A stretch of DNA of 64,000 nucleotides from an uncultured Candidatus Saccharibacteria bacterium. GTDB lineage: Bacteria > Patescibacteriota > Saccharimonadia > Saccharimonadales > Saccharimonadaceae. Numbering within the stretch: position 1 is the first letter of the stretch; every line of letters starts with the position of its first letter. The translations under genes and the position numbers were made by a program. Shown piece by piece: positions 1 to 64,000 of the stretch. The stretch is taken from the NCBI GenBank assembly GCA_963553085.1, contig CAUVLR010000001.1:5342-69341 (forward strand). Direction: 5' to 3'. The notes under the pieces were generated by a model. That model saw only the letters and a list, made by a program, of their open reading frames with translations, was not told where the DNA came from and ran no database searches.

Positions 1-158
1 CTGGCGTATTAGAATCCCCATCTAGGACAAGGCGGGTGCTCGCAATAACTAACCACGGTTAGCTACCATTAGAGCCCCTTTCTAATGCGTCGTTAGGAAA
101 TAAACTACAGGCTAGACCTAACCTAATTATATCATTGACTGGCAAATTACCCACCACC

Positions 159-818
159 CTAGAGGCCGAACCACTTGGCGACGACGGTGAAGCAGCCCTC
201 TGCCCCTCGAGCGATATTGATCACTAGTCCGCTCACAATCGTCCCGGCTAATAATACGACCAGGAAAACCACCGCCACGCCGTACCGTTCCATCTTATCC
301 ATCACTCGCCTAGCTCCCGGCGGAGCAAAAGCATAGAGCAAGCGTGAGCCATCTAGCGGTGGTATAGGTAGCAGATTAAAGGCAAAGAGGCTCAAGTTGA
401 TTACTTCCGCTTGACCGATGAGCTGACCTGCTAGACTAGCTTGGTCAACCCGTAGACACCTAGAGATGATAAAGCAAATAAAAGCTAGCACTAGGTTGGT
501 CAGCGGTCCTGCTAGTGCGACTAGGGCGGCACCCCAGTCGCCACCTTTTAGCCGCTTGGTGTTTATCGGCACTGGCTTAGCCCCGCCGAAGATCGGCATC
601 GGCGTGCCCGAGGCGGTTGCCAGTATGGCGAGTGCCGGCAGTACGATGGTCAGGTAGGGGTCGATATGAGGTGCCGGGTTAAGCGTCAGACGCCCTTCCT
701 GCTTGGCTGTGTCATCACCCAGCCAGTGCGCCACCAGTCCGTGCATTATCTCATGCAAGACTAACGACACTAGAGTGACGCCTAGGGTGGTGCCTAGGAC
801 AATGACCGTGGCTATCAT
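159..818 (-). CDS. Site-2 protease family (peptidase M50) membrane zinc metalloprotease
   Basis: 219-aa hydrophobic ORF with HExxH motif (LHEIMHGLVAH) and a downstream NLLPIPPLDGSRL motif typical of M50/S2P. Confidence 0.85.
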   Translation of the reverse strand: MIATVIVLGTTLGVTLVSLVLHEIMHGLVAHWLGDDTAKQEGRLTLNPAPHIDPYLTIVLPALAILATASGTPMPIFGGAKPVPINTKRLKGGDWGAALVALAGPLTNLVLAFICFIISRCLRVDQASLAGQLIGQAEVINLSLFAFNLLPIPPLDGSRLLYAFAPPGARRVMDKMERYGVAVVFLVVLLAGTIVSGLVINIARGAEGCFTVVAKWFGL

Positions 819-825
819 GGCTACA

Positions 826-834
826 ATTATATCA
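826..834 (-). promoter_or_regulatory. Extended -10 box TGATATAAT, 7 nt upstream of the ATG at 818 (leaderless-type promoter)
   Basis: Reverse complement of 826-834 reads TGATATAAT. No Shine-Dalgarno sequence fits in the 7-nt gap. Confidence 0.55.
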
Positions 835-876
835 TTGCCCTCTCTTCTATGATCCGCCCTCGTAACTCACAGCAAA

Positions 877-939
877 GTCTGTAATTTCCCTATACGCATA
901 GCTTGAGTGGGTACGAGTAGTACAGGTGGTCTCCTCAGG
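877..939 (-). repeat. Arm repeat: inverted solo copy of the elA 3' arm and terminus (left inverted repeat of composite locus 1)
   Basis: TCTGTAATTTCCC...GTACGAGTAGTACAGGTGGTCTCCTCAGGC is the near-exact reverse complement of 1243-1306. Confidence 0.85.
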
Positions 940-962
940 CTCTGCTACTTAGCAACCCCCAC

Positions 963-1063
963 TCTTCGTCTCGTCATCATTTCCTTCAGACCCGCCCGGC
1001 TGGCTCGTGCACTGCTGAGCTTCAAGCGTGCACAGTCTTCAGGAAATGACTGACGCAGACGAA
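963..1063 (+). repeat. hpB copy 1: 101-nt imperfect hairpin repeat
   Basis: CTTCGTCT..CATTTCCTTCAGAC pairs with GTCTTCAGGAAATG..AGACGAAG. Apical stem is GTGCAC/GTGCAC. Four more copies are in the window. Confidence 0.85.
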
Positions 1064-1100
1064 GGACGAAAGACACCCTTTGAGTTGTAAGGAAAGCTAT

Positions 1101-1306
1101 GTCTGTAATTTCCCCGGTCTCATTCCATAGTTGGACCTCAATCTAAGTAAACATTCCCGGGTACGAGCAGTACAGTGTGGTTGACGAAGGCTGTTGATAT
1201 ATCAGTAAGCTAGCAATTGCCAGTGGTACTCGCTACGTCGCCAGGCCTGAGGAGACCACCTGTACTGCTCGTGTGTCAAAGAGTTATGTGTATGGGGAAA
1301 TTACAG
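1101..1306 (+). repeat. elA copy 1 (short form, 206 nt): structured repeat closed by its termini
   Basis: TCTGTAATTTCCCC (5' end) pairs with GGGGAAATTACAGA (3' end). Inner arms GGTACGAGCAGTACAGTGTGGT and ACCACCTGTACTGCTCGT also pair. Confidence 0.85.
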
Positions 1307-1354
1307 ATATGATATATAAATGAAAGATTAACGAAGAAGCTTAATGCGCACATC

Positions 1355-1384
1355 TTGACTGCTCGCTATACAACCTTGTATACT
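1355..1384 (+). promoter_or_regulatory. Candidate sigma-70 promoter for rpmB
   Basis: TTGACT (1355-1360), 18-nt spacer, TATACT (1379-1384). AAGGAG Shine-Dalgarno at about 1401 before the ATG at 1414. Confidence 0.45.
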
Positions 1385-1413
1385 TTAGTCAAGTAAAACA
1401 AGGAGATTTAACT

Positions 1414-1629
1414 ATGGCAAAGGACCAGATTACCGGTAAACACGCCATGAGTGGCAATAATGTCAGCTTCTCAATGCGTCATACCAAGCGTAAGTTTAAG
1501 CCAAATTTACAGCGTAAGACTTTCTATGTGAACGGTCAGAAGGTGCGTCTGCTGGTAGCGACCAGTACTATCAAGACACTTAAGAAGAAGGGGTTCGCCA
1601 CTCAGCCGGAAGAAACCGGCAAGAAATAG
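1414..1629 (+). CDS. rpmB: 50S ribosomal protein L28
   Basis: 71 aa. N-terminus MAKDQITGKHAMSGNNVSFSMRHTKRKFKPNLQ matches the L28 pattern. Confidence 0.9.
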   Translation: MAKDQITGKHAMSGNNVSFSMRHTKRKFKPNLQRKTFYVNGQKVRLLVATSTIKTLKKKGFATQPEETGKK

Positions 1630-1653
1630 CCGGTAGCCCGACAAGATCAGAGA

Positions 1654-1680
1654 AATAGCCTCTCCCGGTGAGAGGCTATT
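1654..1680 (+). terminator. Hairpin terminator candidate after rpmB
   Basis: AATAGCCTCTC-CCGGT-GAGAGGCTATT is a perfect 11-bp stem. The downstream T-run is weak. Confidence 0.5.
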
Positions 1681-1739
1681 ATTGTCATACTAACTACACT
1701 CTACGGTAGTAGAGAGCGATCTTCTTACCGCAGCACCCG

Positions 1740-2378
1740 CTACTTAGTCCGACTAAGCTCATAGGTGGTCATATTGGCAGGCAGGCTCGCCCCTGTCTTT
1801 AGCTTGTAGACGGTTTGCTTCTCGATATTGCTATTGCCCATCTCTTTCTCCAGAGCAGCCAGGCTCTCTTGTGGCACTTCATACTTAGTCTGACCGTCAT
1901 CGTAGTGGGTCGGGATGACTACGCTGGGGCTGATCTGGCGAACGATCGTAGCGGCATCTTGAGCGTCAAGGGTGTAGCCACCGCCTCCGACCGGGACAAC
2001 GGCGATATCTATCTGACCGAGCATCTCCAGATCGTCATCCGTTAGAGGCGCAACCGTATGACCAATGATGGCGATCGCCACGCCCATGGTCTCGATCCGG
2101 TACATTACCGCATCCTGGGCATGCTCATCTTCGGCTAAGTGTGCCGGTACGGCGATGCCTCGCACGCTGACGTCACGATGCTCATACTCACCCGGCATAT
2201 CAATAACGAAGCCCTTGGCTTCTCCCTCGGCAGGAGCAAAAGCAGGCTGAGTCGCCAGTATTACTGCTTCGGGGTTCTGAGCTTCTTTAGCCTGAGCGTT
2301 AGCCGTCGGGTCAACGACGATCAGGGCATTCTTATCCTTAATCACCACACAGTTAGCACCCCTATAATCAATCTCCAT
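1740..2378 (-). CDS. MBL-fold metal-dependent hydrolase (UPF0173-like)
   Basis: Beta-lactamase-fold-like pattern. Start chosen at MEIDY (ATG at 2378), preceded by GGAGGAG. The ORF track extends to 2408. Confidence 0.55.
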   Translation of the reverse strand: MEIDYRGANCVVIKDKNALIVVDPTANAQAKEAQNPEAVILATQPAFAPAEGEAKGFVIDMPGEYEHRDVSVRGIAVPAHLAEDEHAQDAVMYRIETMGVAIAIIGHTVAPLTDDDLEMLGQIDIAVVPVGGGGYTLDAQDAATIVRQISPSVVIPTHYDDGQTKYEVPQESLAALEKEMGNSNIEKQTVYKLKTGASLPANMTTYELSRTK

Positions 2379-3009
2379 GTTTACTCCTCCTCGCCTCAGC
2401 CTGATCATTAACGCCAGGATAATCCACCAGTATGCCGGCGTCGTCCAGCACCGTAATATGCTTTGATTCTAGCACATTTAGGACGAACTTGTCACGGATG
2501 CTTAGTCGGTAGTCCAGGTCGTCCAGGCTCATGATGGTGTAATTAAGCGATGAACCCGTCTCTCGCTCTAGTACCTTGATCAAGCTCTTGACCTTAGTTT
2601 CGTCCAGCTGATTACCCGCTACTACCAGGTCAATCTTGCTATCCGACTCGTAGACCATCACGCCCGAGAAGACCACCTCGCTCACCCCCTTGATCGCTCG
2701 GAAGCGGGTCGCCCAATCGCCGGTCGAGACCCTGGCGCCACTAACTACAGCTTGGTCGTTGGCAAACATGTCTTTAAGCGAAGCGAAGTAGCGAAACTTG
2801 GTGTCCGCCTGATAATACAGTCTGTTGTCGACCGACCGATCAGTGATAATGCCAATCCGCACCAGGTTAGCCAGCTCTCGACGCACGCTATTGATCTGCT
2901 CATTAATATTGCGAGTTATCTCTCTGACGTAAAACGAGCGATGCGGGTTATTCATAAACAAACCGAGAAGCTTCACCCGAGTCTTTGAGCCAAATAGTGC
3001 ATCTATCAT
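2368..3009 (-). CDS. Winged-helix transcriptional regulator-like protein
   Basis: N-terminus FGSKTRVKLLGLFMNNPHRSFYVREITRNINEQINSVRRELANLVRIGII resembles an ArsR/wHTH domain. ATG at 3009 preferred over TTG at 3012. Confidence 0.5.
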   Translation of the reverse strand: MIDALFGSKTRVKLLGLFMNNPHRSFYVREITRNINEQINSVRRELANLVRIGIITDRSVDNRLYYQADTKFRYFASLKDMFANDQAVVSGARVSTGDWATRFRAIKGVSEVVFSGVMVYESDSKIDLVVAGNQLDETKVKSLIKVLERETGSSLNYTIMSLDDLDYRLSIRDKFVLNVLESKHITVLDDAGILVDYPGVNDQAEARRSKHGD

Positions 3010-3016
3010 CAAGGCT

Positions 3017-3025
3017 ATTTTAACA
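3017..3025 (-). promoter_or_regulatory. Extended -10 box TGTTAAAAT, 7 nt upstream of the ATG at 3009
   Basis: Read directly on the minus strand. No Shine-Dalgarno sequence. Confidence 0.45.
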
Positions 3026-3031
3026 CCTCGG

Positions 3032-3955
3032 CTAGCTAAGGCAAAAACTTTTGTACTCAGACATTAGCTCGCCGGTAATCTGACTGGCAGGCGCACCGCT
3101 CGGGTTGTTCAGCTGATTAGTCAGCTCCGGTAAAGTGCGCCACATGATATCACTTGCCCAGCGAGGGTTGCGCCACCAAGTCAGCTGTTTTTTAACCAGC
3201 TGGCGGTCTTTGGTGCTGATCTGTTCTATCAGCTCAGCCTCGTGGATTTGCCCTGTCAGATATTTAGCCACCACACCATAAGAATTGCGTCGCAGTGGTT
3301 CGACCATACCATAGCGGGCTATCAGCCGCTCCGTCTCATCGATCAAGCCTCGCTCCAGCATCTGCTCGGCTCGCTCGCTGATGCGCTGAGATAATTTTTC
3401 TTTATCCACCGCTATACCGATCACTATCGTCTGCCTACTTAGATGCCCACAATTATTGCTCACCCCACCCGTCTCCAGACTGCGGACTAGTCGTCGCTTG
3501 TTATCGAGGTCTCGGGGTAGCTTAGCGCCTCGCTTGATCGCTAACCGATGTAGCTCATCGGGCGGTAGCTTCTCTAGCTCAGCCCTCGTAGTCGGATCAT
3601 AGTCGCCACCGGCTAGCCGATAATCGTAGATAACGCTATTGATGTATAGCCCCGAGCCGCCCACCAGTAGCGGCACATGCTGACGCTGACGAATCTCAGC
3701 GATCTTAGCCATAGCATAACGCTGGAAGTCATATAGGCTGTAGCGCTGGTCCGGCTCAATCAGGTCTAGCCCCCAGTGTGGCACGCCCGCCCGCTCCGGC
3801 TCAGTCGGCTTCGCCGTACCGATATCCATCCCTCGGTAGACCGTCCGACTATCAGCGCAGATCACCTCACCACCGATCAGCCGAGCTAGCCGAATAGCAT
3901 AGGCAGTCTTGCCGCTGGCGGTCGGTCCTAAGATAACGATCAGTGGTAACTCCAT
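3032..3955 (-). CDS. miaA: tRNA dimethylallyltransferase
   Basis: P-loop LGPTASGKT followed by ICADSRTVYRGMDIGTAKPT, the characteristic MiaA N-terminus. Confidence 0.9.
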   Translation of the reverse strand: MELPLIVILGPTASGKTAYAIRLARLIGGEVICADSRTVYRGMDIGTAKPTEPERAGVPHWGLDLIEPDQRYSLYDFQRYAMAKIAEIRQRQHVPLLVGGSGLYINSVIYDYRLAGGDYDPTTRAELEKLPPDELHRLAIKRGAKLPRDLDNKRRLVRSLETGGVSNNCGHLSRQTIVIGIAVDKEKLSQRISERAEQMLERGLIDETERLIARYGMVEPLRRNSYGVVAKYLTGQIHEAELIEQISTKDRQLVKKQLTWWRNPRWASDIMWRTLPELTNQLNNPSGAPASQITGELMSEYKSFCLS

Positions 3956-4106
3956 GTCTTATATGGTAGCAAATGAGTAGCTTTATTTGTGAGATAAGGG
4001 CGAGAATATCGCCCGCCGGCATATTGCGTCCCGCCTAATCGCCTGATATATTGTTAGCATAAGGTTATTAGGTTAACTGAAAATAAAAACAAGCGGAGGT
4101 AAAAAG

Positions 4107-7100
4107 ATGAAAGTTGTTGACCGGGTCAGTAAGATCAGACCTATTAAGTCGTGGTGTGGTCTGAAGCAAGCCCTCACCGCCACCACGCTAGCTCTCTTCA
4201 GCGTGCTATTGATGACCAGCCCGGTGATAGCTGTCTGCCAGAGAGACATCACCGGCAAACAGACCGGCCAGCCGGTCAGCGAGGATCACACCAGCAATGT
4301 CATCCAGCTGATTCATCTGGCTCACACCGCCAATACATTTAACACCGAGTATGGTGCGTATAGCAATAAAGATAGCAACTATGCCGGTACGACCATCGCC
4401 CTACTCAGGAACGGCAAGGTGTACAGCTGGGGCAACAATATCTATGGTGGCGTTGGCAACAATACCACTTGTACTATGACCAGCAACGTTTACCTCAAAC
4501 GGCCACCCTGCTACTATAACCAGCCACAAGATATCACTAAATATTTCGGCAACGACAAGGTGGCCAAGCTAGCTAACCGTAGCCAACGAGCTATCGCTAT
4601 CACCGAGTCGGGCAAGATATACCGCTGGGGACAACCTCCGCTAGACGAAGATGGAAAGGATATAATCAGACACCCCACTCAATATCAGGAACTAGCTCCT
4701 TACCATATCATCGGCTATAGCGGGACCGACCGCGGAGGTCCGGGGACTGTCGGTGGAGGTTGGTATGCTTACAGCGACGACACTATCTTTGACATAAGCG
4801 ACGACAAAGTAAGCATGATCAAGCCTCAGCTGAACGGAGCCACTATCAGATCAGTCGACTGTGTTTGGCGCACAAAGGAGTTCCAGCCTGACAATCCGGA
4901 TAAAGACGAGGGTGGTCTCTATGTACTCACTTCCACCAATAAGCTCCTCAGAGTTCAGGACGACGGCAAGACGACCGAAATAACCAACTCTGAAATAGCC
5001 AAGCGAGGCGGATTTAAGCAGATCTATCATTACTACGCCATCGACCATCAAGGTGGACTCTGGCTCTATGGTCATCCCAAATACGAAGGTGAGTCTACTC
5101 TAGTCGACATGCATCCTAGGCTGGTCGGCTCGATCGGCACCAATCTACCGGCGTTGCAAGAGTTCGTTAACTCTAACGGCGTAGAAATCTCTTCATCTAC
5201 TAAGCGAGACCCTATTGTCCGAGGTGTCGACAATCATTTCTACTATCTGGCCACCTACTACACCAATGAATCAAGACTAATGCTCAATCCTATCGATATC
5301 ACCGCCAGTACTAAACACCAGAATATCAGACTGTTTCATGGTGATGCAGGTGCCGTGAATGACAAGACGCCACTAGAGATAGCGACAGACTACAGCAATC
5401 AATTATTCTATGATTACTCCTTCATCCCCGAGGGCAGCGATACTGACCTAGTCTGTACTACCGCTGAAGGTTTGTCGATGCACCATGAGATTATAGGCGA
5501 AGATCCTTCCCTCAATCTCACCCCGACCCTCCCCTTACGCCAGCAACCGAAACAAGATAAAACCGGCGACACTGCTCCGACCTGTGTCAAGATACCTTCT
5601 GATAAACCGAAGCCGGATCCGATCAAACCGCCCACGCCTAATACACCTAATCAGCCCAAGCTGCCCGGCGTACCTAATACCGGACTAAGAGACGACAAGG
5701 TCGTTCAGCTGGTTCACTCACCCGCCACATTTGACTACTATGGCGAGCAGAAGCATGGTATGGGCACCTGGCGAGACCAAGACTACGCCGGCACGACTGT
5801 CGTGCTGACCGAAAGCGGCAAGCTGTATGCCTGGGGTAATAACATTGCGGGCGGAGTCGGTAACGGCACCGGCTACGGTGCGACGTCTAACAAGAAGCCG
5901 CCCGTCTACTACAGTGACCCCCAGGATATCACCAGATTCTTTAACGGCGACAAGATCGTCAAGCTGGTAAATCACCGCCATGCGTTTGCAGCCATCACCA
6001 GCTCCGGCAAAGTATACTACTGGGGACACGGACTGTTCGATAAAGACAGGAAACCCATCATACATCCGGTCACACTGAGCGAGCTGTCACCCTATCACAT
6101 CATTGGCTTCGGTAGAGACATAGATCCCGGCAACTATAACGGCTCCTCTTCCTATGTAGCTAGTCATCCTGACAACATGAGTGATTGTCTTGCCTTTAGC
6201 AAGGATACCATCTTTGTTCTAGATTGTTACAGGTATACAAGCCGGCTCCAGTACCACGACGAGGCAAAGAACCGGATCAAGCCACAGCTCAGTAGTGGCG
6301 CCACTATCCTCGACGTCGATCACATCACGCGTCGCACCCCCACAGCAGAAGAGCCCGAGCCGGATAAGGGAGGCTACTACGCCCTAACCTCCGATCACAA
6401 GTTGCTGAGGGTGCTGGAAGACGGTACCACCAGCGAGATAACCAACTCGGAGATCAAAAAGCGAGGCGGGTTCAAACAATTATCTTATGCCGGTCATTAT
6501 GCCATCGACAGACAGGGTGGTCTATGGTACTACGGCTACCGAGAGGGCAATGACTCTATCCACGATATGGCAAAGATATCAACTAGTGGTAAATTACCTC
6601 ACCTAGATAGCTTCTTTAATGTTCTCGGACCAGTCGCCCGTGGTGCCGATGGAGCGATCTACGCCATAACTGACACGCACATCAATAGCCCCAATCAGTA
6701 CTTCGTGGGCAGGAGCGTTGACCCGATAGACGTCGGCACCCTGCTCGGCGGTAAGCAGAAGATTAAGCTCCTCAGTGGCGAGGTAGAGACAAGGTACCGG
6801 GGAGATTCAGGCTATACTAATGACTACTACCCTCCCAAAGATCTTCCCTTCTATGACTTCGCCTTCGTGCCACAGAGTCAGCCTGATACTGTCTGTGTCG
6901 GGCTGAGTGGCGCCGCCTACAACCGAATCCATGGCGAGAATAGAGGTCCTCTATTTGAGACCATCCAGCCGGTCGATGGCACACTACCATCCACCTGCGT
7001 CAAACTGCCACCGTGGAATGACGGCAAGTCAAACCCGTCACCCGTACCCGGCGCACCCACTACGTCCAAAGCGCCCGGTGTACCTAATACCGGCAGCCAG

Positions 7101-8657
7101 CCTGACCCGATCATTCAGCTAGTCCATATCCCGGCTGTTATTAACGGGGCAATTAATGGAAACTCTGAAAATCTCACAGCTAAGGATACCGACTACGCCG
7201 GCACGGTCATGGTGCTGACTCAGAGTGGCAGAGTATTTGCTTGGGGCAATAACTACGCCGGCAGTGTCGGCGTTGGTACTGCCGGGTTTAAAGTTCCCTA
7301 CCCCGAATCCGTTAAGAGCCGGCGAGAGGGTCATCCCGAATATTACGATACACCTCAGGAGATCACTAAATACTTTGGCGACGATAAAGTGGTCAGGATC
7401 GGACGCTACGGTCGTACTAGCGTCGCCGTTACCCAGTCGGGCAAGCTCTATCAGTGGGGCTGGAGCCACAACCAGCCCTGGGATTGGTACGACCGACTCG
7501 AGAATATAACTTGGACGGAGCCCACTCCCGACCCCACCCCATCCCTCGATAAGGTCACCGGTATAGGTGGGAGTTATGGTGATATCTATTCCGGTGGAGG
7601 TTGGCTGGCTCATGGCGACGACACCATCTTCACTAAGACTAGCACTAGCCAGCTGAAGGACTTTGGAGACAAGCTAAAGCTATCGCTTAATGGCGCCACC
7701 ATTAGGTCAGTCGACTACGTTGATTTCAACGGCAGGATAGCACAGAACCCTCAACTAGGTATCGACCAGTCCTTTAAGACGGGAGTCTATATCCTCACCT
7801 CGACCAATAAATTGCTCCGAGTTAAAAATGATGGTACTACCACCGAAGTAACCAACGACAAGATTAAGAGTCGAGGTGGCATCAGACAGATCGCTAATCA
7901 GTATGCCATCGACAACCAGGGTGGACTGTGGTACTACGGCGTCGGCATGAGTAAAGACCAAATTTACGATATGTCGCTCAAGACGCTAGGTGGCATCACA
8001 CCTCTACCTCGGCTAAGAGACATCGTCGGTGTCGATCTAATTGAGGATTTACACATGCTTAAAGATGGCTGGCAAAGACCCTGGTCATCTAGTGTACTAG
8101 TCCGCAGCATCGACGGACATATCTACGATGTATCACCGGTTCAAACCAAGTTTTCCACCGAAGACGGTGGCTACCCCGAGCGACGCTTCGCCCTAACCGA
8201 TGTGACCAAACTACTCGGTCACGATAAGATCAAACTCTTCGACGGCAAGATCCACAGCACAGGAGACACTAAGCCGGTAGATAATGAGGCGCCCGGACTA
8301 TACGGCTACTCTTACGTCCCGGAGTCGAAGCTAGATACCGTCTGCACTGTTATCAGTGGTGTAGCTAGCGCCAACGCCAGTCAAGCTCAATCACTCTATG
8401 GTCATGGTCATCCGCTGAATGTTAGCGTCACCACTACCAAGCTAGTTAACGACGCCTTCGCTCCGACCTGCGTCAAGTTGCCGCCCTTACTCACACCGGA
8501 CCCCAAACCCGGCCCAACACCAAATCCGAAGCCGACGAAACCGACTAGCGGTATCAAGGCGCCCTTTGACCGGCCCAAAGCACCCGGTGTACCTAATACC
8601 GGTAGTGAGCCACTCTTTATGAGCGTACACCGAGCACCAATCTTCGCTCGGCGCTGA
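4107..8657 (+). CDS. Secreted or surface protein made of three tandem RCC1-like propeller modules, each ending in P-N-T-G
   Basis: 1516 aa with an N-terminal signal or anchor segment. RCC1-type blades are present (GKVYSWGNNIYGGVGN, GKLYAWGNNIAGGVGN, GRVFAWGNNYAGSVG). Modules span about aa 60-526, 527-996 and 997-1499. GGAGG Shine-Dalgarno before the ATG. Confidence 0.75.
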   Translation: MKVVDRVSKIRPIKSWCGLKQALTATTLALFSVLLMTSPVIAVCQRDITGKQTGQPVSEDHTSNVIQLIHLAHTANTFNTEYGAYSNKDSNYAGTTIALLRNGKVYSWGNNIYGGVGNNTTCTMTSNVYLKRPPCYYNQPQDITKYFGNDKVAKLANRSQRAIAITESGKIYRWGQPPLDEDGKDIIRHPTQYQELAPYHIIGYSGTDRGGPGTVGGGWYAYSDDTIFDISDDKVSMIKPQLNGATIRSVDCVWRTKEFQPDNPDKDEGGLYVLTSTNKLLRVQDDGKTTEITNSEIAKRGGFKQIYHYYAIDHQGGLWLYGHPKYEGESTLVDMHPRLVGSIGTNLPALQEFVNSNGVEISSSTKRDPIVRGVDNHFYYLATYYTNESRLMLNPIDITASTKHQNIRLFHGDAGAVNDKTPLEIATDYSNQLFYDYSFIPEGSDTDLVCTTAEGLSMHHEIIGEDPSLNLTPTLPLRQQPKQDKTGDTAPTCVKIPSDKPKPDPIKPPTPNTPNQPKLPGVPNTGLRDDKVVQLVHSPATFDYYGEQKHGMGTWRDQDYAGTTVVLTESGKLYAWGNNIAGGVGNGTGYGATSNKKPPVYYSDPQDITRFFNGDKIVKLVNHRHAFAAITSSGKVYYWGHGLFDKDRKPIIHPVTLSELSPYHIIGFGRDIDPGNYNGSSSYVASHPDNMSDCLAFSKDTIFVLDCYRYTSRLQYHDEAKNRIKPQLSSGATILDVDHITRRTPTAEEPEPDKGGYYALTSDHKLLRVLEDGTTSEITNSEIKKRGGFKQLSYAGHYAIDRQGGLWYYGYREGNDSIHDMAKISTSGKLPHLDSFFNVLGPVARGADGAIYAITDTHINSPNQYFVGRSVDPIDVGTLLGGKQKIKLLSGEVETRYRGDSGYTNDYYPPKDLPFYDFAFVPQSQPDTVCVGLSGAAYNRIHGENRGPLFETIQPVDGTLPSTCVKLPPWNDGKSNPSPVPGAPTTSKAPGVPNTGSQPDPIIQLVHIPAVINGAINGNSENLTAKDTDYAGTVMVLTQSGRVFAWGNNYAGSVGVGTAGFKVPYPESVKSRREGHPEYYDTPQEITKYFGDDKVVRIGRYGRTSVAVTQSGKLYQWGWSHNQPWDWYDRLENITWTEPTPDPTPSLDKVTGIGGSYGDIYSGGGWLAHGDDTIFTKTSTSQLKDFGDKLKLSLNGATIRSVDYVDFNGRIAQNPQLGIDQSFKTGVYILTSTNKLLRVKNDGTTTEVTNDKIKSRGGIRQIANQYAIDNQGGLWYYGVGMSKDQIYDMSLKTLGGITPLPRLRDIVGVDLIEDLHMLKDGWQRPWSSSVLVRSIDGHIYDVSPVQTKFSTEDGGYPERRFALTDVTKLLGHDKIKLFDGKIHSTGDTKPVDNEAPGLYGYSYVPESKLDTVCTVISGVASANASQAQSLYGHGHPLNVSVTTTKLVNDAFAPTCVKLPPLLTPDPKPGPTPNPKPTKPTSGIKAPFDRPKAPGVPNTGSEPLFMSVHRAPIFARR

Positions 8658-8682
8658 CAATATCAAGCAGAGAAAAAGAAAA

Positions 8683-8706
8683 GGGGCTACCTCGTAAGGT
8701 GGCCCC
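8683..8706. terminator. Bidirectional hairpin between convergent genes
   Basis: GGGGCTACC-TCGTAA-GGTGGCCCC, a 9-bp stem including one G.U pair. Confidence 0.5.
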
Positions 8707-8734
8707 GGAAATGAAGTAAGGACAGAGGTGACGG

Positions 8735-8968
8735 CTAAGCGTCATCTACCTCGTCGAGCAGCCCCTGCCGGAGTTGCTCTCGAACATCAAGCCAACCAGG
8801 CTTGATGTTCATTTTGCGATGACTCTTCCTGCCACCCCCTCTCATAGGGGTGACGTTCCCCCGGAAGGTAGGCTTAGCCACCTTGCCAGAAAGAACCATC
8901 TTGTCGTGCTCTGACAACTTCATCTCTCCGCCCTCCTCAGGCTCGTAGGCTACCGATGACCGATTCAT
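8735..8968 (-). CDS. Small basic hypothetical protein
   Basis: 77-aa ORF. The start may be the internal MKLSEHDK. No family recognised. Confidence 0.3.
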   Translation of the reverse strand: MNRSSVAYEPEEGGEMKLSEHDKMVLSGKVAKPTFRGNVTPMRGGGRKSHRKMNIKPGWLDVREQLRQGLLDEVDDA

Positions 8969-9051
8969 CGGTACAACCTATACGCACTATCATGACAAGC
9001 TTCCGACTATTCGTCAAGCACGACATCATATCTGTCAGTCATCAGCACCGG

Positions 9052-10884
9052 CTACAGTGTCGATAGCTTAGCTCGCCGATCATGCTCTCGCTCGATCGCT
9101 TCCGCCAGCTCATCGGGCGTAAACTGCTTTGCTTCGTCAGTCGCCTCGCCAACCAGATCCTTGCGAATACGGACACCGATTCGCCCTGATTCCGCCTCTC
9201 GGTCGCCAATTACCACTGTATAGGGCACCTTATACAGCTCTGCCGAGCGAATCTTCTTGCCGATCGAGCCGTTACTATCATCCACCGTGTAGCGAATCTG
9301 ATGAAGCTGAGCCTGCTTGACCAGCCGGTCAACCATAACATCCACCGCCGGCGCATCCTTGACCTTGATAATTCGTAGCTGCTCCGGCGCCACCCAGACG
9401 GGAAACTTACCTGCGGTATGCTCAATATAGACCGACAGAAACCGCTCCAGCGAACCAAGCAAGGCGCAGTGGATCATCACCGGTCGCTGAGGCTGACCGG
9501 CTTGGTCGATATACTCCAGCTCAAAGCGCTCCGGCTGAACGAAGTCTAGCTGAGCAGTCGCCAGCTGATGCTCCCGCCCTAGGGCATCAGTCGCCATGAA
9601 GTCGATCTTCGGACCATAAAAGGCCGCCTCGCCATCTTGCTCGTAATATTCGACATCACCCAGGCGCAAGACAGCTTGCTTGAGCTGCTTTTGCGCCGAG
9701 TCCCAGAGCTCCCGGTCGCCCAGATAGGCGTCCGAGTCGTCCCGATAGCTCAGACGCACCCGGAGCTTCATGTCGAATAGTTCATAGATCACCTTGACCG
9801 CCGATAGTAAGTTGGCAATCTCGCCCTCTATCTGGTCGGGGCGGACAAAGTCGTGCGAGTCATCCTGAGTCAGGGCTCGCACCCGAGCCAGCCCGCCCAG
9901 CTCGCCTGACTTTTCATCTCGATAATCAGTGGTGACCTCCATATAGCGTTGCGGTAGATCCCGATAGCTCCGCACCCTAGAGGCATAGATTTGCCCGTGA
10001 TGAGGGCAGTTCATCGGCTTGAGGACGAATTGGTCGCTAGTCTCTTGCGACTTAACCAGGAATAACTCACCGCCAAACTTCGCCCAGTGGCCCGATTTGA
10101 CGTAGAGATCCTTCTTAGTCATGTGAGGCGTCCAGACCTTCTCAAAGCCAATGCCCGCTCTGATCTCGGTCGATAGCCGGGCAATCTCATCTCTCAGCAC
10201 TGTACCTCGGGGAGTAAACATCGGTAACCCCGCTCCGACTAGGTCGCTAGTGACGTAGAGATCCAGCTCTCGCCCCAGCTTGCGGTGATCTCGGGACTTC
10301 GCTTCGGCTTGACGAGCCAGATAGTCGTCAAGCTCCGCCTTAGTGGCGAAAGCGACGCCGTAAACTCGTTGCATCATCGGCTTGGTTTCATCGCCTCGGA
10401 AATATGCTCCGGCAATCTTAGTCAGGTGAAAGCCATCAGCCGGGATGTCACCTGTATTTGCCACGTGTCCACCCATGCATAAGTCAGTAAAGTCACCATT
10501 GGTATAGAAAGACATCTCGCTGCTAGCCGGTTGCTCTTTCCCCTTGGCGCCCGCCTTGGTAGTACCGTGATGCCGGAAATCCTGAATCAGCTCCAGCTTA
10601 TAGATCTGGTCATTCTCCTGTGCCCATTTCTCCGCCTCAGCGATGGTCTTGGTGCTACGCTCGAAGGGTTGCTTCTCTGCTATGATCCGGCGCATTTCAG
10701 CCTCAATCTTAGACAGGTCATCATCAGTCAGATGGGTCTCACCCAGGTCCATGTCGTAGTAGAAGCCGTTTTCGATGGCCGGACCGACACCAAGCTTGAC
10801 GCTGTCGCCATAGAGGCGACGGGTGGCGGCCGCTAAGACGTGCGCCAGGCTGTGCCTGACACTAGTAATATCTATCTCACTCAT
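9052..10884 (-). CDS. thrS: Threonine--tRNA ligase
   Basis: 610 aa with SVRHSLAHVLAAA (second additional domain), a class II core and an anticodon-binding C-terminus typical of ThrRS. Confidence 0.95.
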   Translation of the reverse strand: MSEIDITSVRHSLAHVLAAATRRLYGDSVKLGVGPAIENGFYYDMDLGETHLTDDDLSKIEAEMRRIIAEKQPFERSTKTIAEAEKWAQENDQIYKLELIQDFRHHGTTKAGAKGKEQPASSEMSFYTNGDFTDLCMGGHVANTGDIPADGFHLTKIAGAYFRGDETKPMMQRVYGVAFATKAELDDYLARQAEAKSRDHRKLGRELDLYVTSDLVGAGLPMFTPRGTVLRDEIARLSTEIRAGIGFEKVWTPHMTKKDLYVKSGHWAKFGGELFLVKSQETSDQFVLKPMNCPHHGQIYASRVRSYRDLPQRYMEVTTDYRDEKSGELGGLARVRALTQDDSHDFVRPDQIEGEIANLLSAVKVIYELFDMKLRVRLSYRDDSDAYLGDRELWDSAQKQLKQAVLRLGDVEYYEQDGEAAFYGPKIDFMATDALGREHQLATAQLDFVQPERFELEYIDQAGQPQRPVMIHCALLGSLERFLSVYIEHTAGKFPVWVAPEQLRIIKVKDAPAVDVMVDRLVKQAQLHQIRYTVDDSNGSIGKKIRSAELYKVPYTVVIGDREAESGRIGVRIRKDLVGEATDEAKQFTPDELAEAIEREHDRRAKLSTL

Positions 10885-10891
10885 GCTATGT

Positions 10892-10900
10892 ATTATAGCA
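10892..10900 (-). promoter_or_regulatory. Extended -10 box TGCTATAAT, 7 nt upstream of the thrS ATG
   Basis: Read directly. No Shine-Dalgarno sequence is possible in the gap. Confidence 0.55.
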
Positions 10901-10950
10901 CCCCGAACTTTTGCATATAGCTGGCTGATTTGCTAGTATGAATGCCATAT

Positions 10951-11027
10951 GGGTCGGTAGCTCAGTTGGCTAGAGCGCATCCTTGACGTGGATGAGGTCA
11001 GGAGTTCGAGCCTCTTTCGACCCACCA
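10951..11027 (+). tRNA. tRNA-Val (GAC)
   Basis: Manual cloverleaf: acceptor GGGTCGG/TCGACCC, D arm GCTC/GAGC, anticodon loop TTGACGT, T loop TTCGAGC, encoded CCA. Confidence 0.9.
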
Positions 11028-11035
11028 GCATTATC

Positions 11036-11062
11036 GCCACTACCTCAGGTAGTGGCTTTTTT
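11036..11062 (+). terminator. Rho-independent terminator after tRNA-Val
   Basis: GCCACTACC-TCA-GGTAGTGGC followed by TTTTTT. Confidence 0.8.
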
Positions 11063-11231
11063 ACGCCTATTTACCCCAGACTTTTCCACAGAAAATTGCA
11101 GCTTCCCTTCAGCGACCTCATCATCTCTCACTACTGATACTGCCCACTATTCCCGCCTTTTCCACAGATTATTATGGCTTATTCGGTCGTCATTATGCAC
11201 CCTATGATATATTCACCACCATCGGCTACCA

Positions 11232-11260
11232 TTGACATACAGTGACGGCTAGGGTATAGT
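11232..11260 (+). promoter_or_regulatory. Near-consensus sigma-70 promoter of an orphan transcription unit
   Basis: TTGACA (11232-11237), 17-nt spacer, TATAGT (11255-11260). Confidence 0.55.
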
Positions 11261-11261
11261 A

Positions 11262-11506
11262 ACAATGCTTATGAACAAGAGTTCAAAGGCGAAGAGCCAG
11301 CGCTCATCTCGCCTAGCACAGTTCCACATTTACTTTGAAAGTATCTAGGTTAGTCGCTTGAGCGATGATCACCACACTTTCCTAGCTCCCAGCGCAGAGC
11401 TGCGAGGCTGCACCGGGAGCTAGATAGTATCTCAGGAACGACCAAAAACTAGTACATTAGTTGCCCGCCCCACCATGGAGAAATCCAAAAGTGGCGGGTC
11501 TTTTTG
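11262..11506 (+). ncRNA. Candidate ~240-nt noncoding RNA, or leaderless micro-ORF transcript, of unknown family
   Basis: Bounded by the promoter at 11232-11260 and a hairpin plus T-run at 11463-11506. Contains several stems, for example CTAGCTCCC...GGGAGCTAG. The only ORF is 25-27 codons. Confidence 0.3.
11463..11506 (+). terminator. Terminator-like hairpin with T-run
   Basis: CCCGCC..(loop)..GGCGGG followed by TCTTTTT. Confidence 0.55.
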
Positions 11507-11532
11507 TTGTTCGACACCTTTAGCCCCTCATT

Positions 11533-11633
11533 CTTCGTCTACATCATCATTTCCTTCAGACCCGCCTGGCTGGCTCGTGCACTGCTGAGCTTCAAGCGTG
11601 CACAGTCTTCAGGAAATGACGATGCAGACGAAG
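11533..11633 (+). repeat. hpB copy 2
   Basis: 101 nt, near-identical to 963-1063. Confidence 0.85.
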
Positions 11634-11670
11634 GACAAGAGACACCATTTGAGGCGGAAGGAAGGTTATG

Positions 11671-11975
11671 TCTGTAATTTCCCTAGTCTCATTTCTTAAT
11701 CTAATCTCAATTAAAGCAGGCATTCCTAGGTACGAGTAGTACAGTGTGGTTGACGAAGGCTGTTGATACATCAGTAAGCTAGCAATTGCCAGTGGTGCTA
11801 GCTACGTCGCCAGCCTGTCCAGCTGATGCTAGTTAGGCTAACCTGACATACACAGAGCGTTATTACACCCTAAGTCCTCTTTGCGGTTGTTAGTATTAAG
11901 TATCGTGCTGGAGCCTGAGGAGACCACCTGTACTGCTCGTACACTATAGGGCTATACGTGGAGGGGAAATTACAG
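11671..11975 (+). repeat. elA copy 2 (long form) with nested modI at 11814-11913
   Basis: Same termini and arms as copy 1. An extra ~100-nt stem-loop (CCTGTCCAGC...GCTGGAG) lies between CGTCGCCAG and CCTGAGGAG. Confidence 0.85.
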
Positions 11976-12010
11976 GTGCCAACGGCAATCACGGGCTTTA
12001 CCCTCATATT

Positions 12011-13678
12011 CTAGCGTCTAGGTTTGGTGGCTTTGGGTTTGACCTGCTTGATCGCCTTTTCGGTCACATCGAACTTCTCCATGTAATTGCCCGTCAGTAG
12101 TCGCCACTGAGCAGCATAAGCCGAAGCACTACTATAGACGATGGCATTGATCGGCATCAGCGCCCACTGCAGCACCATCAGCAAGCTTCTACCTTTGCGA
12201 TAGCGCTTCGGACGAGTCGGTAGCATAGAGAGTGAAGTAATTACCGTGATCAGCAGCCCAACCACCGCTATCTGTTGTACTCGAGAGACGATCAGCGGCA
12301 AATCATTGACCAGGATGCTATTATGGGCGGCGATTGGATTGATGTAGAGAGGAGCAAAAGCGCCGAAGCCGACGATCGGCGCCATACAGGCCAGTGAAAC
12401 GTGTCCCTCAAGCGAGCGAAAGAAACGAGCCCAACCGTCCAATAAGCTCCCCCGGAACTTGCCACTCATCAGCCGAGTGGCGATATAGGCGTCGTCCGAA
12501 GCACCGTATGCCCAGCGCCGCATCTGAATAAACTGCGCCTTGAGCGTCCGCCGGTAGGTACTCGACAGCACCGCATCCTGCCCGATGCTTAGCCGCAGCG
12601 GGATCACCTCATAGTTACCGTCAAAGAAGAAATAGCTGCGCCAGTATTGATGTCCGTCTTCGACGATCGTCCGCTTGCTCCAATAGTTCATCTGCTCCAG
12701 CGCCCACAGCCCTTGCGAGTGCGAAGCAAAGTTCTTTAGGGTATTGGGGCGCATTGACGAGATGACATTCCAGAAAGAATTAGACAGCGCTACCACTCGC
12801 ATCGGAGCCGGCGCATCCCAGATGTTGTTGTTGAACAGACATATCGGCTGAAAGGAACATTGTTGCCTATTCTCAGTCGTGATCCACCGGTATGTCAGAT
12901 AGGAGAAATACTGCTTATCCGGCTTGTTATCGGAGTCTAGAGTAGTCACGATGACATTACTAGGGTCAATCCGGTGACGCTTAACCCAGGCTGATACCTG
13001 AGGACCAGCATAGGTCAGGTTCGGACCCTTGCCCATCACCTCATCAGGTAGATCAGCCGGATGTTGCACAAAAACCAGATCACGAAATACTCCCGACCAA
13101 TGCTCCTTGATCTGAGCTACGGTATCTAGGGCATTTTGACCACCCCGTTCTTCGTAAGCGATGAAGACCACTAGATTATGCTTGATGTCATAATCCAGCT
13201 CAGCCAAGTTTTGTATGGTCGGACCAAGCACCTGGTAGCTCTCGTTGTATAGGGCAACGATAACCACGTTGACGATCTGCTTTGGGTCGATACACATATT
13301 TTTGTGTTCAGTTAGATAGCTTAGCTTAGCTATATGGTCAGCTAGTGTATACTCCTGAGCAACTTTTTTACTCGGTATCTGCCGGTAGCGGGCTAACGCT
13401 TTGGCCAGGTGCCTTAGGTCATCCAGTCGCCCTGCCCAATCAAGCGCCGAGGTGCGTTGCATCGCCAAACGCCCCTGGACGGTCCGATATGCCGTGGTGA
13501 CCGCTCGGACGAAAGTCAGCAGGACTAGCGAAAGTATGTATAGCGAGGCAATCAGCGGGCTAAGAAAGCTCAGCAAGATCAGCAGGATCACCGCCCCTAT
13601 CGAGATCGCCCCCGGCAATATCTCAAGCAAGCGGTACCGTCGAGTCCGCTTGCCTAGGGGTATCTCAATATCTGTCAT
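12011..13678 (-). CDS. Processive family-2 glycosyltransferase (cellulose/chitin-synthase-like), membrane-embedded
   Basis: VIVALYNES, TTLDSDN and QMRRWAYG (QxxRW) motifs plus flanking TM segments. Start taken at ATG 13678 (MTDIEIP) after a GAGGAA Shine-Dalgarno. Confidence 0.8.
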   Translation of the reverse strand: MTDIEIPLGKRTRRYRLLEILPGAISIGAVILLILLSFLSPLIASLYILSLVLLTFVRAVTTAYRTVQGRLAMQRTSALDWAGRLDDLRHLAKALARYRQIPSKKVAQEYTLADHIAKLSYLTEHKNMCIDPKQIVNVVIVALYNESYQVLGPTIQNLAELDYDIKHNLVVFIAYEERGGQNALDTVAQIKEHWSGVFRDLVFVQHPADLPDEVMGKGPNLTYAGPQVSAWVKRHRIDPSNVIVTTLDSDNKPDKQYFSYLTYRWITTENRQQCSFQPICLFNNNIWDAPAPMRVVALSNSFWNVISSMRPNTLKNFASHSQGLWALEQMNYWSKRTIVEDGHQYWRSYFFFDGNYEVIPLRLSIGQDAVLSSTYRRTLKAQFIQMRRWAYGASDDAYIATRLMSGKFRGSLLDGWARFFRSLEGHVSLACMAPIVGFGAFAPLYINPIAAHNSILVNDLPLIVSRVQQIAVVGLLITVITSLSMLPTRPKRYRKGRSLLMVLQWALMPINAIVYSSASAYAAQWRLLTGNYMEKFDVTEKAIKQVKPKATKPRR

Positions 13679-13689
13679 AGATTCCTCGC

Positions 13690-14070
13690 TCAGATCACGT
13701 GGACGACCATAGCAGAACCAAGTACTCCGATCACCAAGCCAGCTAGAGCAGTCAGCCATAGCCAACAAAGAGCCAGCTGACGACCCTTGACGGCTAATAG
13801 CTTGAGCGAAACCAGTAGATTAGCTACGAAGACTACCGCCGGAAAGACAGCAAAATTAAAAATATAATACCAGGGAGCGTCGCTGGAGGTGCAGTTGATG
13901 GCTGCTTTGCCGATAATCTCACAGTGGGTCTTGATAGTTAGTCCTGCCCGAGCGTGCGTCAGAGCGATAACGATCATCACCAGCATCTCCAGCAGACAGA
14001 CTATGCTTAGTACGACAAAAAAGCGACTCTTGATCGCATCTGCTACAGCCTCTTTGATTTGCTTGCTCAT
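13690..14070 (-). CDS. Small integral membrane protein
   Basis: About 126 aa from MSKQIKEAV with four hydrophobic segments. Stop lies 11 nt before the GT2 start. Confidence 0.45.
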   Translation of the reverse strand: MSKQIKEAVADAIKSRFFVVLSIVCLLEMLVMIVIALTHARAGLTIKTHCEIIGKAAINCTSSDAPWYYIFNFAVFPAVVFVANLLVSLKLLAVKGRQLALCWLWLTALAGLVIGVLGSAMVVHVI

Positions 14071-14083
14071 CTTACTTCCTTTA

Positions 14084-14157
14084 TGGTGCGGGTGCAGAGA
14101 GTCGAACTCTGGTTCCAACCTTGGGAAGGTTATGTATTACCGCTATACGACACCCGC
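14084..14157 (-). tRNA. tRNA-Gly (CCC)
   Basis: Manual cloverleaf: GCGGGTG acceptor, anticodon loop TTCCCAA, T loop TTCGACT, encoded CCA. Confidence 0.9.
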
Positions 14158-14176
14158 ATATTAGAGTCCAAAGTAC

Positions 14177-14253
14177 TGGAGCCACCTCGGAGATTCGAAC
14201 TCCGGACCCCCGCTTTACGAAAGCGATGCTCTAGCCAACTGAGCCAAGGTGGC
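14177..14253 (-). tRNA. tRNA-Thr (CGT)
   Basis: Manual cloverleaf: GCCACCT/AGGTGGC acceptor, anticodon loop TTCGTAA, T loop TTCGAAT, encoded CCA. Confidence 0.9.
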
Positions 14254-14323
14254 ACGCCTTAGTATATTATACCATGTGAGTTGCAAAAGCCGATGGGTTT
14301 TGCTACTATACGCCTAGAGTTTT

Positions 14324-14401
14324 GCGCCTGTAGTGAAGCTGGTCCATCACGCCTCCCTGTCACGGAGGAGATCGCCGGTTCGAATCCGGTCGGGCGCGCC
14401 A
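14324..14401 (+). tRNA. tRNA-Asp (GTC)
   Basis: Manual cloverleaf: GCGCCTG/CGGGCGC acceptor, anticodon loop CTGTCAC, discriminator G, encoded CCA. Confidence 0.9.
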
Positions 14402-14453
14402 TGAGTAAGACCCTAAATAGATCTCATCAACCTAAGGTTACTCTAGAGCATGG

Positions 14454-14487
14454 TTAGTCGGTTACGCTTTGTAACCGACTAATTTTC
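14454..14487 (+). terminator. Terminator hairpin after tRNA-Asp, overlapping the stop codon of the convergent CDS
   Basis: TTAGTCGGTTAC-GCTTT-GTAACCGACTAA followed by TTTTC. Confidence 0.6.
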
Positions 14488-15588
14488 TTTGCTAGCAAAG
14501 CTACTGTCGCTCGGCACATTGATATATTCTTTGATCACCCCTCGCTGCCGTAGCTTAGCGAAGTCCTGATCCAGCTTGGTCAGCTTGACCATGACCAGCT
14601 GGTAGGTCATTTCTTTCTTGTTCTTATTTATCAGCTTGGCAATGTAGTAGTAGTCCGAGCTATCCAGGCAGACTTTCTGTACGCTGGTCGTCTGACCCGG
14701 CTCCAGTCGCTGGATTAGCTTGACCATACCGGTCGGATCTCGACCGGCTAGACTAACCGTCCGGTTGACGTTTGCCCCCGCTGCATCATCGTCGCTCATA
14801 TCCTTAGCCACCTGGGCGAAATCCACCCCCGATTCGATCAGGCGCTTAGCCTTATCGATCTTAGACTTGGCTTGTTGGTCTATCAGGTACGACAGCTTTT
14901 GACTGAGCATCTGGTCTTTAATCGTCGCCCGATAATCATCCAGCGTCCAGCCGTAGAAGCTCTGGAGTGTATCCGTCAGGTCGTCTTTGGTTGCTCCGTC
15001 AGCCTCTCGCATCGACTTGATCTTAGCGTCGACCTCACTGTCCGATACGCTCACGCCGGATTGCCCGGCCAACCACTCCACGTAGGCAGCTTTCTCGGTC
15101 ACCTGTAGGTCCTTCCGCTTGAGATAAGCCAACTCCTTACTACCCTCCTTGCTATTGAACGAACGTCGCTCTCGATTAATGTAATAAGAAATGTCTGCTC
15201 GCAGACGACGCAAGTAGTCTTGGTAGCGCACCGGGTGGCCATCGACCGAAGCGACACTTAGTGGCAAGACCTTGGTGACATTGTAGTAAAAGTTGCTAGT
15301 TTGCTGCTGCCGATAGAGTGCATTTTGAAGCCAAAGCCCGAAGCCGGTGGCGGCGACGATGGCCAGTATCACAGTGACGACCAGCAGACGCTTCTTAGAG
15401 TACTGTACCGGATACTTGAGCCGGCGACCCCGAGCTAAGATACTCTGCCGATGCTCATCGATATTATCACTGGTAATGCGCACCGGCGACAAGCTAGCTC
15501 GACGGCGGAACAGCTTCGCTCTTAGCTTGCCGCCCAAGCGTCGCTCCTTGCCTGGCGAATCATTTATTTGTTCATTACTCTTACTCAT
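14479..15588 (-). CDS. Membrane-anchored SurA/PrsA-like chaperone (PPIase-like)
   Basis: 369 aa with an N-terminal TM segment and a SurA-N-like helical region. The parvulin-like C-terminal part is a weak match. Confidence 0.45.
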   Translation of the reverse strand: MSKSNEQINDSPGKERRLGGKLRAKLFRRRASLSPVRITSDNIDEHRQSILARGRRLKYPVQYSKKRLLVVTVILAIVAATGFGLWLQNALYRQQQTSNFYYNVTKVLPLSVASVDGHPVRYQDYLRRLRADISYYINRERRSFNSKEGSKELAYLKRKDLQVTEKAAYVEWLAGQSGVSVSDSEVDAKIKSMREADGATKDDLTDTLQSFYGWTLDDYRATIKDQMLSQKLSYLIDQQAKSKIDKAKRLIESGVDFAQVAKDMSDDDAAGANVNRTVSLAGRDPTGMVKLIQRLEPGQTTSVQKVCLDSSDYYYIAKLINKNKKEMTYQLVMVKLTKLDQDFAKLRQRGVIKEYINVPSDSSFASKEN

Positions 15589-16097
15589 CAGTTCTCTTCC
15601 TGGGCAGATGCTCCCCGGTGACTACGTTGCACCGCCCGATTAAGCCTACCGCAAATTTGTTCACAGCTAGCAATCTTAGTCATGACCATATCACCGGCCA
15701 TAGTCTGGAGGATGATCGTACCATAGCCCGCCATGCTGCCTCGTAGCCCGTCGATATTATACTGGATATTCTCTACTTTAGCCAAATTAATATCGGTAGT
15801 GGTCTTGTGGAATAACCCTCGCTGAATCTGCTGACGGATCCGCTGACTGGTCACGATATTGACGCTATAGTACCAGCTCAGCCAGGCACCAAAGATCTTG
15901 AGCAGTCCAACTACGACCAAGCCAAGCGCTACATACCAGCTCCACGAATATTGACTCCACTGCATCAATACGCCTCCGCCGACCGCCAGCAAAGCTATGC
16001 CCGGCCAGCTCGACTCCAGCATCACCGAATAATGCCGGCGAAAGACGAAGTCAACCTGCTCGCCTGCTTGCTGCCCAACGAAGCTCTGCTTTACCAT
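15588..16097 (-). CDS. Membrane protein with bacterial PH domain (bPH_2/YdbT-like)
   Basis: Two TM segments followed by YSVNIVTSQRIRQQ...GTIILQT, the bPH_2 pattern. Start taken at ATG 16097 (MVKQSF). Confidence 0.55.
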   Translation of the reverse strand: MVKQSFVGQQAGEQVDFVFRRHYSVMLESSWPGIALLAVGGGVLMQWSQYSWSWYVALGLVVVGLLKIFGAWLSWYYSVNIVTSQRIRQQIQRGLFHKTTTDINLAKVENIQYNIDGLRGSMAGYGTIILQTMAGDMVMTKIASCEQICGRLNRAVQRSHRGASAQEEN

Positions 16098-16103
16098 GCC
16101 TAT

Positions 16104-16112
16104 ATTATAGCA
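16104..16112 (-). promoter_or_regulatory. Extended -10 box TGCTATAAT, 6 nt upstream of the ATG at 16097
   Basis: Read directly on the minus strand. Confidence 0.5.
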
Positions 16113-16230
16113 AAATGACGTTGCTTCTACCTGAATGACCATTGACACGCCGCACCATAAAGCCATAGGCAAACAGCAAGCCAGCTACACCCGCTACCCC
16201 GGTGTAAGTACGTATATGTCCAATAATTCC

Positions 16231-16306
16231 TGGTAGCCCAGATACGAGTCGAACGTACAACCTTCTCCTTAGGACGGAGCTGCTCTATCCATTGAGCTAC
16301 TGAGCC
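16231..16306 (-). tRNA. tRNA-Arg (CCT)
   Basis: Manual cloverleaf: GGCTCAG/CTGGGCT acceptor with two G.U pairs, D arm GCTC/GAGC, anticodon loop GTCCTAA, T loop TTCGACT, encoded CCA. Confidence 0.8.
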
Positions 16307-16371
16307 ACAGCTAGATTATAGCATAGTCGTGGCGACTCCGTCTAACAGTAGTGACTGAACACTACGTTTAC

Positions 16372-17700
16372 TCAGTGCTTTTTGATACTGTGAAAGAAGT
16401 TATTCAGTAGATAGAAGGGTACGTCATATAGATTGTCCGTTTTCTTGTAGTTCGCTACCGATGAGCGGACTGCCAGACGTGGTTGATACTTATTCATATA
16501 CACCGCCAAGCTCTTAGCTCGCAGATTCGTACCGCTCTTGACCTCGACCGGCACGATCTGACTGCCAGTCTGGACGATGAACTCGACTTCGGCTCGTGAT
16601 TGCCCATCCATCGCCCAATAGCAGACATCCAGACCACCATCGACTTGCAATTCTTGCAGAGCTAACTGCTCGGCCAACGATCCCCGAAACTCAGTAAAGA
16701 CTTGGTTGCCTTCCAGCAAGACTTGCTCGTCTAGACGTACCATAGCTGCTAACAGCCCGACGTCTAGATGGTATAGCTTAAAGGCACTCGCATTGGCATA
16801 CGACATGATCGGTATCCGGGGAGGTTCCAGCCGATTTATCCGACGCACCAGCCCCGCTTCTTCCAACCATGCCAGTGCCAATTCATATTCCTTTGCCCTT
16901 GCTCCCGCACGAATCATGCCAAAAACAAATTTGGCATTTTTCTTGGCTAGCTGACTTGGGATGATACGCCAGACCTGCTCGATCCTTCTCGCAAAAGATG
17001 CTTCGGGGGTATGCTTGCTAAAGTCATTAGCATAATCAAACAAGATATTATCCTGGATCCGTCGCACTTCATTCCACGATCTCTGCTCAACATAGCTAGC
17101 CACCACCTCAGGCATTCCGCCGACATAACAATAGGTCTTGATATAATCGATCAGTCTATCATGAAAAGGCGCCAGTAATTCTTGATCCATCGACGTAGAC
17201 GTGATCATCTCGACCAGATGCTTCTCGCCTAAGGCCAGTAGAAACTCCCGAAATGACAAAGGCGCCAGCTCTAGGTAGTCCACTTTGCCGACCGGGAAGG
17301 ACGTACCTTGATGAGTGGCTACACCCAGTAGACTACCAGCTACGACAATATGGTACTGAGGGGCATTTTCGCAAAAGTACTTTAGCGCCGTGAGCGCCTT
17401 GGGTACTTCCTGGATCTCATCCAGCACGATCAAGGTGTTATCGGGCTCAATGTCCACGTTCGTCTCAGCTTTCAGGCTCTGGATTAATCGGTTAACGTCA
17501 AAATCTCCGTCAAAGAGTGCCGCCATGCGGGAATTGTTATCCAGGTTGACGTACGCCGTCTGCCGGTACTGAGTCCTGCCGAACTCTCTGATCAGTTCTG
17601 TCTTGCCTACTTGGCGAGCACCTCGAACGATCAGTGGTTTACGGTGTAGGCTCTTCTGCCAAGCCTTCAGGTCTTCAATCTTTTGACGATACATGTACAT
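16372..17700 (-). CDS. AAA-family ATPase with DUF4143-type C-terminal domain
   Basis: 442 aa. KPLIVRGARQVGKTELIREF Walker A and LIVLDEIQ Walker B, the general architecture of AAA_14/DUF4143 proteins. Confidence 0.8.
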   Translation of the reverse strand: MYMYRQKIEDLKAWQKSLHRKPLIVRGARQVGKTELIREFGRTQYRQTAYVNLDNNSRMAALFDGDFDVNRLIQSLKAETNVDIEPDNTLIVLDEIQEVPKALTALKYFCENAPQYHIVVAGSLLGVATHQGTSFPVGKVDYLELAPLSFREFLLALGEKHLVEMITSTSMDQELLAPFHDRLIDYIKTYCYVGGMPEVVASYVEQRSWNEVRRIQDNILFDYANDFSKHTPEASFARRIEQVWRIIPSQLAKKNAKFVFGMIRAGARAKEYELALAWLEEAGLVRRINRLEPPRIPIMSYANASAFKLYHLDVGLLAAMVRLDEQVLLEGNQVFTEFRGSLAEQLALQELQVDGGLDVCYWAMDGQSRAEVEFIVQTGSQIVPVEVKSGTNLRAKSLAVYMNKYQPRLAVRSSVANYKKTDNLYDVPFYLLNNFFHSIKKH

Positions 17701-17743
17701 AATGACAACTTCCTCTCTTCTACTGCTAATTATGCCATGTTTT

Positions 17744-17830
17744 TACATTTTTTGTAAGGAACTTTTGGTGATTTACTACACTTTTTGTGACGAACTTTGG
17801 CGCTATCGCTACACTTTTTGTAAGGTACTT
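17744..17830 (-). promoter_or_regulatory. Three 21-nt direct repeats phased at exactly 33 bp upstream of the ATPase gene
   Basis: TACATTTTTTGTAAGGAACTT (17744-17764), TACACTTTTTGTGACGAACTT (17777-17797), TACACTTTTTGTAAGGTACTT (17810-17830). Confidence 0.6.
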
Positions 17831-17849
17831 CATGACTCACCCACACATA

Positions 17850-17912
17850 CTGTAATTTCCCCTTCACGCATAGCTCGAGTTGGTCCGAATAGCACAGGTG
17901 GTCTCCTCAGGC
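17850..17912 (-). repeat. Arm repeat, inverted solo copy (locus 3)
   Basis: CTGTAATTTCCCC...CACAGGTGGTCTCCTCAGGC, homologous to 877-939. Confidence 0.8.
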
Positions 17913-17935
17913 CTACTGCTTAGTCAGCCCTCATT

Positions 17936-18036
17936 CTTCATCTACATCATCATTTCCTTCAGACCCGCCTGGCTGGCTCGTGTGCTGCTGAGCTTCAAGC
18001 GCACACAGTCTTCAGGAAATGATCAGTAGAGTGAAG
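17936..18036 (+). repeat. hpB copy 3 (variant carrying compensatory substitutions)
   Basis: Apical stem is GTGTGC/GCACAC instead of GTGCAC/GTGCAC. Confidence 0.85.
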
Positions 18037-18082
18037 GACAAAAGACACCCTCTTATGTGCTAAGGGCTATCTAATACTTTAT

Positions 18083-18205
18083 ATGGGGGGCTGATAGATT
18101 CATCACATCAACCTCAGACCTGGCGCTCATAATGTACCACTGGCGATTGATTACTTGTAGGACATTGATTAGTCTTCGGTTGTCTGTGATGAATCCGCCC
18201 CCCAT
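18083..18205. repeat. palC: 123-nt palindromic insert, the only copy in the window
   Basis: ATGGGGGGC..GATTCATCACA pairs with TGTGATGAATC..GCCCCCCAT. Lies between hpB copy 3 and an elA fragment. Confidence 0.7.
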
Positions 18206-18219
18206 GAAAGCCTTCCTGC

Positions 18220-18275
18220 GGGTAAAGAGCAGTACTTGATGGTTAACGAAGACTGTTGATACGACAGTAAGCTAG
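18220..18275 (+). repeat. Degenerate fragment of the elA 5' arm
   Basis: GGTAAAGAGCAGTACTTGATGGTTAACGAAGACTGTTGATACGACAGTAAGCTAG aligns with the elA core GGTACGAGCAGTACAGTGTGGTTGACGAAGGCTGTTGATA..CAGTAAGCTAG. Confidence 0.65.
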
Positions 18276-18284
18276 ATGATACAC

Positions 18285-18488
18285 ACGTAATTTCCTCGGT
18301 CTCATTGCTTAGCCAACCTCAGTCTAAGGTAGACACTCCTGGTACGAGTAGTACAGTGTGGTTGACGAAGGCTGTTGATATAGCAGTAAGCTATCCAGTG
18401 CACGTGGTAGTTTATACGGTGCCAAGCCTGAGGAGACCACCTGTACTACTCGTACGAACCCGGATTATATGTGGAGGGAAATTACAGA
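18285..18488 (+). repeat. elA copy 3 (short form)
   Basis: Termini GTAATTTCCTC / GAGGGAAATTACAGA and conserved arms. Confidence 0.85.
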
Positions 18489-18560
18489 ATCTGCCTTGAA
18501 CCACTCCAGCCCATCGCTAAAAGTCCCTACATTCTTCATCTTGTGCGACATTAGGTAAAA

Positions 18561-18569
18561 TGCTAAAAT
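18561..18569 (+). promoter_or_regulatory. Extended -10 box TGCTAAAAT, 7 nt upstream of the xer ATG at 18577
   Basis: Read directly. Confidence 0.5.
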
Positions 18570-18576
18570 ACGCCTG

Positions 18577-19530
18577 ATGACCCATGACAAAGACGCTAAA
18601 AATGATGAATTTTACCTCGCCGACCTGATCATGGACTTCGTCGAGTACATCGAAATAGAGCGAGGCCGATCCATCCGCACCGCCGAGAACTACAACCTGT
18701 ACATGGACCGACTGGTCGAATTCGCCGGCAACATCCCCGTCAGCCAAATCACCGACGAGCTGGTCAGAAAATATCGTCTGTGGCTGAACCGCTTCGTCGA
18801 CGAACAAGGGCGTGAGCTCTCGCTCATCACCCAGAGTTATCATCTGATCGCTCTGCGGAGCTTTCTCAAATATTGCTCGCAGCGAGACATCCCCACCCTG
18901 GATGCCAGCCGGGTCAACCTACCCCGCACTCAGAAGAAACAGGTCTCCTTCCTACTGGCGGAAGAGGTGGCTCGGCTATTCGACGCCATTCCGCTTGACC
19001 AACCTAGCGGACTGCGAGACCGAGCCATCATCGAGCTGCTCTTCTCGGGTGGCATGCGAGTCAGCGAGCTATGTAGCATCAATTGCAACCAGCTCAACCT
19101 GGATCGGCGAGAATTCACCGTCAGGGGCAAGGGTGGTAAAGACCGCCCCATCTTCATCAGTCAATCAGCCGCTGATACGATCGAGCGATATCTGCAGACT
19201 AGGTCGGACGGGCTCAAGCCGCTCTTTCTCAATAACTCTCGCAATATCGTCGAGAGTGATGACGTCGACCTCAGCGAAGCTCGCCGTCTGACTCCCCGCT
19301 CGATCCAGCGAATCGTCAGTAAATATGCTCAAGCAGCTGGCATCACCAAGCATGTCACTCCCCACACTCTGCGCCACTCTTTCGCTACCGACCTGCTGAT
19401 GAATGGCGCCGACCTGCGCTCGGTCCAGTCGATGCTGGGGCACAGCAATATCGCCACCACCCAGATCTACACTCACGTGACCGACCCTCATCTCAAGGAA
19501 GTACACGACAAATTTCAGAGCAACCTGTAA
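18577..19530 (+). CDS. xerC: Tyrosine site-specific recombinase, XerC/XerD family
   Basis: 317 aa. SAM-like N-terminal domain, [38 protein letters not shown] (R-H-R-Y catalytic pattern). Confidence 0.9.
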
Positions 19531-19610
19531 AGCACTACCACTAGGCTGGTGCAATATCGCCACCATCATCGAGATCGCAGCCTGAGACTGCGATGCCCAC
19601 AGCGAACTAA

Positions 19611-20894
19611 TTACTTACACCTGTCTTCACCCGTGTCGTACTGTACTTCTATGTCTTTACAGACTTTACCGTTAGTATCGATGACATACTCCGGCCACCA
19701 GTTCGTACTGTCGGCATTCTTGTCAAAGCTAGGCTTGAGCCGAGCCTGAATCCGACTAAAGGAATCAGATGATCTACCGGTCACATCAACCAGTGGCTGA
19801 ACGCCGTCGAAGTAGAGCTTGTTCTTGCCCTGGTATGCCGTGATCTTGAAGTGAGTACTACGATAGATGGCATTGATACGCAGATAATATGTTTTATCAG
19901 TATAAAGTGACTCTTTATTGAATATCGTTTTACAGGCATACTCTTTATTACTGCCGCTTTGACAATATGCTTCTACGATCGGCACACCCTTATGATATTG
20001 AGAGTTTGGCGCAATCTTATCCTTGTTACTAGATGGGTATTGAGGCTGGTAGTTACCCAAACGATAACCGCCCTTACCATTACCGCTCTCCGACGGACGC
20101 AGAGTCAGAGCGGTGTCGCTACCTGTCAGGTCGTTCAAATTAAAGCCACCTTTAGGCACACCAACTCGCTCGACCCGAAGGACTGCCGGTCGGTTGCTGC
20201 TATTCCAAGTAGTGGTCGTAGGTAGACCGGTGCCATTAGCGCCATTCATGTCAGCCGGGTTATCACCATCGTTGCCGGTAACGTTGCGGTGCCACTCGAT
20301 CTCTAGTCTATCAATGACGGCGGCTTGGTTATTTGCGTCCACTACCCTGAGCGGTACGATGACCGACTTGCCCAAGTTATTCACTATCCCCTGGTAGTTG
20401 TCAGTCTTAGTGGCGATCTTTAGACACTGATAATATTCGTTATTCTCGTTTTTGCCGCCACTATTATCACCGACTCTAACTCGGTAGCCTCTACCATTAT
20501 CCTCTTTTTCGACCTTGAAGTTGCTTGATTGCGTGATATCTACTTGCTCAAGTATCTTGTCACAGTCCCTACCCTCCAACTCGGTTGAAAGTTTACCAAT
20601 CACCTCAGAGCATAAATTTTTATCAGCCTGGCTAGCATAGTCACCACTCGCTTGGCGCTTGTTATAACAGTAGACGATCAAGCGCTTAGCATCCTCAACG
20701 CCCGACTCAGCCGCAATCTTAGCTGACGACTGGAGAGAGTCATTTAGCGCCTGGCGAGACGCTGAGATGACCACGAAGGTGAAGCTGACGGCGATCGCCG
20801 CAAAGAGCATCATAAACATAGCCACGGTCACCATCGAAGCTTGGCCCGACTCACGATCACCCGGTCGACACCGAGATACTAAGCGAGAAATCAT
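19611..20894 (-). CDS. PilX-like pilus assembly protein (last gene of the minor-pilin operon)
   Basis: 427 aa. N-terminal hydrophobic helix [22 protein letters not shown] resembles PilX_N. Start overlaps the upstream stop (ATGA). Confidence 0.5.
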
Positions 20895-21628
20895 ATCTTA
20901 CTCCTTTCGTAAACAGTGAAGGTATACTTGGCAAATGAGCAATATTGGTTCTTAGCCGGGGTGAATGTGTCTGTCGAGTCAACTATTCCGTTATCATTTT
21001 TATCTATCCACTCACCACATTGCCAATAAGAGTTGGGGTTATTCTGACTGGCATCAATATGAACGATTCCGGTGTTATCGGTATAAGCTTTGATCGGTCG
21101 GTTCGCCCCCTCGGTCGAGACTACTACGCTGATGGTTAGCAGAGGCGCATCAGTCTTTTGCTCCACTTTGAACTCCTGGATCGTTGCTCCTCGCCCCAAC
21201 AAGATATGAACATTGGAATCGGCGCTCGGCAGCCCCGGCTGCTTCTTAGGGTTGCTGCAGTATTCACCTTTCGGGTCGTCGATCCGAGCCAGCCGGATCG
21301 GCGTCCCATCAAGATAGACATTATCCTTCTCGTTATGGTCATCAATATCCTGCTGCGTATTCCACAGGTAAGACACACCGTTGATGCACATCCGACGATT
21401 GACAGTATCTACCGTCGCTGCCGGGCTGTAGCGAGCCTTATCACCGATATCGCTATTCATCTGCTGACCGGCTTGGTTGATCTGAGCCAGCCAGATGCCT
21501 TTATTATACGAACGGACGATATTGACCGTAGTAGCAGCCAAGATGAAGATGATGAAGCCAACGAAGATCAGAGCCGTCGACACCTCGATCAAGGTAAAAC
21601 CGCTCTGTTTGTCTGATAGTCTAGCCAT
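20891..21628 (-). CDS. Minor type IV pilin with prepilin-type N-terminal cleavage/methylation domain
   Basis: KQSGFTLIEVSTALIFVGFIIFIL. Confidence 0.75.
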   Translation of the reverse strand: MARLSDKQSGFTLIEVSTALIFVGFIIFILAATTVNIVRSYNKGIWLAQINQAGQQMNSDIGDKARYSPAATVDTVNRRMCINGVSYLWNTQQDIDDHNEKDNVYLDGTPIRLARIDDPKGEYCSNPKKQPGLPSADSNVHILLGRGATIQEFKVEQKTDAPLLTISVVVSTEGANRPIKAYTDNTGIVHIDASQNNPNSYWQCGEWIDKNDNGIVDSTDTFTPAKNQYCSFAKYTFTVYERSKI

Positions 21629-21655
21629 GTCTTATCCTTTCCTATCCTTCACTAC

Positions 21656-22264
21656 TTACTTATAGTACACCCGTACGTTAGATTCCATTCGCCCTGAGCC
21701 CGGCTGTTGCGCCGCATGTGGTGTCCAGCAAGCCCGAACGTAGAAGTCGATATAGCCGGGCATATCGCCCTGCCCATCGTGCTTGTCACCCTCGATCCAG
21801 ATACCTCGGCTATCTTCATTACCATTACCATTTTTACTACCCGCTGCTTCCGGCTGTCCGTAGACGTTATTCGTCAGATCAGTGGTTTTTGCCGGATTAA
21901 GCTTATGTATTTCTACCGGCGATGTACCGCCACCCACACTCAGGTAGAAGCCGCCATTACCAATCTCGCAGCCATTTTGACCAAGCTTTCCATTTGGCTG
22001 AGTATACTTATTAATGATCTTATCGTAAGTATCCTTATTGGTGACCGGATCGTCAAAGACGTAGCGCAGTAGCTCCGCCTGGCTACTCAGGCTAGCTCGC
22101 ACCGAAGTCCGCTCGACCGCATTTGACACCCCCATCAATCCCCGATTAATGACCGCCAGGCTAGCCGCCAGCATTAGCCCCAGCACCGCCATCGCCACAG
22201 TCACCTCGACTAATGTGTCGCCCCGTTCTGCTTGATTTCTCTTCATCCTTGCCCTCATCATCAT
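21656..22264 (-). CDS. Pilin-like protein with a divergent prepilin signal
   Basis: ERGDTLVEVTVAMAVLGLMLAASL. Confidence 0.6.
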   Translation of the reverse strand: MMMRARMKRNQAERGDTLVEVTVAMAVLGLMLAASLAVINRGLMGVSNAVERTSVRASLSSQAELLRYVFDDPVTNKDTYDKIINKYTQPNGKLGQNGCEIGNGGFYLSVGGGTSPVEIHKLNPAKTTDLTNNVYGQPEAAGSKNGNGNEDSRGIWIEGDKHDGQGDMPGYIDFYVRACWTPHAAQQPGSGRMESNVRVYYK

Positions 22265-23196
22265 TATTGATCCAAATTACTACACGCCTCGGCTACATCT
22301 TTGGGCCCCACATTGTTCACCCCGCCGTCCCAGTTCCAGTTACCGCCCGCTACGTTAAAGTTGTTTGACGTACCCGCCGGGTTATCACCGCCGGGTATAC
22401 AGATGACACCGCCGGGGTAGCCTAGGCCGCTATTGCGTACCGCCAATACTACTTTGTCATCTTGCGACATATTAGCCTTAGCTACATTTAGGTTTATTTG
22501 CTTCAGACCATTAACCGGCGCATTGGGCACGTTATCTAAGACCACCGCCGGGACGACCACCAATGAACCGTCGACCGGACTGCGCATGATGGCAATATTG
22601 TTGGTTTGATTAGGATTCGGATTGCTGGGATCAGAATCATATAGACTCATATTAGTATTGCCAATCAGCCAAACCTTCTCCAATTTATTGCTGCCTATTT
22701 GCTTGATCGTAGGGTTAAGACCGGCGTCATTCCCGCTAGTATCAGTCAAGGCATATAGCGTCACATTACTGTCCTTACTGTCCTTCAGGTTATCAAAACC
22801 CGTCTTGGTGCTGTCCGGCCACTTAGAGCCCGTCCCCACCACAGCAATGATAAAGCTGACTTGGACACGACCGACCTCGCCGTCATTATCAAAGGTCAAC
22901 AGACGCCCAATAATGTAGCAGTCGTTGTTATTGCCGGGGATAGCCGTATTCTTACACTCTGATACGGGCCCCATCTTGTTAGTGCTCACATCACCCTCAG
23001 TCAGGCGAGAATTGATGCCGGAGCGAACCTCGTTATACTGCTGCTTGATGAAAGACTGGGTAGTGACCAGCGAATCACGGAAGCGACCTCGCCCGACCAT
23101 AGCCGCCAAGCCAAAGGTCAGTAAGACCAGTGTCGCCGACATGGCGATGGCTAGCCCGGTCTCAAGTACGGTATATCCACCCTCTCGCTTCATCAA
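22264..23196 (-). CDS. Pilin-like protein with a divergent prepilin signal
   Basis: REGGYTVLETGLAIAMSATLVLL. Coupled to its neighbours by overlapping stop and start codons. Confidence 0.6.
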   Translation of the reverse strand: MMKREGGYTVLETGLAIAMSATLVLLTFGLAAMVGRGRFRDSLVTTQSFIKQQYNEVRSGINSRLTEGDVSTNKMGPVSECKNTAIPGNNNDCYIIGRLLTFDNDGEVGRVQVSFIIAVVGTGSKWPDSTKTGFDNLKDSKDSNVTLYALTDTSGNDAGLNPTIKQIGSNKLEKVWLIGNTNMSLYDSDPSNPNPNQTNNIAIMRSPVDGSLVVVPAVVLDNVPNAPVNGLKQINLNVAKANMSQDDKVVLAVRNSGLGYPGGVICIPGGDNPAGTSNNFNVAGGNWNWDGGVNNVGPKDVAEACSNLDQ

Positions 23197-26100
23197 TACC
23201 TCACCGGCAGATTAGTTACTTGCGTCGTGGTTAAACCTTCCAGCTGGTTGCCGGACGAGCCATTAGAGGTGGTCAGCCAGAGGTTGGGCGTGTAATTGAT
23301 CCACTCGGCAGTCGAGGAAATCCTATCGGTCTTCCACTGATTATCCTCCTGTAGATTACCTGCCCCGAAGGTACGACGGAAGATCGGTGAATTCTCAGAG
23401 ACGATAGCGCCATTGACCTTGAGCTTGTGCTGGCATTTACTATTCGGTAGCATACCTAAGTCAGCTGGATTCTTAGCATCCTTGCAACTCTCGAAGTGAT
23501 CCTTCGCTACATAAGTACCGGTAATGAGACTTACTCCAGGATTAACTTTAATGTTCTTAGCCATGATGGTGAAGCTGGGAATATCAGACAGATTAGCGTA
23601 AGGACCGGCATAAGCATCGATCTTACCGGTAATAGTGACATCAGCCTGCTCAGCAAAGATAGTAATGTGTGTACCTTTGCCCAGATCGCCATGTATCTTT
23701 AGAGACCCACTGCCGGCTTTATAATTACCACTTTGCAAACCACCTAGATCAACGTTTGATCCACCTGATAATGGCGTAGTGTTAGTTGAGCTAGGCATGG
23801 ACAGAGACTTCTTTAGGAGGCCGGCTGGCTTAAGCCACTTCAGATCGTTACAATCACCCTGGGCTTTATCCGTATTAGCATAGCTAAGCTTACAGGCTAG
23901 ACTGCGGTATTTGTCATACGCTGTGGTATAGCCGGCTGAGCCAAAGTTGACCACGCCGTCCGTGTCGCCGGTCAGCAACCCATACTGCGAGTAGGAGCCT
24001 CGCTTATCAGTGCCGGGGACCTTATCACTCTTGCTGACACTAGCACCTTGGAAGCCCTTATTAGCATAGCTATCTGAGCCGGATAGGTTAAGGTTGGGAC
24101 TCTTCGTCACCACAGCACAAGCAATGTTGCTAGCTCGGAAAGTATCAGCTGACTGGTCATTCCTCACACTCCAATTATTGTCAACAGCGATGTAAGAGCA
24201 GATCTTATCGCCGGGCTGAGCCAGCCAGCCACTACCGTATATGCCATACGACTTAGACCGCATGTTACTACCGCCGACATTAAGGACAACGTCCTCATCA
24301 TCTCTACCAGTGTCCCAACCGACGCAAGGATCAATTTGGCCACTCCAATATTGCCCACCTAAGCTACGACCACCTCTACAGCTAACGCCCTTGCCGTCCC
24401 AGAACTCAGGATATGTCGGACGATCATCTTTGTCTGCGGGCAACGATGCCCCTCTCTTCAGAATAAAGGTATAATTGTGATACCGGAACGGTCTCGTCTT
24501 AGTCGGACCGGTAGGGTTCTCTACCATGTAGTCGAAAGTAACCGTGTCGCCCGCTTGAACTTTATCCTGTTTAGCTATGGTGGTTGGTACGATACCACTA
24601 CTCTTATCTTTGGGTCCATCATCCGGCGGCGGAGGATAGTGATAAGGAATATAGACACAAGCCTTAGGAGTTAAGCGTTGTTTCCAGCCGTTGTATTCCC
24701 AGCTCATCCGCAACCACTGACAGAGAGTCTGTCCCGCATCACCCGGCTTAACCACATAGCGATAATGTCTGGTTACCGCCTCTCCTTCTGATATCCGCCG
24801 ATTAAACGATAAAACATTATCATAACACTCTCCACCCCAGTCATAGCACCCCCACATTATTTGCCGATGGTCGCTACCGTTAAGTGGACCGCCTCGATCG
24901 GCAGGTCGAAACCAATTGGATCCCTCCTCCGGCTTCGGCTCAGTCTGATTCCAGCTCTGACCAAGTGGGCGAGGGTCTATCCAACCTTCACGAAGGTTAG
25001 TAAAGTCCATTTTCATTTCTTCGGGGACTATATAACCGCTAGAGTTATAAGCTCGGAACCACCAAGTCAGCTCATCACCCGGGTAGAGTTCAGCTTTATG
25101 GTGGTTATTATCCATGACAGCTTTCGGAAGGCTTCCTTTAACGTGTGGATAGTTGCCCGTCCAAGTCCAGAGTGTATTAGGTGTATTAGGTTTATTAGCA
25201 CCAAGATAGCCCATGACCTCAGCTATACTTTTGTCATTTTCTTTGCTGTTATACTTGCCATACGAAGAAAGCCACTTGTAGCCGGTCCTCGGTTTTTTAG
25301 AATCGCCAGTGGGCTTCTTTGTGAAATCAACGGTGGTGCGCATATCAACTTTTGGCTCGCAGGTAATGTTGTAAAAGATGTTGTCAAAAGGCAGCTCATA
25401 CTCAATCAAGTTATTTTTCCAGACATTGTCGATGACAATCTTATATTTATGATCTGGATACATCATCATTTCCACGTATAAGACCCCGTTTTCACCCATG
25501 CAGCCATGACTACCGTACACACCATCATCACCTGCACCGAGCTGACCGCACTGGTACTTAGGGTCGTTTCCATCATAGTAAGCTACTCTCCTGCCATTAT
25601 CTGACTCATCATATACACTAACACTAAGAGGCTGCTTACCATTATTGGTACCCCACCAGGGATACCAGGTATCCAGATCATAAAGTCTCAAGTGATAAGG
25701 CGAACCCGGTCCTCCGAGATGGGTCGGCTCGGTAAAGCTACAAGGTAATGCCATCTGCATTTCCTTCCGCTCATGCCCGATAATATCCCCCATTCTGTCG
25801 TTATACCGAATGCTAGCCTGCGACGCCCTACCGGTCGCATAGGCAATAATACCGTCACTCCTATCTAATTGCAGCTTAAACTGAAACAAACTGCCTATTA
25901 AGGAGGCACGTATCCTAGCCTTCCAGTAGCCAGTTGAACTATCATACCAAAAATCTCCAGTGTTGACAGTAAAATGACCATCACCGTAAATACGAGCTCC
26001 ACCATTAAATACAGCACCAGAGCTCCAATCACCGGGACTTCTGTGTATGTCAAAAACTTTCACCCCTACGTCACTATCGGGTTTATCCTTAAAATACACC

Positions 26101-26303
26101 GGCACTTCAAGTTCTGTGTATGGGTGAGTTGAATCTTTGGTCAGGTTATATCTATCATCCGGGCTACTGGGGCCGACATTGGACAGCGCCATGGTGACCG
26201 ACCCACGTGCTATAGATATAATCATTGTAACTGCCACAGCTAGGAACACTCTATTTAGCCAGACAAGCCAGCTCTTACGATTAATAATCTTTGCTTCCAT
26301 CAT
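23193..26303 (-). CDS. Large (1036 aa) N-terminally anchored protein in the minor-pilin operon; candidate pilus-associated adhesin
   Basis: Single N-terminal TM or signal segment, rich in W/Y/G/N/D, no recognisable catalytic motif. Call based on operon context only. Confidence 0.45.
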   Translation of the reverse strand: MMEAKIINRKSWLVWLNRVFLAVAVTMIISIARGSVTMALSNVGPSSPDDRYNLTKDSTHPYTELEVPVYFKDKPDSDVGVKVFDIHRSPGDWSSGAVFNGGARIYGDGHFTVNTGDFWYDSSTGYWKARIRASLIGSLFQFKLQLDRSDGIIAYATGRASQASIRYNDRMGDIIGHERKEMQMALPCSFTEPTHLGGPGSPYHLRLYDLDTWYPWWGTNNGKQPLSVSVYDESDNGRRVAYYDGNDPKYQCGQLGAGDDGVYGSHGCMGENGVLYVEMMMYPDHKYKIVIDNVWKNNLIEYELPFDNIFYNITCEPKVDMRTTVDFTKKPTGDSKKPRTGYKWLSSYGKYNSKENDKSIAEVMGYLGANKPNTPNTLWTWTGNYPHVKGSLPKAVMDNNHHKAELYPGDELTWWFRAYNSSGYIVPEEMKMDFTNLREGWIDPRPLGQSWNQTEPKPEEGSNWFRPADRGGPLNGSDHRQIMWGCYDWGGECYDNVLSFNRRISEGEAVTRHYRYVVKPGDAGQTLCQWLRMSWEYNGWKQRLTPKACVYIPYHYPPPPDDGPKDKSSGIVPTTIAKQDKVQAGDTVTFDYMVENPTGPTKTRPFRYHNYTFILKRGASLPADKDDRPTYPEFWDGKGVSCRGGRSLGGQYWSGQIDPCVGWDTGRDDEDVVLNVGGSNMRSKSYGIYGSGWLAQPGDKICSYIAVDNNWSVRNDQSADTFRASNIACAVVTKSPNLNLSGSDSYANKGFQGASVSKSDKVPGTDKRGSYSQYGLLTGDTDGVVNFGSAGYTTAYDKYRSLACKLSYANTDKAQGDCNDLKWLKPAGLLKKSLSMPSSTNTTPLSGGSNVDLGGLQSGNYKAGSGSLKIHGDLGKGTHITIFAEQADVTITGKIDAYAGPYANLSDIPSFTIMAKNIKVNPGVSLITGTYVAKDHFESCKDAKNPADLGMLPNSKCQHKLKVNGAIVSENSPIFRRTFGAGNLQEDNQWKTDRISSTAEWINYTPNLWLTTSNGSSGNQLEGLTTTQVTNLPVRY

Positions 26304-26312
26304 AATAATTAA

Positions 26313-26891
26313 CTAGCCTATCGACTCTTTACCCTTCTCCCCCGATCGTTGGACATTAAGCTCTCTGTACTTATTGGCCTTATCCTGCTCATGTCTCTTG
26401 GTATAAATCTCCGATAACACACGAGCTGTGTCTGCGCTATGGAGTACATCCTCGGCCTTCTTAGCATAGACGAGCGACTTATCAAGCTTCATCTCCTTTT
26501 TATCGCTAAAGACAGATAGGAGCGTCGCCAGTTCTAAATACAGCTTCGCCTGCTTCTGCTTATCCTTGGCCTGTTTGATCTGACCCTCATACCACCAGAT
26601 AGCCGGCTTCTCTTTACCCTCGTAGATCAGCTTACCGGCATCAGACTCCGACTTGATATTATACTTGCTATACGCCAGGTAGTTCCCTAGCTGGTCGTCC
26701 AGGTCGGTGAAAGCGCAGATGCCGATGGCGACTAGCGCCAGGACTAAGACCACCCCCATGACGACTCGCCCGACCTTGAGCAAGCGTCCATCAGACGACT
26801 TCTTAGCGGGCTCAGCCACCGGTGAGTCACCCGACTGCACCGTGCCGGCTAATGACACCTCTTTGTTTATGTTGTCCCCACTTTTAACCAT
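26313..26891 (-). CDS. Membrane-anchored hypothetical protein with a helical, TPR-like C-terminus
   Basis: 192 aa with one TM segment. First gene of the operon. Confidence 0.4.
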   Translation of the reverse strand: MVKSGDNINKEVSLAGTVQSGDSPVAEPAKKSSDGRLLKVGRVVMGVVLVLALVAIGICAFTDLDDQLGNYLAYSKYNIKSESDAGKLIYEGKEKPAIWWYEGQIKQAKDKQKQAKLYLELATLLSVFSDKKEMKLDKSLVYAKKAEDVLHSADTARVLSEIYTKRHEQDKANKYRELNVQRSGEKGKESIG

Positions 26892-26927
26892 AACTATAAT
26901 TGATTATAGCATAGTCGGGCTGATTGC

Positions 26928-27029
26928 AAAGCCCAGCAGGATACAACGACTATTCTTATCTAAGGTGGGTCAATAAGTCATTACGCCCTCTCAGTAAACA
27001 GATTTAGATTGGTATCAGCTGGACAGGCC
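26928..27029 (-). repeat. modI solo copy D1
   Basis: The reverse complement starts GGCCTGTCCAGCTGATAC and ends GTATCCTGCTGGGCTTT, the same ends as the stem-loop nested in elA copies 2, 5a and 5b. Confidence 0.75.
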
Positions 27030-27186
27030 GGAAGTTTTCGGCAAGGAGTGACCGTGTGTTATGTAGCCTGATGAGGAGTCAAGGCATTTGTAAAGAAAAG
27101 TCAATAGGCGCAGCGTGAGTGTGCTAAGAATATTTACATTGATAGTATAATATGCTAGTATCACTACATAAGGTAGGAGTAAAGCT

Positions 27187-27885
27187 ATGAGCAATAAAAG
27201 CGAGATCAAGAGACTACGTGAGAGCCTCGGGCTCAGCCAGCAACATATGGCTGATACGCTGGGTATGAGCCGTCCCTCTTACGACAAGGTAGAGGCAGGG
27301 ACAAAGGAGCTCACCGTCGCCGAAGCCCGCAAGCTATCTGACGAGCTGGGAGCCAGCTTTGATGTCATCTTCATGAATAGCGAGCCAAGTGTCAGCTACG
27401 ACAAGGAGCGCTATAAAGAGATGATTCGTCGGTTCATCAGGTACGCCGGCGCAAATAGCGATGACAGAATCCCGAAGACAAAATTAGCCAAGCTACTCTA
27501 TCTCCTGGATTTCTCGTGGTATTACGACAATCTGGAGTCTGTAAGTGGGCTGCAGTACCGCAGGATTGCACAAGGTCCGGTACCGGACGAGTTCTTTCGC
27601 ACTGTCGAAGAGATGTATGATACGGAAGAGATCGATATCAAGCTCCGAGGCAGAGCAATGATGATCAGTCTGAACGAAGAGCTCGACCCGGCGAATGAGC
27701 ACCTCCTCTCCGACGAGCAAGACAAGCGGCTCAGAGAAATAGCAGCCCAATGGAAGACAGCCAACACACGAGCGATAGTTGACTATACCCACAGCCAGCT
27801 GCCATGGAAGTACTGCGAGCCAAATGAATTAATCCCATACGATGCCATAGTCCAGGAGGATCCCGACCATGTCTACCGGCGGTAG
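27187..27885 (+). CDS. XRE-family HTH fused to a Panacea (DUF4065/SocA-like) domain; putative antitoxin
   Basis: The N-terminal region RLRESLGLSQQHMADTLGMSRPSYDKVEAG is an HTH. The central region KLAKLLYLLDFSWYY...AQGPVPDEF matches the DUF4065 pattern. Confidence 0.7.
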   Translation: MSNKSEIKRLRESLGLSQQHMADTLGMSRPSYDKVEAGTKELTVAEARKLSDELGASFDVIFMNSEPSVSYDKERYKEMIRRFIRYAGANSDDRIPKTKLAKLLYLLDFSWYYDNLESVSGLQYRRIAQGPVPDEFFRTVEEMYDTEEIDIKLRGRAMMISLNEELDPANEHLLSDEQDKRLREIAAQWKTANTRAIVDYTHSQLPWKYCEPNELIPYDAIVQEDPDHVYRR

Positions 27886-28279
27886 ATATCTAGTGCAGTT
27901 TGACCCATATACGAAGAATCATTTCATAAAGAGCATCACCAAACGATACAGCAGTAGACAGTGGCAAGCCACCCGGAAATCTCTTGAGTTCGTACTGGAG
28001 CACATAGATCAGCACATTCTCACCGACAAGGCAAGGACGATCCACGCATCAGATGTCAGTCGAATCGTTAAGCTATATTTCAAGATTGCCGGGACTAAGG
28101 ACTCGGCAAGAGGGTCAGGCAACAGAGCTATAGTCTTCCTGGATGATACCCTGCACATCGCCAGAGTACTGCTGGTGTACTCTAAGAAGGAAATTTGCCA
28201 ACCTAACGAGACTGTAAAATGGCAGAAAGTGATCAATGAGCAATTCCCGGAGATTATGAAAAAGTTCCCCGGCCGCTAA
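27869..28279 (+). CDS. Putative toxin partner, family unassigned (possibly a RelE/ParE-like fold)
   Basis: 136 aa, overlapping the antitoxin gene by 17 nt. The strand-helix-helix-strand pattern (YLVQFDPY ... IVKLYFKI ... NRAIVFLDDTLHIARVLLVY) is only suggestive. Confidence 0.4.
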   Translation: MSTGGRYLVQFDPYTKNHFIKSITKRYSSRQWQATRKSLEFVLEHIDQHILTDKARTIHASDVSRIVKLYFKIAGTKDSARGSGNRAIVFLDDTLHIARVLLVYSKKEICQPNETVKWQKVINEQFPEIMKKFPGR

Positions 28280-28345
28280 ACAGCTACAGCTATCTATTAG
28301 ATTCTATTGCTAATGTCGAGGATAAAATCAAAAGCCGCCCCCTCT

Positions 28346-28440
28346 AAAATTGAGCATAGCACCGTGCGCACGGTGCTACCTCATGAGAACGATACCGAAG
28401 TGGCGTCCCCTACGGCGGAGAGGTGAACACTCTCCTATAC
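28346..28440 (-). ncRNA. Candidate ~95-nt small RNA of unknown family
   Basis: Lies downstream of a TTGACA-17-TAGTAT promoter. Three hairpins are present (GGAGAG..CTCTCC; GGGGACG..UUCG..CGTTCTC; the perfect palindrome 28357-28378), followed by AATTTT. Confidence 0.3.
28357..28378. terminator. Perfect 22-nt palindrome between convergent units
   Basis: TAGCACCGTGCGCACGGTGCTA. Confidence 0.45.
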
Positions 28441-28445
28441 GGAGT

Positions 28446-28474
28446 ATACTATCATCCGAGCCGGGTCATGTCAA
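28446..28474 (-). promoter_or_regulatory. Near-consensus sigma-70 promoter immediately downstream of the fpg stop codon
   Basis: On the minus strand: TTGACA (28474-28469), 17-nt spacer, TAGTAT (28451-28446). Confidence 0.5.
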
Positions 28475-28485
28475 TGCACGCACCG

Positions 28486-29361
28486 CTATTTATCTAGTAG
28501 TGGCTGGCAGTCCGGGCAATAGTGAGTGCCTCGTCCCGCTAGCTTGATCTTCCTGATCTCGTGTCCGCAACGAGCACAAGGCTGACCCTCTCGGTGATAC
28601 ACTCGAGCAAACTTATCCAGATAGTCGCCCCTACTTCCATCCGCTTTGACATAGTTGCGGGCCGTCGAGCCACCCGCCCGGAGCGACTGATTCATGATCT
28701 CGATGATGCTATCAAGCAAGCGATGCAGATCATCATCTGACAGCTGCTCGACTCTGGTCATCGGATTGATCCGGGCTAGCCACAAGCTCTCGTCGGCGTA
28801 GATATTACCGACACCGGCCAGCACCGTCTGATCCAGGATAGCCGTCTTGATCCGTGATTTCTGATGCCGACGCAACCGTGGTAAAAACTCCCGCCACGGG
28901 TCGCCCGACAGAGGCTCCGGCCCGAGCTTAACTATGCTAGCCAGCCGCATCACTTCACTAGTCGGATATAGCTTGATCCAGCCGAACTTACGCTGATCAT
29001 TAAAGAATAGCCTGCCGCCACCGGATAGCTCAAAGATCGTCCTGGTCGACTTATCCGGCAGCTCACCGATCATTGAATCATTCGGATGACCTGCCGCCCA
29101 CGCCTGATCACCCCTGTAAACTAGCTGACCAGTCATCTTGAGATGGATCAGTAAGGTGTAGCCGCTGGTCAGATCAATCAGCAGCATCTTAGCCCGACGT
29201 CTGACACCGGTAACGGTCGCCCCGGTCACCAGCCGGCTGACGTCTGCCGGGGCGATCTGAAGTGATTTATCGCACAAGCCGGTCACCTTAGTGATCTGCC
29301 GGTGAAGTATTAGCCCCGCCAAGCCACGACGTACCGTCTCGACCTCGGGTAGCTCCGGCAC
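28486..29361 (-). CDS. mutM: Formamidopyrimidine-DNA glycosylase
   Basis: MPELPEVETVRRGL N-terminus, H2TH region, C-terminal zinc finger CARCGHEIRKIKLAGRGTHYCPDCQ. Confidence 0.92.
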   Translation of the reverse strand: MPELPEVETVRRGLAGLILHRQITKVTGLCDKSLQIAPADVSRLVTGATVTGVRRRAKMLLIDLTSGYTLLIHLKMTGQLVYRGDQAWAAGHPNDSMIGELPDKSTRTIFELSGGGRLFFNDQRKFGWIKLYPTSEVMRLASIVKLGPEPLSGDPWREFLPRLRRHQKSRIKTAILDQTVLAGVGNIYADESLWLARINPMTRVEQLSDDDLHRLLDSIIEIMNQSLRAGGSTARNYVKADGSRGDYLDKFARVYHREGQPCARCGHEIRKIKLAGRGTHYCPDCQPLLDK

Positions 29362-29585
29362 TACTGCTCGCCTCTGATGAACTCTTTGATGACGTTATTT
29401 AGCTCGACGGCCTTTTGCTTCTCCTTGAGGCGTTTCTTGCCTGCCCGAGTTTTATCAAAGGCTAGCTGGCGGGTCAGGGCGATCTCGACATACTTTGACA
29501 ATGTCTCACCGGTGTCGATCAGATGCTTCTTGACAGTCTTGCGTAGCTCCTCCGGTAGGTAGATCGTGGTCTTCGTTCCAGTCAT
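29361..29585 (-). CDS. Ribbon-helix-helix (CopG-like) small DNA-binding protein
   Basis: 74 aa, TTIYLPEELRKTVKKHLIDTGETLSKYVEIAL. Its stop overlaps the fpg start. Confidence 0.5.
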   Translation of the reverse strand: MTGTKTTIYLPEELRKTVKKHLIDTGETLSKYVEIALTRQLAFDKTRAGKKRLKEKQKAVELNNVIKEFIRGEQ

Positions 29586-29655
29586 TATGTTGTTAAGTTT
29601 ATCATCATTGACGTCATAGCGTCAACCACCAGAGGTGAAATATAGAGCCTCGGCG

Positions 29656-30267
29656 TTACAGCGAGCGCTGAACTTCGTCAATGGCGGCCTTACTACCGGG
29701 CAATTGACCCAAGATCAGATTGGTGACAGCCGCACCGTTGCCGTTAAAGCTGCCCTCGATATCACCACAAGAGGTAGTCCACAGCTCAGACTTGCCATAG
29801 CTCCCGTTATCCAGGATAAAGTCGATCAGCTGGCCGGAGGCGCAGAGACCGCTGCTCTTCTGGGCACTCTTTTCGTTAGCCTTGATAAAGCCGTTATCGC
29901 CTAAGGCCGCCAGGAAGTTAGCAAATGCCTCCTTAGTATTACCTAGCTCCATCGTCTTGAGGACATCCTCTCGCCCATAGCCTTTATATATCACTAGCTT
30001 GCGCTGGTTCGGGGTGATGCTGGCGCTGATCTCATAATGACGCTCTTTGGCCAGCACCGGCCCTCGCACCTCCATACGCACCACCGTCGAGTCGGTCGGC
30101 TCTAAGATGCTATGGGTCACCTGCTGCTCCGGCTTCTTCGGCTCGTTCTTGCCACCAAAGATGGTCTGCGCCAGAAAGACTATCCCTCCGATCATCACCA
30201 TAGCGATCAATATGACTAAAGCGATGGCACCAAAAGGTATCTTAGTTCGTCTCATTACGCTTATCAT
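29656..30267 (-). CDS. Membrane-anchored hypothetical protein
   Basis: 203 aa, one N-terminal TM segment, no recognised family. Confidence 0.4.
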   Translation of the reverse strand: MISVMRRTKIPFGAIALVILIAMVMIGGIVFLAQTIFGGKNEPKKPEQQVTHSILEPTDSTVVRMEVRGPVLAKERHYEISASITPNQRKLVIYKGYGREDVLKTMELGNTKEAFANFLAALGDNGFIKANEKSAQKSSGLCASGQLIDFILDNGSYGKSELWTTSCGDIEGSFNGNGAAVTNLILGQLPGSKAAIDEVQRSL

Positions 30268-30329
30268 TGTAACGACAAACCGCTACGAGCGCAAACTTAA
30301 GCACGTACCGTCTAGCCCAAGACCTGCTC

Positions 30330-30662
30330 TTAGCCTTTCTCAAATAGTACTTTCACTCTCGCCAGAAGCTTTTCCAATAATTCATCCGGAATGTCTTCTA
30401 CATAGCGGTAATTTCTGGCGTTGTAGTCAATCGTCACCAGCTGATCCAGCAAAACCTTGCCCGTTGATACGGTGCCGTCCAGTGGCACGTAAAAAGGATA
30501 GCTTCGTCCAGTGTTACTAATCGGAGCAAAAATAGCGATATTGGAATACTTGGTGACTATACTGTGACTCAGACAAATATAAGGACGATATCCTCTTTGC
30601 TCATGCCCGGCCTTCGGGTCAAGGTTGATCTTAATGATAGATCCTTGCCGAACCATTACCAC
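30330..30662 (-). CDS. mazF: MazF/PemK-family endoribonuclease toxin
   Basis: GSIIKINLDPKAGHEQRGYRPYICLS is the typical MazF N-terminus. Confidence 0.85.
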   Translation of the reverse strand: MVMVRQGSIIKINLDPKAGHEQRGYRPYICLSHSIVTKYSNIAIFAPISNTGRSYPFYVPLDGTVSTGKVLLDQLVTIDYNARNYRYVEDIPDELLEKLLARVKVLFEKG

Positions 30663-30901
30663 CGCTCGTTCCCGGTACTCTTAAACACCACCGGAGTGAC
30701 ATTGACCGGCTTCCCCTTGTAGCCTCTAAAAAGCTCCTCCACCGTTAGCTCCGGAGCCTTGCCGGCTTTCTCCAGGATGATTTTATCCCTGGTGGTTTTA
30801 TAGTCCAAAATATCGTTCGGCTGTAGCTGCAACTGTTTCATCAGCTGCTTGGGCAATCGAATGGCCGAGCTATTGCCCCATTTACTAATCACTACTTGCA
30901 T
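30656..30901 (-). CDS. mazE: MazE/AbrB-family antitoxin
   Basis: VISKWGNSSAIRLPKQLMKQLQL (SpoVT/AbrB swapped hairpin). Overlaps mazF by 7 nt. AGGAG Shine-Dalgarno present. Confidence 0.8.
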   Translation of the reverse strand: MQVVISKWGNSSAIRLPKQLMKQLQLQPNDILDYKTTRDKIILEKAGKAPELTVEELFRGYKGKPVNVTPVVFKSTGNERW

Positions 30902-30961
30902 TACAACATCTCCTATTTACGATAAGCATTATAGCACATAAATATCATTATGTATATACAT

Positions 30962-31063
30962 AAAGCCCCAGCAGGATACATCGCCCATTCCCTGTCTAAG
31001 GTTAATCAATGAGTCACTACGTCTTTCCGGCAGGTAGTTTAATCCAAGTATCTGCTGGACGGG
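30962..31063 (-). repeat. modI solo copy D2, abutting the polA stop codon
   Basis: AAAGCCCCAGCAGGATACA...GTATCTGCTGGACGGGC aligns with D1 and with the nested copies. Confidence 0.75.
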
Positions 31064-33613
31064 CTACAGCTGACTCCAATCATGACCAATCTTCGTCTCG
31101 ACTAATAAGCGGGCACCCAGCTCGGGGTAGATCTGCTCCATGATCTGCTTCATCTCACTGGCGATGCGCTCTGCCTCAGCTTCGTCACACTCGACCATGA
31201 TACTATCGTGTACCTGCATGATCTGACTAGCGCCGACAATCTCCTCCACCTTAAGCATCGCCATTTTCATCAGGTCGGCCTCCGTCCCCTGCACTGGCAG
31301 GTTGATAGCTGCTCGCTTGGTGGCTTCTCGCACCATCGTATTAGACGATCGCAGTCCCGGCACCGGGCGACGTCGGCCGAGCAAGGTCTGTACATAGCCG
31401 TCTTCCTTCGCCTGCTCGATCACCTTCGCCTGATAGTCCCGGATCGGCCGGCGAGCCTGGAAGTACTTGTCGATAAACTCTCTCGCCTCACTCAGGTTCA
31501 TGTCTGTCGCCTCGGCTAGTCCATGCGGACTCATGCCATAGAGAATACCGAAATTAATCACCTTAGCATGACGACGCTGCTCGGGCGTAACTTCAGCCGG
31601 GGTGACCCCATAGGCTTCAGCCGCCGTCATAGTGTGAACGTCATTAGTCGGGTCGTCAAAGACCCGAATCAACGCCTGATCACCCGCCAGAGCAGCCGCC
31701 AGGCGCAACTCAAACTGGGCGTAGTCGGCATTGACCAAGACCCGACCGGTCGGAGCGATAAAGGCCCGCTTAATCTCTCGCCCCTGCTCGGTTCGAGCGG
31801 GGATATTCTGCATATTTGGGTTGCTCGACGACAAGCGCCCTGTCGCCGTGATGCTCTGGCTAAAGGTCGTATGAATCCGCCCATCGGGAGCAATCAACTT
31901 CGGCAAGGTGTCGGCATAGCCGGTCTTGAGTTTAGCTAGCTCCCGATACTTAATGATTAGATCGATGACCGGGTGTGCCGACCGCAGTTTAGCTAGTTCC
32001 TTGGCCCCGGTCGGATAGCTCCCCCGCTTATTTTTGCGAGCTGTCGGCTTCAAGGCTAGCTTGGTAAATAGCGCCTCGGACAATTGAGTCGGGCTAGCTA
32101 CATTAAATTCATAGCCGACCTCCCGCCAGATAGCTTGCTCCAGTAGCGCTAAGCTATCGCCCAGCTTTTGATGCAGTCGAGTCAGCTGAGCTTGATCAGC
32201 CAGGACGCCTCGCTCCTCCATCCTAGCCAAGACCAGCTGCAAGGGGAAGTCCACCTGGCTCGCCAACTGCGCCAGCTGAGATAGCTGATTTAACTGCCGG
32301 CGAGTCTGCTGCCAGAGCTGGTAGACGACAGCCAGCCGCCTTGACTCCGACTGATCCGGCTGCTCAGCCAAGATGTCCGCCAGAGTGCGTGGCTTACTGA
32401 GCGACCCCACTAGGAAGCCGGCGTGACTAATGTCATAGTTAGCCACGAACTCAACGGGGAGATTGCGCCGGAGAAACTGGCTAGCCAGCTCCTTCAGGTC
32501 ATAAGCTACTACCGGTACCGCCGTGAGTAGCTCTGCCGCCAGCTTGTAACTAGTCTTGTAATACTGACCCGACTGATCACTGAGTAGTAGACCATCCTCA
32601 GCCGGCACCACCATGACCGTGCCAGTCAGTTTATCCGGCAAAGAAGCTGCCTGGAACTCCACTGCCGGCTCGATAGCAGTCTCTGCGCCGACCGTCTCAT
32701 CTCCCTCAGACACTTGCATGTCGGCAGGCAGTCGCCTCAGCAGTGAGGTGAATTGTAAGTCCAGCAGAAGCCGACGCAGCCTCTGCCGATCCAGCTTATT
32801 CACGTCTGCCGCTTGTAGGTCGAGGGGGATTGGCGCATCACACTGAATCTGCACCAGCTCTCTCGACATATAGGCACCAGCCTTACCATCAACCAGTTTG
32901 CGCCGGGCCGCTCCGGTAATTTCATCCAGGTGAGCGTAGACACCATCCAGGTCATGATACTTCTGCAGTAGCGCCACAGCCGTCTTTTCGCCTACCCCGG
33001 GCACACCGGGGATATTGTCACTACTATCTCCCTTAAGGCTCTTTAGATCAAGGAATTGATCTACCCGGATACCATACTTAGCCTGGAAAGCCTTAACGTC
33101 GAAGCGATCAATGCTGCTTAGCCCCTTTTTAAGAGCATAAACTTCGGTGTCATCATCGATCAGCTGAAGCATATCCAGGTCAGACGAAGCGATCACCGTA
33201 TGAATACCGGCTCGGTTAGCCTGCTTAGACAAAGTGCCGATGATATCATCTGCTTCATAGTCGTCCACCTCATAGAAAGGCCAACCCAGCGCCTCAAGTA
33301 GTTGGCGCAAGATCGGAATCTGCTGATAAAAATCCGGTGGCGCCGGGTGACGATTAGCTTTATACTCCGGGTAGATAGACCGACGACGCCGAATGTTGGT
33401 CTTAGCTTTATCCCAGGCTACCGCTACATAATCCGGTCTGAGCTGACGGACCAGCTCCAGCGCCAGCGAAGCAAAGCCGTAGACTCCGCCCGTCGGTCGT
33501 CCATCGGCAGTCGAAAGATGGGGCATGGCATAATACCCCCGGTAGAAAAGCGATTTGCCATCGATCAAGACAAAGATCTTGGGCTTGGCTTGTTTCGCCG
33601 GCTCATCCTTCAT
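31064..33613 (-). CDS. polA: DNA polymerase I
   Basis: 849 aa. 5'-3' exonuclease N-terminus and family A polymerase motifs (DYAQFELRLAA, RRHAKVINFGILYGM, QVHDSIMVE). Confidence 0.95.
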   Translation of the reverse strand: MKDEPAKQAKPKIFVLIDGKSLFYRGYYAMPHLSTADGRPTGGVYGFASLALELVRQLRPDYVAVAWDKAKTNIRRRRSIYPEYKANRHPAPPDFYQQIPILRQLLEALGWPFYEVDDYEADDIIGTLSKQANRAGIHTVIASSDLDMLQLIDDDTEVYALKKGLSSIDRFDVKAFQAKYGIRVDQFLDLKSLKGDSSDNIPGVPGVGEKTAVALLQKYHDLDGVYAHLDEITGAARRKLVDGKAGAYMSRELVQIQCDAPIPLDLQAADVNKLDRQRLRRLLLDLQFTSLLRRLPADMQVSEGDETVGAETAIEPAVEFQAASLPDKLTGTVMVVPAEDGLLLSDQSGQYYKTSYKLAAELLTAVPVVAYDLKELASQFLRRNLPVEFVANYDISHAGFLVGSLSKPRTLADILAEQPDQSESRRLAVVYQLWQQTRRQLNQLSQLAQLASQVDFPLQLVLARMEERGVLADQAQLTRLHQKLGDSLALLEQAIWREVGYEFNVASPTQLSEALFTKLALKPTARKNKRGSYPTGAKELAKLRSAHPVIDLIIKYRELAKLKTGYADTLPKLIAPDGRIHTTFSQSITATGRLSSSNPNMQNIPARTEQGREIKRAFIAPTGRVLVNADYAQFELRLAAALAGDQALIRVFDDPTNDVHTMTAAEAYGVTPAEVTPEQRRHAKVINFGILYGMSPHGLAEATDMNLSEAREFIDKYFQARRPIRDYQAKVIEQAKEDGYVQTLLGRRRPVPGLRSSNTMVREATKRAAINLPVQGTEADLMKMAMLKVEEIVGASQIMQVHDSIMVECDEAEAERIASEMKQIMEQIYPELGARLLVETKIGHDWSQL

Positions 33614-34710
33614 TAGTTCAGATAATCGTGGAGTTTCTCCGTCTCCTTATTCTTGCGTAGCCGCATCAGCGCCTTGGCTTCTATCTGACGAATCCGCTCT
33701 CTAGTCACCGCAAACTCCACACCGACTTCCTCTAGAGTGTGCTGTCGCCCGCCATCCAGCCCAAAGCGAAGCTTGATGATCTTCTGTTCCCGATCGGATA
33801 GTTGCCCTACCACCTCCATGACTTGCTCTTTCAGTAAACGATCATTAGTGGCGTCTTCCGGGCTAACCGCCGTATCATCCTCAACGAAGTTGCCCAGCTC
33901 GCTGGCATCGTCCTCATCACTACCACCGATGGTGGCATCGAGGCTCTGGATATCCTGCTTGATCTTAAAGACGTACTTGATCTTCTCCGGCGTCTCGCCC
34001 AGCGCCTCTGCCAGCTCCTCGACGGACGGCTCTCGGTTAAGCTCCTGGGTTAGCTTGCGCTGTGTCCTTAGCAGCTTATTGATCGTCTCTACCATATGGA
34101 CCGGGATCCGGATAGTCCGAGCTTGGTCGGCAATCGCCCGAGTGATCGCCTGGCGAATCCACCAAGTCGCATAGGTCGAGAACTTAAAGCCTCGGTCCGG
34201 GTCAAACTTCTCGACTGCTCTGAGCAGCCCGGTGTTACCCTCCTGGATCAGATCGAGAAAGTCCAGACCTCGCCCCGAATAACGCTTGGCGATCGAGACC
34301 ACCAGGCGCATATTAGCCTCTGCCATCTTATCCTTCGGTCGTTTCAGCCTCTTAATCTTAAAGCGCAGGCCGGTCGCTTCTTTCTGCAAGCCGGCTCGCT
34401 TCGCCGGGTCAGACTCGCTCTTTCGCTCCGCCTCGACTTCCTTAAGTCTCTGCTCTGCCTCGGCCAGCGGCTCAGCGTTCTTAACGATATCATAGGCAAT
34501 CTCCGCTTCTTCTTCCGGCGTTAGTAGTGGGATGCGCCCAATCTCTCGCAGGTAGACCCGAACGCTATCGTCAGAAATGCTGTCCAGGTCAGAGGGCTCG
34601 ATGATAGTATCGTCATCAATATCACTAGTGATATCGCCGTCGGTCGGCTCCCCTGCTTCGTCAAGATTGATATCATTTAATAATTCTTCGTCGACCGGTC
34701 TATCAGCCAC
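33613..34710 (-). CDS. rpoD: RNA polymerase sigma factor RpoD
   Basis: Regions 1.2-4 recognisable ([51 protein letters not shown]). GTG start preceded by GGAG. Confidence 0.95.
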
Positions 34711-34869
34711 TACTTCACTCCTCTCTCAATGGTTATCTTTGTTTTAGTGTTTTCGAGTTTATACACATCTATCCTGTAGGTTCGCTGACCTTTAACTTAG
34801 CCTAGATAATACCACAGATACTGACCGGTGACAAATGCAGGGAGCATTATCGTTAGAAAAATGATAAAT

Positions 34870-34915
34870 AAAATACTAGAAAAATGTAAAGTAAAATACT
34901 GGAAATTTGTAAAGT
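34870..34915 (+). promoter_or_regulatory. Two tandem 23-nt direct repeats upstream of the ATPase remnant
   Basis: AAAATACTAGAAAAATGTAAAGT / AAAATACTGGAAATTTGTAAAGT. The motif resembles the minus-strand reading of the 17744-17830 repeats (AAGTACCTTACAAAAAGTGTAG). Confidence 0.55.
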
Positions 34916-34935
34916 AGCATGCTTAAATAAGCACC

Positions 34936-35089
34936 ATGAAGCAATACATCCCCCGCATCATTGACCAAGAATGTCGTCGAGGGTAAGGGGCGACGTATTC
35001 TCTCTCGCAGTGTCATCGTCGGTTCGGGCTATGCCTATACCCGACCGGATGGGATAAATGTGATCCCACTGAGTGCACTGGGAGTATAA
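34936..35089 (+). pseudogene. Internally deleted, frameshifted remnant of an AAA/DUF4143-type ATPase gene
   Basis: MKQYIPRIIDQECRRG then a stop. In another frame, GRRILSRSVIVGSGYAYTRPDGINVIPLSALGV then a stop. From memory, these resemble the extreme N- and C-termini of that ATPase family. Confidence 0.45.
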
Positions 35090-35203
35090 GTCGGGCGGAT
35101 TCATCGCCGCCCCCCATACACCTGCATTGACCCAGACTAAGTTTTCCACTAGAATAGCCTTGTCAAATAAGGTGGTCTTAGGATCGCTAGAAACAGGAGT
35201 TAT

Positions 35204-35533
35204 ATGCCACTTATCAAATCAGCCATCAAGCAGATGAAGCAGGATCAGCGCCGTTATGCCCAAAACCTGCGCACCAAGCGGGCTATGCGCACCGCCATCA
35301 AGGCTTTCCAGAGTAGCCCCAGCTTTAGTGCTATGTGCCAGGCTCAGAGCACTATTGATACCGCTGCAAAGAAGAATGTCATCTCTAAGCAAGCTGCCGC
35401 TAGACGGATCAAGCACTTGGCTAAGCTCGCCAAAGAGTCTGGCGTCAAGATTCCGGCTAAGACGGCCGCCAAGAGTAAGCCCACCAGCAAGAAGAGTGCC
35501 GCTAAGCCGGCTAGCCGAGCTAAGAAGTCCTAG
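35204..35533 (+). CDS. rpsT: 30S ribosomal protein S20
   Basis: MPLIKSAIKQMKQDQRRYAQNLRTKRAMRTAIKAF, with a Lys/Ala-rich C-terminal tail. Confidence 0.9.
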   Translation: MPLIKSAIKQMKQDQRRYAQNLRTKRAMRTAIKAFQSSPSFSAMCQAQSTIDTAAKKNVISKQAAARRIKHLAKLAKESGVKIPAKTAAKSKPTSKKSAAKPASRAKKS

Positions 35534-35554
35534 CGGGACGCAAACATTCATAGC

Positions 35555-35760
35555 AGAGGCAAAGTCTGTAATTTCCCTCTATACATAGTCCTATGGCATA
35601 CGAGTAGTACAGGTGGTCTCCTCAGGCTTGGCACCGTATAAACTACCACGTGCACTGGATAGCTTACTGATATATCAACAGCCTTCGTCAACCACACTGT
35701 ACTACTCGTACCCAGGAATGTTTACTTAGATTGAGGTCCAACTATGGAATGAGACCGGGG
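35555..35760 (-). repeat. elA copy 4 (short form, opposite strand)
   Basis: The reverse complement is nearly identical to copy 1 over the termini, the arms and the variable 5' region. Confidence 0.85.
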
Positions 35761-35797
35761 AAATTACAGACATAGCTTTCCTTACAACTCAAAGGGT

Positions 35798-35898
35798 GTC
35801 TTTCGTCCTTCGTCTGCGTCAGTCATTTCCTGAAGACTGTGCACGCTTGAAGCTCAGCAGTGCACGAGCCAGCCAGGCGGGTCTGAAGGAAATGATGA
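35798..35898 (-). repeat. hpB copy 4 (opposite strand)
   Basis: The reverse complement is near-identical to 963-1063. A degenerate arm remnant follows at about 35923-35950. Confidence 0.85.
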
Positions 35899-35992
35899 CG
35901 AGACGAAGAGTGAGAGATTGGCTAGGTAGTAGAGTCGAGGAGACCATACAGCCTGCTCCGGGCTACAAAGCTTTTAGGGGCTAGCCTGTCCA

Positions 35993-36928
35993 CTATATAT
36001 TACTCAGCGTGGAGCGGATATGTAGCCAAGCTTCATCTGGTGCAGATAGCTTGACCTTACCATCCAGCTGGGCGAGCTTCTCGACAACCTCGCCTAGTCG
36101 CCGGGATAGCTGACGATCGCCTAGGCGCTCAGCCAGCTGGCGAGTCTGATTCAGTTGATAGGGGCTGAGCTTGACCTTAGCACCGGTCAAGACGCCAGCC
36201 AAGGCTAGAGCTTGTGAGGCTAGTAGCCCCAGGAAGCGATTACTATCCTCCCCCGCCGTGATCAGCCGGTCAAGTAGCTGCGCCACCTTAGCTTGATTGC
36301 CAGCTAGTCCTGCCTCTAAGATGGCAAAGGCATTAGTCTGGGGGCTGGGCTGAACATACTGCTCGACTAGCCGAACCGTTAGCTCGCTGCCTAGTAGCGC
36401 CAGCTTGTCCAGCTCCAGCTTGAGACGAGCTTGCTGATTCTCCTCGCCCACCGTTAGCTTGAGCAGTTTATCGGTAACGCCTCGCTCGACGCTTAGCCGG
36501 TGGTACTTGAGCTCTGCCTCCAGCCACGGTCGGAGTTGATAACTGCTCTTAGCCAGGTCAAACTTCTCTACCGTGGCGCCGAGGCGCCTCAGCTCTTTCA
36601 TGGTGCGAGTGATAGTGAGGTTGCGCACTTTGCTCAGAGCTTTGATATCAGTCAAGATGACGGTGGTCTGCTCGGGAATATGAGCCAGGTTCGTCTCCAG
36701 CATGGTCCAGTTGCCCGCCTGGGCGGTAACGGCTGAGACGATGACTAGCCGATAAGTGTCGAAGAGGCTAAGGGCAGTTAGCTGAGAGGCCAGGTCAGCC
36801 GGGGCTACTTCGGTGCCGTCAATGGTGGTGATAGCACCGGCGCTGTGCTCCTGAGCAAATGCTTGGCGTAGTTCTTTGACTCGCCGGTTGATCAGGTAGT
36901 CGTTGTCACCGTGGAGGAAATAGATCAT
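35993..36928 (-). CDS. holA: DNA polymerase III delta subunit
   Basis: 311 aa. MIYFLHGDNDYL N-terminus and overall HolA-like layout. Confidence 0.75.
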   Translation of the reverse strand: MIYFLHGDNDYLINRRVKELRQAFAQEHSAGAITTIDGTEVAPADLASQLTALSLFDTYRLVIVSAVTAQAGNWTMLETNLAHIPEQTTVILTDIKALSKVRNLTITRTMKELRRLGATVEKFDLAKSSYQLRPWLEAELKYHRLSVERGVTDKLLKLTVGEENQQARLKLELDKLALLGSELTVRLVEQYVQPSPQTNAFAILEAGLAGNQAKVAQLLDRLITAGEDSNRFLGLLASQALALAGVLTGAKVKLSPYQLNQTRQLAERLGDRQLSRRLGEVVEKLAQLDGKVKLSAPDEAWLHIRSTLSNI

Positions 36929-36934
36929 ACTAAT

Positions 36935-36943
36935 ATGATAGCA
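36935..36943 (-). promoter_or_regulatory. Extended -10 box TGCTATCAT, 6 nt upstream of the holA ATG
   Basis: Read directly. Confidence 0.45.
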
Positions 36944-36995
36944 TCAGAGCCAGTCGTATGGTCTCCTCAGTTCTACTGCCTAGTCAGCCCTCATT

Positions 36996-37096
36996 CTTCA
37001 TCTGCATCATCATTTCCTTCAGACCCGCCTGGCTGGCTCGTGCACTGCTGAGCTTCAAGCGTGCACAGTCTTCAGGAAATGACGATGCAGACGAAG
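36996..37096 (+). repeat. hpB copy 5
   Basis: 101 nt, preceded by an arm remnant (GTATGGTCTCCTCAG, about 36965-36981). Confidence 0.85.
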
Positions 37097-37135
37097 GACA
37101 ACATGTACCCTTAGCGTGATTAAAGGTACTATGTG

Positions 37136-37421
37136 TCTGTAATTTCCCCGGTCTCATTTCTTAGTCTAGCTTCAGTCAGAGATGAACACTCCTAGTACGA
37201 GTAGTACAGTGTGGTTGACGAAGGCTGTTGATACAGCAGTAAGCTATCCAGTGCACGTGGTAGTTTATACGGTGCCAACCTGTCCAGCACCCAGCAGATG
37301 CGTAAGTCTATTCAGGTATAATTTAAGCTCATATTACACCATAGTTCTTCTTACGCAACGCCAGCTCTATGTATCCTGCTGGGATGCTGGAGCCTGAGGA
37401 GACCACCTGTACTACTCGTAC
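37136..37421 (+). repeat. elA copy 5a (long form, nested modI at 37279-37392, 3' terminus missing)
   Basis: Conserved 5' terminus and both arms are present. The GGGGAAATTACAG end is absent. Confidence 0.8.
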
Positions 37422-37488
37422 AGGGAGCTATATATATGAAAGGAGACCACACGCCCTACTCTGAGCTACAAGACTTAATATTTATACG

Positions 37489-37806
37489 TATGTAATTTCC
37501 CTGGCCTCATTCCATGGTCTGCCGTCAATCAAGCAAAGCATTCCTAGGTACGAGTAGTACAGTGTGGTTGACGAAGGATGTTGATACAACAGCAAGGTTA
37601 CAATTGCCAGTGGTAACTTACACGTCGCCAGCCTGTCCAGCACCCAGCAGATGCGTAAGTCTATTCGTATACAATTTAAGCCTATATATGCCTCGGCTCT
37701 TCTTGTACAATACCAACTTTATGCATCCTGCTGGGATGCTGGAGCCTGAGGAGACCACCTGTACTGCTCGTGTGTCAAAGAGTTATGTGTATGGGGAAAT
37801 TACAGA
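37489..37806 (+). repeat. elA copy 5b (long form, nested modI at 37632-37744)
   Basis: Complete termini and arms, in tandem with copy 5a. Confidence 0.85.
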
Positions 37807-37845
37807 CCATGCTCTGAGCCACAAGCTTTCGTAAGTAATTATACC

Positions 37846-37904
37846 TAAGGAGACCACCTGCACTACTCGTACACTATAGAGTTATGCATGGAGGGAAATT
37901 ACGG
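37846..37904 (+). repeat. Solo elA 3' arm and terminus
   Basis: AAGGAGACCACCTGCACTACTCGTACACTATAGAGTTATGCATGGAGGGAAATTACGGA. Confidence 0.75.
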
Positions 37905-37924
37905 ATTCCGTTTATGCTCTGATG

Positions 37925-38809
37925 CTATAGTGCAAAGAAGGATTGGAGAGCGGGCTGGAGCAGCCAGCTGAGCAGGAAGACTAGATAGGTGGCTACTATC
38001 AGATAAGGGCCGAAGGGGATGGCACTGGTACGCTTGAGCCGGTGGCGCAGAAGCGCCGGCAGAGAGACCAGCGTCGCCAGCAAGTTAGCCAGGAAAAGAA
38101 TGACCAGTCCCAGCCACCACTGCGGTACCAAGAGACCGATCGCCAGCCCCAGTTTGACATCGCCCAGCCCGACTAGCTTGCCCCGAGAAGCCAGATAGAT
38201 AACGCCATAGATGCCGGCAATCGGTGCCATACCACCGGCCACCGCCATCAGCCAGCCTCCTACCCCACCACCGTGTAGCACCGGCAAGGTCACCAGTGAG
38301 TAGACCAGGCTAAGCCCGATCAGGGGAAAGACCAGGCGGTTCGGTAGCTTGCGCCAGCGCAGGTCGTAGACGAAGAGAGCGACCATCAGCACTAGGCAAG
38401 CTAGCCACAGCCCGAAAGCCAGCCAAGCTAGCCCCGGCGAAATGCACCAGAGGCTAGCGGGAGTGCAAGCAATCCCCAGGGTAATACTCGGGTCACGCCA
38501 AGCATGCTCCAGTACCGAGGGAAAGAGCGCACCGGAGAGGACGAAGCTGAGACAGGTCAGTACCTCCAGCCGAAGCGCCAGCCGCCCGATCCGCTTGTGG
38601 CAGTAGCGACAACGCCCACCCAGCCCCAGGTATGAGATGATCGGGATCATGTCGGTCGGGGCGAGGCGATGGTGGCAATGCTCGCACTCACTCCGCCCAC
38701 TCAGCCAGTTGAACCCCCGCTTCATTCGCCAAGTCAGGGCGCCGATGAACGAACCCATGATCGCCCCGAGGAGAGCTAATGAGAAGTAGTAAAAGATCAT
38801 TACTTGCAT
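37925..38809 (-). CDS. pilD: Prepilin peptidase (A24 family)
   Basis: N-terminal Cys motifs CEHCHHRL...GGRCRYCHKRI and a polytopic membrane domain. ATG at 38809 preferred; the ORF track starts at GTG 38815. Confidence 0.85.
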   Translation of the reverse strand: MQVMIFYYFSLALLGAIMGSFIGALTWRMKRGFNWLSGRSECEHCHHRLAPTDMIPIISYLGLGGRCRYCHKRIGRLALRLEVLTCLSFVLSGALFPSVLEHAWRDPSITLGIACTPASLWCISPGLAWLAFGLWLACLVLMVALFVYDLRWRKLPNRLVFPLIGLSLVYSLVTLPVLHGGGVGGWLMAVAGGMAPIAGIYGVIYLASRGKLVGLGDVKLGLAIGLLVPQWWLGLVILFLANLLATLVSLPALLRHRLKRTSAIPFGPYLIVATYLVFLLSWLLQPALQSFFAL

Positions 38810-38815
38810 AAGCAC

Positions 38816-38824
38816 ATTATAGCA
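38816..38824 (-). promoter_or_regulatory. Extended -10 box TGCTATAAT, 6 nt upstream of the ATG at 38809
   Basis: Read directly. Confidence 0.5.
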
Positions 38825-38825
38825 G

Positions 38826-38862
38826 TAAAAGAGAAAACCTCCCTACCATAAGGCAAGGAGGT
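38826..38862 (-). terminator. Rho-independent terminator after pilA
   Basis: On the minus strand: ACCTCC..(loop)..GGGAGGT followed by TTTTCTCTTTT. Confidence 0.7.
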
Positions 38863-38889
38863 ATAGCCTAGACTAATACTTAGGTAAGA

Positions 38890-39378
38890 TTAGCTGGCAT
38901 CCTGACAGTAGAACTCGTAGCCTTTGTTGTTCTCTACCGTACCAACCACAGCGGACTTCCGACCGGGCGCATTTTTAACCTGGTGAAGACCGTCGCACTG
39001 ACTTGACTTGACCACAAAGATCTGTTCCGCAGTGCTGGCATCAGGTGTGCTAGGTAAGCTACCCTGCGCTAGAATATCAATCTTCTTTATATTAGACGAC
39101 AGCGTATCTAGGTATTTACCAAGATTATCATCCTTCTTTATTCCTGAGCTTGTCTCCTCATAAGGGGTATCACTATCGTTCAACGCCGTGGTAGGGTTAT
39201 TAGAATTATAATCCGTCACCGCCTCAACTACGTTGCTGATGTCTCGCTTGCGGGCGTCATTTCGCTGGTTGCGCTGCAAGGCCGGCACTGCCAGGAAGAC
39301 CACGAGGAAGATCAAAGCACCGATAGCTAAGACCAAGGCTACCTCGATGATGGTGAAACCTTTTTCAGTTTTTTTCAT
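38890..39378 (-). CDS. pilA: Type IV major pilin
   Basis: MKKTEKGFTIIEVALVLAIGALIFLVVFLAV, a prepilin signal with G|F cleavage and Glu at position +5. Confidence 0.85.
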   Translation of the reverse strand: MKKTEKGFTIIEVALVLAIGALIFLVVFLAVPALQRNQRNDARKRDISNVVEAVTDYNSNNPTTALNDSDTPYEETSSGIKKDDNLGKYLDTLSSNIKKIDILAQGSLPSTPDASTAEQIFVVKSSQCDGLHQVKNAPGRKSAVVGTVENNKGYEFYCQDAS

Positions 39379-39469
39379 ACTGGATTGTATGTCCTTTCTT
39401 TATTAATTATTACATGTCTGATTATATACTAAGCTGGCGAAAACACAAGCGCTATCAGCGGAATATCAG

Positions 39470-40678
39470 CTAGAGAGTGGAAGTATCGGTCAAGCCGTAG
39501 ATCGGTAGTAGCACCGCCAGGACGATGAAGCCGATCATGATCGCCATCAAGATCATCAGGACAGGCTCAATCAAGGTGGAGATAGCGGCGATGGCGTTAT
39601 CGACCTCCTTGTCGTAGTAGTCAGCGATCTTCGCCAGCATGGCATCGATACCACCGGACGACTCGCCGATCTTGATCATCTGCGGCACGAAGGGCAAGAT
39701 GTACTCTCGGTTCGTCAGCGCCTCAGAGAGCGCCTTGCCGTTCTTGACCTTGTTAACCGCCTGGAGGATCTCGTCTCGGATAAGGACGTTATTGACCGCC
39801 TCTGATGAGATCTTCAGAGTCTCGATCATCGATACGCCGGAGCTCAGTAGCACCTGAGCCGTCCGAGCGAAGCGAGCCATGTACATCTTGCGTAGCAAGC
39901 TATTAAAGATCGGTGCATTGAGCTTGAAGGTATCCCAAGCCCGTCGCCCACTGCTGGTAGCCAGCCAACGCCGAGCGAAGAAGATCAGCCCGCCCAGCGC
40001 CACGATGATGATATACCAGAAAGCAGCGAAGAAATTGACGACAGCCAGCAAGATCTCGGTAGTGATCGGTAGAGCCTTGCCCAAGTCCTTGTACATGCTG
40101 GAGACCTGTGGAATCAAGGTGACTAGCATGAAGATAACCACTGCTACGATCACCGCCAGGACGATCGCCGGATAGACCATTGCCCCCCTGATCTTGCTGA
40201 TCTGGTCGTAGTCGTGCTCCTGCTGATTAGCCAAGCGAGCTAGGGCTTGGTCCAGCGTACCGGAAGTCTCACCGGCTCGTACCAGCGCCACGTAGACCTG
40301 GTTAAAGACCTTCGGGTACTTCGCCATGGCATCAGACAGAGGCATACCGCCATTGATGCTGCCGACCAGGTCGGCGACGATCACCTTGAGCATCTTGCTG
40401 TTAGTCTGGTCTTGGACGGTCGCCAACGACTGAGCCAGCGGCAAGCCGGCATTCAGCATGGTCGCCAGCTGACGAGTGAAGATGACCAGCTCTTTCGGGC
40501 TAACCCGCTTGCGCAGACCAGAAAGAAGCCCTTCCTCGCTAGCCGGGGTCATCTCTAAGGGAACTAACCCCTGCGCCATCAGCAGCTTAGCCGCCGCCGA
40601 CTCACTATTGCCCTGGACAGTACTCTTCTCGATCTTGCCAGTGGCGGTATTACGAGCTTTATATCGAAAGGTAATCAC
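39470..40678 (-). CDS. pilC: Type IV pilus platform protein (GspF family)
   Basis: 402 aa with duplicated T2SSF domains and three TM segments. Confidence 0.9.
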   Translation of the reverse strand: MITFRYKARNTATGKIEKSTVQGNSESAAAKLLMAQGLVPLEMTPASEEGLLSGLRKRVSPKELVIFTRQLATMLNAGLPLAQSLATVQDQTNSKMLKVIVADLVGSINGGMPLSDAMAKYPKVFNQVYVALVRAGETSGTLDQALARLANQQEHDYDQISKIRGAMVYPAIVLAVIVAVVIFMLVTLIPQVSSMYKDLGKALPITTEILLAVVNFFAAFWYIIIVALGGLIFFARRWLATSSGRRAWDTFKLNAPIFNSLLRKMYMARFARTAQVLLSSGVSMIETLKISSEAVNNVLIRDEILQAVNKVKNGKALSEALTNREYILPFVPQMIKIGESSGGIDAMLAKIADYYDKEVDNAIAAISTLIEPVLMILMAIMIGFIVLAVLLPIYGLTDTSTL

Positions 40679-40684
40679 CGGTCT

Positions 40685-41749
40685 CTACCCCCTCATCATT
40701 CGATTAAGATCATCTAAGTCAACAGCGTAATTCTTCGCCTCGTCGTAAGTAATCTGACCGGACTGAACCAGCTGCACCAGGGTGCGATCCATCGACTGCA
40801 TGCCTTCCTTGGCGCTGGTCTGGATGACCTGGTCGAGCTGATGCGACTTACCTTCACGGATAATATTGCGGACAGCCGGGTTAGCGACTAAGATCTCGGC
40901 TGAGACCAAGCGTCCACCTCCGATAGCCGGGATCAAACGCTGCGAGCAGATCGCCATCAGCATGTTGCCCAGCTGGGCTTTGATCTGAGGCTGCTGGTGC
41001 GGCGGGAAGACATTGACCATCCGGTCGATCGACTGGGAAGCGCTGTTGGTGTGTAAGGTGGCGAAGACCAAGTGGCCCGTCTCGGCGATAGTGATGGCGG
41101 CGCTGATCGTCTCCAGGTCACGCATCTCACCGATCAAGACGACATCCGGGTCTTCTCGTAAGGCGGAACGCAAGGCAGCACTAAAGGAGTAGGTGTCGTA
41201 GTGAACCTCCCGCTGAACGATCACCGAGCGCTTCGACTTGTGGGTAAACTCGATCGGGTCCTCAATAGTGATGATATGCTCGCTCCGCTCAGAGTTGATC
41301 TTGTCCAGTAGCGCCGCTAAGGTAGTCGACTTGCCTGAGCCGGTCGGCCCGGTGACTAAGACTAGCCCCCGAGGATAATCAGCGAAGGATTCGACGACCG
41401 CCGGCAAGCCAAGCTCAGCCAAAGTCGGAATATCATTCGGGATGAGACGCATAGCAGCAGCGATATTACCCCGCTCATGAAAGGCGTTGACCCGGAAACG
41501 ACCAAGATCGCCAAAGGCAAAGGAGAAGTCAAACTCCTTGTCCTTGAGCAGGATCTGCTTCTGCTCGTTGTCTAAGATGCTGAAGATCAAGCGCTCTGTC
41601 GTCTCGACATCTAGCGATGGCGTATTAGCCACCGGCGTTAGCGCTCCGTCGATCCGAAGCATCGGCGGTAAGCCTACCTGCAGGTGTAGGTCACTGGCGT
41701 GCTGGTTAATGACCTCCTGCAGCAGCATTTCTATTCTGATGTTATCCAT
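40685..41749 (-). CDS. pilT: Twitching-motility retraction ATPase
   Basis: GLVLVTGPTGSGKSTT Walker A and AHLVFATLHTNSA. The 354-aa length is typical of PilT. Confidence 0.9.
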   Translation of the reverse strand: MDNIRIEMLLQEVINQHASDLHLQVGLPPMLRIDGALTPVANTPSLDVETTERLIFSILDNEQKQILLKDKEFDFSFAFGDLGRFRVNAFHERGNIAAAMRLIPNDIPTLAELGLPAVVESFADYPRGLVLVTGPTGSGKSTTLAALLDKINSERSEHIITIEDPIEFTHKSKRSVIVQREVHYDTYSFSAALRSALREDPDVVLIGEMRDLETISAAITIAETGHLVFATLHTNSASQSIDRMVNVFPPHQQPQIKAQLGNMLMAICSQRLIPAIGGGRLVSAEILVANPAVRNIIREGKSHQLDQVIQTSAKEGMQSMDRTLVQLVQSGQITYDEAKNYAVDLDDLNRMMRG

Positions 41750-41790
41750 TATGCCTCCCTATTCGTTTTTAATTATATCATGCTCATGCT

Positions 41791-43557
41791 TTATGCAATA
41801 TTAGCCGCCACTCGGTTAACTTCCTCGATAGTAGTCTGCCCGGTCAGCGCCTTGAGGAAGCCATCTTGGTGCATCGGGATCATCCCCTGAGCGATACCCA
41901 GCTGCTGGATCTGGCTAGAGGTAGCATGCCCGATGATCAGCTTCTGCACTTCGTCAGTCACTTCCATCACCTCGTAGAGACCCATCCGACCCTTAAAGCC
42001 ACCCGGCGTAGTAGCCGTCTCTTTGCCCTTGACCAGGGTAAAGGAAGCTGAATCCTGCAGGGGCAGATTAGCGTAGCCTAAGTCCTGACCGATCGTCTGA
42101 ATCTCGGCCGGCGTCCTCGGCAGGAGTGGCCCGACCACGTTTCTGATCATCTCGGTCTGCAACGGGTCACTCTGATACGACTCTTTATCTGCCGAGACTC
42201 GACGAACCAGACGCTGCCCGATGACGGTATTGATTGTCGAGGCAATCAGGAACGGCTCCACCCCCATATCCAGCAGACGGGGCAAGATGCCAGCCGCCGA
42301 GTTAGTGTGCAGAGTCGAGAGAACGAGGTGTCCGGTCAGAGCTGCCTGAACCGCCAGGTTAGCCGTCTCGCTATCTCGGATCTCACCGACCAGGACGACA
42401 TCAGGGTCTTGGCGCAGGATAGAGCGTAGCCCATTAGCAAAGGTCAGCCCAACGGCAGGATTAACCTGGATCTGATTCACTCCCTCCATCTTGTACTCGA
42501 CCGGATCCTCCAGGGTGACGATATTGATCTTCTCGCTATAGATCTCTTGGACTAGAGCGTAAAGCGAGGTTGACTTACCTGAGCCGGTCGGTCCGGAGGT
42601 CAGGATCATGCCATTAGGACGAGCAATCCCCCGTCGAATCATCCGGAGAGCTCGGCTGGCATAGCCCATATCCTCCAGCTTAAAGGTGCTACCCGACTTA
42701 TCCAGCAAGCGGATCACTACCTGCTCACCCCAGACGACCGGTGAGATAGCGATACGGAGGTCAACCTCTTTCTCGCCGACCATGACGGTGAACTGACCAT
42801 CCTGCGGCTTGCGGTGCTCGTCAATCTTGAGATTAGATAAGATCTTGATCCGAGAGACCAGCGCCGCCTCAGTCGACTTGGGTAGAACCATCACCACTCG
42901 GAGTACGCCGTCAATCCGACAACGAATGGTTAGCTGATTCTCGCTCGGCTCAATGTGGATATCTGAGGCCCGAACTCGCTGGGCATACTCAAGGAGCTGG
43001 TTCAGCACCTTAGAGATTGGCGAATCCTGGACGATCACCTGAGCATTGCTGGTGATCTTAGGAGCGTTACTGTCAAGCGAAGCTCGGACGCCTTCATCAA
43101 CATCCATCCGGTACTGCGACAGGACGTTATTGATGCCCGATTCACTCGCCATGTAGACTTTGATCGGACGACCGATGGTATTCGACAGGAAGTCAACTGC
43201 CTGGACGTTGTTGGCATCAAGCATGGCGACCGCCAAGCGCTCCGCCCCACCTTCGTTAGTCTCACCCAGCGGCACCGCCATGAAGCGTTGCGCCACCTCC
43301 ATCGGTAGAAGTGCCAAGACGCTACTATCGATGATAGCGTGCGACAAGTTGACATAAGGCGTACCACTGGTGCGAGCCGTCGCCTCAGCTAGCTGCTCGT
43401 CGTTAATGATCTCCTCTCGCATCAAGTAAGCAAAGAGGGGCTCATTCTCTGCCTGTGCCTTGCGACGAAAATGCTCCAGCTGGTCATCGGTAAAAAGGCC
43501 TGCTTCTATAAAGTAGGCCTCTATCTTAGCACGAGACTCGTCGGTCAGGATTGCCAT
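41791..43557 (-). CDS. pilB: Type IV pilus assembly ATPase (GspE family)
   Basis: 588 aa. N-terminal GSPII_E_N-like region and GMILTSGPTGSGKSTSL. Confidence 0.9.
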   Translation of the reverse strand: MAILTDESRAKIEAYFIEAGLFTDDQLEHFRRKAQAENEPLFAYLMREEIINDEQLAEATARTSGTPYVNLSHAIIDSSVLALLPMEVAQRFMAVPLGETNEGGAERLAVAMLDANNVQAVDFLSNTIGRPIKVYMASESGINNVLSQYRMDVDEGVRASLDSNAPKITSNAQVIVQDSPISKVLNQLLEYAQRVRASDIHIEPSENQLTIRCRIDGVLRVVMVLPKSTEAALVSRIKILSNLKIDEHRKPQDGQFTVMVGEKEVDLRIAISPVVWGEQVVIRLLDKSGSTFKLEDMGYASRALRMIRRGIARPNGMILTSGPTGSGKSTSLYALVQEIYSEKINIVTLEDPVEYKMEGVNQIQVNPAVGLTFANGLRSILRQDPDVVLVGEIRDSETANLAVQAALTGHLVLSTLHTNSAAGILPRLLDMGVEPFLIASTINTVIGQRLVRRVSADKESYQSDPLQTEMIRNVVGPLLPRTPAEIQTIGQDLGYANLPLQDSASFTLVKGKETATTPGGFKGRMGLYEVMEVTDEVQKLIIGHATSSQIQQLGIAQGMIPMHQDGFLKALTGQTTIEEVNRVAANIA

Positions 43558-43562
43558 GCCAC

Positions 43563-43814
43563 CTATTTGCTCTCCAGGTTAAAGGGGTGCTGGTTGGACT
43601 GGTCACCGATAGTTGTCCGAACGGTCGGATTGATGGCGGTGTCAGAGAAGATCTTCTTATCCGGCTCGTCAACCTTACTCTCAATAGTCGGAGCTATCTG
43701 GACTGTCTGCAAGCTATCGGCCGGTGAAGGCATGATCGCCCCGACTACGAAGTACGAAGTCAAGCCGACGATGGCAACGATTAAGATGATAGCCGCCCAA
43801 TCACTTTTTCTCAT
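43563..43814 (-). CDS. Small single-pass membrane protein within the pilus operon
   Basis: 83 aa, overlapping the upstream gene by 14 nt. No family recognised. Confidence 0.4.
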   Translation of the reverse strand: MRKSDWAAIILIVAIVGLTSYFVVGAIMPSPADSLQTVQIAPTIESKVDEPDKKIFSDTAINPTVRTTIGDQSNQHPFNLESK

Positions 43815-44577
43815 ACTGGATCTCCTTCTTACCTAGCTTAAAGTTAACCTTGCTAGAATAATAGGTCTGCGCCTCGATGGTGGCATTGAGCTTGTCGTCC
43901 GAGCCATCAATCGTCAGCTTGGTGATAGTGATCGGTCGAATGGTGCTCTCGATATCTTGCAGGGCAGACTTGACTGAGTCGAAGCTACCGACCAGGCTAA
44001 CTCGGAAGGTGATCGGCTTGGCTACCGGGAATTGGATATCGTCTGCCTTACTGACGCCGGATTTACTGGAGCCGGAGCTTGAACCGGACGAGCTACTCGA
44101 TGAGCTGGAGCTTGAGCTTGATGAACTCGACGAGCTGGATGAACTGTCAGACTCGGTAGTGTCTACATTGATCTGCTCTATAGTCACGCCCGACTTAGAC
44201 AAGATCTTGTTCTGAAGCGATGAACTCAGCGCCACACTATCGTCCTCGGTCGGCAAGGCGTCGATCACTACCTGAAAGACCGTGCTGTCATCGGCTTTGA
44301 GGTTGGGTAGCGACAAAGCAGCGTTAGCCTTGAGGGCGTTGACATTCTTGATCAGCTTGTCGACCGCCTCGACATTATCGTGCATGGTCTGAGCAGTCTT
44401 ACCCACGTCACGGTTAACCTTGTTCTGGTAGTTGATCCGCTGCATCAGATTCCAGCCCACCACCAAGCAAATCACTACCAAGGCTGCCGCTAATGCCACC
44501 CAGGTGAATACCTGCTTGCGGGTGTTAGTGATCTGCTGTCGCTTCTTGATACCGGTCAGGGCATTTTCTTCACTCAT
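43801..44577 (-). CDS. PilO-like pilus assembly protein with a poly-Ser insert
   Basis: One TM segment and a coiled region. Call based on position after pilN. Contains about 20 consecutive Ser. Confidence 0.5.
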   Translation of the reverse strand: MSEENALTGIKKRQQITNTRKQVFTWVALAAALVVICLVVGWNLMQRINYQNKVNRDVGKTAQTMHDNVEAVDKLIKNVNALKANAALSLPNLKADDSTVFQVVIDALPTEDDSVALSSSLQNKILSKSGVTIEQINVDTTESDSSSSSSSSSSSSSSSSSSSSGSSSGSSKSGVSKADDIQFPVAKPITFRVSLVGSFDSVKSALQDIESTIRPITITKLTIDGSDDKLNATIEAQTYYSSKVNFKLGKKEIQYEKK

Positions 44578-45497
44578 TGCTCGTCCTTCTTGTCATTAGA
44601 CTTATCTTTGGCATCAGTATGGAAAGTCTCTTTCGGAGCATTGCGGTCACCATCCGAGGTGGTTTCTTTCGGTACTTCCAGCTTGATATTAGTCGACTTC
44701 GGACTGAAGGCACTGTCGTTAAAGGTAACCGTCAGGGTGAAGCTAACTAGAGCTTCGTTCTGGCTACCACCGGCAGAGAGGCTGCTGTCTTTGACATTGA
44801 CAGCGGTGACCAGATTTTCTTTCATCGCCTTCTTCTTAGTAGCAGATTTCTTCTTTTTCTTAGACTGGCTATCGCTATCGGAACTATCACTATCTGACGA
44901 GGTCTCTTTACTATAGGTACCATCCGAGTTAGCTGAACTTTCGCTATCTGACGAGGTGTCCTCCTCTTCTACTTCATAGCTGAGCTGCGCCTTGGACAAG
45001 GTATTCTTATAGACGTCGAGTGCCGAGAAGTTGGTCGTCTTACCTTCGATCGTCATAGTGATACCGTCAGCACTAGCCGAAGAACTGCTGGACGAGGTGT
45101 CACCGCTACTACCGGCCGGTGCTTCGATCTTCGCACTGCTGATCTGAACGTTATTCGGCGCAGCCGGGTTAAGCTGAGTCAGATAGTCCATCAGCCGAGA
45201 GTAGACCTGCTGGTCAGACTTGAGCTTGCCGATCTGCTTGAGCTGATTCTGAATGGTGATGTATTTATCAAGCTGCTTCTTCTTTTGAGCTTGCTTGATC
45301 GTCTGCTCGTCATTCTTGATGCTATTCTCCATCAGAGCCTTGGCTCCTATCAGTACGCCAAGCGTACCGCTAAGCAGGAGTAAGACACCTATCGAAGCAC
45401 CAACGACGATAACGCTGATCGAGACGACCAGATTGCGCTCTCGCCTGACCCGCAGGAGATCTTTCTTAACATCCGGCAGGAGGTTTAGGGAAATCAT
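44574..45497 (-). CDS. pilN: PilN-like pilus assembly protein with a Ser/Asp/Lys-rich low-complexity region
   Basis: MISLNLLPDVKK...RNLVVSISVIVVGASIGVLLL is the conserved PilN N-terminus plus TM segment. Confidence 0.65.
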   Translation of the reverse strand: MISLNLLPDVKKDLLRVRRERNLVVSISVIVVGASIGVLLLLSGTLGVLIGAKALMENSIKNDEQTIKQAQKKKQLDKYITIQNQLKQIGKLKSDQQVYSRLMDYLTQLNPAAPNNVQISSAKIEAPAGSSGDTSSSSSSASADGITMTIEGKTTNFSALDVYKNTLSKAQLSYEVEEEDTSSDSESSANSDGTYSKETSSDSDSSDSDSQSKKKKKSATKKKAMKENLVTAVNVKDSSLSAGGSQNEALVSFTLTVTFNDSAFSPKSTNIKLEVPKETTSDGDRNAPKETFHTDAKDKSNDKKDEQ

Positions 45498-45498
45498 C

Positions 45499-46542
45499 TT
45501 ACTCCGCCCTTTCTGCTAGCCCGACCGCTACGGCGAACTGCGAACTTATTGGTGCCAGGGTGGTCTGATCACCCATCGGAACATTGACATGCTGCCAAGG
45601 TGTCGCCAGCTGGACCGGCAGGTTGGTCTTCTCACTCATGATATCGGTAAAGCCGGTCAGGCTGGCTGTATAACCGCTGACCAGCATGGCGCCGATCTGC
45701 ATATTGTTGTACTTAGTGACGAAGAACTTGAGCGACTTAACCAGCTCGGCATTAAGCTGGTCAACCAGTGTATGTACCGCCCGATAGACTTGACCGTCCA
45801 GGGCATTCTGGTCGACACCGAACTTAAGCAGTAGCTGACGAGCTTGCTGGTCGTCGATATTGAGGTTCTGCTTAGCCATCCGTACCATCGAGGTCAGCCC
45901 GATCGGGATAGAACGAATCAGGCGAGGAGCATTACCAATGGTCACGATCACGTCTGTCGATGAGTCCTCCATATTGACTAGGAGTCGCCCATCAGTGATA
46001 CCGTCAGGTAAGAGAGCCCGGATCAGGGCGATGCTGTCCGGCTCGATAGCGATGACATTAAGCCCCAGCTCGTTCTCCAGCATGTCCAGCCTGGCCTCGG
46101 TAAAGGTATTGAGCACACTTGCCACTAATACCTCTGTCTTACCCTGCTCGACCGGTGACGGTCCGATGATTGCCCAGTCAATCTTAGCTTCATCAGGACG
46201 CATCGGTACATAATTCTCAGCCTGGTACTTGATGGTGGCATTCAGCTCTGCCTTAGCCACCGTCGGCACCTCAACGACGCTGGCGAACATCTTGCCCGAA
46301 GGGACGCCGATCGCCACGTCTTTAGTCTTGATGCCCGACTGATTGATCACCTCAGTGATCGCCATCCCTAATGCCCGGCGGTCTTTGTCTGCGGTAGACT
46401 CGCTAAGGCGGGATGGTATAGCCTTAGTCGCATAGTGCTTTAGATTCCAGCCACTGCCGGAATGCCCCAACTCAACCACCCGGATCGCTGTTGTACCTAT
46501 GTCCAAGGCGAAGAAGTTGCCCACCGTTTTATTTAACTTCAT
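45499..46542 (-). CDS. pilM: Type IV pilus assembly ATPase-fold protein PilM
   Basis: Actin-like fold pattern, FFALDIGTTAIRVVEL. ATG at 46542 (MKLNK) preferred, 9 nt after a TATAAT. The ORF track starts at TTG 46566. Confidence 0.85.
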   Translation of the reverse strand: MKLNKTVGNFFALDIGTTAIRVVELGHSGSGWNLKHYATKAIPSRLSESTADKDRRALGMAITEVINQSGIKTKDVAIGVPSGKMFASVVEVPTVAKAELNATIKYQAENYVPMRPDEAKIDWAIIGPSPVEQGKTEVLVASVLNTFTEARLDMLENELGLNVIAIEPDSIALIRALLPDGITDGRLLVNMEDSSTDVIVTIGNAPRLIRSIPIGLTSMVRMAKQNLNIDDQQARQLLLKFGVDQNALDGQVYRAVHTLVDQLNAELVKSLKFFVTKYNNMQIGAMLVSGYTASLTGFTDIMSEKTNLPVQLATPWQHVNVPMGDQTTLAPISSQFAVAVGLAERAE

Positions 46543-46721
46543 ACTATTTTCATTATACATAACCAATTTGAAAATACAATGTCACGCCGAATCAGTCGGT
46601 TTATGACGCAGCTTGAGCTCCGGACACACATGCTCTAGAAATATTGTCAGCTTGTACATAGCAAAAACCGTGCGAATAATTAGTGCTAAAATATTAGTGG
46701 AATGAGAGAGGAGGCGCTGCT

Positions 46722-47843
46722 ATGCTAAAGATTGCCATCGTCGGGCTGCCCAATGTCGGTAAGTCTACCCTATTTAACGCTCTGACCAATGGCGACGCCT
46801 TAGCCGCCAACTATCCTTTCGCCACCATCGACCCCAATACCGGCATCGTTGCCATACCAGACGAGCGACTGGAGGTACTTGCCAAGCTATACCAGACAGA
46901 TAAAATCACCCCGGCGACGATTGAGTTCGTCGATGTGGCCGGGCTAGTCGCCGGTGCCAGCAAGGGTGAAGGGCTGGGTAATAAGTTTCTGGCGCACATC
47001 AGGCAGTGCGACGCTATCTGCCATGTGGTGCGAGCCTTTAGCGATGATCGTGTCCAGCGAGCCGACGGTACGGTGACTATCGACCCTAAGTCGGATATCG
47101 AGGTGATCAATACCGAGCTAGCCTTAGCCGATGTAGCAACAATCGAAAACCATTTACCTAAGCTCCAGAAGGAAGCTAAGGCAAATCCGAAGTTAATGCC
47201 CCGGGTAGCCCTACTCCGGTCAGTCCAATCTCAGCTGCTAGCCGGCAAAGTGCCGACTGAGTTTCACAGCTTCAGCTCCACCGAGCTCCATCAGCAGCTG
47301 GACGGCCTAGACTTACTAACTGCTAAGCCGGTCATCTACCTCTTCAATGTCGAAGAGACTGACCTGACCAACCAAGCCCGCCAGGCCGAGCTCCGTCAAT
47401 TAGCCAGTCAAGCAACCGGACAGCCGCTAGACCAGCTCACCGCCGTCTTTGTCTGCGCTGAGCTAGAGAGCGAGATTCGCTCGCTCTCGCCGGTCGAAGC
47501 AAGTGAGCTGATGGCTAGCTATGGTGTGACCGAGTCGAGCTTAGACCAGCTAGCCAGAGTCGCCTATCATACGCTGGGGCTACAGTCCTTTCTGACCGCC
47601 GGAGCAAAGGAAGTGCGAGCCTGGACGATCCACCAGGGCTGGACAGCACCCCAGGCTGCCGGCGTCATCCACACCGACTTTGAGCGAGGCTTTATCGCCG
47701 CTCAGGTAGTCGACTACCACGATCTTACTCGGCTCGGCTCTGAGTCGGCCGCTCGTTCGGCCGGCAAGGTTCGGACCGAGGGTAAGACCTACATCATGCA
47801 GCCAGATGATGTAGTAGAGTTTCGCTTTAATGTCAGTAAATAA
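46722..47843 (+). CDS. ychF: Ribosome-binding ATPase YchF
   Basis: MLKIAIVGLPNVGKSTLFNALT and the C-terminal TGS/YchF domain. Confidence 0.95.
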   Translation: MLKIAIVGLPNVGKSTLFNALTNGDALAANYPFATIDPNTGIVAIPDERLEVLAKLYQTDKITPATIEFVDVAGLVAGASKGEGLGNKFLAHIRQCDAICHVVRAFSDDRVQRADGTVTIDPKSDIEVINTELALADVATIENHLPKLQKEAKANPKLMPRVALLRSVQSQLLAGKVPTEFHSFSSTELHQQLDGLDLLTAKPVIYLFNVEETDLTNQARQAELRQLASQATGQPLDQLTAVFVCAELESEIRSLSPVEASELMASYGVTESSLDQLARVAYHTLGLQSFLTAGAKEVRAWTIHQGWTAPQAAGVIHTDFERGFIAAQVVDYHDLTRLGSESAARSAGKVRTEGKTYIMQPDDVVEFRFNVSK

Positions 47844-47844
47844 T

Positions 47845-48570
47845 CTAAGCTAGCTTAGTCAGTAAGTAAAACCTCTCCCGATTACCTCTCGCCCCCGCTA
47901 CGGCACTATCGGCCTTGGCTCTCAGTAAAAAGTACTGCTTCGCCCACTGCTCGAAATCGTGTAGGATGCGTCGCCGCTCGGTGTCATTTTTGATCACGCC
48001 GTGGTTCTTTAGTCGGCTACCTGTCTCAAACTGTGGCTTAACCATGACTACGACTTGAGTCTGTCGATTCGCTAGCTCAGCCAGATGAGGTAGTACCTCA
48101 CGTAGCGAGATGAAAGAAACGTCGATCAATATAATATCGACCGACTGATCGGTCACAAAATCCCTGATATCCGTTTTCTCATGTAGCTCGACCCGTGCGT
48201 CACGCCGTAGCTGAGGGTGAAGCTGATCAGTGCCGACATCGACACAGATGACTCGCCGAGCACCCCGACTGAGAGCGTAGTCAGTGAAGCCACCTGTCGA
48301 TGAGCCGACGTCCAGGACTGTCTTACCTCGAAAGTCTACCGCCAGCTTATCAGCTACTGAGGCCAGCTTTAGCCCAGCCCGGCTGACGAACTGCTCGGGC
48401 TGATCCAACTCAACTAGGCTCAGATCGTGGACGAAGTAGCCCGACTTAGTAATGAGGCGACCGGCCACTCTAACCCGCCCCAGACGAATGTAAGATTCAG
48501 CTTGCGAACGGGTGGTCACCAACCCTAGCTGAACCAGAGCCTTATCCAGACGGACACCCTGCCCCGCCAT
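47845..48570 (-). CDS. tlyA: TlyA-family rRNA 2'-O-methyltransferase
   Basis: S4 domain (RLDKALVQLGLVTTRSQAESYIRLGRV) plus FtsJ-like methyltransferase (VLDVGSSTGGFTD). Confidence 0.85.
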   Translation of the reverse strand: MAGQGVRLDKALVQLGLVTTRSQAESYIRLGRVRVAGRLITKSGYFVHDLSLVELDQPEQFVSRAGLKLASVADKLAVDFRGKTVLDVGSSTGGFTDYALSRGARRVICVDVGTDQLHPQLRRDARVELHEKTDIRDFVTDQSVDIILIDVSFISLREVLPHLAELANRQTQVVVMVKPQFETGSRLKNHGVIKNDTERRRILHDFEQWAKQYFLLRAKADSAVAGARGNRERFYLLTKLA

Positions 48571-48576
48571 ACTAGG

Positions 48577-49143
48577 CTAGTCCTTCATTCGTTCTATATA
48601 GCTACCATCCCGGGTGTTAACCTTGATCACATCGCCGTTCTTGATGAAGGCCGGTACCTTGATAGTGATACCCGTCTCCAGCTTGGCATCTTTCTGGACA
48701 CTGGAGGTAGTATTACCCTTGACGACGTCCTCAGTATACTCGACCTTAAGCGGCGTCGAAGTCGGCAGATCGACAGCGATGACCCGCCCGTCGAAGAATT
48801 GGAGCTGGACTTCCGCCCCTTCCCTGAGGTAGCTGGGCACATCGCTCGCTTCATCCAGCGGCAGCTCAAACTGCTCAAAGGTATCGGGGTTCATGAAGTA
48901 GACTTTTTCGGCATCGCTATACAGATACTGCGCTACCTGGTGCGACACTTCCGCAGCCTCAATCTTGTCCTGCCCCTTATAAGTCTTAGCCAGCACCGAG
49001 CCATCGATCAAGCTCTTGATCCGGACATTGACGATCGAGCCACCCCGCCCCATCACCTTCTGAGCATAGTCAATCACCTGATAGGGCTTGCCATCGACGA
49101 CGATCACTCGCCCTTTCTTCAGATCAGTTGGTCCATACATCAT
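48577..49143 (-). CDS. efp: Elongation factor P
   Basis: 188 aa with the typical KOW and OB domain layout (GRGGSIVNVRIKSL). Confidence 0.93.
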   Translation of the reverse strand: MMYGPTDLKKGRVIVVDGKPYQVIDYAQKVMGRGGSIVNVRIKSLIDGSVLAKTYKGQDKIEAAEVSHQVAQYLYSDAEKVYFMNPDTFEQFELPLDEASDVPSYLREGAEVQLQFFDGRVIAVDLPTSTPLKVEYTEDVVKGNTTSSVQKDAKLETGITIKVPAFIKNGDVIKVNTRDGSYIERMKD

Positions 49144-49214
49144 TCTCTCCTTTCAAAAAGGGCGACAGCCGGAAGCCCACCCGGCTGATTCGCCCTAGTC
49201 TTTACCCTAATCTA

Positions 49215-49409
49215 CTAGCTAGCCACAAATGGCAAAAGCGCCAAATGACGAGCTCGCTTGATCGCCACTGCCAGATTGCGTTGCGACTTGGCGCTCAACC
49301 CTGTCTTGGAGCGAGGCTCGATCTGCCCGTAGTTGTCAATGTACTTACGTAAGACTTCGACCTCCTTATAGTCAAAGTAGCGTGGTGATGGACGTTTAGT
49401 TCTCTTCAT
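49215..49409 (-). CDS. rpsR: 30S ribosomal protein S18
   Basis: [52 protein letters not shown] at 49409 is preceded by AGGAG. Confidence 0.9.
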
Positions 49410-49419
49410 AATTCTCTCC

Positions 49420-49866
49420 TTAGAATGGGATATCACTTAGGTCAATCGGCTCGTCAGCATCTACCTCGGCAGTATCAGCCGGTGGCTGAGTATTAGACTT
49501 CTGACTACCGCCACCAGCATTAGTGCTACTACCTCGCCCATCGTTAACGAAGCTAAACTCTTCGACTATGACATCAATGGCGCTACGGCGCTTGCCTGTC
49601 TCCTTATCTTCCCAGCTCCGCTGTTGCAGACGACCGCTGACCAGTAGCTGCCGCCCCTTGCCGACATACTTAGCGATGGTCTCACCGGTATTGCCCCAGG
49701 CAGTACAGTTGATAAAACTGGTCTCTTCTCGGCGATTGCCATCGGAACCTCGGAAGGTACGATTAACCGCTAGCGAGAAGCTAGTGACTGATTGACCAGA
49801 TGGCGTCGTCCGCACCTCGGGGTCAGCCGTCAGATTTCCCATTAAGATTACTTTGTTAAATGCCAT
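49420..49866 (-). CDS. ssb: Single-stranded DNA-binding protein
   Basis: OB-fold N-terminus [17 protein letters not shown] and an acidic tail ending DLSDIPF. Confidence 0.92.
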
Positions 49867-49888
49867 TACACTCCCCTTTACCCTCTAA

Positions 49889-50266
49889 TTATTCTGCCGA
49901 GGCGCTCTCTCTGGTAGCCTTCGCCTCTTCTCGAGCTTTTTTATTCTCAGCTAGCCAAGCCTCGATCTTAGCATCAACTTTAGTGATCAGATGACGCAAG
50001 ACGTCGTCGGTGATATTAAGTGTGCTGTCGATCTTAGCCGGTGCCGTGCTCGGTAGCTCCAGCTGATACACTCGGTAGATAGCATGTGTCTGCCCAGCGA
50101 TCTTGTAGGCTAGCGACTTACGCCCCCAGTCATCCTCGCTGATTATCTTGCCACCGTTGTCTTTAACTAGGTTGGCAATAGTCTGGAGCGGCTTATCCAT
50201 CTGCGCCTCCAGCTCGGGGCGAAACAGCACCACCATCTCATAACGGCTGGTCGCCGTCTGTGACAT
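49889..50266 (-). CDS. rpsF: 30S ribosomal protein S6
   Basis: YEMVVLFRPELE pattern and the conserved rpsF-ssb-rpsR gene order. Confidence 0.9.
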   Translation of the reverse strand: MSQTATSRYEMVVLFRPELEAQMDKPLQTIANLVKDNGGKIISEDDWGRKSLAYKIAGQTHAIYRVYQLELPSTAPAKIDSTLNITDDVLRHLITKVDAKIEAWLAENKKAREEAKATRESASAE

Positions 50267-50359
50267 AGATCCTCCTTTGGTTTATAGCCACGGCTCGCCG
50301 GCAGTGGCAGGTTAATGTTACAGTAGTATTATAACACAACTGCACTAAAGCTCTTAATC

Positions 50360-50701
50360 ATGAACCGAGACACTATAGCTGTAGTAGCTAGACATTACAT
50401 CCCAACCTTATCCCTGGTAGAGCAGGTCGGTTCAGAGTGTGCCGTAGATGGCACAATCGCCGTTAAGCTTGTCATCGAGAGAAGCGATTCACCACATCGT
50501 CAGGAAGCAGTCCTAATCCGATTAGGCAATTACGCCGACCACGACGATTTGGTTATGGAAGTTACCGGTGGTCAGAGAGCAGTCGGAATATACCTAGCCG
50601 GCGGACGGATAGCCGACCCGGATAGCACTGAGTCGGACATTTTGCACCGAGCTATTTACAAGTATGGCTATCGGCGGTACTGCCTGTATCAGGTCGTCTA
50701 G
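50360..50701 (+). CDS. Hypothetical protein
   Basis: 113-aa ORF, no motif recognised. Confidence 0.3.
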   Translation: MNRDTIAVVARHYIPTLSLVEQVGSECAVDGTIAVKLVIERSDSPHRQEAVLIRLGNYADHDDLVMEVTGGQRAVGIYLAGGRIADPDSTESDILHRAIYKYGYRRYCLYQVV

Positions 50702-50719
50702 CTTGGAGTACACGGCAAA

Positions 50720-51292
50720 TTAGCGAAGCTCTTCAATTAGCTTCAACATGGTGGCTTTCGCCTGCCGGCGCTCCGACTCGGGGTGAATCGGTACTTCCAG
50801 GTCTGTCGCTAAGTCCCAGATCTGATTGATCGCCTGATTACTCTCGACCAGGTCATCGTTATATGACGCTAAAGCGACGATGGAGTAAGCGATATCGTAA
50901 TCCAGAAAAAGCTCTTGCTCCAGCTCCCGCTTCTTGAGGCGAAAATAATTGGTGACACCGCCTAGCGTAGCTAGTACCCGGCTAGGCTGGAAAAGCTTAA
51001 TGTCACCCTCCCGCACCGGACCATCAAGCCCTACCCCGCCAGCCAGGTCAGCAAGATTACTTTCAGTGAGATCCTGATCGCTAGACGCCCAATTAGCCAC
51101 TTGGTGCGCCAAATCACCATCCACTTGGCTCAGGTGAAACAAAGCGTCCAGGCATAAATCAGCGAGATCTTCAGCGAATAACGGCAGGTAAATACCGACA
51201 AAGCGTCGCACATCGTCGTCTGTCTCAATCCGGCTTAGTTTGTCTTGCCAGAACCGAGCCCTAATCTGCCGAAGATCCTTAGTCTGAAACAT
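50720..51292 (-). CDS. Hypothetical acidic helical protein
   Basis: 190-aa ORF with a TATAAT 9 nt upstream of the ATG. No family recognised. Confidence 0.35.
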   Translation of the reverse strand: MFQTKDLRQIRARFWQDKLSRIETDDDVRRFVGIYLPLFAEDLADLCLDALFHLSQVDGDLAHQVANWASSDQDLTESNLADLAGGVGLDGPVREGDIKLFQPSRVLATLGGVTNYFRLKKRELEQELFLDYDIAYSIVALASYNDDLVESNQAINQIWDLATDLEVPIHPESERRQAKATMLKLIEELR

Positions 51293-51319
51293 GATAGCAT
51301 CATTATAATATAATCCAGC

Positions 51320-51805
51320 CTAGTCCAAGTAATTAAACCGCCGATAAAGCTCATAGGCAACCGCCGAGGCGACAACCGGCAAGGTCAGAAAGTCAACCTT
51401 ACGTTCGTCCATGGGCAATTTAACCATACCGTCAAGTAGTGCTTGTTTATACTTAGTAAGACCAGTTGCTTCAGTGCCAAATACCATAACGATATCCCGA
51501 CTATCCGGTAAGTCGACCTTGAAGAAGTTCTGCTTAGCATCACCGGACGTACCCAGCAAGTACTTCCCTTTAGCACGCAAGTCATCAATAGCCTCTTCAA
51601 AAGTGTCGTAGTGCACCTCAGAAAAGCCATCATCCATATTCCACGATCTTACCTTTGACCTTACCTTTGGTAGATCAAACGGCAAAGCACCCTTACCCGA
51701 CGTATAAACTATCGCATCTATAGATCTAGCGATCTGAATAATGTGCGCAATATCATAAGGAGACCTGATAGTATCGAAAAGTAGCTCGACCCTTCGCATT
51801 ATCAT
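51320..51805 (-). CDS. SpoU/TrmH-family RNA methyltransferase
   Basis: IVMVFGTEATGLTK and a C-terminal knot-region pattern. Confidence 0.65.
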   Translation of the reverse strand: MIMRRVELLFDTIRSPYDIAHIIQIARSIDAIVYTSGKGALPFDLPKVRSKVRSWNMDDGFSEVHYDTFEEAIDDLRAKGKYLLGTSGDAKQNFFKVDLPDSRDIVMVFGTEATGLTKYKQALLDGMVKLPMDERKVDFLTLPVVASAVAYELYRRFNYLD

Positions 51806-51835
51806 CCTGTTTCAGCTTTTTGCACTAGACCGTAC

Positions 51836-54121
51836 CTACTCCTCGCCTAGCTCATCAAGTGATGAGACGAGGACTTCGCGGGGGCGAGAGCCGTTTTGTG
51901 GTCCGATGATACCATTCTGCTCCATCTCATCGATGATCCGCCCGGCTCGGCTAAAGCCGATCCCGAGACGACGCTGCAGGAACGAGGTGCTTATCTTGCC
52001 TGTCTCGACCGCTATCTGAACAGCCTGGCGGTACTTATCGTCGCCCGCTCCACCGCCACCAATCGCTACTCCACCGCCGACCGGAGAATCGTCAGACAGC
52101 CTCGCCAGTAGAGTTTCATCGTACTGAGCCGGACTCTGGAGCTTCAGCTCAGTGACCGTCTGACTCACCTCGTCGTCATCGACATAAGCCGACTGGACTC
52201 GACGAGGCTTCTTCAGCTTGGCGGTAATCATCAGCATATCGCCCTGCCCCATCAGCATCTCCGCCCCTGACTGATTGATAATCTGTTGCGACTCCATCTT
52301 ACTCCGCACCATGAAAGCAAAACCGGCCGGAATATTCGCCTTAAGCGGACCTTGGATATATTTCGCCCGAGGCGCCTGCATCATAATCACTTCGTGGATA
52401 CCCGCCGCTCGGCCTTTCTGAGCAATGCGCTGGACGGCACTGGTGACCGCTTCTCGCTCGGAGGATTTTAGCGAGTCAATGATATCAGTGTACTCGTCGA
52501 TGATTACCACCAGACGAGGCATCTTCTCACTAGGAAAACGTCGATGAAAGTCCGACAGCTTCTTGATACCGCCCTTATCTCGAAAAACCTGGTAGCGTCG
52601 ATCCATCTCCTCAGTCACCCAGAGCAGAGTCTTGACCAGCTTATGCATCTCATCACCGGTCGTCCCGCTAATGACCGGCGCCACTAGGTGGGGCATATCA
52701 ACATACGAGGACATCTCATTACCCTTAGGGTCGACCAGGACAAACTTGAGGTCATCCGGAGTATTACGAAAGAGCATGGACATAATCAGAGCGTTCATCA
52801 TCACCGACTTACCTGAGCCGGTCGTACCAGCGATCAGCAGATGAGGTAAGCTAGCCAGATCCAGCACGATCGGATCACCGATCACATTTAGCCCTACCGC
52901 AAAAGCCAGCTGACTGCGATTCTTCGCCCATTCCTTTGACTCCAGGATGGAGCGTAAGCTAACCGAGGCAGGACGCTTGTTTGGTATCTCGATACCCACA
53001 TAGGGCTGACCGGGGATCGGCGCTTCGATGCGCAGACTCTCCACCTGCATATTACGAGCCAGCTCGTCGTGTAGGCTGGTTATCTTAGACAGCGGTACGC
53101 CCCGCTGAGGCTCGAGGCAGTACTGAGTTACCCTGGGTCCGACGTTAGCCTTGCGTACATTGCCACCCACACCGAATTCAGACAGAGTCTCCTCGATCTG
53201 TTGCGCCCGCATCTTCATGTCACCGGGATCGGCCTCTCGTTTCGACTCGGTCAGTAAGTCGACCGCCGGGAACTGCCAGTTGGAATTATTGATCGCTGCT
53301 ACGACGTCTCGAGTGTCCGCCTTCTCAATCCCACTAGCCGTCCGCACTTCCAGATTACGCTCCGCCTTAGTAGCAGCATCTTTGTCGTCATCCGCCGCCT
53401 CGGCTAACTTAGCCCGGCGCCGAGCCAGCAGGCCTTTCTTGCCCGGCTTCTCGACTGGCTCCTTGGCAATCTCTCCCTTGCCTAGGCCTCCGACCTTGAT
53501 CTTATCTTGGTCAGACAGCGCCTTAGCCACCTTGCGGTTACTTGCCTCTTCGTCACTCTCCCGCCCGACGAAATCTCGCATAGCATCCAGCACCGCCTTG
53601 GGCGAGATAGAGAAAATAAATAGGAATAGGATCAGCATCAGCACTACCGATATCAAGATAGCCAGAGGTACATTGACAAAACGCAGCATACCGTCAGCCA
53701 CTATCCAGCCAACCGTACCGCCACCCCGCCCCGTCTGAGCTACAGCCAGCGACTTAGGGTCGCTCAGACTCAGCTGAAAAGTGCCGGATAGCAAAGCAAA
53801 GAAGAGTATCGTCGTCACCCAGATGACCGCCGGCACCCGATCCTCGGGCTGGCGAAACACCTGGATGATCTGTACCGCAAAGATTAGCGGCACAGCAAAG
53901 GCCGTCCAACCGACTAGCCAACGAGTCCAGGCCGCTAGCTTGACCGGCAGGACACCGCCTACGCCGAACAAGCCAACGGTGATGATGGCAGTTACCACCG
54001 CCAGCAGAATCGCCCCCACCTGCGCCCAAAAGTGCTGTGGCACGGTATGCACGGCAGCGGCTGACGGCTTCTTGTTTTTACTTTTTGGCGGACGACCGGG
54101 TCCACGCTTTTTAGCGCTCAT
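51836..54121 (-). CDS. ftsK: DNA translocase FtsK/SpoIIIE
   Basis: N-terminal TM segments, LLIAGTTGSGKSV Walker A, C-terminal gamma wHTH. ATG at 54121 (MSAKKRG) preferred, 6 nt after TATTAT. The ORF track starts at TTG 54136. Confidence 0.9.
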   Translation of the reverse strand: MSAKKRGPGRPPKSKNKKPSAAAVHTVPQHFWAQVGAILLAVVTAIITVGLFGVGGVLPVKLAAWTRWLVGWTAFAVPLIFAVQIIQVFRQPEDRVPAVIWVTTILFFALLSGTFQLSLSDPKSLAVAQTGRGGGTVGWIVADGMLRFVNVPLAILISVVLMLILFLFIFSISPKAVLDAMRDFVGRESDEEASNRKVAKALSDQDKIKVGGLGKGEIAKEPVEKPGKKGLLARRRAKLAEAADDDKDAATKAERNLEVRTASGIEKADTRDVVAAINNSNWQFPAVDLLTESKREADPGDMKMRAQQIEETLSEFGVGGNVRKANVGPRVTQYCLEPQRGVPLSKITSLHDELARNMQVESLRIEAPIPGQPYVGIEIPNKRPASVSLRSILESKEWAKNRSQLAFAVGLNVIGDPIVLDLASLPHLLIAGTTGSGKSVMMNALIMSMLFRNTPDDLKFVLVDPKGNEMSSYVDMPHLVAPVISGTTGDEMHKLVKTLLWVTEEMDRRYQVFRDKGGIKKLSDFHRRFPSEKMPRLVVIIDEYTDIIDSLKSSEREAVTSAVQRIAQKGRAAGIHEVIMMQAPRAKYIQGPLKANIPAGFAFMVRSKMESQQIINQSGAEMLMGQGDMLMITAKLKKPRRVQSAYVDDDEVSQTVTELKLQSPAQYDETLLARLSDDSPVGGGVAIGGGGAGDDKYRQAVQIAVETGKISTSFLQRRLGIGFSRAGRIIDEMEQNGIIGPQNGSRPREVLVSSLDELGEE

Positions 54122-54158
54122 GGCAGTATAATACAATATTTCACCAGTTAGAGCAATT

Positions 54159-56396
54159 TCACCGAGATGAGTTACTACTGTTTAGTTTAGTCGAGCTTGG
54201 TCGCTGCAGTCGCCTGTAGGAAATCGGTTTAGCCGGAGTCGCCGAGGAGCGACCGGCTGTAGTGTCGATATTGGGTGACTTAACCGGCGCACCGGGGCGA
54301 CGATGCGGCGTAAAATGAGCCGAGGTAGCCGAACCGCCTTTGATCCGAGCAATTTCCTGAGCCGCAAAGTCCCGCTCCCGCTTTGACGGACTCTTGTCTT
54401 TGCCCGGCTTGCTTCCGCCAATCTCATTGACTACCGGGATAACGATCGGGGTGCGCCGAGTCTTGTCGTATAGAATCTGGGTTATCTCTTCCCTCAGGTC
54501 ATGCTTGAAGCCTTCCATGTCGACCCGTCGGCTAGCGTAGACCCGGGCAGCTTTCTGGCGAATGTACTGACGAATGGCATTGATCAGGTCTTCGCTATCA
54601 CGCAGATAGATAAAACCGCGGCTAATGATATCGGGCGAGCTGAGAATTCGCCCCGTCCCCCGCTGAACAGTCAGCACTACGACAAAGATGCCCTCGGTGG
54701 ACATATGAATGCGGTCTTTGAGTACCACTTCACTCACCTCAGTACCGGCGTCGTCGTACATGACCCCGCCGACATGGACCCGACCGACTCGCTGAGCTGT
54801 ACCATCATCGTAAAATTCGATCACATCGCCATCATCACAGACGAAGATGTGGTCTCTGGGGATACCACACTCGACCTCCGCCATCTCGGCATTATGCACC
54901 AGCATATGAAACTCACCATGATTCGGAATGTAATAAGTAGGATGAAGGGCATCAACCAGCTCCAGATGATCATCATGCTTAGCGTGCCCGGAAATATGTA
55001 GCGGACCAATACCGTAGCGGGCCGTCTGATTATTGCGCAGGACATCTGAGCCTTCTCGCATCAAACCATCAATCGTATGCGCTACATGACCTTCGTTGCC
55101 GGGGATAGGGTTGGAGGCAAAGACGATGACGTCGCTCGGCTTGATCTTAATATAGCGATGTGCCCCGGTCGCCATCCGATTGAGCACGGCACTAAACTCA
55201 CCCTGAGAGCCGGTACAGACGATACACACCTTACTATCCGGCAATTTAACGATATCCTCCATAGTGACGACAGTGTTCTTAGGGATATTCAGCCGACCGG
55301 TCTTTAGTCCGATCTCGACGTTCTGAACCATCGAGAAGCCGGCGAAAGCCACTTTGCGCCCATGCGCCGCCGCCGAAGTAACGATGTTTTGCATCCGATG
55401 CACCTGGGATGAGAAGCAAGACAAGATCACCCGAGAGGTGTCATACTTCTCCATGATCTGGTTAAAGCTCTCCTTGATGTCATTCTCTTCATAAGGCGTC
55501 GCCGTGCCGTCTTGCTCGACGTTAGTTGACTCGTTTAAGAGTAGGTGTACTCCCTCCTTAGTGGCAATCTCAGTTAGTCGAGCCAGATCAAACTTGCGTC
55601 CGTCGACGGGGTCTTTCTCAAACCGCCAGTCACCCGAGCTGACGATCACGCCAACCGGCGTCCTTAAGACGACCGCCGCCGAGTCAGGGATAGAGTGGTT
55701 CACCCGAACCATCTCCATATTGAAATGCTCGCTGACCTGAATCCGTTCATGATTATCCATATCCACCTCATGGTATTCGGGCTCAAAGTCGGTATCTTCC
55801 TCCTCCATATTCTTCTTCAGCATACCGATGGTAAAACCGGCCGAGTAGACCGGCGCCGGAATCTTCTGGATCAGATGGTGAAAGGCGCCAATATGATCAA
55901 GGTGTCCGTGAGTAATGATCACTGCCTTGATCTTATCTTTTCGTTCTTCCAGATAGGTGATATCCGGCACGATGTAGTTAACTCCGGGGTAATCGTCACC
56001 CGGAAAGAGAAAGCCCATGTCGATAACGATAATCTCGTCACCGTATTCGAAAGCAGTCATGTTTTTGCCGATACCCATCTCACCGTTACCGCCGATCGGG
56101 ATGACCCGCACCGCCGACTTGTTCTTCGCCTTCTGAACATGCTGGCGAGCCAGCGTCGGGGTGTACTGCTCGCCGGCAAAGCCGTTGTAGAGCGAGCGAT
56201 TGACCGGTCCGTCGATGATATGCTGACTGGCCTGAGCATTGACGTTGTCGCTGATACGACGTTTCGCCCGCTCAACTTCACCTCGCCTGGTAGTAGTAGC
56301 GTCAAGCACGGAATTACCCGTCTTACGTGAGCTGGCCTTGGCCGGTCGTTTCGACAGATCGTCTTCTGCGACTTTAGCCAAACGTTGCTGTCCCAT
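54159..56396 (-). CDS. rnj: Ribonuclease J with basic N- and C-terminal extensions
   Basis: Metallo-beta-lactamase HGHLDHIG, a beta-CASP region, and the RNase J C-terminal domain. ATG at 56396 is preceded by GGAGAAT. Confidence 0.88.
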   Translation of the reverse strand: MGQQRLAKVAEDDLSKRPAKASSRKTGNSVLDATTTRRGEVERAKRRISDNVNAQASQHIIDGPVNRSLYNGFAGEQYTPTLARQHVQKAKNKSAVRVIPIGGNGEMGIGKNMTAFEYGDEIIVIDMGFLFPGDDYPGVNYIVPDITYLEERKDKIKAVIITHGHLDHIGAFHHLIQKIPAPVYSAGFTIGMLKKNMEEEDTDFEPEYHEVDMDNHERIQVSEHFNMEMVRVNHSIPDSAAVVLRTPVGVIVSSGDWRFEKDPVDGRKFDLARLTEIATKEGVHLLLNESTNVEQDGTATPYEENDIKESFNQIMEKYDTSRVILSCFSSQVHRMQNIVTSAAAHGRKVAFAGFSMVQNVEIGLKTGRLNIPKNTVVTMEDIVKLPDSKVCIVCTGSQGEFSAVLNRMATGAHRYIKIKPSDVIVFASNPIPGNEGHVAHTIDGLMREGSDVLRNNQTARYGIGPLHISGHAKHDDHLELVDALHPTYYIPNHGEFHMLVHNAEMAEVECGIPRDHIFVCDDGDVIEFYDDGTAQRVGRVHVGGVMYDDAGTEVSEVVLKDRIHMSTEGIFVVVLTVQRGTGRILSSPDIISRGFIYLRDSEDLINAIRQYIRQKAARVYASRRVDMEGFKHDLREEITQILYDKTRRTPIVIPVVNEIGGSKPGKDKSPSKRERDFAAQEIARIKGGSATSAHFTPHRRPGAPVKSPNIDTTAGRSSATPAKPISYRRLQRPSSTKLNSSNSSR

Positions 56397-56560
56397 GATT
56401 ATATTCTCCTTTTCTTTAGATAGATGTTCGCCTAGCCTTAGTGACAAGCACTCTATATGCTTCGTTTTTAAGAATAGTAAGAGTGTGCGCTATCGCAACG
56501 GTAACTCTATAGTATCAAAGACTGCATAAAAGTAAAGTGAGTCGGATTAACGCCGGGTCG

Positions 56561-59194
56561 CTAGCTAGGTGGCAGAGCTAAGACAGCTCGTGAGGTTACC
56601 AGTGTTGCATCATATATGCCTGTTGTTGACCGAGAGGAGAAGATGCCGGGGCGAGAACTATAACCGGGGCGCATCTCGCCACCGCCCGCTTCCCCACCAT
56701 AAGCCGTCCAGCAATAGACTCCATCATCCACATTATTATAATTCGGGAAGATTGAGTCGGCGTCGCCCCAAGATTGATCATTAGCAGAGACTGACATCTT
56801 ATTCTTAGTCTCGTACAGGGCTTGCCCACCACATGTCTCCCAAGTGCAGACATCATAGTTATACCAAGTCTCTTTCGTCGCCACCGACCAAGGTCGTCTA
56901 TAACCCGAACCCTGATCCAGTTTGCCCCATTGATATGTACGGACGTATGGCTCAACCATGTTTACTCCTATACCACTTTCATAACAGGGATCAACCACGT
57001 CAAAACGGGTAGCATTGCCGGCGACGCCCTCCTGTGTACCGCCTGCCATATCGTAGACACCGTAGACATTACCGGTAGTCGAGGCTAGCTGGCCAAGAGA
57101 CCCTTGGTAGGCTCGCTGTGGGTTAGTCTTAGAGCAAGCTAACGGCGACTCTATATGACTGGCAGTAAGCGTCTCACCGTCATCGACGTACGGCGTATCA
57201 GGGTCAGTGGCACTGCCCGGTCCGCAGCCAGTCACCCCTTCATTGTCGTCCGGTCTGTCACCGTCGGCATCGGACCAGCTGGTGCTACGGATTCTAGCTC
57301 GGTTGGGTTTTACTCCATTCCAGCCGGAACCGTAGATTGAAGCCGTTAGATAGGTGGCGGCGCCCCATTCATCCGGCCTAACCATGCGAGAATTAGCCTT
57401 AGCCAAGTTATGTGAGTTTTGTGATATGCCAGCTATATCACCACCACCAACATTCTTGGGGTCATTAACCCCAATCTTCTTGCTCATAGTAAAGAACCCA
57501 GCTACGCCTTCGGCGACATTAGCAATCTGATTTGGTTTAACTGTCGGCGCAGTCCGCTCGCCAGTTAGCTCAAACTTGCCTATCCAGACACCGTTTAACT
57601 CTTTATTGCCGAGGCTGAAGGCAGGGTGGGTAGCCCAGGTAGTTTTATTGGCTTTAGCCAAGTCGTTAGTATAAGCCCGGTCGATACCGCAGTCACGCCA
57701 GTAAGTCTTCGCCAGTATATTCTGATCATTGTTGTCCGGTACGCCATTATGCCACATCTGGGCAGCTGTCCGGATATTAGCATTGCAACTGGGAGCCGGA
57801 CGCTTCTTAGTGTCTGTCGTCTTCTCAAAGTGGATACTGAAATTGTTCCCCGGTACATAGTGGTCGGTAGCGTCTCGACGCTGTACCTCATAGGCATAGC
57901 GAGGGATATATACCCAGTAGCCTAGAACATCGTTATTATCAAGCTCCACCGATTTGTTCTTATACTTAGTCAGTTTATCCGGCTTAACGGTGACGGCGTT
58001 CGCCCAACGCTTGGCTAGATAGCTGTACCAGCTCCCCTTACTACCGGCGATCTCACCTTTGGTCATAGTCTGCCACCTGGGACTGTTGTTGCTGCCGATA
58101 TAGCGAATCGGGATCATATGATCGTCGATATCTACCTGGCAATCACTTCTGGCATCGGCGTTAGTGCAGAGGCTCTGCCTGGTAAAGCGGTAGCCCCGCT
58201 CTAACTTGGCAGTGCCACCCTGAGTTACGACGTAGAGATTGTACCGACCAGGCTCAATCGGCGAGTTAACCGAAGCGGAGATTCGGCAAACGATAGCACT
58301 ATCGGAGAGAATCTCGGTGATCTGACATTCTTCGCCGCTATCACTCCGACCATTATCATTGATATCGACAAAAGCTTGATAGGCCGTGGCTAGATTGGTA
58401 CCCATTAGAATATTTGGCTGAGACTTATCTGCCTCCCCGTCAATATGGAAGTGATTAGGGGTAGCCTCCCGCAGGGTCGGGGCTGGTGGCAACTTAGCCG
58501 TTGCCGTATAAGTCAAGATTACCTTGTATTCCCCGGCCTGAACCTTAGCAAGATCAGGAACATTGACACCATAGTAGACTATCCTGTCATCTCCGTTCAT
58601 GTCTGTCGGTGCTGTCGCTGACATGATAGTGACTCCTTGACCAGCCACCGGTACTCCCATGTATTTGGTAGATCCGAGGGTGGATTGGTCGGTTGACTCA
58701 TAGTCGGACCGAGTGCTAAAGCCCGTCTCACCCGGCAGGGCTACACCCCAACTATTCGCTGATAAGGTGGTCGGATGAGATAGTGTGGCATGAGTAGCCG
58801 GGATAGTACCGCCAAGATCATTGACTAGATCAGTCTTTGTCGTCTTGCCGGACATAGTCACATTATAGCCATTAGCGGCATTAGTTCGAATGTTAATCTT
58901 CTCTCTGACGGTTGATATGCCACTGGTATTCTTAATAATCGTAGCATTTCCCATCTGAAGCCCCAGCATAATTACCGGCGGCTTCCCTGCCTGAAAAGGT
59001 ATAGCTCCAGCCGGTCGGCCAGTGGCAAGAATATCGCTAACTAAGATCGACACGGTCACTACCACTATGAGCAGAAGCCCCAGATTTCTGAATAGCTCCA
59101 GATGTCGTTGGTACTTGCGAACGATCCGAAGGTGACGCTTGACCGAGACCTCTCCGGTAAGATCTCCTCTTATTCTTTCTCTTTGCTCCACCAT
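56561..59194 (-). CDS. Large membrane-anchored surface protein with an Ig-like (IPT/TIG-like) region and a C-terminal FGE-sulfatase/C-type-lectin-like region
   Basis: 877 aa with an N-terminal TM segment. WIGKFELTG, MVRPDEWGAATYL and VYGVYDMAGGTQEG resemble divergent FGE-sulfatase motifs. Confidence 0.5.
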   Translation of the reverse strand: MVEQRERIRGDLTGEVSVKRHLRIVRKYQRHLELFRNLGLLLIVVVTVSILVSDILATGRPAGAIPFQAGKPPVIMLGLQMGNATIIKNTSGISTVREKINIRTNAANGYNVTMSGKTTKTDLVNDLGGTIPATHATLSHPTTLSANSWGVALPGETGFSTRSDYESTDQSTLGSTKYMGVPVAGQGVTIMSATAPTDMNGDDRIVYYGVNVPDLAKVQAGEYKVILTYTATAKLPPAPTLREATPNHFHIDGEADKSQPNILMGTNLATAYQAFVDINDNGRSDSGEECQITEILSDSAIVCRISASVNSPIEPGRYNLYVVTQGGTAKLERGYRFTRQSLCTNADARSDCQVDIDDHMIPIRYIGSNNSPRWQTMTKGEIAGSKGSWYSYLAKRWANAVTVKPDKLTKYKNKSVELDNNDVLGYWVYIPRYAYEVQRRDATDHYVPGNNFSIHFEKTTDTKKRPAPSCNANIRTAAQMWHNGVPDNNDQNILAKTYWRDCGIDRAYTNDLAKANKTTWATHPAFSLGNKELNGVWIGKFELTGERTAPTVKPNQIANVAEGVAGFFTMSKKIGVNDPKNVGGGDIAGISQNSHNLAKANSRMVRPDEWGAATYLTASIYGSGWNGVKPNRARIRSTSWSDADGDRPDDNEGVTGCGPGSATDPDTPYVDDGETLTASHIESPLACSKTNPQRAYQGSLGQLASTTGNVYGVYDMAGGTQEGVAGNATRFDVVDPCYESGIGVNMVEPYVRTYQWGKLDQGSGYRRPWSVATKETWYNYDVCTWETCGGQALYETKNKMSVSANDQSWGDADSIFPNYNNVDDGVYCWTAYGGEAGGGEMRPGYSSRPGIFSSRSTTGIYDATLVTSRAVLALPPS

Positions 59195-59297
59195 CTACCG
59201 GCTATTATAGCTTAGCCCGGCTAGTAATGATAGCTTTAGCTGCCCATGTATGCTATGATTTAGGCAAGGTAAAAAGACAAACATCAGGAGGCAAAAC

Positions 59298-60848
59298 ATG
59301 TATCGAAATAGTCAGCGAAAAGTCGGCGGTATAGCCCTATTTAAGGTACTATTCGCCGTTAGTCTACCGGTTCTCAGCTTGGTCTCACCGATGACTGCCA
59401 TCGCTCAGCCAGCTCCCACCATCATTCAGTCCGACCCGGTAGTTCAACTGGTCCATGTTCCGGCACTTAGTGCCAGCTTTCGCAAGACTTATCGACCGTA
59501 TAGCGAGCTGGCAAAGACTGATCGGACAGAGCAGCTGTGGCGAGATAGTGACTACGCCGGAGCAACGGTCGCCCTGACTAAAAGCGGCAAAGTGTATGCT
59601 TGGGGCAACAATATCCGTGGCCATGTGGGTAACGGCACAACCTGCACTTTATCCAGCCCCGGTCAATATGATAAGAAGCCGCCCTGTTACTACGACCAAC
59701 CACAAAATATCACGAAGTACTTCGGTAATGATAAAGTCACTAAGCTTGCCAGTAACCATGTTAGTATAGTTGTCGCCTTAACTACTTCAGGTAAGCTGTA
59801 CTACTGGGGTCGGGATTGGGATCCGGTCGCCAGCGAAAACGTAGTGATCAATCAACCGACGACACTAGACACACTATCGCCTTACCGTGTTACCGGCTTC
59901 GGAGGGCATGGTGCCGGATTTAGCAGAGATTTCGAATATTTCCCCCATGACGCCTGGTACGCCTATAATGATGACACCTTGTTTTTAGTTGGTGGCACTG
60001 GCACTTTTCTCTCCTTTAGCGATGATGCTAAGCATGTCATCAAACCTAAGCTGGATGGTGCCACCATCAAGCAAGTCGACTATGTCGATACCGGATATAC
60101 TCCCGGTCGAAATGGTACTTATATCCTGACCTCCAAAAACAAGCTCTTTCACCTCAAATTCGATGGAAGCACGACTGAGGTTACTAACGACAAGATCAAG
60201 AGTAGAGGTGGCATCAAGCAAATCTTTAACCACTATGCCATCGATCACCAGGGTGGACTGTGGTTCTATGGCTATGGCAAGAATATTGACCCTGTGATAC
60301 AAGATATGTCACAAAAAACCATCAAGCCACTGCCAATCGCCCGTGATCTACTGACTTATAATTATGATACTGTCATACTCGGTGCCGATAACCATATCTA
60401 CAATATTAATGTATATCGCTTCGACGAGAACAAACATTTTCTCAATACCATGATGGTCAAGTCGATGGATATCACCACCTTAATTAGTAAAGAAAGGGTG
60501 AAGTTACTTAATGGTGGTATGAGTCAGCGATTTCCAGAAGATGTTCATATACTAGAGAATTACTACGACTACTCTTTTACGCCCGAAAGCCAGCCGGATA
60601 CAGTTTGTACCGGGCTTAGTGGTGTAGCTGCTAATGATTTTAATCAGGAATCCGAGGAAAGAAACCCGCCCAAGACTGAGACTACCCGACCGGTCAATGG
60701 CACCCTCCCTACTACCTGCGTCAAGATGCCACCGGTCACAGTCCAGGTTCCTGCACCTGCGCCGACACCGACTCAGCCAGCACCCGGTGCTCCCGACTTC
60801 ACAGCCAAACGCAATAATCTCCGAGCACCCAATACCGGCAGCCAATAG
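59298..60848 (+). CDS. Secreted single-module RCC1-like propeller protein ending in APNTGSQ (paralog of the modules in 4107-8657)
   Basis: 516 aa with a signal peptide (...PMTAIAQP). GKVYAWGNNIRGHVGNGT and YAIDHQGGLWFYG. Long stretches resemble each module of the 1516-aa protein. Confidence 0.75.
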   Translation: MYRNSQRKVGGIALFKVLFAVSLPVLSLVSPMTAIAQPAPTIIQSDPVVQLVHVPALSASFRKTYRPYSELAKTDRTEQLWRDSDYAGATVALTKSGKVYAWGNNIRGHVGNGTTCTLSSPGQYDKKPPCYYDQPQNITKYFGNDKVTKLASNHVSIVVALTTSGKLYYWGRDWDPVASENVVINQPTTLDTLSPYRVTGFGGHGAGFSRDFEYFPHDAWYAYNDDTLFLVGGTGTFLSFSDDAKHVIKPKLDGATIKQVDYVDTGYTPGRNGTYILTSKNKLFHLKFDGSTTEVTNDKIKSRGGIKQIFNHYAIDHQGGLWFYGYGKNIDPVIQDMSQKTIKPLPIARDLLTYNYDTVILGADNHIYNINVYRFDENKHFLNTMMVKSMDITTLISKERVKLLNGGMSQRFPEDVHILENYYDYSFTPESQPDTVCTGLSGVAANDFNQESEERNPPKTETTRPVNGTLPTTCVKMPPVTVQVPAPAPTPTQPAPGAPDFTAKRNNLRAPNTGSQ

Positions 60849-60874
60849 ATTTATAGCATCGCAAAAGAAAACCC

Positions 60875-61468
60875 CTATTTACTATTACTATCTAGTAGTG
60901 GCTTGATCTTCCGAAAGTCGTTGAGCAGAGTCTGGCGCATCGCCCCGTTATAGAGAGCTGCTGCCGGATGATACAGCGGCAAGACTTGCCACAAGTATGT
61001 CTGACCGTCTCGGTGTAAACGAACCTGACGTAAACGACCATGATCCTGTGATATCTTTCCCTCCGGTATAAAGCAATTCATGGCATGTCGCCCCAGGGTA
61101 ACGATGACTCTAGGGTTGATAATGGCTAATTGACGCATCAGATAGGGCCAGAAGGCACGCTTCTCCTCGGGTAGAGGGTCACGATTGCCCGGCGGACGGT
61201 ATTTAACGATATTGGTGATATAGACTTGGCTTCGCTCCAGCCCGATGCCGGCCAGCATCTCGTCCAGAAACTTGCCCGATGCCCCGACGAAGGGTTTACC
61301 CTGCAAATCTTCTTGTTTACCCGGCGCTTCACCGACAAAAACTATTTGACTGCCGGGGTCACCATCACCGATCACAAGCTGAGTCGCTTGACCGGCCAGC
61401 TCGGCGCACACCTCATCCGCAATGATCTGCTCAGCTAACTGATCTATTTGCTGTTTCCGAGATTCCAC
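60875..61468 (-). CDS. Family 4 uracil-DNA glycosylase
   Basis: VFVGEAPGKQEDLQGKPFVGASGKFL (GEAPG motif) and a C-terminal HPAAAL-type motif. GTG start. Confidence 0.85.
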   Translation of the reverse strand: MESRKQQIDQLAEQIIADEVCAELAGQATQLVIGDGDPGSQIVFVGEAPGKQEDLQGKPFVGASGKFLDEMLAGIGLERSQVYITNIVKYRPPGNRDPLPEEKRAFWPYLMRQLAIINPRVIVTLGRHAMNCFIPEGKISQDHGRLRQVRLHRDGQTYLWQVLPLYHPAAALYNGAMRQTLLNDFRKIKPLLDSNSK

Positions 61469-61474
61469 GGCTTC

Positions 61475-61483
61475 ATTATAACA
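61475..61483 (-). promoter_or_regulatory. Extended -10 box TGTTATAAT, 6 nt upstream of the GTG at 61468
   Basis: Read directly. Confidence 0.45.
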
Positions 61484-61538
61484 AAACTACCCCGCTCGGG
61501 GGGGTAGTTTTGTCGCTTTCTCGCTAGGCTACGGACAG

Positions 61539-62453
61539 CTAATCTTTCAGGGTCTTCTTATATAGATAGCTGCTCAGACTGGAGAACGAACTCGAGTAGT
61601 TAGCGTCTCTCAGTGACGACACCATCTTGATCACTGACGATCTGACCACTGAGTCAGCTTTGGTGAGTTTACTAAATGATTTACTGAAGTCGCTATAATT
61701 GACCTTCTCGCCATTAGCTAGCTTCTTGTAGTAATCCGCATAAGCTTGGGCTGCCTCAGCCAGCTCTTTCACGCCGTCCGCCAGCTCTTGATCACCTTTA
61801 ATCTTGGCATCCTTAGCTATTGAAACCACCTGCTGGTAGTTATTGGAGCGCTCCCTATAGTAAGCATCGGTACCCGCACTCGCCTTGATATTGTAGGGTT
61901 TGCGCATAGCGATGTAGATGGGGACTACTTCGTTCATCTTGTCCATCACCTCTTTCGTCTTGCCGGAGTACTTGTCAAACTCACCCTTAAACTTGTCAAA
62001 TTTCTCTTTACTATCCTTGTCTTTCTCGATAGCTTTCATCTTGCCCAGCTCGGCGATGGCTTTATCGACGCTCTTTATCTGGCTCTTGGCCTTGTCAACC
62101 ATCTGGTGATACTTGTCAGCCGTCAGATCAGAGCTACCGGACAACGATATACCCTTATTATCGTCGATCTTCTCCTTGATATTATTTAGAGCATCATAAG
62201 CCTCGCTATAGTCTTTGGTGGTGACTTTATTTAAGTTAATGAAAACGATCACTCCAACTACCACCAGGATCAGCACCACTACCGCCGAAACGATGCCGAT
62301 GATCAGCTTCTTATTGGACTTGCCTGATTTCTTAGGCTCATTACTCACCTTGTCCTCATCAAACGGTGAGACAGGCTTGTTTTTGCTGACCTTGTCTGAC
62401 GAAGCTTTATTCTTACTCGTTTGGCTATCAAACGGGTTTACACTCTCGCTCAT
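61539..62453 (-). CDS. Membrane-anchored Lys-rich hypothetical protein
   Basis: 304 aa, one TM segment after a disordered N-terminus. Confidence 0.4.
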   Translation of the reverse strand: MSESVNPFDSQTSKNKASSDKVSKNKPVSPFDEDKVSNEPKKSGKSNKKLIIGIVSAVVVLILVVVGVIVFINLNKVTTKDYSEAYDALNNIKEKIDDNKGISLSGSSDLTADKYHQMVDKAKSQIKSVDKAIAELGKMKAIEKDKDSKEKFDKFKGEFDKYSGKTKEVMDKMNEVVPIYIAMRKPYNIKASAGTDAYYRERSNNYQQVVSIAKDAKIKGDQELADGVKELAEAAQAYADYYKKLANGEKVNYSDFSKSFSKLTKADSVVRSSVIKMVSSLRDANYSSSFSSLSSYLYKKTLKD

Positions 62454-62643
62454 TAAATCTACCTCCTTTTTCTATAATCATCATAGCATAACCAAGCATG
62501 ACTCGGCGAAGCCACCGCCTTTCCCATAGTTAAGACTACTTGCCGGCTAGTCGTTAGCCCATAAGTCAGATTACCCACCTCATAGATCCATCAATGGCTC
62601 CGGCTGGAATGAGAGTTAAATTATACATTACCGGGTCGTATCC

Positions 62644-62739
62644 TCTACTATAAAGCTACTATAAAATTTTTTAGGACTAAAACAGACTAGCTCACATCTG
62701 TAAAATCAGTCTACTATAAAGCTACTATAAAGTTTTTAT
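62644..62739 (+). repeat. Two ~29-nt direct repeats 66 bp apart, each an internal tandem of CTACTATAAA
   Basis: TCTACTATAAAGCTACTATAAAATTTTTT (62644) and TCTACTATAAAGCTACTATAAAGTTTTTA (62710). Confidence 0.6.
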
Positions 62740-62755
62740 GCTTAGAAAGGGCTCT

Positions 62756-63538
62756 CTAATGTCTGTAATTCTTAGTCTTTAGGTATGCCTTAGTGAATTG
62801 TCGACGCCAAGCCCTCGGTCCATGCGTCAAGCACCAGATGATTAGTCGCCAATGCCGAGTCGGTACCACCAGGCTTTTGCTCCGCTGCACCGCCCGCAGC
62901 GTCTCGCTGACCACTCGCTCCGGTCGGACATAGAGCCATTCAGGAATCGCCGGCTCTGCCAGCCCCGCTACGCTATGGAAGTTGGTATGCATCCAGGCCG
63001 GACAGACGGCTGTGGCCGTCACCCCCGTCCCTTCTAATTCCAGCGCCAGGCTCTGAGTATAAGTCAGTACGTAGCTCTTGATTGCCGAGTAGTTCCCGGT
63101 ATAAGTCCAAGCTGCCGTGCTGGCGATATTGACGATATGCCCCCGCCCCGCCTTGACCATTGGTCGGACAGCGGCTGAGCTAAAGAGTAGCGTATTAAGT
63201 GCCATGACATTGACGGCGTTTCGTTGCAAGCGACGTATCCGCTCACCGCCGTCTCCGGCTCGGAAGTGAGTAGCAAAGCCGGCGTTATTGATGAGGTAAA
63301 AAAGATCCTTGGTCTTACTGATGACTTTGGCGATGATCTCGGCATTATCCGGATCGGCCAGGTCAATAGCGATCGGCTCAGCTGCGACATGATAACGCCC
63401 GGCCAGGTCACGACAGACCTGTTTGAGCCTAGCCTTATCCCGAGCGATCAAGATCAGATCCAGCCCCCGCTCAGCTAGCGCTTCAGCGAAGAGCAGCCCC
63501 AGCCCGGTACTACCGCCCGTGATTATCGCTGTTGCCAC
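62756..63538 (-). CDS. Short-chain dehydrogenase/reductase family oxidoreductase
   Basis: TGGSTGLG cofactor motif, NNAG, and the YSAIK catalytic motif. Confidence 0.85.
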   Translation of the reverse strand: MATAIITGGSTGLGLLFAEALAERGLDLILIARDKARLKQVCRDLAGRYHVAAEPIAIDLADPDNAEIIAKVISKTKDLFYLINNAGFATHFRAGDGGERIRRLQRNAVNVMALNTLLFSSAAVRPMVKAGRGHIVNIASTAAWTYTGNYSAIKSYVLTYTQSLALELEGTGVTATAVCPAWMHTNFHSVAGLAEPAIPEWLYVRPERVVSETLRAVQRSKSLVVPTRHWRLIIWCLTHGPRAWRRQFTKAYLKTKNYRH

Positions 63539-63554
63539 CCTTCACTCCTTCCGC

Positions 63555-64000
63555 TCAAATATCCTGTTTGACGCCTAGCATGGTCAAGCTGAGACGGCCC
63601 TTATCGTCTATCAGCATTAGCTTGACCCTCACTTTCTGACCGACCTTTAGGACCTCGTCAGGGCTGCTAATCCGACGTTCAGCGATCTTACTGACATGGA
63701 GCATGCCATCCACTCCGGGCAAGATATTGATAAATGCGCCAAAGTCCTTCAAGCTAACTACCGTGCCGGTATAGACCTTGCCGACTTCTGGCTCTTCAAC
63801 CAGTCCCTTGACCCAATCAATCGCCCGCTGCATCTTCTCGCTATCGGTACTGGCAAAGGTGACCAGTCCGCTCTCATCAATATCTATCTCGACGCCGGTC
63901 TCGCTGGTGATCTTATTGATCGTTTCACCGCCCTTGCCGATGATTGAGCCGATCTTGTCGGGATTAACCAGTAGCTTCTCGATTCTCGGTGCATAGGGCG
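63555..64000 (-). CDS. pnp: Polyribonucleotide nucleotidyltransferase, C-terminal KH and S1 domains (partial; continues beyond the window)
   Basis: The frame is open to the window edge: ...APRIEKLLVNPDKIGSIIGKGGETINKITSETGVEIDI... (KH) then VGKVYTGTVVSLKDFGAFINILPGVDGMLHVSKI (S1). Confidence 0.9.
   Translation of the reverse strand, partial: PYAPRIEKLLVNPDKIGSIIGKGGETINKITSETGVEIDIDESGLVTFASTDSEKMQRAIDWVKGLVEEPEVGKVYTGTVVSLKDFGAFINILPGVDGMLHVSKIAERRISSPDEVLKVGQKVRVKLMLIDDKGRLSLTMLGVKQDI

What the first reader, a model, noticed from the sequence alone, without database searches (positions are those of the whole stretch)
877..1306. Composite structured repeat family (inverted arm + hairpin hpB + element elA) at five loci
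The same three-part unit recurs at 877-1306, 11533-11975, 17850-18488, 35555-35950 (opposite strand) and 36965-37905.

- Part 1 is a ~63-nt arm that is the reverse complement of the elA 3' end.
- Part 2 is a 101-nt imperfect hairpin, hpB.
- Part 3 is a 205-320-nt element, elA. Its ends (TCTGTAATTTCCCC / GGGGAAATTACAGA) pair, and its inner arms (GGTACGAGYAGTACAG-T-GTGGT / ACCACCTGTACTRCTCGT) also pair.

Together with the modI copies, these repeats occupy about 3 kb, roughly 5% of the window. All copies are intergenic. There is no conserved ORF, no clear target-site duplication, and no transposase, reverse transcriptase or cas gene in the window. I do not recognise the sequence as a named RNA family or IS/MITE family. 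Both a non-autonomous foldback element and a multi-copy structured RNA are possible.
Basis: seen in the sequence. Interest (0 to 1): 0.8.

Follow-up and report, generated by a model that had tools for sequence, protein, structure and literature searches.

The report
Mosaic nested-hairpin repeats of oral Saccharibacteria
About 4.6% of this stretch of an oral Saccharibacteria (TM7, Nanoperiomorbus-like) genome is an apparently undescribed family of non-coding, nested-hairpin repeats that sit at the same intergenic sites in dozens of related species, are repeatedly flipped and reshuffled there, and keep a hairpin core that looks like a binding site for an unknown factor.

Summary
All five loci hold the same modules, far above chance: an inverted R-end "arm", hairpin hpB, element elA and extra R-ends.

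- **Databases.** Nothing matches Rfam, phages, plasmids or viral contigs.
- **Proteins.** The window encodes no transposase, reverse transcriptase or Cas protein. A Xer-like tyrosine recombinase gene starts 89 nt from locus 3.
- **Distribution.** The conserved 24-mer was found only in Candidatus Saccharibacteria assemblies (at least 120 stretches, about 57 assemblies), and often breaks contigs.
- **Basic unit.** It is a hairpin: long stem, tandem G·A, a 5-bp helix and a conserved apical domain. Four different stem sequences carry it. Covariation is strong: 141 compensatory cells against 36±5 in shuffles.
- **Turnover.** The elements occupy orthologous intergenic sites, but module content differs between species. 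51 of 157 orthologous pairs have opposite orientation, at any flank identity from 88 to 99%. One exact inversion between inverted arms was read base by base.
- **Not found.** No target-site duplication, conserved promoter or guide-like complementarity.

Best reading: a lineage-specific, non-autonomous mosaic palindromic repeat family (ERIC/BIME/NIME-like), reshuffled through its own inverted repeats. A multi-copy structured RNA remains a serious rival. This is a new member of a known kind, of moderate interest.

The parts
859..939 (-). Locus 1 'left arm': an R-end in inverted orientation, made of the terminal extension, the T end, a spacer and the S5/X5 core.
   Evidence: (I13, I14).
955..1067 (+). 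Locus 1 hpB hairpin.
   Evidence: (D3).
1102..1307 (+). Locus 1 elA, short form. The type A hairpin unit is at 1145-1295.
   Evidence: Covariance model R1 scores 158.6 bits.
11525..11640 (+). Locus 2 hpB. This locus has no left arm.
11671..11976 (+). Locus 2 elA, long form. It carries the hairpin insert modI at 11813-11911. The element tail runs on to about 12010.
   Evidence: 75.3 bits.
17849..17912 (-). Locus 3 left arm (inverted R-end).
   Evidence: (I12, I16).
17928..18043 (+). Locus 3 hpB.
18071..18217 (-). Locus 3 type D hairpin unit. It has a different long stem but the same GA-AGACU...GGUCU-GA junction and the GCCAGUGGUA...CGCCAGG apical signature.
   Evidence: Model R1 hit of 32.7 bits, E = 3.7e-7. 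The sequence was read.
18284..18488 (+). Locus 3 elA, short form. A truncated unit lies just before it at 18215-18283.
   Evidence: 159.7 bits.
35548..35770 (-). Locus 4 elA, short form, with its terminal extension. It starts 15 nt after the rpsT stop codon.
   Evidence: 165.4 bits; gene calls.
35801..35958 (-). Locus 4 hpB together with the variant 'R2' arm (35934-35951).
   Evidence: I21.
36947..37103 (+). Locus 5 inverted R2 arm (36947-36970) and hpB (36988-37103).
37136..37472 (+). Locus 5 first elA, long form with modI at 37279-37391. It ends in an R2-type core (37440-37472) instead of a T end.
   Evidence: (60.8 bits).
37489..37806 (+). Locus 5 second elA, long form with modI at 37632-37743.
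   Evidence: 66 bits.
37807..37922 (+). Locus 5 conserved linker (CCATGCTCTGAGCCACAAG...) followed by an extra solo R-end (37843-37905) and its tail.
   Evidence: (D5).
18577..19530 (+). Xer-like tyrosine recombinase gene next to locus 3. It is a candidate trans-acting factor only; no link to the repeats is shown.
   Evidence: Pfam Phage_integrase, E = 1.3e-45. NCBIfam XerC/XerD about 238 bits, below their cut-offs; XerA_Arch 228 bits against a cut-off of 220. The only recombinase among the locus ORFs.

Best explanation
This is a lineage-specific family of non-coding, non-autonomous mosaic palindromic repeats in oral Saccharibacteria of the Nanoperiomorbus group. It is of the same general kind as ERIC, BIME/REP, neisserial NIME/Correia and pneumococcal BOX elements.

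**Building block.** The basic unit is a hairpin of about 115-150 nt. It has a long stem, tandem G·A mismatches, a 5-bp helix (NGRCU/RGYCU) and a conserved apical domain that tolerates hairpin inserts (modI).

**Assembly.** These units are concatenated and nested with hpB, solo R-ends and linkers. The result is a composite carrying inverted repeats at three nested levels: T ends of 13-16 bp, the S5 core of 16-22 bp, and whole arms of 63-85 bp.

**Shown.**
- The composites have sat at fixed intergenic sites since before the species split.
- They are rebuilt there by inversion, deletion, duplication and module exchange, with breakpoints inside the inverted repeats.

**Inferred.**
- The rearrangements arise from recombination or polymerase template switching between the arms of DNA hairpins or cruciforms.
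- The invariant core survives because a trans-encoded factor, not yet identified, recognises it in a folded single strand, and this factor mobilises or binds the element.
- The element needs no enzyme of its own and does not regulate its neighbours in an orientation-dependent way.
For: **Family membership and specificity**
- Motif counts are far above chance.
- At least 120 stretches were found, all in Candidatus Saccharibacteria assemblies and many at contig ends.
- Covariance model R1 scores 120-165 bits on true copies. It gives no hit in 93 unrelated metagenome contigs, about 0.65 Mb.

**Non-coding and non-autonomous**
- No conserved ORF.
- No transposase, RT, Cas, Nop or TnpB in the window.
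- The genes that the elements flank are housekeeping genes: holA, rpsJ, rpmB, rpsT.
- No multicopy protein in 720 kb of element-bearing loci.

**Mosaic, ordered architecture**
-.

**Hairpin requirement**
- Four stem types surround one junction and apical domain.
- 97.3% of cells are paired, against 92.0±0.2 in shuffles.
- 15 pairs change on both sides, against 10.0±1.4.
- 141 compensatory cells, against 36±5 in shuffles and 5-16 in slid controls.

**Residence at orthologous sites**
- Flanks are 86-97% identical to the window.
- One empty allele exists, L108.

**DNA-level reshuffling**
- An exact inversion between the left arm and the last R-end: L047 against L101.
- An inversion between the S5 arms, in L056.
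- Whole-elA flips bounded by the T ends.
- 51 of 157 orthologous pairs are opposite, about 30% in every identity bin.
- Ten further genomes with identical L28 show ten different architectures at site 1, three of them flipped.
- Paralogues within the genome (93% over 348 nt) share variable-region sequence that the ortholog at the same site (L015) lacks, which points to conversion.

**No orientation rule**
- No bias against GC skew (61 of 118) or against neighbouring genes.
Against: - No mobilising enzyme or autonomous copy was found, so the way the family spread to many sites is not explained.
- There is no target-site duplication.
- Only one clean presence/absence polymorphism was seen. Recent transposition is therefore not demonstrated.
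- The strictly conserved tandem G·A, which would be destabilising C·U on the other strand, argues for a top-strand fold.
- The excess of G·U over A·C mismatches on the top strand of elA, about 150 against 31 cells, and the bit-score gap of 160 against 25-30 between strands, point the same way. An RNA explains this more simply than double-stranded DNA does.
- The covariation rests on few independent events, essentially three stem switches.
Confidence: 0.45

Rival explanations
1. The hairpin unit, possibly together with hpB as one branched RNA of about 350-550 nt, is a multi-copy structured non-coding RNA transcribed from the top strand. The tandem G·A, 5-bp helix and apical domain would form a protein- or RNA-binding platform. 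The DNA rearrangements would be a side effect of its palindromic genes.
For: - Helix covariation across four stem types with an invariant junction and apical domain.
- Tandem sheared-type G·A conserved in all types; it is favourable only on the top strand.
- Invariant U·G wobbles, and G·U far more common than A·C in elA.
- The top strand folds better: -82.6 against -75.3 kcal/mol.
- Inserts are tolerated only at one apical position, where modI, itself a hairpin, sits.
- hpB always lies upstream of elA on the same strand.
Against: - No conserved sigma-70-like promoter or terminator in the unit.
- No Rfam relative.
- hpB mismatches are strand-symmetric, 39 G·U against 33 A·C.
- Orientation relative to neighbouring genes is free and flips often.
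- Many copies are truncated or chimeric.
- At least 9 R-cores in 64 kb of a very small genome is unusual for an RNA gene.
Confidence: 0.3
2. The conserved cores are recombination sites, as double-stranded DNA or as folded single strands like integron attC or CTX-phage attP, for the Xer-like tyrosine recombinase encoded beside locus 3. That enzyme would invert, excise and re-insert the modules. The result would be a multi-locus inverton- or shufflon-like system, or a Xer-exploiting mobile hairpin.
For: - Frequent inversions bounded by the conserved inverted repeats.
- No target-site duplication and no transposase.
- A Xer-like recombinase 89 nt from locus 3, with the adjacency kept in the ortholog L036.
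- The hairpin has a bulged T, an internal non-Watson-Crick 'bubble' and a variable terminal structure. In outline this resembles folded attC sites (my knowledge of integrons, not tested here).
Against: - The recombinase scores as an ordinary Xer, and an FtsK with a gamma domain is present. It is probably the chromosome-dimer resolvase.
- About one gene in six in the window borders an element, so the adjacency could be chance.
- The one mapped internal inversion crossed over in the perfect 16-bp S5 repeat, not at the bubble.
- No promoter lies inside the invertible segment, and the flanking genes are housekeeping genes.
- The rpmB promoter lies outside the mosaic and does not vary.
Confidence: 0.1
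3. The elements are classical MITEs, internally deleted derivatives of a DDE-transposase insertion sequence that sits elsewhere in the genome or is now lost. They would be mobilised through their terminal inverted repeats.
For: - Terminal inverted repeats of 13-16 bp, extendable to 63-85 bp.
- Small size, intergenic position and many copies.
- One filled/empty polymorphism with a possible TTAGC duplication.
Against: - No consistent target-site duplication at two fully ended composites or in 110 distinct end flanks.
- No autonomous copy in the window, in 720 kb of related loci, or in plasmid, phage or viral collections.
- The strongest conservation is internal (stem, junction, apical domain), not only terminal.
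- Copies are mostly at orthologous sites.
Confidence: 0.1
4. The units are single-strand-DNA elements handled by an HUH (Y1) enzyme, like REP/REPIN with RAYT or IS200/IS605-derived palindrome-associated elements. Such an enzyme recognises imperfect hairpins with bulged bases and leaves no target duplication.
For: - No duplication.
- Strand-specific hairpin features, including a conserved bulged T.
- Clusters of units in alternating orientation.
Against: - No Y1 transposase, RAYT or TnpB in the window.
- The units are much longer than REP sequences (20-40 nt) or IS608 end hairpins.
- The elements have true terminal inverted repeats.
- No leading/lagging-strand orientation bias, 61 of 118.
Confidence: 0.07

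Closest known systems
ERIC / IRU elements of Enterobacteriaceae
   Same: Imperfect palindromes in intergenic regions, with size variants caused by inserts at fixed internal positions. They occur in either orientation, at sites shared between related species, have no associated gene, and show compensatory changes in the stem. The properties of ERIC are from my own knowledge.
   Different: The sequences are unrelated. ERIC is a single 127-bp palindrome, whereas here several hairpin modules are nested and concatenated. Stems are exchangeable around a conserved apical domain. The host is a candidate-phyla-radiation phylum.
BIMEs (REP mosaics) with RAYT, and neisserial NIMEs/Correia elements
   Same: Mosaic intergenic clusters of short palindromic units in alternating orientation, separated by conserved linkers. 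They make up several percent of the genome and mark hot spots of rearrangement.
   Different: The units here are 5-10 times longer than REP or dRS3. No RAYT or Piv-like gene was seen. There is no TA duplication or IHF-site signature as in Correia elements.
BOX elements of Streptococcus pneumoniae
   Same: A modular build (boxA, boxB repeated, boxC) resembles arm, hpB, elA repeated, R-end repeated. Both are predicted to form stable hairpins and have no known cognate transposase.
   Different: The modules and sequences differ. Frequent flipping at orthologous sites is, to my knowledge, not a described feature of BOX elements.
Folded single-strand recombination sites (integron attC; CTX-phage attP(+)) and Xer-exploiting elements
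   Same: Strand-specific hairpins with conserved unpaired bases or bubbles and a variable terminal structure. Structure is more conserved than stem sequence. A Xer-family recombinase is nearby.
   Different: There is no integron integrase, no cassette array and no R-box consensus (GTTRRRY). The mapped crossover lies in the perfect repeat rather than at the bubble. The recombinase looks like the housekeeping Xer.
Invertons and shufflons; hairpin-associated minute inversions in chloroplast DNA
   Same: DNA segments bounded by inverted repeats are found in both orientations among very close relatives.
   Different: No promoter or coding segment lies inside, and no dedicated invertase was shown. 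As in chloroplast hairpin inversions, the flips may need no specific enzyme.

Membership tests
Any Rfam RNA family (including hammerhead, HEARO/omega RNA, 6S, Y-like RNAs) | A covariance-model match at or near the family's gathering score. | tested here: not met
   Only tRNAs pass at gathering score. At E up to 10, the two loci scanned (1 and 5) gave only weak matches far below gathering score: miRNA-precursor models on the hpB palindrome and, at locus 5, two C/D-box snoRNA models (16-31 and 11-14 bits against cut-offs of 96-150 and 45-50).
Hammerhead ribozyme (type II topology) | A CUGANGA ... GAAA core with stem II in register, an A15.1-U16.1 pair and a UH cleavage site. | tested here: not met
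   The sequence has CUGAGGA and CGAA. However, stem II pairs only in the rod-like register, the base after GAA is G, and no hammerhead model hits at E up to 10.
MITE (DDE-transposon derived) | Terminal inverted repeats. | tested here: met
   The ends are TCTGTAATTTCCC / GGGAAATTACAGA, extendable to GTAGCTCAGAGCAAAG....
MITE (DDE-transposon derived) | A target-site duplication of fixed length flanking each copy. | tested here: not met
   No shared direct repeat at two fully ended composites. No target motif beyond the element's own extension in 110 distinct flanks. One ambiguous TTAGC at site 2.
MITE (DDE-transposon derived) | A cognate autonomous insertion sequence with the same ends. | tested here: inconclusive
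   None in the window, in 720 kb of related loci, or in viral, plasmid or phage collections. Whole genomes could not be scanned.
REP/BIME with RAYT; IS200/IS605-derived palindromic elements | Short (20-40 nt) palindromes or subterminal hairpins, no terminal inverted repeats, an HUH Y1 enzyme in the genome, and a lagging-strand bias. | tested here: not met
   The units are 115-320 nt and have terminal inverted repeats. No Y1 or TnpB domain in the window. Orientation against GC skew is 61 of 118. Genome-wide absence of the enzyme was not testable.
Inverton / shufflon (programmed inversion) | A segment bounded by inverted repeats, found in both orientations. | tested here: met
   L047 against L101 is an exact inversion. 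51 of 157 orthologous pairs are opposite. Site 1 is flipped in 3 of 10 genomes. All comparisons are between genomes, not within a population.
Inverton / shufflon (programmed inversion) | A dedicated recombinase and a promoter or coding segment inside the invertible DNA. | tested here: inconclusive
   There is one Xer-like gene beside locus 3, but it looks like a housekeeping gene. No conserved promoter lies inside. The rpmB promoter lies outside the mosaic.
Integron attC site | R''/R' boxes (RYYYAAC / GTTRRRY), cassette arrays, and an IntI with the extra domain. | tested here: not met
   No such boxes appear in the alignments. The elements are dispersed between housekeeping genes. The integron-integrase model scores 148 bits against a cut-off of 265.
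TIGR-Tas / box C/D-like guide arrays | Regular arrays of about 36-nt units or stem-loops with two short spacers, next to a Nop-domain protein. | tested here: not met
   The definition comes from PMC12045711. Here there is no array periodicity and no Nop domain. The variable regions are not complementary to their own flanks.
ERIC/BOX-like intergenic mosaic palindromic repeats (descriptive class) | Multi-copy, non-coding, intergenic, hairpin-forming and modular, with no linked gene. | tested here: met

The most novel reading that the evidence does not exclude
The conserved hairpin unit is not junk. It would be the functional core of an undescribed system in ultra-small episymbiotic bacteria. The unit comprises exchangeable long stems, tandem G·A, a 5-bp helix and an apical domain, together with hpB.

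Two forms of this reading remain open:
1. A strand-specific structured RNA, or RNA-protein scaffold, present in many copies.
2. Folded single-strand recombination sites that let a Xer-family recombinase move and flip DNA at dozens of intergenic sites. That would be a hairpin-based mobile or phase-variation system with no transposase.
Probability: 0.2. Interest if true: 0.8.

Novelty: new member of a known kind. Interest (0 to 1): 0.55.

Why it matters
Saccharibacteria and other candidate-phyla-radiation bacteria are regarded as extremely streamlined.

- **Genome content.** A repeat family taking about 4.6% of a 64-kb stretch, conserved in more than 50 species-level assemblies, shows that even these genomes carry and tolerate, or use, dynamic repetitive DNA.
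- **Assembly quality.** The repeats break metagenome assemblies: many hits lie at contig ends. This affects the quality of assembled genomes for a common oral organism. The identical L28 protein is listed in 1743 blocks of the assembly collection.
- **Strain typing.** The intergenic mosaics vary so much between strains that they could serve as typing markers.
- **If the core binds a factor.** If the conserved hairpin core proves to be an RNA, or a recombinase substrate, it would be a new handle on gene regulation or genome plasticity in an episymbiont that is hard to study genetically.

Tried and rejected
1. **Rfam.** Only tRNAs at gathering score for the whole window. At permissive thresholds, the two loci scanned gave only spurious miRNA-precursor hits on hpB and two weaker snoRNA hits.
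2. **Hammerhead.** The core contains CUGAGGA...CGAA, but the register is wrong and no model hits.
3. **TIGR-Tas / box C/D guide arrays.** I read PMC12045711. The architecture differs and there is no Nop protein.
4. **Guide-RNA idea.** The variable regions share no more sequence, on either strand, with their own flanks than with foreign flanks (mean longest match 7.7 against 7.8 nt).
5. **Invertible-promoter idea.** No conserved -35/-10 pair on either strand of 29 full units. TTGACG-19-TAAGCT is weak and is absent from type B units.
6. **Autonomous copy.** ORFs bracketed by the elements are holA, rpsJ and a phosphoribosyltransferase. Protein clustering gives only syntenic orthologues. phmmer with the Xer protein finds only its ortholog.
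7. **Phage or plasmid origin.** No hits.
8. **Orientation rules.** No bias with GC skew or with neighbouring genes.
9. **Target-site duplications.** None.
10. **Closely spaced T/T' pairs as a dif-like site.** None.
11. **Metagenome scan.** The loose pattern GCTGTTGATA-N40-56-CTGAGGA gave mostly chance hits. Only 8 true contigs came back, with no new stem type.
12. **Strain-level polymorphism through holA and rpsT look-ups.** Only the same strain was returned.
13. **Literature.** Six full-text searches found no description of these repeats.
Full report
**1. The observation**

The sequence at all five reported places was read and searched for repeats. The modules are there as described.

- A 63-nt R-end occurs five times in direct orientation (D5). 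It also occurs inverted at 878-939 and 17850-17912 (I12-I16).
- A hairpin of about 115 nt, hpB, occurs five times (D3).
- elA has pairing termini (TCTGTAATTTCCC / GGGAAATTACAGA) and pairing inner arms.
- The inner-arm 24-mer occurs 9 times against 0 in shuffles. The terminal 12-mer occurs 13 times against 0.26.
- elA and hpB fold far better than shuffles, z = -6.2 and -5.9.
- The loci cover 2962 nt, 4.6% of the window.
- Real genes end before and start after every locus. ORFs inside the repeats are not conserved.

- Only loci 1 and 3 have the canonical arm.
- Loci 4 and 5 have a variant arm, which I call R2.
- The R-end continues about 16-19 nt beyond ATTACAGA, as CTTTGCTCTGAGCTAC.
- Locus 3 holds an additional divergent hairpin unit on the other strand.

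**2. Where it comes from**

Every hit lies in Candidatus Saccharibacteria assemblies from oral samples, including Ca. Nanoperiomorbus periodonticus. By my count about 57 different assemblies are involved. Many hits lie at contig ends, which is what assembly-breaking repeats look like.

Large parts of the window align to these loci at 86-97% identity. The window is therefore from a member of this clade.

Nothing similar is found in viral contigs, phages or plasmids.

Six full-text literature searches found no description of such repeats in Saccharibacteria or the candidate phyla radiation.

**3. Anatomy**

Motif maps of all loci show an ordered, oriented arrangement:
- an optional inverted R-end;
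- hpB;
- one or two elA;
- zero to two further R-ends, joined by conserved linkers.

hpB is always upstream of elA on the same strand.

Fifty-one complete elA copies fall into size classes of about 206, 305 and 320 nt. The longer ones carry modI, a hairpin of about 100-112 nt with a stem of up to 20 bp. It is inserted at one fixed point of the apical region and occurs only there.

Copies are about 80% identical overall. Even so, the stretch GGTACGAGTAGTACAGTGTGGTTGACGAAGGCTGTTGATA and its partner GCCTGAGGAGACCACCTGTACTACTCGT hardly vary.

The long stem runs straight through two tandem G·A/A·G mismatches (UUGACGAAGGCU over AGCCUGAGGAGACC) and has a bulged T.

**4. The hairpin unit and covariation**

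Searching for the apical core alone showed that the same junction and apical domain carry four unrelated long stems:
- type A, the canonical stem;
- type C (AAGAGCAGGGCG-A-TATGGTT / GACCATA-CGCCCTGCTCT);
- type B (CAGAGTAGCTCACCTAAGCTTCC / GGAAGCTAGGTGAGCTACTCTG);
- type D, more divergent, at window 18071-18217 on the minus strand.

In all of them a GA on each strand flanks a 5-bp helix NGRCU/RGYCU, and that helix itself covaries (G-C to A-U).

Results on 80 distinct units:

| Measure | Observed | Control |
|---|---|---|
| Cells paired | 97.3% | 92.0±0.2 in shuffles |
| Pairs changed on both sides | 15 of 34 | 10.0±1.4; 0 of 500 shuffles reach 15 |
| Compensatory cells | 141 | 36±5 in shuffles; 5-16 in slid controls |

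On type A copies alone the signal is weak because the stem hardly varies. The covariation therefore rests on a few stem-switch events. Each event changed many pairs in a compensated way.

hpB also shows compensated changes (GTGCAC...GTGCAC to GTGTGC...GCACAC, and two pairs at its base), but with many recombinant mismatches.

A covariance model of the unit scores 159-165 bits on the three short copies in the window, 61-75 on the long ones, and 24-32 on the reverse strand. It finds nothing in 93 unrelated metagenome contigs.

**5. RNA or DNA?**

A stem that covaries is expected for an RNA. It is equally expected for inverted repeats that must stay complementary as DNA hairpins.

Points favouring a fold of the top strand:
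- The conserved G·A pairs would be C·U on the other strand.
- There are invariant U·G pairs.
- G·U is roughly five times as common as A·C in elA.
- The top strand has the better folding energy.

Points against a simple RNA gene:
- No conserved promoter or terminator.
- hpB mismatches are strand-symmetric.
- Orientation relative to neighbours is free: 17 antisense against 8 sense among co-directional contexts, and 61 of 118 against GC skew.
- Many copies are truncated or chimeric.

I could not settle this question with the tools at hand.

**6. Behaviour in evolution**

The composites sit at orthologous intergenic sites in species whose flanks are 88-99% identical, yet their content differs.

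- **Exact inversion.** L047 and L101 differ by an exact inversion of everything between the left-arm core and the last R-end core. The outer ends and the flanks are unchanged.
- **Inner inversion.** In L056 only the segment between the 16-bp S5 arms is inverted, and the bulged T travels with it.
- **Whole-element flips.** Downstream of rpsJ, whole elA copies are flipped between their T ends.
- **Frequency.** Of 157 orthologous pairs, 51 are opposite. The fraction is about 30% in every identity bin, including 97-99%.
- **Site 1 in more genomes.** Ten further genomes encode an identical L28. Their M50-peptidase/rpmB spacers are 322-804 nt long, with many different architectures (only two pairs alike) and three flips. 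The mosaic ends exactly at the invariant rpmB -35 box.
- **Concerted evolution.** Two copies in this genome are 93% identical over 348 nt and share variable-region sequence that the ortholog of locus 1 in L015 lacks, which points to conversion.
- **Empty site.** One clean empty site exists. Ca. N. periodonticus lacks the whole composite at site 2.

**7. What is absent**

Pfam on essentially all window proteins gives housekeeping genes, type IV pilus genes, toxin-antitoxin pairs and RCC1-repeat proteins. It gives no transposase, reverse transcriptase, Cas, Nop, TnpB or Y1 enzyme.

The one recombinase is a Xer-like tyrosine recombinase 89 nt downstream of locus 3. It scores like XerC, XerD or XerA, and an FtsK with a gamma domain is also encoded. 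It is therefore probably the dimer resolvase. About one gene in six in the window borders an element, so the adjacency may be chance.

Other negatives:
- No recombinase other than its ortholog lies in 720 kb of element-bearing loci.
- No target-site duplication.
- No guide-like complementarity.

**8. Interpretation**

The best-supported reading is a lineage-specific, non-autonomous mosaic palindromic repeat family, in the class of ERIC, BIME/REP, NIME/Correia and BOX elements. Its nested inverted repeats drive its own inversion, deletion, duplication and module exchange.

What is shown:
- the family and its specificity;
- the hairpin constraint;
- residence at orthologous sites;
- rearrangements bounded by the inverted repeats.

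What is inferred:
- Flips arise by recombination or template switching in DNA hairpins. This is known for short inverted repeats; see for example PMC8604942, seen as an abstract only. Hairpin inversions in chloroplast DNA are from my own knowledge.
- The invariant junction and apical domain are the recognition structure for an unidentified trans-acting factor.

The main rival is a multi-copy structured RNA. Weaker rivals are a Xer-driven inversion or mobility system, a classical MITE, and an HUH-type single-strand element.

**9. Verdict**

The finding is real. It is not an artefact, it matches no known family by sequence, and I found no description of it. In kind, though, it belongs with bacterial intergenic mosaic repeats. 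I rate it a new member of a known kind, with interest 0.55.

About one chance in five remains that the hairpin core is a functional RNA or a recombinase substrate of a new sort, which would deserve much more attention.

Noticed in passing
window 18577-19530 (+); also 51836-54136 (-): A Xer-like tyrosine recombinase gene starts 89 nt after repeat locus 3. An FtsK gene with a gamma domain is also in the window. The recombinase is below the XerC and XerD cut-offs but above the archaeal XerA cut-off, which suggests a single-recombinase Xer system.
   Followed up: partly
window 11232-11505 (+): A candidate small RNA gene lies between tRNA-Val and repeat locus 2. It has a near-consensus promoter (TTGACA-17-TATAGT, 11232-11260), about 200 nt with no ORF, and an intrinsic terminator (11463-11505). 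It is about 96% conserved in related genomes. No Rfam or tmRNA match. The whole 11028-11512 stretch folds with z = -3.1.
   Followed up: partly
window 18071-18217 (-) and 18215-18283 (+): Locus 3 contains a fourth-type hairpin unit (stem GGGGGGCGGATTCATCACA...) on the opposite strand, and a truncated unit.
   Followed up: partly
window 4107-8657 (+) and 59298-60848 (+): A 1516-aa protein with RCC1-like repeats is built from internal units of about 1.4 kb (direct repeats D4, D6, D8-D10, D12). A 516-aa paralogue lies 52 kb away. These are probably variable surface proteins.
   Followed up: no
window 30330-30901 (-); 27187-28279 (+): A MazE/MazF toxin-antitoxin pair, and an HTH-SocA/Panacea antitoxin-like gene followed by a 136-aa ORF with no family match.
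   Followed up: no
window 19611-26891 (-) and 37925-46566 (-): Two gene clusters related to type IV pili: pseudopilin-like N-methyl proteins including a 1036-aa protein with no family match, and PilD, PilC (T2SSF), PilT/PilB ATPases, PilO and PilM. Repeat loci 3 and 5 border these clusters.
   Followed up: no
L243-L252, positions about 700-1500 (site 1 in ten other genomes): The identical L28 protein is listed in 1743 blocks of the assembly collection, so the organism group is very common. The spacer upstream of rpmB ranges from 322 to 804 nt with many different module arrangements (only two pairs alike). It could serve as a strain-typing marker.
   Followed up: partly
hpB internal loop (e.g. 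window 991-1005) and elA apical 3' side (e.g. window 1238-1248): The invariant 15-nt bulge of hpB (CCGCCUGGCUGGCUC) is complementary over 7 nt to GCCAGGC (short elA) or GCCAGCC (long elA) in the apical domain. This could be a tertiary or intermolecular contact. There is no covariation to test it, because the hpB side never varies.
   Followed up: no

What the first reader, a model, noticed from the sequence alone, without database searches (positions are those of the whole stretch)
1159..1270. C-G / U.G / U-A series in the long elA helix favours an RNA made from the hpB-to-elA strand
One position of the 15-bp inner helix of elA varies together with its partner.

- Copy 1: C1167-G1266.
- Copies 3, 4 and 5a: U-A (18349/18448, 35694/35595 on the opposite strand, 37202/37414).
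- Copies 2 and 5b: U.G (11737/11935, 37555/37766).

The U.G intermediates are tolerated only if the strand containing hpB followed by elA is the folded strand. On the complementary strand they would be C.A mismatches.

Two other helices behave similarly. In the small hairpin CTGTTG-ATA-NNNCAG, the partner of the fourth U varies among A, G and U. The terminal helix shows CCCC/GGGG in copy 1 versus CCTC/GAGGG in copy 3.
Basis: partly seen in the sequence, partly recalled or inferred. Interest (0 to 1): 0.65.

Follow-up and report, generated by a model that had tools for sequence, protein, structure and literature searches.

The report
Modular hairpin repeat family in Saccharibacteria
The covarying base pair is real, but it lies in one hairpin module of an undescribed, multi-copy, insertion-polymorphic and invertible repeat family in a TM7 (Saccharibacteria) chromosome, and only that module's main stem, not the neighbouring hairpins, favours folding of the proposed strand.

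Summary
In 88 distinct relatives this pair reads UA 52, UG 15, CG 14, CA 6.

The elA stem is strongly supported. Three stem classes with different, fully compensated sequences share the same loops. 96% of cells pair against 87.8% in shuffles. 228 cells carry changes on both sides against 61 in shuffles.

G.U departures outnumber A.C departures about 3:1 in the elA main stem, in cells and in inferred events. Unpaired positions show no strand bias. So elA does prefer the hpB-to-elA strand.

The preference does not extend further:
- hpB is balanced or folds better on the other strand.
- The terminal helix is dominated by C.A and shows no covariation.
- The "fourth U" of the small hairpin is unconstrained.

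Other evidence points to a DNA-level repeat. The composite carries no promoter or terminator. It sits in either orientation relative to genes. It is present or absent at orthologous sites, and it is inverted in place between long inverted end modules.

It is best read as a new modular hairpin repeat, similar in kind to BOX, BIME or MITE elements. Whether it folds as RNA or as single-stranded DNA is undecided. RNA-seq data were not available.

The parts
879..942 (+). Copy 1: inverted end module (T-fwd). It is the reverse complement of the 3' end module of elA.
   Evidence: (D7, I13-I17).
957..1078 (+). Copy 1: hpB hairpin. The stem spans 963-1065. The apical three-way part is nearly invariant in the family.
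1103..1115 (+). Copy 1: internal END motif CTGTAATTTCCCC. It is the 5' side of the proposed terminal helix.
1160..1275 (+). Copy 1: elA hairpin, short form. The arms are 1160-1181 and 1255-1275. The covarying pair is C1168-G1267.
1245..1306 (+). Copy 1: 3' end module (T-rev), ending in GGGGAAATTACAG.
   Evidence: (D5).
11526..11646 (+). Copy 2: hpB.
11729..11943 (+). Copy 2: elA, long form. The pair is U11737.G11935.
11818..11912 (+). Copy 2: optional extra hairpin of about 95 nt, inserted at a fixed point of elA. It is absent from the orthologous copy in L226.
11913..11975 (+). Copy 2: T-rev end module.
   Evidence: D5.
17850..17912 (+). Copy 3: T-fwd inverted end module.
17928..18050 (+). 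Copy 3: hpB, with the compensated variant GTGTGC/GCACAC in the apical stem.
18225..18275 (+). Copy 3: 5' half of a fourth-class elA unit.
18341..18456 (+). Copy 3: elA, short form. The pair is U18349-A18448.
18426..18487 (+). Copy 3: T-rev end module.
   Evidence: D5.
35794..35916 (-). Copy 4: hpB.
35597..35712 (-). Copy 4: elA, short form. The pair is U35704-A35605. The whole copy is absent from the same site in L151.
35566..35628 (-). Copy 4: T-rev end module.
36988..37109 (+). Copy 5: hpB.
37194..37422 (+). Copy 5a: elA, long form. The pair is U37202-A37414.
37547..37774 (+). Copy 5b: elA, long form. The pair is U37555.G37766.
37744..37805 (+). Copy 5b: T-rev end module.
   Evidence: D5.
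37843..37905 (+). Solo T-rev end module after copy 5b.
   Evidence: (D5).

Best explanation
elA is one hairpin module of an undescribed family of modular interspersed repeats in Nanoperiomorbus-like Saccharibacteria (TM7).

A unit reads, always in this order and orientation: hpB, then one to three elA hairpins, then a 62- to 85-nt end module. It is often bracketed upstream by an inverted copy of that end module.

Shown:
- The family is multi-copy and covers about 4.5% of this window.
- It sits in intergenic DNA in either orientation.
- It is present or absent at orthologous sites.
- It is inverted in place between its inverted end modules.
- Copies exchange segments with one another.
- Base pairing of the hairpin stems is under selection, while loop sequences stay nearly invariant.

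Inferred:
- The units spread and rearrange at the DNA level as non-autonomous elements. This would happen through recombination between end modules and through an unidentified enzyme acting in trans.
- The stems are kept because the element must fold as a single strand.
- For elA the folded strand is the hpB-to-elA strand, either as read-through RNA or as single-stranded DNA.
- It is most likely not a self-standing RNA gene.

Copy set and fixed order:
- The window holds 6 elA, 5 hpB and 3 extra end modules.
- The order hpB then elA then end module is fixed in over 100 units.

Stem constraint:
- Three compensated stem classes share the same loops.
- 18 of 33 pairs show double-sided changes.
- 96% of cells pair against 87.8% in shuffles. 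228 cells have double changes against 61. No shuffle of 500 reaches the observed values. Slid controls pair at 30-44%.
- The hpB basal stem occurs in at least three compensated variants.
- Loop conservation is 93-96% against 80-85% in the stems.

DNA-level dynamics:
- The window site 10901-10909 is empty. It is filled in L162 and L226 in the minus orientation, and in L210 and L140 in the plus orientation at a different junction.
- Copy 4 is absent in L151.
- The interior at the holA-pilD site is inverted between L114 and L053, while the outer end modules and flanks stay direct.
- 8 of 48 sites occur in both orientations.
- Hairpin arms are chimeric, and a paralogue (93% identity) resembles window copy 1 more than its orthologue in L032 does.
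- Many family hits lie at contig ends.
- No promoter or terminator was found in the unit.

Strand preference of elA:
Against: - No transposase was found, either in the window or by motif search of 1.75 Mb of related loci.
- No target-site duplication is visible.
- The conservation pattern is the opposite of what MITEs and REPs show (from memory) and is typical of functional structured RNAs. Here the loops are invariant and the stems covary.
- An optional hairpin always sits at the same position of elA, as a variable stem of an RNA family would.
- The elA G.U excess would fit an RNA.
- All sampled genomes are close relatives, and copies exchange sequence. Counts of cells and events are therefore not independent.
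Confidence: 0.55

Rival explanations
1. The hpB-elA unit is a structured non-coding RNA, either a multi-copy RNA gene or a cis-acting RNA element. It is transcribed from the hpB-to-elA strand, and selection acts on the RNA fold.
For: - Compensated stem classes share invariant loops.
- G.U exceeds A.C about 3:1 in the elA stem, while unpaired positions are strand-symmetric.
- The forward strand folds 10 kcal/mol better.
- The two internal loops can form tandem G.A pairs (sequence reading).
- An optional stem sits at a fixed position.
- The order and polarity of modules are fixed.
Against: - hpB, the terminal helix and pair 70/81 do not share the strand bias.
- No promoter or terminator was found.
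- Sense and antisense placement are equally common, 18 against 15 sites, and 8 sites occur in both orientations.
- The unit is inverted in place.
- The unit is present or absent at orthologous sites.
- No Rfam family matches.
- Dozens of copies per small genome would be unusual for an RNA gene.
Confidence: 0.22
2. The unit is a mobile element that folds as single-stranded DNA. One DNA strand forms the hairpins, which are recognised by an HUH (Y1) transposase or by a tyrosine recombinase, as with IS200/IS605 ends, REP-RAYT or integron attC sites. G.T wobble is tolerated on that strand only.
For: - Structure is conserved while stem sequence is not.
- elA shows a strand-specific G.T excess.
- No target duplication is seen.
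- The unit has a fixed polarity.
- Independent insertions occur a few bases apart at one intergenic spot.
- A Xer-like tyrosine recombinase gene lies 90 nt from copy 3.
Against: - No Y1 or RAYT motif was found in 1.75 Mb of loci. This was a regular-expression search only.
- The Xer-like gene looks like the ordinary chromosomal recombinase and lies next to only one copy.
- hpB lacks the same strand bias.
- The long inverted end modules are not a feature of IS200/IS605 (from memory).
Confidence: 0.15
3. The unit is an invertible switch. The segment between the inverted end modules flips within populations and changes expression of a neighbouring gene.
For: - An in-place inversion is seen between relatives.
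- 8 of 48 sites occur in both orientations.
- Divergent, promoter-bearing intergenic regions are favoured, 18 sites against 5 convergent ones.
Against: - No promoter was found inside the unit on either strand.
- The inversions seen are between genomes, not within one sample.
- 62-nt inverted repeats can recombine without a dedicated invertase (inference).
Confidence: 0.06

Closest known systems
Pneumococcal BOX elements (boxA, boxB repeated, boxC). Comparison from memory.
   Same: - Modular order with a variable number of middle modules.
- Non-coding and intergenic, found in either orientation.
- Predicted stable hairpins.
- No transposase of their own.
- Many copies in a small genome.
   Different: - No sequence relation was tested or seen.
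- The units here are larger and are bracketed by 62- to 85-nt inverted end modules that mediate inversion.
- Loops here are more conserved than stems.
E. coli REP/BIME mosaics and REPIN-RAYT systems. Comparison from memory.
   Same: - Mosaic arrangements of palindromic units at fixed intergenic sites.
- Hairpins with compensatory change.
- Folding as a single strand matters for mobilisation.
   Different: - REP units are 20-40 nt and their stem sequence is what is conserved.
- A RAYT gene accompanies them. None was found here.
MITEs such as Neisseria Correia elements. Comparison from memory.
   Same: - Small, non-coding and multi-copy.
- Terminal inverted repeats: CTGTAATTTCCCC/GGGGAAATTACAG plus the long end modules.
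- Insertion polymorphism.
   Different: - No target-site duplication and no parent insertion sequence were found.
- The interior is more conserved than the inverted repeats.
- Internal polarity is fixed and hairpins occur in tandem.
Integron attC sites and IS200/IS605 end hairpins. Comparison from memory.
   Same: - The fold is conserved while the stem sequence varies.
- One strand is preferred.
- The central part varies in length.
   Different: - There are no cassette arrays, no R-box consensus and no integron integrase or TnpA nearby.
- The elements lie between housekeeping genes.

Membership tests
MITE | Small, non-coding, many copies | tested here: met
   Units are 400-960 bp with no conserved ORF. 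The window holds 5 units in 64 kb, and related contigs hold hundreds of copies.
MITE | Terminal inverted repeats | tested here: met
   A 13-nt END pair and 62- to 85-nt inverted end modules are present.
MITE | Target-site duplication | tested here: not met
   Filled and empty junctions at 10901-10909 and at the S20-holA site show no consistent duplication.
MITE | Parent insertion sequence with the same ends, or a cognate transposase | tested here: inconclusive
   None was found in the window. A search of 1.75 Mb of loci for IS200, RAYT, IS3 and IS110 motifs found nothing. Whole genomes were not searched.
MITE | Insertion polymorphism between relatives | tested here: met
REP/BIME/REPIN | Short (20-40 nt) palindromic units with conserved stem sequence | tested here: not met
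   Hairpins are 100-230 nt. Stems vary (three classes) while loops are conserved.
REP/BIME/REPIN | Associated RAYT (Y1 transposase) gene | tested here: inconclusive
   No RAYT motif was found in the loci. This was a regular-expression search of partial genomes.
Structured non-coding RNA gene | Covariation that supports a fold | tested here: met
Structured non-coding RNA gene | Wobble bias on the same strand in all helices | tested here: not met
   The elA stem favours the forward strand. hpB, the terminal helix and pair 70/81 do not.
Structured non-coding RNA gene | Own promoter and terminator, or a fixed orientation relative to a host transcript | tested here: not met
   No signals were found. 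Sense placement is seen at 18 sites and antisense at 15.
Structured non-coding RNA gene | Transcript detected | not testable with these tools
Any Rfam family | Match at or near the gathering score | tested here: not met
   Only tRNAs pass in the window. The best hit on the element is a microRNA model at 16.5 bits against a cut-off of 96.
Inverton | Segment inverted between inverted repeats | tested here: met
   L114 against L053. 8 sites occur in both orientations.
Inverton | Promoter inside the segment and an invertase nearby | tested here: not met
   No promoter was found. A Xer-like recombinase lies next to only one copy.

The most novel reading that the evidence does not exclude
The hpB-elA unit is a functional structured nucleic acid kept by selection in an ultra-small episymbiont genome. 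Its loops stay invariant, its stems covary across three classes, and it carries an optional stem. It would be a new class of multi-copy structured RNA, or of folded single-stranded DNA recognition module. It can flip in place, so one site can present either strand.
Probability: 0.25. Interest if true: 0.75.

Novelty: new variant of a known kind. Interest (0 to 1): 0.5.

Why it matters
Saccharibacteria have genomes under 1 Mb. No paper found in four full-text searches describes interspersed repeats in them.

A repeat family that fills several percent of such a genome has three practical consequences:
- It breaks metagenome assemblies.
- It inverts segments next to essential genes such as holA and pilD.
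- Its loops are under tighter constraint than its stems.

It is therefore either a very successful selfish element with an unknown mobilising enzyme, or a domesticated structured element. Either answer bears on how reduced episymbiont genomes rearrange.

For the narrow claim, the result is a caution. Strand inference from a few wobble pairs held for one helix and failed for its neighbours.

Tried and rejected
- **Rfam.** Scans at gathering and permissive thresholds gave nothing.
- **Other collections.** Viral contigs, plasmids and phages gave no match.
- **Literature.** Nothing on such repeats was found.
- **Transposase hunt.** I clustered ORFs by variability of genomic context and ran motif searches. 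Only an AAA_14/DUF4143 ATPase stood out, and no transposase motif appeared.
- **A false insertion.** A 1094-bp apparent insertion at 34962-34970 proved to be a deletion inside that ATPase gene in the window.
- **First biased count for hpB.** An event count based on per-sequence folds was inflated by chimeric arms and by doubtful pairs in the flanks.
- **Second biased count for hpB.** A count on pairs predicted from the forward strand was biased towards G.U. Both counts were replaced by a strand-neutral alignment of one arm against the reverse complement of the other.
- **First genome scan.** It was anchored on the 3' arm and so biased that arm. It was replaced by a set anchored on the hpB loop.
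- **Not built.** I did not build a covariance model for both orientations. A model built from one strand's loops would favour that strand by construction.

Full report
**Setting**

The window is a chromosome segment of a Candidatus Saccharibacteria (TM7) genome close to Candidatus Nanoperiomorbus periodonticus.
- It carries housekeeping genes: ThrRS, sigma-70, holA, prepilin peptidase, ribosomal proteins and five tRNAs.
- Every contig that shares the repeat is labelled Saccharibacteria.

**Check of the observation**

The arms GGTACGAGYAGTACAG-T-GTGGT and ACCAC-CTGTACTRCTCGT occur in six copies. The bases at the named pair are as stated. Two coordinates are wrong: copy 1 is 1168/1267 and copy 4 is 35704/35605. 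The arm 16-mer has 14 matches against 0.54 expected, and the hairpin folds with z = -5.5. Six copies cannot establish covariation by themselves.

**Anatomy**

The hairpin belongs to a larger unit. A unit reads:
1. hpB, a hairpin of about 105 nt with an asymmetric three-way tip.
2. One to three elA hairpins, in tandem and in the same orientation.
3. An end module of 62-85 nt that closes with GGGAAATTACAG. The 3' arm of the last elA is part of this module.

An inverted copy of the end module often stands upstream of hpB. The window holds 5 hpB, 6 elA, one half elA, two inverted end modules and one solo end module. Together these cover about 2.9 kb, or 4.5% of the window.

**Related copies**

Two scans supplied relatives.
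- The first was anchored on the 3' arm. It constrains that arm, so it was not used for arm statistics.
- The second was anchored on the invariant hpB loop. It gave 120 loci in which the elA arms are free to vary.

**The stem is real**

elA occurs in three stem classes whose sequences differ at most positions yet remain complementary. All three carry the same loops.

| Measure (89 short-form copies) | Observed | Control |
|---|---|---|
| Predicted pairs with double-sided changes | 18 of 33 | n/a |
| Cells forming a standard pair | 96% | 87.8% in shuffles |
| Cells changed on both sides | 228 | 61 in shuffles |
| Shuffles reaching the observed values | 0 of 500 | n/a |
| Cells paired with partners slid 1-3 columns | n/a | 30-44% |

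Further points:
- Pair 31/89 switches G-C to A-U 14 times with no mismatch.
- The hpB basal stem also occurs in at least three compensated variants.
- Loops are better conserved than stems: 93-96% against 80-85% column identity.

**The named pair**

In 88 distinct copies the pair is UA 52, UG 15, CG 14, CA 6. The association is significant over all classes (p = 2e-4) but weak within class I (p = 0.07). C.A forms exist, so the wobble intermediate is preferred but not exclusive.

**Strand test**

| Helix | Result |
|---|---|
| elA outer helix | G.U 66 against A.C 19 cells |
| elA, arm haplotype network | 34 WC-to-GU against 13 WC-to-AC steps |
| elA, unpaired positions | Symmetric substitutions, 18 against 13 |
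| elA, folding energy | Forward strand better by 10.4 kcal/mol in 86 of 89 copies; the consensus fold agrees |
| hpB main stem, strand-neutral | G.U 71 against A.C 179; 69 against 56 after removing two fixed A.C oppositions |
| hpB apical stem | G.U 17 against A.C 20 |
| hpB, folding energy | Complement folds better in 132 of 148 copies and in all four subtypes |
| Inner pair 70/81 | A.C 23 against G.U 8 |
| Partner of the 'fourth U' | U 34, G 35, A 20 |

The strand preference therefore belongs to the elA main stem only.

**DNA-level behaviour**

- The site between ThrRS and tRNA-Val (10901-10909) is empty in the window. L162 and L226 carry a unit of about 530 bp there in one orientation. L210 and L140 carry one in the other orientation, at a junction 9 nt away.
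- Copy 4 is missing from L151.
- The copy 1 site in L220 holds only an end stub and an inverted hpB.
- At the holA-pilD site, L114 and L053 share flanks and outer end modules in direct register, but the 559 nt between them are inverted.
- Of 48 distinct sites, 18 are sense and 15 antisense to co-directional neighbours, and 8 occur in both orientations.
- Some hairpins are chimeras of two variants. At the copy 1 site, L032 carries a different elA class, while window copy 4 is 93% identical to copy 1. Copies therefore exchange sequence.
- No sigma-70-type promoter or intrinsic terminator lies in the unit.
- No target duplication is visible, and no transposase motif was found.

**The optional hairpin**

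About a quarter of elA copies carry an extra hairpin of 95 or 113 nt. It always lies between GCCAR and CCTGAGGAG, and it comes in two subfamilies. It can differ between orthologous copies.

**Interpretation**

The family behaves like a non-autonomous, recombining hairpin repeat of the BOX, BIME or MITE kind. Its conservation pattern is unusual for that kind, because the loops are constrained and the stems covary. That pattern, together with the elA wobble bias, keeps two other readings open: a functional RNA, or a fold in single-stranded DNA. The tools could not test transcription, so that question stays open.

Noticed in passing
window 34937-35089: Remnant of an AAA_14/DUF4143 ATPase gene. 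It has lost 1094 bp between short direct repeats (GACCAAGA). The gene is intact in L153 3370-4626. This family is the most context-variable ORF cluster in the related loci, and it often starts about 130 nt after an end module.
   Followed up: partly
L114 1105-1700 against L053 3505-4098: An in-place inversion of a 559-nt repeat interior between holA and the prepilin peptidase gene. The flanks and the outer end modules are unchanged.
   Followed up: yes
window 35566-35960 and 36947-37905: holA (35993-36928, minus strand) is flanked by two repeat units in inverted orientation. In L053 the two units are in direct orientation.
   Followed up: partly
L053 2477-2554; also L055, L059, L102: A second copy of the last 26 codons of holA lies just downstream of the gene, next to the repeat unit. 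The window has no such copy.
   Followed up: no
window 18083-18207 and 35092-35118: Copy 3 holds another long hairpin, TATATGGGGGGCTGATAGATTCATCAC...GTGATGAATCCGCCCCCCAT. Its GAATCCGCCCCCCAT motif recurs, slightly altered, near the ATPase remnant.
   Followed up: no
window 18577-19530: A Xer-like tyrosine recombinase gene starts 90 nt after copy 3. The same arrangement is seen in L042 and L010.
   Followed up: partly
L051 6700-6790 and L048: The 5' half of hpB alone lies upstream of a putative promoter and a gene that looks, from its N-terminal sequence, like a P-type ATPase. This is probably a truncated relic.
   Followed up: no
window 4107-8657 and 59298-60848: A 1516-aa RCC1-repeat protein with internal repeats of about 1.4 kb, and a 516-aa paralogue that shares the same repeat units.
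   Followed up: no
window 62644-62737: Two 28-nt direct repeats, TCTACTATAAAGCTACTATAAARTTTTT, lie 66 nt apart in an intergenic region.
   Followed up: no
window 26931-27027: About 95 nt are present here but absent from the orthologous position in L130 and L235.
   Followed up: no

What the first reader, a model, noticed from the sequence alone, without database searches (positions are those of the whole stretch)
4107..8657. 1516-aa secreted protein built from three tandem copies of an RCC1-like module that also exists as a stand-alone gene
Each module (about aa 60-526, 527-996 and 997-1499) has the same layout.

- It begins with a (V/I)xQL(V/I)H motif.
- It contains RCC1-type blades (GKxYxWGNNxxGxVGxGT, GKxYxWG, YAIDxQGGLWxYG).
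- It passes through a TCVK(L/I/M)PP segment and a Pro-rich linker.
- It ends in PG(V)PNTG(S/L).

The 516-aa protein at 59298-60848 is a single such module with its own signal peptide, and it stops two residues after APNTG. A whole-module triplication has therefore been fused into one polypeptide, with the PNTG motif retained at every junction.

PNTG resembles a sortase LPxTG-type sorting motif. The hydrophobic segment and charged tail expected after such a signal are missing or very weak: 17 residues after the last motif and 2 residues in the paralog. Junction cleavage, transpeptidation or polymerisation is therefore only a hypothesis.
Basis: partly seen in the sequence, partly recalled or inferred. 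Interest (0 to 1): 0.65.

Follow-up and report, generated by a model that had tools for sequence, protein, structure and literature searches.

The report
Shuffled secreted RCC1-propeller cassettes, Saccharibacteria
An oral epibiont bacterium (Candidatus Nanoperiomorbus) encodes secreted proteins made of one to three RCC1-type propeller "heads", each ending in a conserved PNTG motif; strains swap these heads like cassettes, which points to a host-contact role, while the proposed link to sortase is unproven.

Summary
ORF 4107-8657 (1516 aa) has a signal peptide, three homologous ~470-500-aa modules (36-45% identical, BLASTP E 2e-72) and a 17-aa tail. ORF 59298-60848 (516 aa) is a single such module. 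Each module is predicted to be a 7-bladed RCC1-like propeller with an invariant Cys pair, followed by a disordered Pro-rich stalk ending in [A/V]PNTG.

New findings:
- The full module is found only in the Ca. Nanoperiomorbus periodonticus clade (oral Saccharibacteria).
- Both loci are hypervariable: 41-97% aa identity, against 97-99% for flanking genes.
- The large gene is a cassette system. It has three ~40%-identical first-module alleles and three downstream module classes, combined in 1-, 2- and 3-module forms.
- P-[N/S]-T-[G/A/S] is kept at about 260 module ends. All 72 complete stand-alone genes stop 2-3 residues after the motif's fourth-position residue (Thr in 71).

The sortase reading is not established. 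The hydrophobic segment and, in the stand-alone genes, the charged tail are absent throughout. No sortase lies in the window or in 75 related loci. Whether the genome has one could not be tested.

Most likely these are multivalent, strain-variable binding proteins for host-surface contact. PNTG is a functional stalk-end motif with an unknown partner.

The parts
4095..4099 (+). Shine-Dalgarno GGAGG, 7 nt upstream of the ATG of the large gene
   Evidence: read directly from the sequence
4107..4232 (+). Predicted Sec signal peptide of the large protein (aa 1-42). Basic n-region, hydrophobic core ALTATTLALFSVLLMTSPVIA, likely cleavage after VIA
   Evidence: sequence inspection of the translation; no signal-peptide predictor was available (inference)
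4284..5684 (+). Module 1 (aa 60-526), the rare 'alpha' first-position allele. First strand VIQLIH at aa 65, closing strand TCVKIP at aa 492, Pro-rich stalk, PNTG at aa 523-526 (nt 5673-5684)
5685..7094 (+). Module 2 (aa 527-996), class M2a. VVQLVH at aa 532, TCVKLPP at aa 963, PNTG at aa 993-996 (nt 7083-7094)
7095..8603 (+). Module 3 (aa 997-1499), class M3. IIQLVH at aa 1002, TCVKLPP at aa 1454, long Pro-rich stalk, PNTG at aa 1496-1499 (nt 8592-8603)
8604..8657 (+). Conserved 17-aa tail SEPLFMSVHRAPIFARR plus the stop codon. It is kept after whichever module comes last in all large-gene (type-A) homologs. It is too short and too polar for a membrane span, and is predicted disordered
59286..59291 (+). 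Shine-Dalgarno AGGAGG of the stand-alone gene
59298..59405 (+). Predicted Sec signal peptide of the stand-alone protein (aa 1-36, cleavage after AIA)
   Evidence: sequence inspection of the translation (inference)
59406..60848 (+). Stand-alone module. Propeller from about aa 41 to 483 (first strand VVQLVHV at 48-54, closing strand TCVKM at 472-476). Cys116/Cys130 and the invariant Cys437/Cys474 pairs. Disordered Pro-rich stalk at 491-516. PNTG at aa 511-514 (nt 60828-60839), then SQ and the stop codon

Best explanation
Both genes encode Sec-secreted, extracellular binding proteins of the obligate epibiont Candidatus Nanoperiomorbus (oral Saccharibacteria, group G5).

**The unit.** Each unit is a self-closed 7-bladed RCC1-like beta-propeller 'head'. 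Its first strand (xQLxH) and last strand (TCVK) are inferred to close the ring. An invariant Cys pair (DTVC...TCVK) probably staples them together. The head carries a 25-45-residue disordered Pro-rich stalk that always ends in [A/V]-P-[N/S]-T-[G/A/S].

**The two loci.** The miaA-thrS locus strings one to three different heads on one polypeptide and always ends in the tail SEPLF...PIFARR. The second locus encodes single heads that stop right after the motif.

**Variation.** Strains with nearly identical backbones carry very different head alleles and head combinations. I infer that homologous recombination in the conserved ends and junctions produces them.

**Proposed function.** I therefore take the heads to be specificity determinants for contact with the bacterial host surface, or another variable ligand. 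The multi-head form acts as a multivalent, multi-specific version.

**The PNTG motif.** It is as conserved as the fold's core motifs, although it lies in a disordered region and the residues after Thr vary. It is therefore most likely a recognition site for a partner or enzyme that acts at or next to the Thr, for processing or attachment. It is not a canonical sortase sorting signal, and the partner is unknown.

**Shown:** repeat anatomy, RCC1 sequence membership, lineage restriction, hypervariability, cassette shuffling, motif conservation. **Model-level only:** the propeller fold (moderate-confidence AlphaFold2 models).
**Inferred:** secretion, disulfides, binding function, and any processing at PNTG.
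For: **Anatomy**
- The ORFs, motifs and module alignment are, with pairwise E-values of 2e-72 and 2e-94.

**Fold**
- Pfam RCC1 and RCC1_2 score above their cutoffs.
- The AlphaFold2 model of the stand-alone protein has pLDDT 71 and pTM 0.74, with about 30 strands. The N-terminal strand (48-54) is confident, and residues 491-516 are disordered.
- Foldseek top hits are UVR8, the HERC2 RCC1-like domains, RPGR and RCC1 (best E = 6e-12, TM-score normalised to the target 0.55-0.58).
- Sequence hits to solved structures are all RCC1-family proteins.

**Extracellular location**
- Cys437 and Cys474 are invariant across all 12 sequences of alignment A1, which include the window's three modules and the stand-alone protein.
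- The TTC/PPC cysteines are present together in M1 and the stand-alone protein and absent together in M2 and M3.

**Lineage restriction**
- Among 1.84 billion representative proteins, only about 9 match the whole module. All others match only the RCC1 blades.
- All 175 genomic relatives are Saccharibacteria or Nanoperiomorbus assemblies.
- The closest named homolog is a hypothetical protein of Ca. Nanoperiomorbus periodonticus, 91% identical.

**Hypervariability**
- Flanking genes are 97-99.6% identical in protein and 93-97% in DNA.
- The stand-alone protein is 41-97% identical (median 64%) and the large protein 49-64%.
- dS is 0.8-1.3 in mid-gene but 0.33-0.43 at the ends; overall dN/dS is 0.27.

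**Cassettes**
- First-position alleles alpha, beta and gamma are about 40% identical to one another. Downstream classes are M2a, M2b and M3.
- These occur in at least 10 architectures, including 1- and 2-module forms and one with reversed order.
- A crossover is visible within the first ~25 residues of hybrid M2a/M2b modules.

**Motif**
- Census: VPNTG 199, APNTG 37, VPSTG 16, APNTA 4.
- 71 of 72 complete stand-alone genes end PNT[G/A/S] plus 1-2 variable residues.
- P, N and T are invariant in alignment A1 alongside the fold's core residues.
- The junction is among the most conserved 10-codon windows between modules.
- The stalk and motif are less variable than most blades.
Against: - No ligand, localisation or expression data exist. 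The binding or adhesin role rests only on fold, secretion signals and population-genetic pattern.
- No dN/dS window exceeds 1 (maximum 0.52). The variation therefore looks like old alleles exchanged by recombination rather than demonstrable positive selection.
- Low dS at the gene ends means part of the C-terminal conservation among orthologs may come from recombination with conserved flanks rather than protein-level constraint.
- No retention mechanism is evident: no membrane span, lipobox or known wall-binding domain. The proteins could simply be released.
- The AlphaFold2 models are of only moderate confidence (pLDDT 71 and 61) and were built from shallow alignments.
Confidence: 0.5

Rival explanations
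1. Sortase substrate or polyprotein. A sortase of the epibiont cleaves each [A/V]PNT|G. It links the Thr carboxyl to the cell wall or to another subunit. The three-module protein is thereby split into individually anchored or polymerised ~50-kDa heads.
For: - The layout 'functional domain, Pro-rich wall-spanning stalk, xPxTG' is the classic layout of Gram-positive sortase substrates (general knowledge).
- Conservation fits cleavage after Thr: P, N/S and T are nearly fixed, the next residue is small (G/A/S), and what follows varies in sequence and length.
- The motif lies in predicted disordered, accessible sequence.
- Stand-alone proteins end where a junction cut would leave the internal modules.
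- Actinobacterial RCC1 proteins with a genuine LPITG + membrane span + RRGR anchor exist (P0025, P0026).
- Sortases are reported in an environmental TM7 genome (PMC3812714) and in more than half of CPR genomes (PMC6744442).
Against: - No hydrophobic membrane segment follows the motif in any of about 160 family members.
- Stand-alone genes have only 1-2 residues after the motif, with no charged tail. This is conserved, not a recent truncation.
- The first motif position is A or V rather than L.
- No sortase-like ORF was found in the 64-kb window or in 75 related loci. The search used phmmer with SrtA, a TLxTC motif scan over 1.15 Mb of largely redundant sequence, and Pfam scans of 34 window proteins.
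- No other ORF in those regions has a canonical sorting signal or this tag.
- Sortase is described as patchy in CPR groups outside Microgenomates.
Confidence: 0.18
2. The motif has no enzymatic role. PGVPNTG plus the following xQLVH strand is simply the conserved linker-to-propeller boundary. It is maintained because every in-frame module gain, loss or swap by homologous recombination must regenerate it, and perhaps because it caps the stalk structurally. The protein works as an uncleaved beads-on-a-string molecule.
For: - Module number and order vary between near-identical genomes, and crossovers map to the junction-proximal ~25 residues.
- M2a and M2b share an almost identical first ~50 residues.
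- The junction between M2 and M3 and the last motif share 27 of 30 nucleotides.
- dS is lowest at the gene ends.
Against: - Synonymous-site identity at PNTG (0.67) is only modestly above the gene-wide mean for invariant residues (0.45). It is matched by core fold motifs, so there is no special DNA-level signal.
- The motif is also kept at the extreme C-terminus of single-module genes at a different locus, with a different upstream context (LRAPNTG). No junction needs regenerating there.
- It is also kept in a third gene type, P0019 and P0259.
- A disordered segment normally drifts unless something reads it.
Confidence: 0.27
3. Host-sortase hijack. The secreted heads carry a minimal sortase-type tag without a membrane anchor. 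The housekeeping sortase on the actinobacterial host surface would process them and covalently fix the epibiont protein to the host wall.
For: - The absence of a membrane-retention segment makes sense if the enzyme is not in the producer's own membrane (inference).
- Known hosts of oral Saccharibacteria are Actinomycetota with essential sortases (cited within PMC11623550).
- From my own knowledge of sortase labelling, sortases accept soluble substrates with one or a few residues after the Gly in vitro.
- The hypervariability fits a host-interface protein.
Against: - There is no direct evidence, and I found no precedent in the literature searches.
- A or V at position 1 is not the LPxTG/LAxTG preferred by actinobacterial SrtA (my own knowledge).
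- The internal motifs of the multi-head form would then be cut as well, which has no obvious purpose.
Confidence: 0.05

Closest known systems
RCC1-like domain (RLD) 7-bladed beta-propellers (Pfam PF00415, PF13540, PF25390; e.g. UVR8, HERC2 RLDs, RCC1, RPGR)
   Same: - Significant RCC1 and RCC1_2 repeat hits.
- The profile hits HERC2, UVR8 and RCC1 chains.
- The predicted fold matches them best.
- The GKxYxWGNN-type blade signature is present.
   Different: - Only blades 1-2 retain recognisable RCC1 sequence (profile positions ~84-198).
- The module is ~440 structured residues, against ~370 for a typical RLD.
- It is secreted and probably disulfide-locked.
- It is followed by a Pro-rich stalk and a PNTG motif.
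- It occurs as interchangeable cassettes in one bacterial clade.
LPXTG cell-wall sorting signals of Gram-positive sortase substrates, including RCC1-domain 'cell wall anchor proteins' of Actinomycetota (P0025, P0026)
   Same: - The order is domain, Pro-rich stalk, then xPxTG.
- Thr is nearly invariant and is followed by a small residue.
- The motif lies in disordered sequence.
   Different: - There is no hydrophobic span.
- There is no charged tail in the single-module genes.
- The first position is A or V.
- The motif is also internal, at every module junction.
- No sortase is nearby, and the tag is not seen on other families.
Repeat-number-variable Gram-positive surface proteins (e.g. the alpha C / Rib family, Aap/SasG) and other cassette-type variable surface antigens
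   Same: - Whole in-frame units are gained or lost by recombination between repeats.
- There is strain-to-strain size polymorphism at a conserved locus.
   Different: - Here the units are large complete propeller domains, only ~40% identical to each other.
- They exist in distinct classes that are recombined. They are not near-identical short repeats.
- The comparison rests on my own knowledge, not on a test here.
BLIP-II (secreted RCC1-like 7-bladed propeller of Streptomyces that binds beta-lactamases tightly)
   Same: It is a bacterial, secreted RCC1-like propeller that acts purely as a high-affinity protein binder. It is a functional analogy recalled from my own knowledge.
   Different: - It did not appear among the listed sequence or fold hits.
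- It is a single domain with no stalk or PNTG, and it is not hypervariable.

Membership tests
RCC1-like domain beta-propeller | Sequence match to RCC1 repeat models above the curated threshold | tested here: met
   RCC1_2 scores 74.8 bits (cutoff 22) and RCC1 40.9 bits (cutoff 21.7) in the large protein, and 31.8 and 21.8 bits in the small one. The whole-domain model WD40_RLD stays below its 150-bit cutoff (112 and 39.6 bits).
RCC1-like domain beta-propeller | Seven-bladed propeller fold | tested here: met
   The AlphaFold2 model (pLDDT 71, pTM 0.74) has about 30 strands. The top 40+ Foldseek PDB hits are all RCC1-like propellers, with E down to 6e-12 and TM-score normalised to the target of 0.55-0.58. 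Confidence is moderate only.
Sortase substrate (LPXTG-type cell-wall sorting signal) | Pentapeptide LPXTG or an accepted variant near the C-terminus | tested here: inconclusive
   [A/V]P[N/S]T[G/A/S] is present and conserved. Whether A or V at position 1 is accepted by any sortase is unknown.
Sortase substrate (LPXTG-type cell-wall sorting signal) | Hydrophobic membrane-spanning segment after the motif | tested here: not met
   Stand-alone genes have 1-2 residues after the motif. The large-gene tail SEPLFMSVHRAPIFARR is 17 residues and contains H, R, S and E. Readthrough frames have no hydrophobic stretch.
Sortase substrate (LPXTG-type cell-wall sorting signal) | Positively charged C-terminal tail | tested here: not met
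   It is absent in all 72 stand-alone genes. Only a terminal RR, QR or RH is present in the large-gene tail.
Sortase substrate (LPXTG-type cell-wall sorting signal) | A sortase encoded in the same genome | not testable with these tools
   None was found in the 64-kb window or in 75 related loci. Pfam scans of 34 window proteins found none either. The rest of the genome could not be scanned. The literature shows sortases in some CPR and TM7 genomes only.
C-terminal protein-sorting tag (general: a short tag shared by unrelated proteins of one genome) | The same tag occurs on several unrelated protein families | tested here: not met
   A profile of the stalk plus tag found only three fragments of this same family among 5.8 billion proteins. 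No other ORF in the window or loci ends in PxT[G/A/S]. The test has low power because the query is short and Pro-rich.
Pam (donor-strand-exchange) pilus system of CPR bacteria | Match to Pam pilin models, or a donor strand docking into an incomplete Ig fold | tested here: not met
   The RCC1 proteins have no NCBIfam Pam hit. Only the neighbouring 877-aa protein has a sub-threshold hit (22 bits against a 55-bit cutoff). The C-terminal tail is predicted disordered, not docked. The system is described in 10.64898/2026.03.03.709456.

The most novel reading that the evidence does not exclude
P-[N/S]-T followed by a small residue could be a new, membrane-anchor-free processing or transpeptidation signal. 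A sortase-like or other enzyme, from the epibiont or from its actinobacterial host, would cut a multi-head polyprotein at every junction. It would then covalently fix each strain-specific propeller head to a cell wall, possibly the host's. That would give the epibiont a covalent, combinatorially variable attachment system.
Probability: 0.12. Interest if true: 0.85.

Novelty: new variant of a known kind. Interest (0 to 1): 0.55.

Why it matters
How ultrasmall Saccharibacteria recognise and hold on to particular host bacteria is largely unknown beyond type IV pili. These two loci are the most variable genes in otherwise near-identical Nanoperiomorbus genomes. They encode secreted propeller heads that strains mix and match. 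That makes them concrete, testable candidates for host-range or strain-specificity determinants in a human oral epibiont. The PNTG stalk end is strictly kept but lacks a membrane anchor, and it raises a second testable question: does a non-canonical processing or anchoring signal exist in these minimal bacteria?

Tried and rejected
1. **Recent truncation of a sorting signal in the stand-alone gene.** Rejected. The frame after the stop has further stops and no hydrophobic stretch. The early stop is conserved in all 72 complete genes.
2. **The tail as a donor or velcro strand docking on the propeller.** Its resemblance to a module's first strand (SQPDPIIQLVHIP against SEPLFMSVHRAP) is weak. AlphaFold2 leaves stalk, motif and tail disordered at pLDDT ~30.
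3. **A DNA-level element at the junction.** Codon identity at PNTG is not exceptional compared with other invariant residues or core motifs.
4. **A sortase or other transpeptidase nearby.** None was found in the window or in the 75 related loci, using phmmer with SrtA, a TLxTC scan and Pfam.
5. **The tag on other protein families.** None was found.
6. **A four-module ancestor (first-M2a-M2b-M3) with deletion derivatives.** No protein longer than 1524 aa occurs among 90 homologs, and one has the reversed order M3-M2b. Shuffling therefore fits better than deletion alone.
7. **A link to the CPR Pam pilus.** Only a sub-threshold hit in the neighbouring gene.
8. **A lipoprotein signal in the large protein (VIAVC).** The Cys is not conserved in the homologs P0014 and P0015.
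9. **Literature and supplements on sortase in Nanoperiomorbus.** Nothing was held.
10. **Public sequencing runs.** Only partial matches to the locus (at most 33% of sampled words), so this was not pursued.

Full report
**1. Observation**

The window contains ORF 4107..8657 (+, 1516 aa) and ORF 59298..60848 (+, 516 aa) exactly as described. Both have strong ribosome-binding sites: GGAGG at 4095-4099 and AGGAGG at 59286-59291.

- PNTG at aa 523, 993 and 1496, and at aa 511 of the small protein.
- (V/I)xQL(V/I)H at aa 65, 532 and 1002, and at aa 48.
- TCVK(I/L/M)P at aa 492, 963 and 1454, and at aa 473.

The three internal modules and the stand-alone protein align over their whole length at 39-45% identity. 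BLASTP gives E = 2e-72 for M1 vs M3 and 2e-94 for stand-alone vs M2. Pfam RCC1 and RCC1_2 are hit three times in the large protein and once in the small one, above the curated cutoffs.

**2. What a module is**

- *Stand-alone model.* AlphaFold2 on an alignment of family members gives a beta-propeller (pLDDT 71, pTM 0.74, about 30 strands). The N-terminal strand VVQLVHV (aa 48-54) is confident. The last ordered strands are at TCVKM (472-476) and 480-483. Residues 491-516, which are the Pro-rich stalk and PNTG, are disordered.
- *Fold matches.* The best PDB fold matches are all RCC1-like 7-bladed propellers: UVR8, the HERC2 RCC1-like domains, RPGR and RCC1. The best E is 6e-12 and the TM-score normalised to the target is 0.55-0.58.
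- *Sequence matches.* Only blades 1-2 (profile positions ~84-198) are recognisably RCC1 at the sequence level.
- *Module 3 model.* A second model covered the M2 stalk, module 3 and the tail. It gives the same propeller (pLDDT 61). It leaves both stalks, both PNTG motifs and the 17-aa tail disordered at pLDDT ~30.
- *Cysteines.* Cys437 and Cys474 (DTVC...TCVK) are invariant across all 12 sequences of alignment A1. A second pair (TTC...PPC) is present together in M1 and the stand-alone protein and absent together in M2 and M3. This pattern is what disulfides would produce. Together with N-terminal Sec-type signal peptides (by inspection), it points to an extracellular protein.
- *Inference.* Each module is a self-closed propeller head. 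Its first and last strands sit together and are stapled by the invariant Cys pair. A flexible Pro-rich stalk ending in PNTG follows.

**3. Organism and distribution**

- A scan of one genome per GTDB species found 175 relatives. All are 'Candidatus Saccharibacteria' MAGs or Ca. Nanoperiomorbus periodonticus (TM7 G5, HOT-356).
- The closest named homolog of the large protein is a 'hypothetical protein' of Ca. N. periodonticus, 91% identical.
- In a profile search of 1.84 billion representative proteins, only about 9 entries match the whole module. The other ~20,900 hits match only the generic RCC1 blades.
- The module, as opposed to the RCC1 repeat, is therefore confined to this narrow clade of oral epibionts.
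- The rest of the window fits a small Saccharibacteria genome. It contains:
  - housekeeping genes: miaA, thrS, RNase J, FtsK, polA and udg;
  - two type IV pilus clusters;
  - toxin-antitoxin genes;
  - tRNAs.

**4. Hypervariability**

- Across the related loci, flanking genes are 97-99.6% identical in protein and 93-97% in DNA.
- The stand-alone RCC1 protein ranges from 41 to 97% identity (median 64%). The large protein ranges from 49 to 64%.
- In 62 distinct stand-alone alleles, dS is 0.8-1.3 in mid-gene but 0.33-0.43 at both ends. dN/dS is 0.27 overall, with a maximum of 0.52 in the most variable blades.
- This is the signature of old, divergent alleles exchanged by recombination through conserved gene ends, not of a recent burst of positive selection.
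- Variability concentrates in alignment columns 181-220 and 361-440. The stalk and PNTG are among the least variable parts.
- Some genomes carry two tandem stand-alone copies.

**5. The large gene is a cassette array**

Splitting the homologs at their junctions and clustering the modules gives two sets:
- Three first-position alleles: alpha (this window, rare), beta and gamma. They are only ~40% identical to each other.
- Three downstream classes: M2a, M2b (70-75% identical to M2a) and M3.

Counts of architectures among 90 homologs (with two misparsed beta-M3 entries corrected):

| Architecture | Count |
|---|---|
| beta-M2a-M3 | 45 |
| gamma-M2a-M2b | 13 |
| beta-M2b-M3 | 11 |
| gamma-M2a-M3 | 6 |
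| alpha forms | 5 |
| beta-M3-M2b (order reversed) | 1 |
| two-module forms | about 10 |
| one-module form (P0112) | 1 |

- None is longer than 1524 aa.
- In variants lacking M2a, the M2b module starts with the M2a-type first ~20 residues. This places the crossover just after the junction.
- Every variant keeps the same tail after its last module, whichever class that is.
- The window's gene is alpha-M2a-M3.
- The 'triplication' is therefore one state of a recombining, strain-variable array.

**6. The PNTG motif**

- *Census.* Module ends in the family read VPNTG 199, APNTG 37, VPSTG 16, APNTA 4, with single cases of APNTS, VPNTS, TPNTG and VPNAG. One internal junction reads VHNTG.
- *Stand-alone genes.* Of the 72 complete genes, 71 end KRN[N/S]LR[A/S/T/V]PNT[G/A/S] followed by 1-2 variable residues and a stop. 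The exception reads PNAGI.
- *A third gene type.* P0019 and P0259 end PGVPNTGQ and PGVPNTSL.
- *Pattern.* Pro, Asn/Ser and Thr are essentially fixed. The next residue is small, and what follows is free.
- *Strength of conservation.* It equals that of the fold's core motifs such as YAIDxQGGLW, yet the motif lies in predicted disordered sequence. This argues that something reads it.
- *Not a DNA-level effect.* Synonymous-site identity there (0.67) is only modestly above the mean for invariant residues (0.45) and is matched elsewhere in the gene.

**7. Is it a sortase signal?**

For:
- The layout of domain, Pro-rich stalk and xPxTG mirrors classic sortase substrates.
- The conservation pattern around Thr fits cleavage after Thr.
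- Genuine LPITG-anchored RCC1 proteins exist in Actinomycetota (P0025, P0026).
- Sortases are reported in some CPR and TM7 genomes.

Against:
- The hydrophobic span is absent in every member, and this absence is conserved. The charged tail is absent in all stand-alone genes.
- No sortase-like ORF lies in the window or in 1.15 Mb of (redundant) related loci.
- Pfam scans of 34 window proteins found none.
- No other ORF nearby carries a canonical sorting signal or this tag.
- A profile of the stalk plus tag retrieves only fragments of the same family from 5.8 billion proteins.

Sortase presence therefore remains untested. Membership in the LPXTG sorting-signal class fails on two of its three sequence features. 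A sortase-like mode of action is not excluded.

**8. Best explanation and rivals**

- *Best explanation (confidence about 0.5).* These are secreted, probably disulfide-locked propeller heads on flexible stalks, single or strung together. They serve as strain-variable, multivalent binding proteins at the epibiont-host interface or toward another variable ligand. PNTG is a functional stalk-end recognition site whose partner is unknown.
- *Own-sortase cleavage and anchoring of a polyprotein:* 0.18.
- *A purely structural or recombinational junction with no enzyme:* 0.27.
- *Processing by the host's sortase:* 0.05. This is attractive because it would explain the missing membrane anchor, but it is wholly speculative.

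**9. Novelty**

RCC1-like propellers, Pro-rich stalks and repeat-number variation are each known. The following appear to be undescribed:
- the specific module, found in one clade only;
- its use as interchangeable ~40%-identical cassettes at a hypervariable locus of a Saccharibacteria epibiont;
- the anchor-less PNTG end.

The homologs are annotated only as hypothetical proteins, and literature searches found nothing on them. I rate this a new variant of a known kind, with interest 0.55.

Noticed in passing
window 56561-59194 (-): An 877-aa protein with an N-terminal membrane anchor, transcribed divergently from the stand-alone RCC1 gene. Its only hit is a sub-threshold NCBIfam match to the CPR Pam pilin C-terminal domain (NF058581, 22 bits against a 55-bit cutoff). 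It is ~97% conserved in most related genomes but only 51% in a few.
   Followed up: partly
window 37925-46566 (-) and 19611-26303 (-): Two type IV pilus regions. The first is a core cluster: A24 prepilin peptidase, a pilin, and PilC/PilT/PilB-like and PilO/N/M genes. The second is a run of N-methyl-motif minor-pilin-like genes ending in a 1036-aa ORF with no Pfam or NCBIfam match, possibly a tip adhesin.
   Followed up: partly
window 27187-28279 (+) and 30330-30662 (-): Toxin-antitoxin-like genes. One is an HTH_3 + SocA/Panacea antitoxin-type protein followed by an overlapping 136-aa ORF with no family hit. The other is a PemK/MazF toxin.
   Followed up: no
L003, L004, L006, L007, L013, L016, L018, L032 (about 8.2-11.5 kb in the locus): Some related genomes carry two tandem stand-alone RCC1 genes at the locus where this window has one. 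Both copies end in ...RAPNTG plus 1-2 residues.
   Followed up: partly
P0021 (570 aa, JGI metagenome); compare P0019, P0115, P0130: There is a third gene type of the family, with its own signal peptide (MGKPNIVYHRLIKFGRGLAY...) and the ending PGVPNTGQ. In P0021 it runs into an rve-integrase (IS element) sequence, so that copy appears disrupted by an insertion.
   Followed up: no
P0285 aa ~520 and P0317 aa ~520 (homologs of the large protein); L053: Rare exceptions to the motif: internal junctions reading PGVHNTG and PGVPNAG, and one stand-alone end reading PNAGI. They could be tolerated mutations or sequencing errors. They would make natural test cases for the motif's function.
   Followed up: no
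window 16372-19530: An AAA_14/DUF4143 ATPase (16372-17700, -) and a tyrosine recombinase of the phage-integrase family (18577-19530, +) lie next to a group of tRNA genes (14084-16306). This may be a small mobile or integrative remnant.
   Followed up: no
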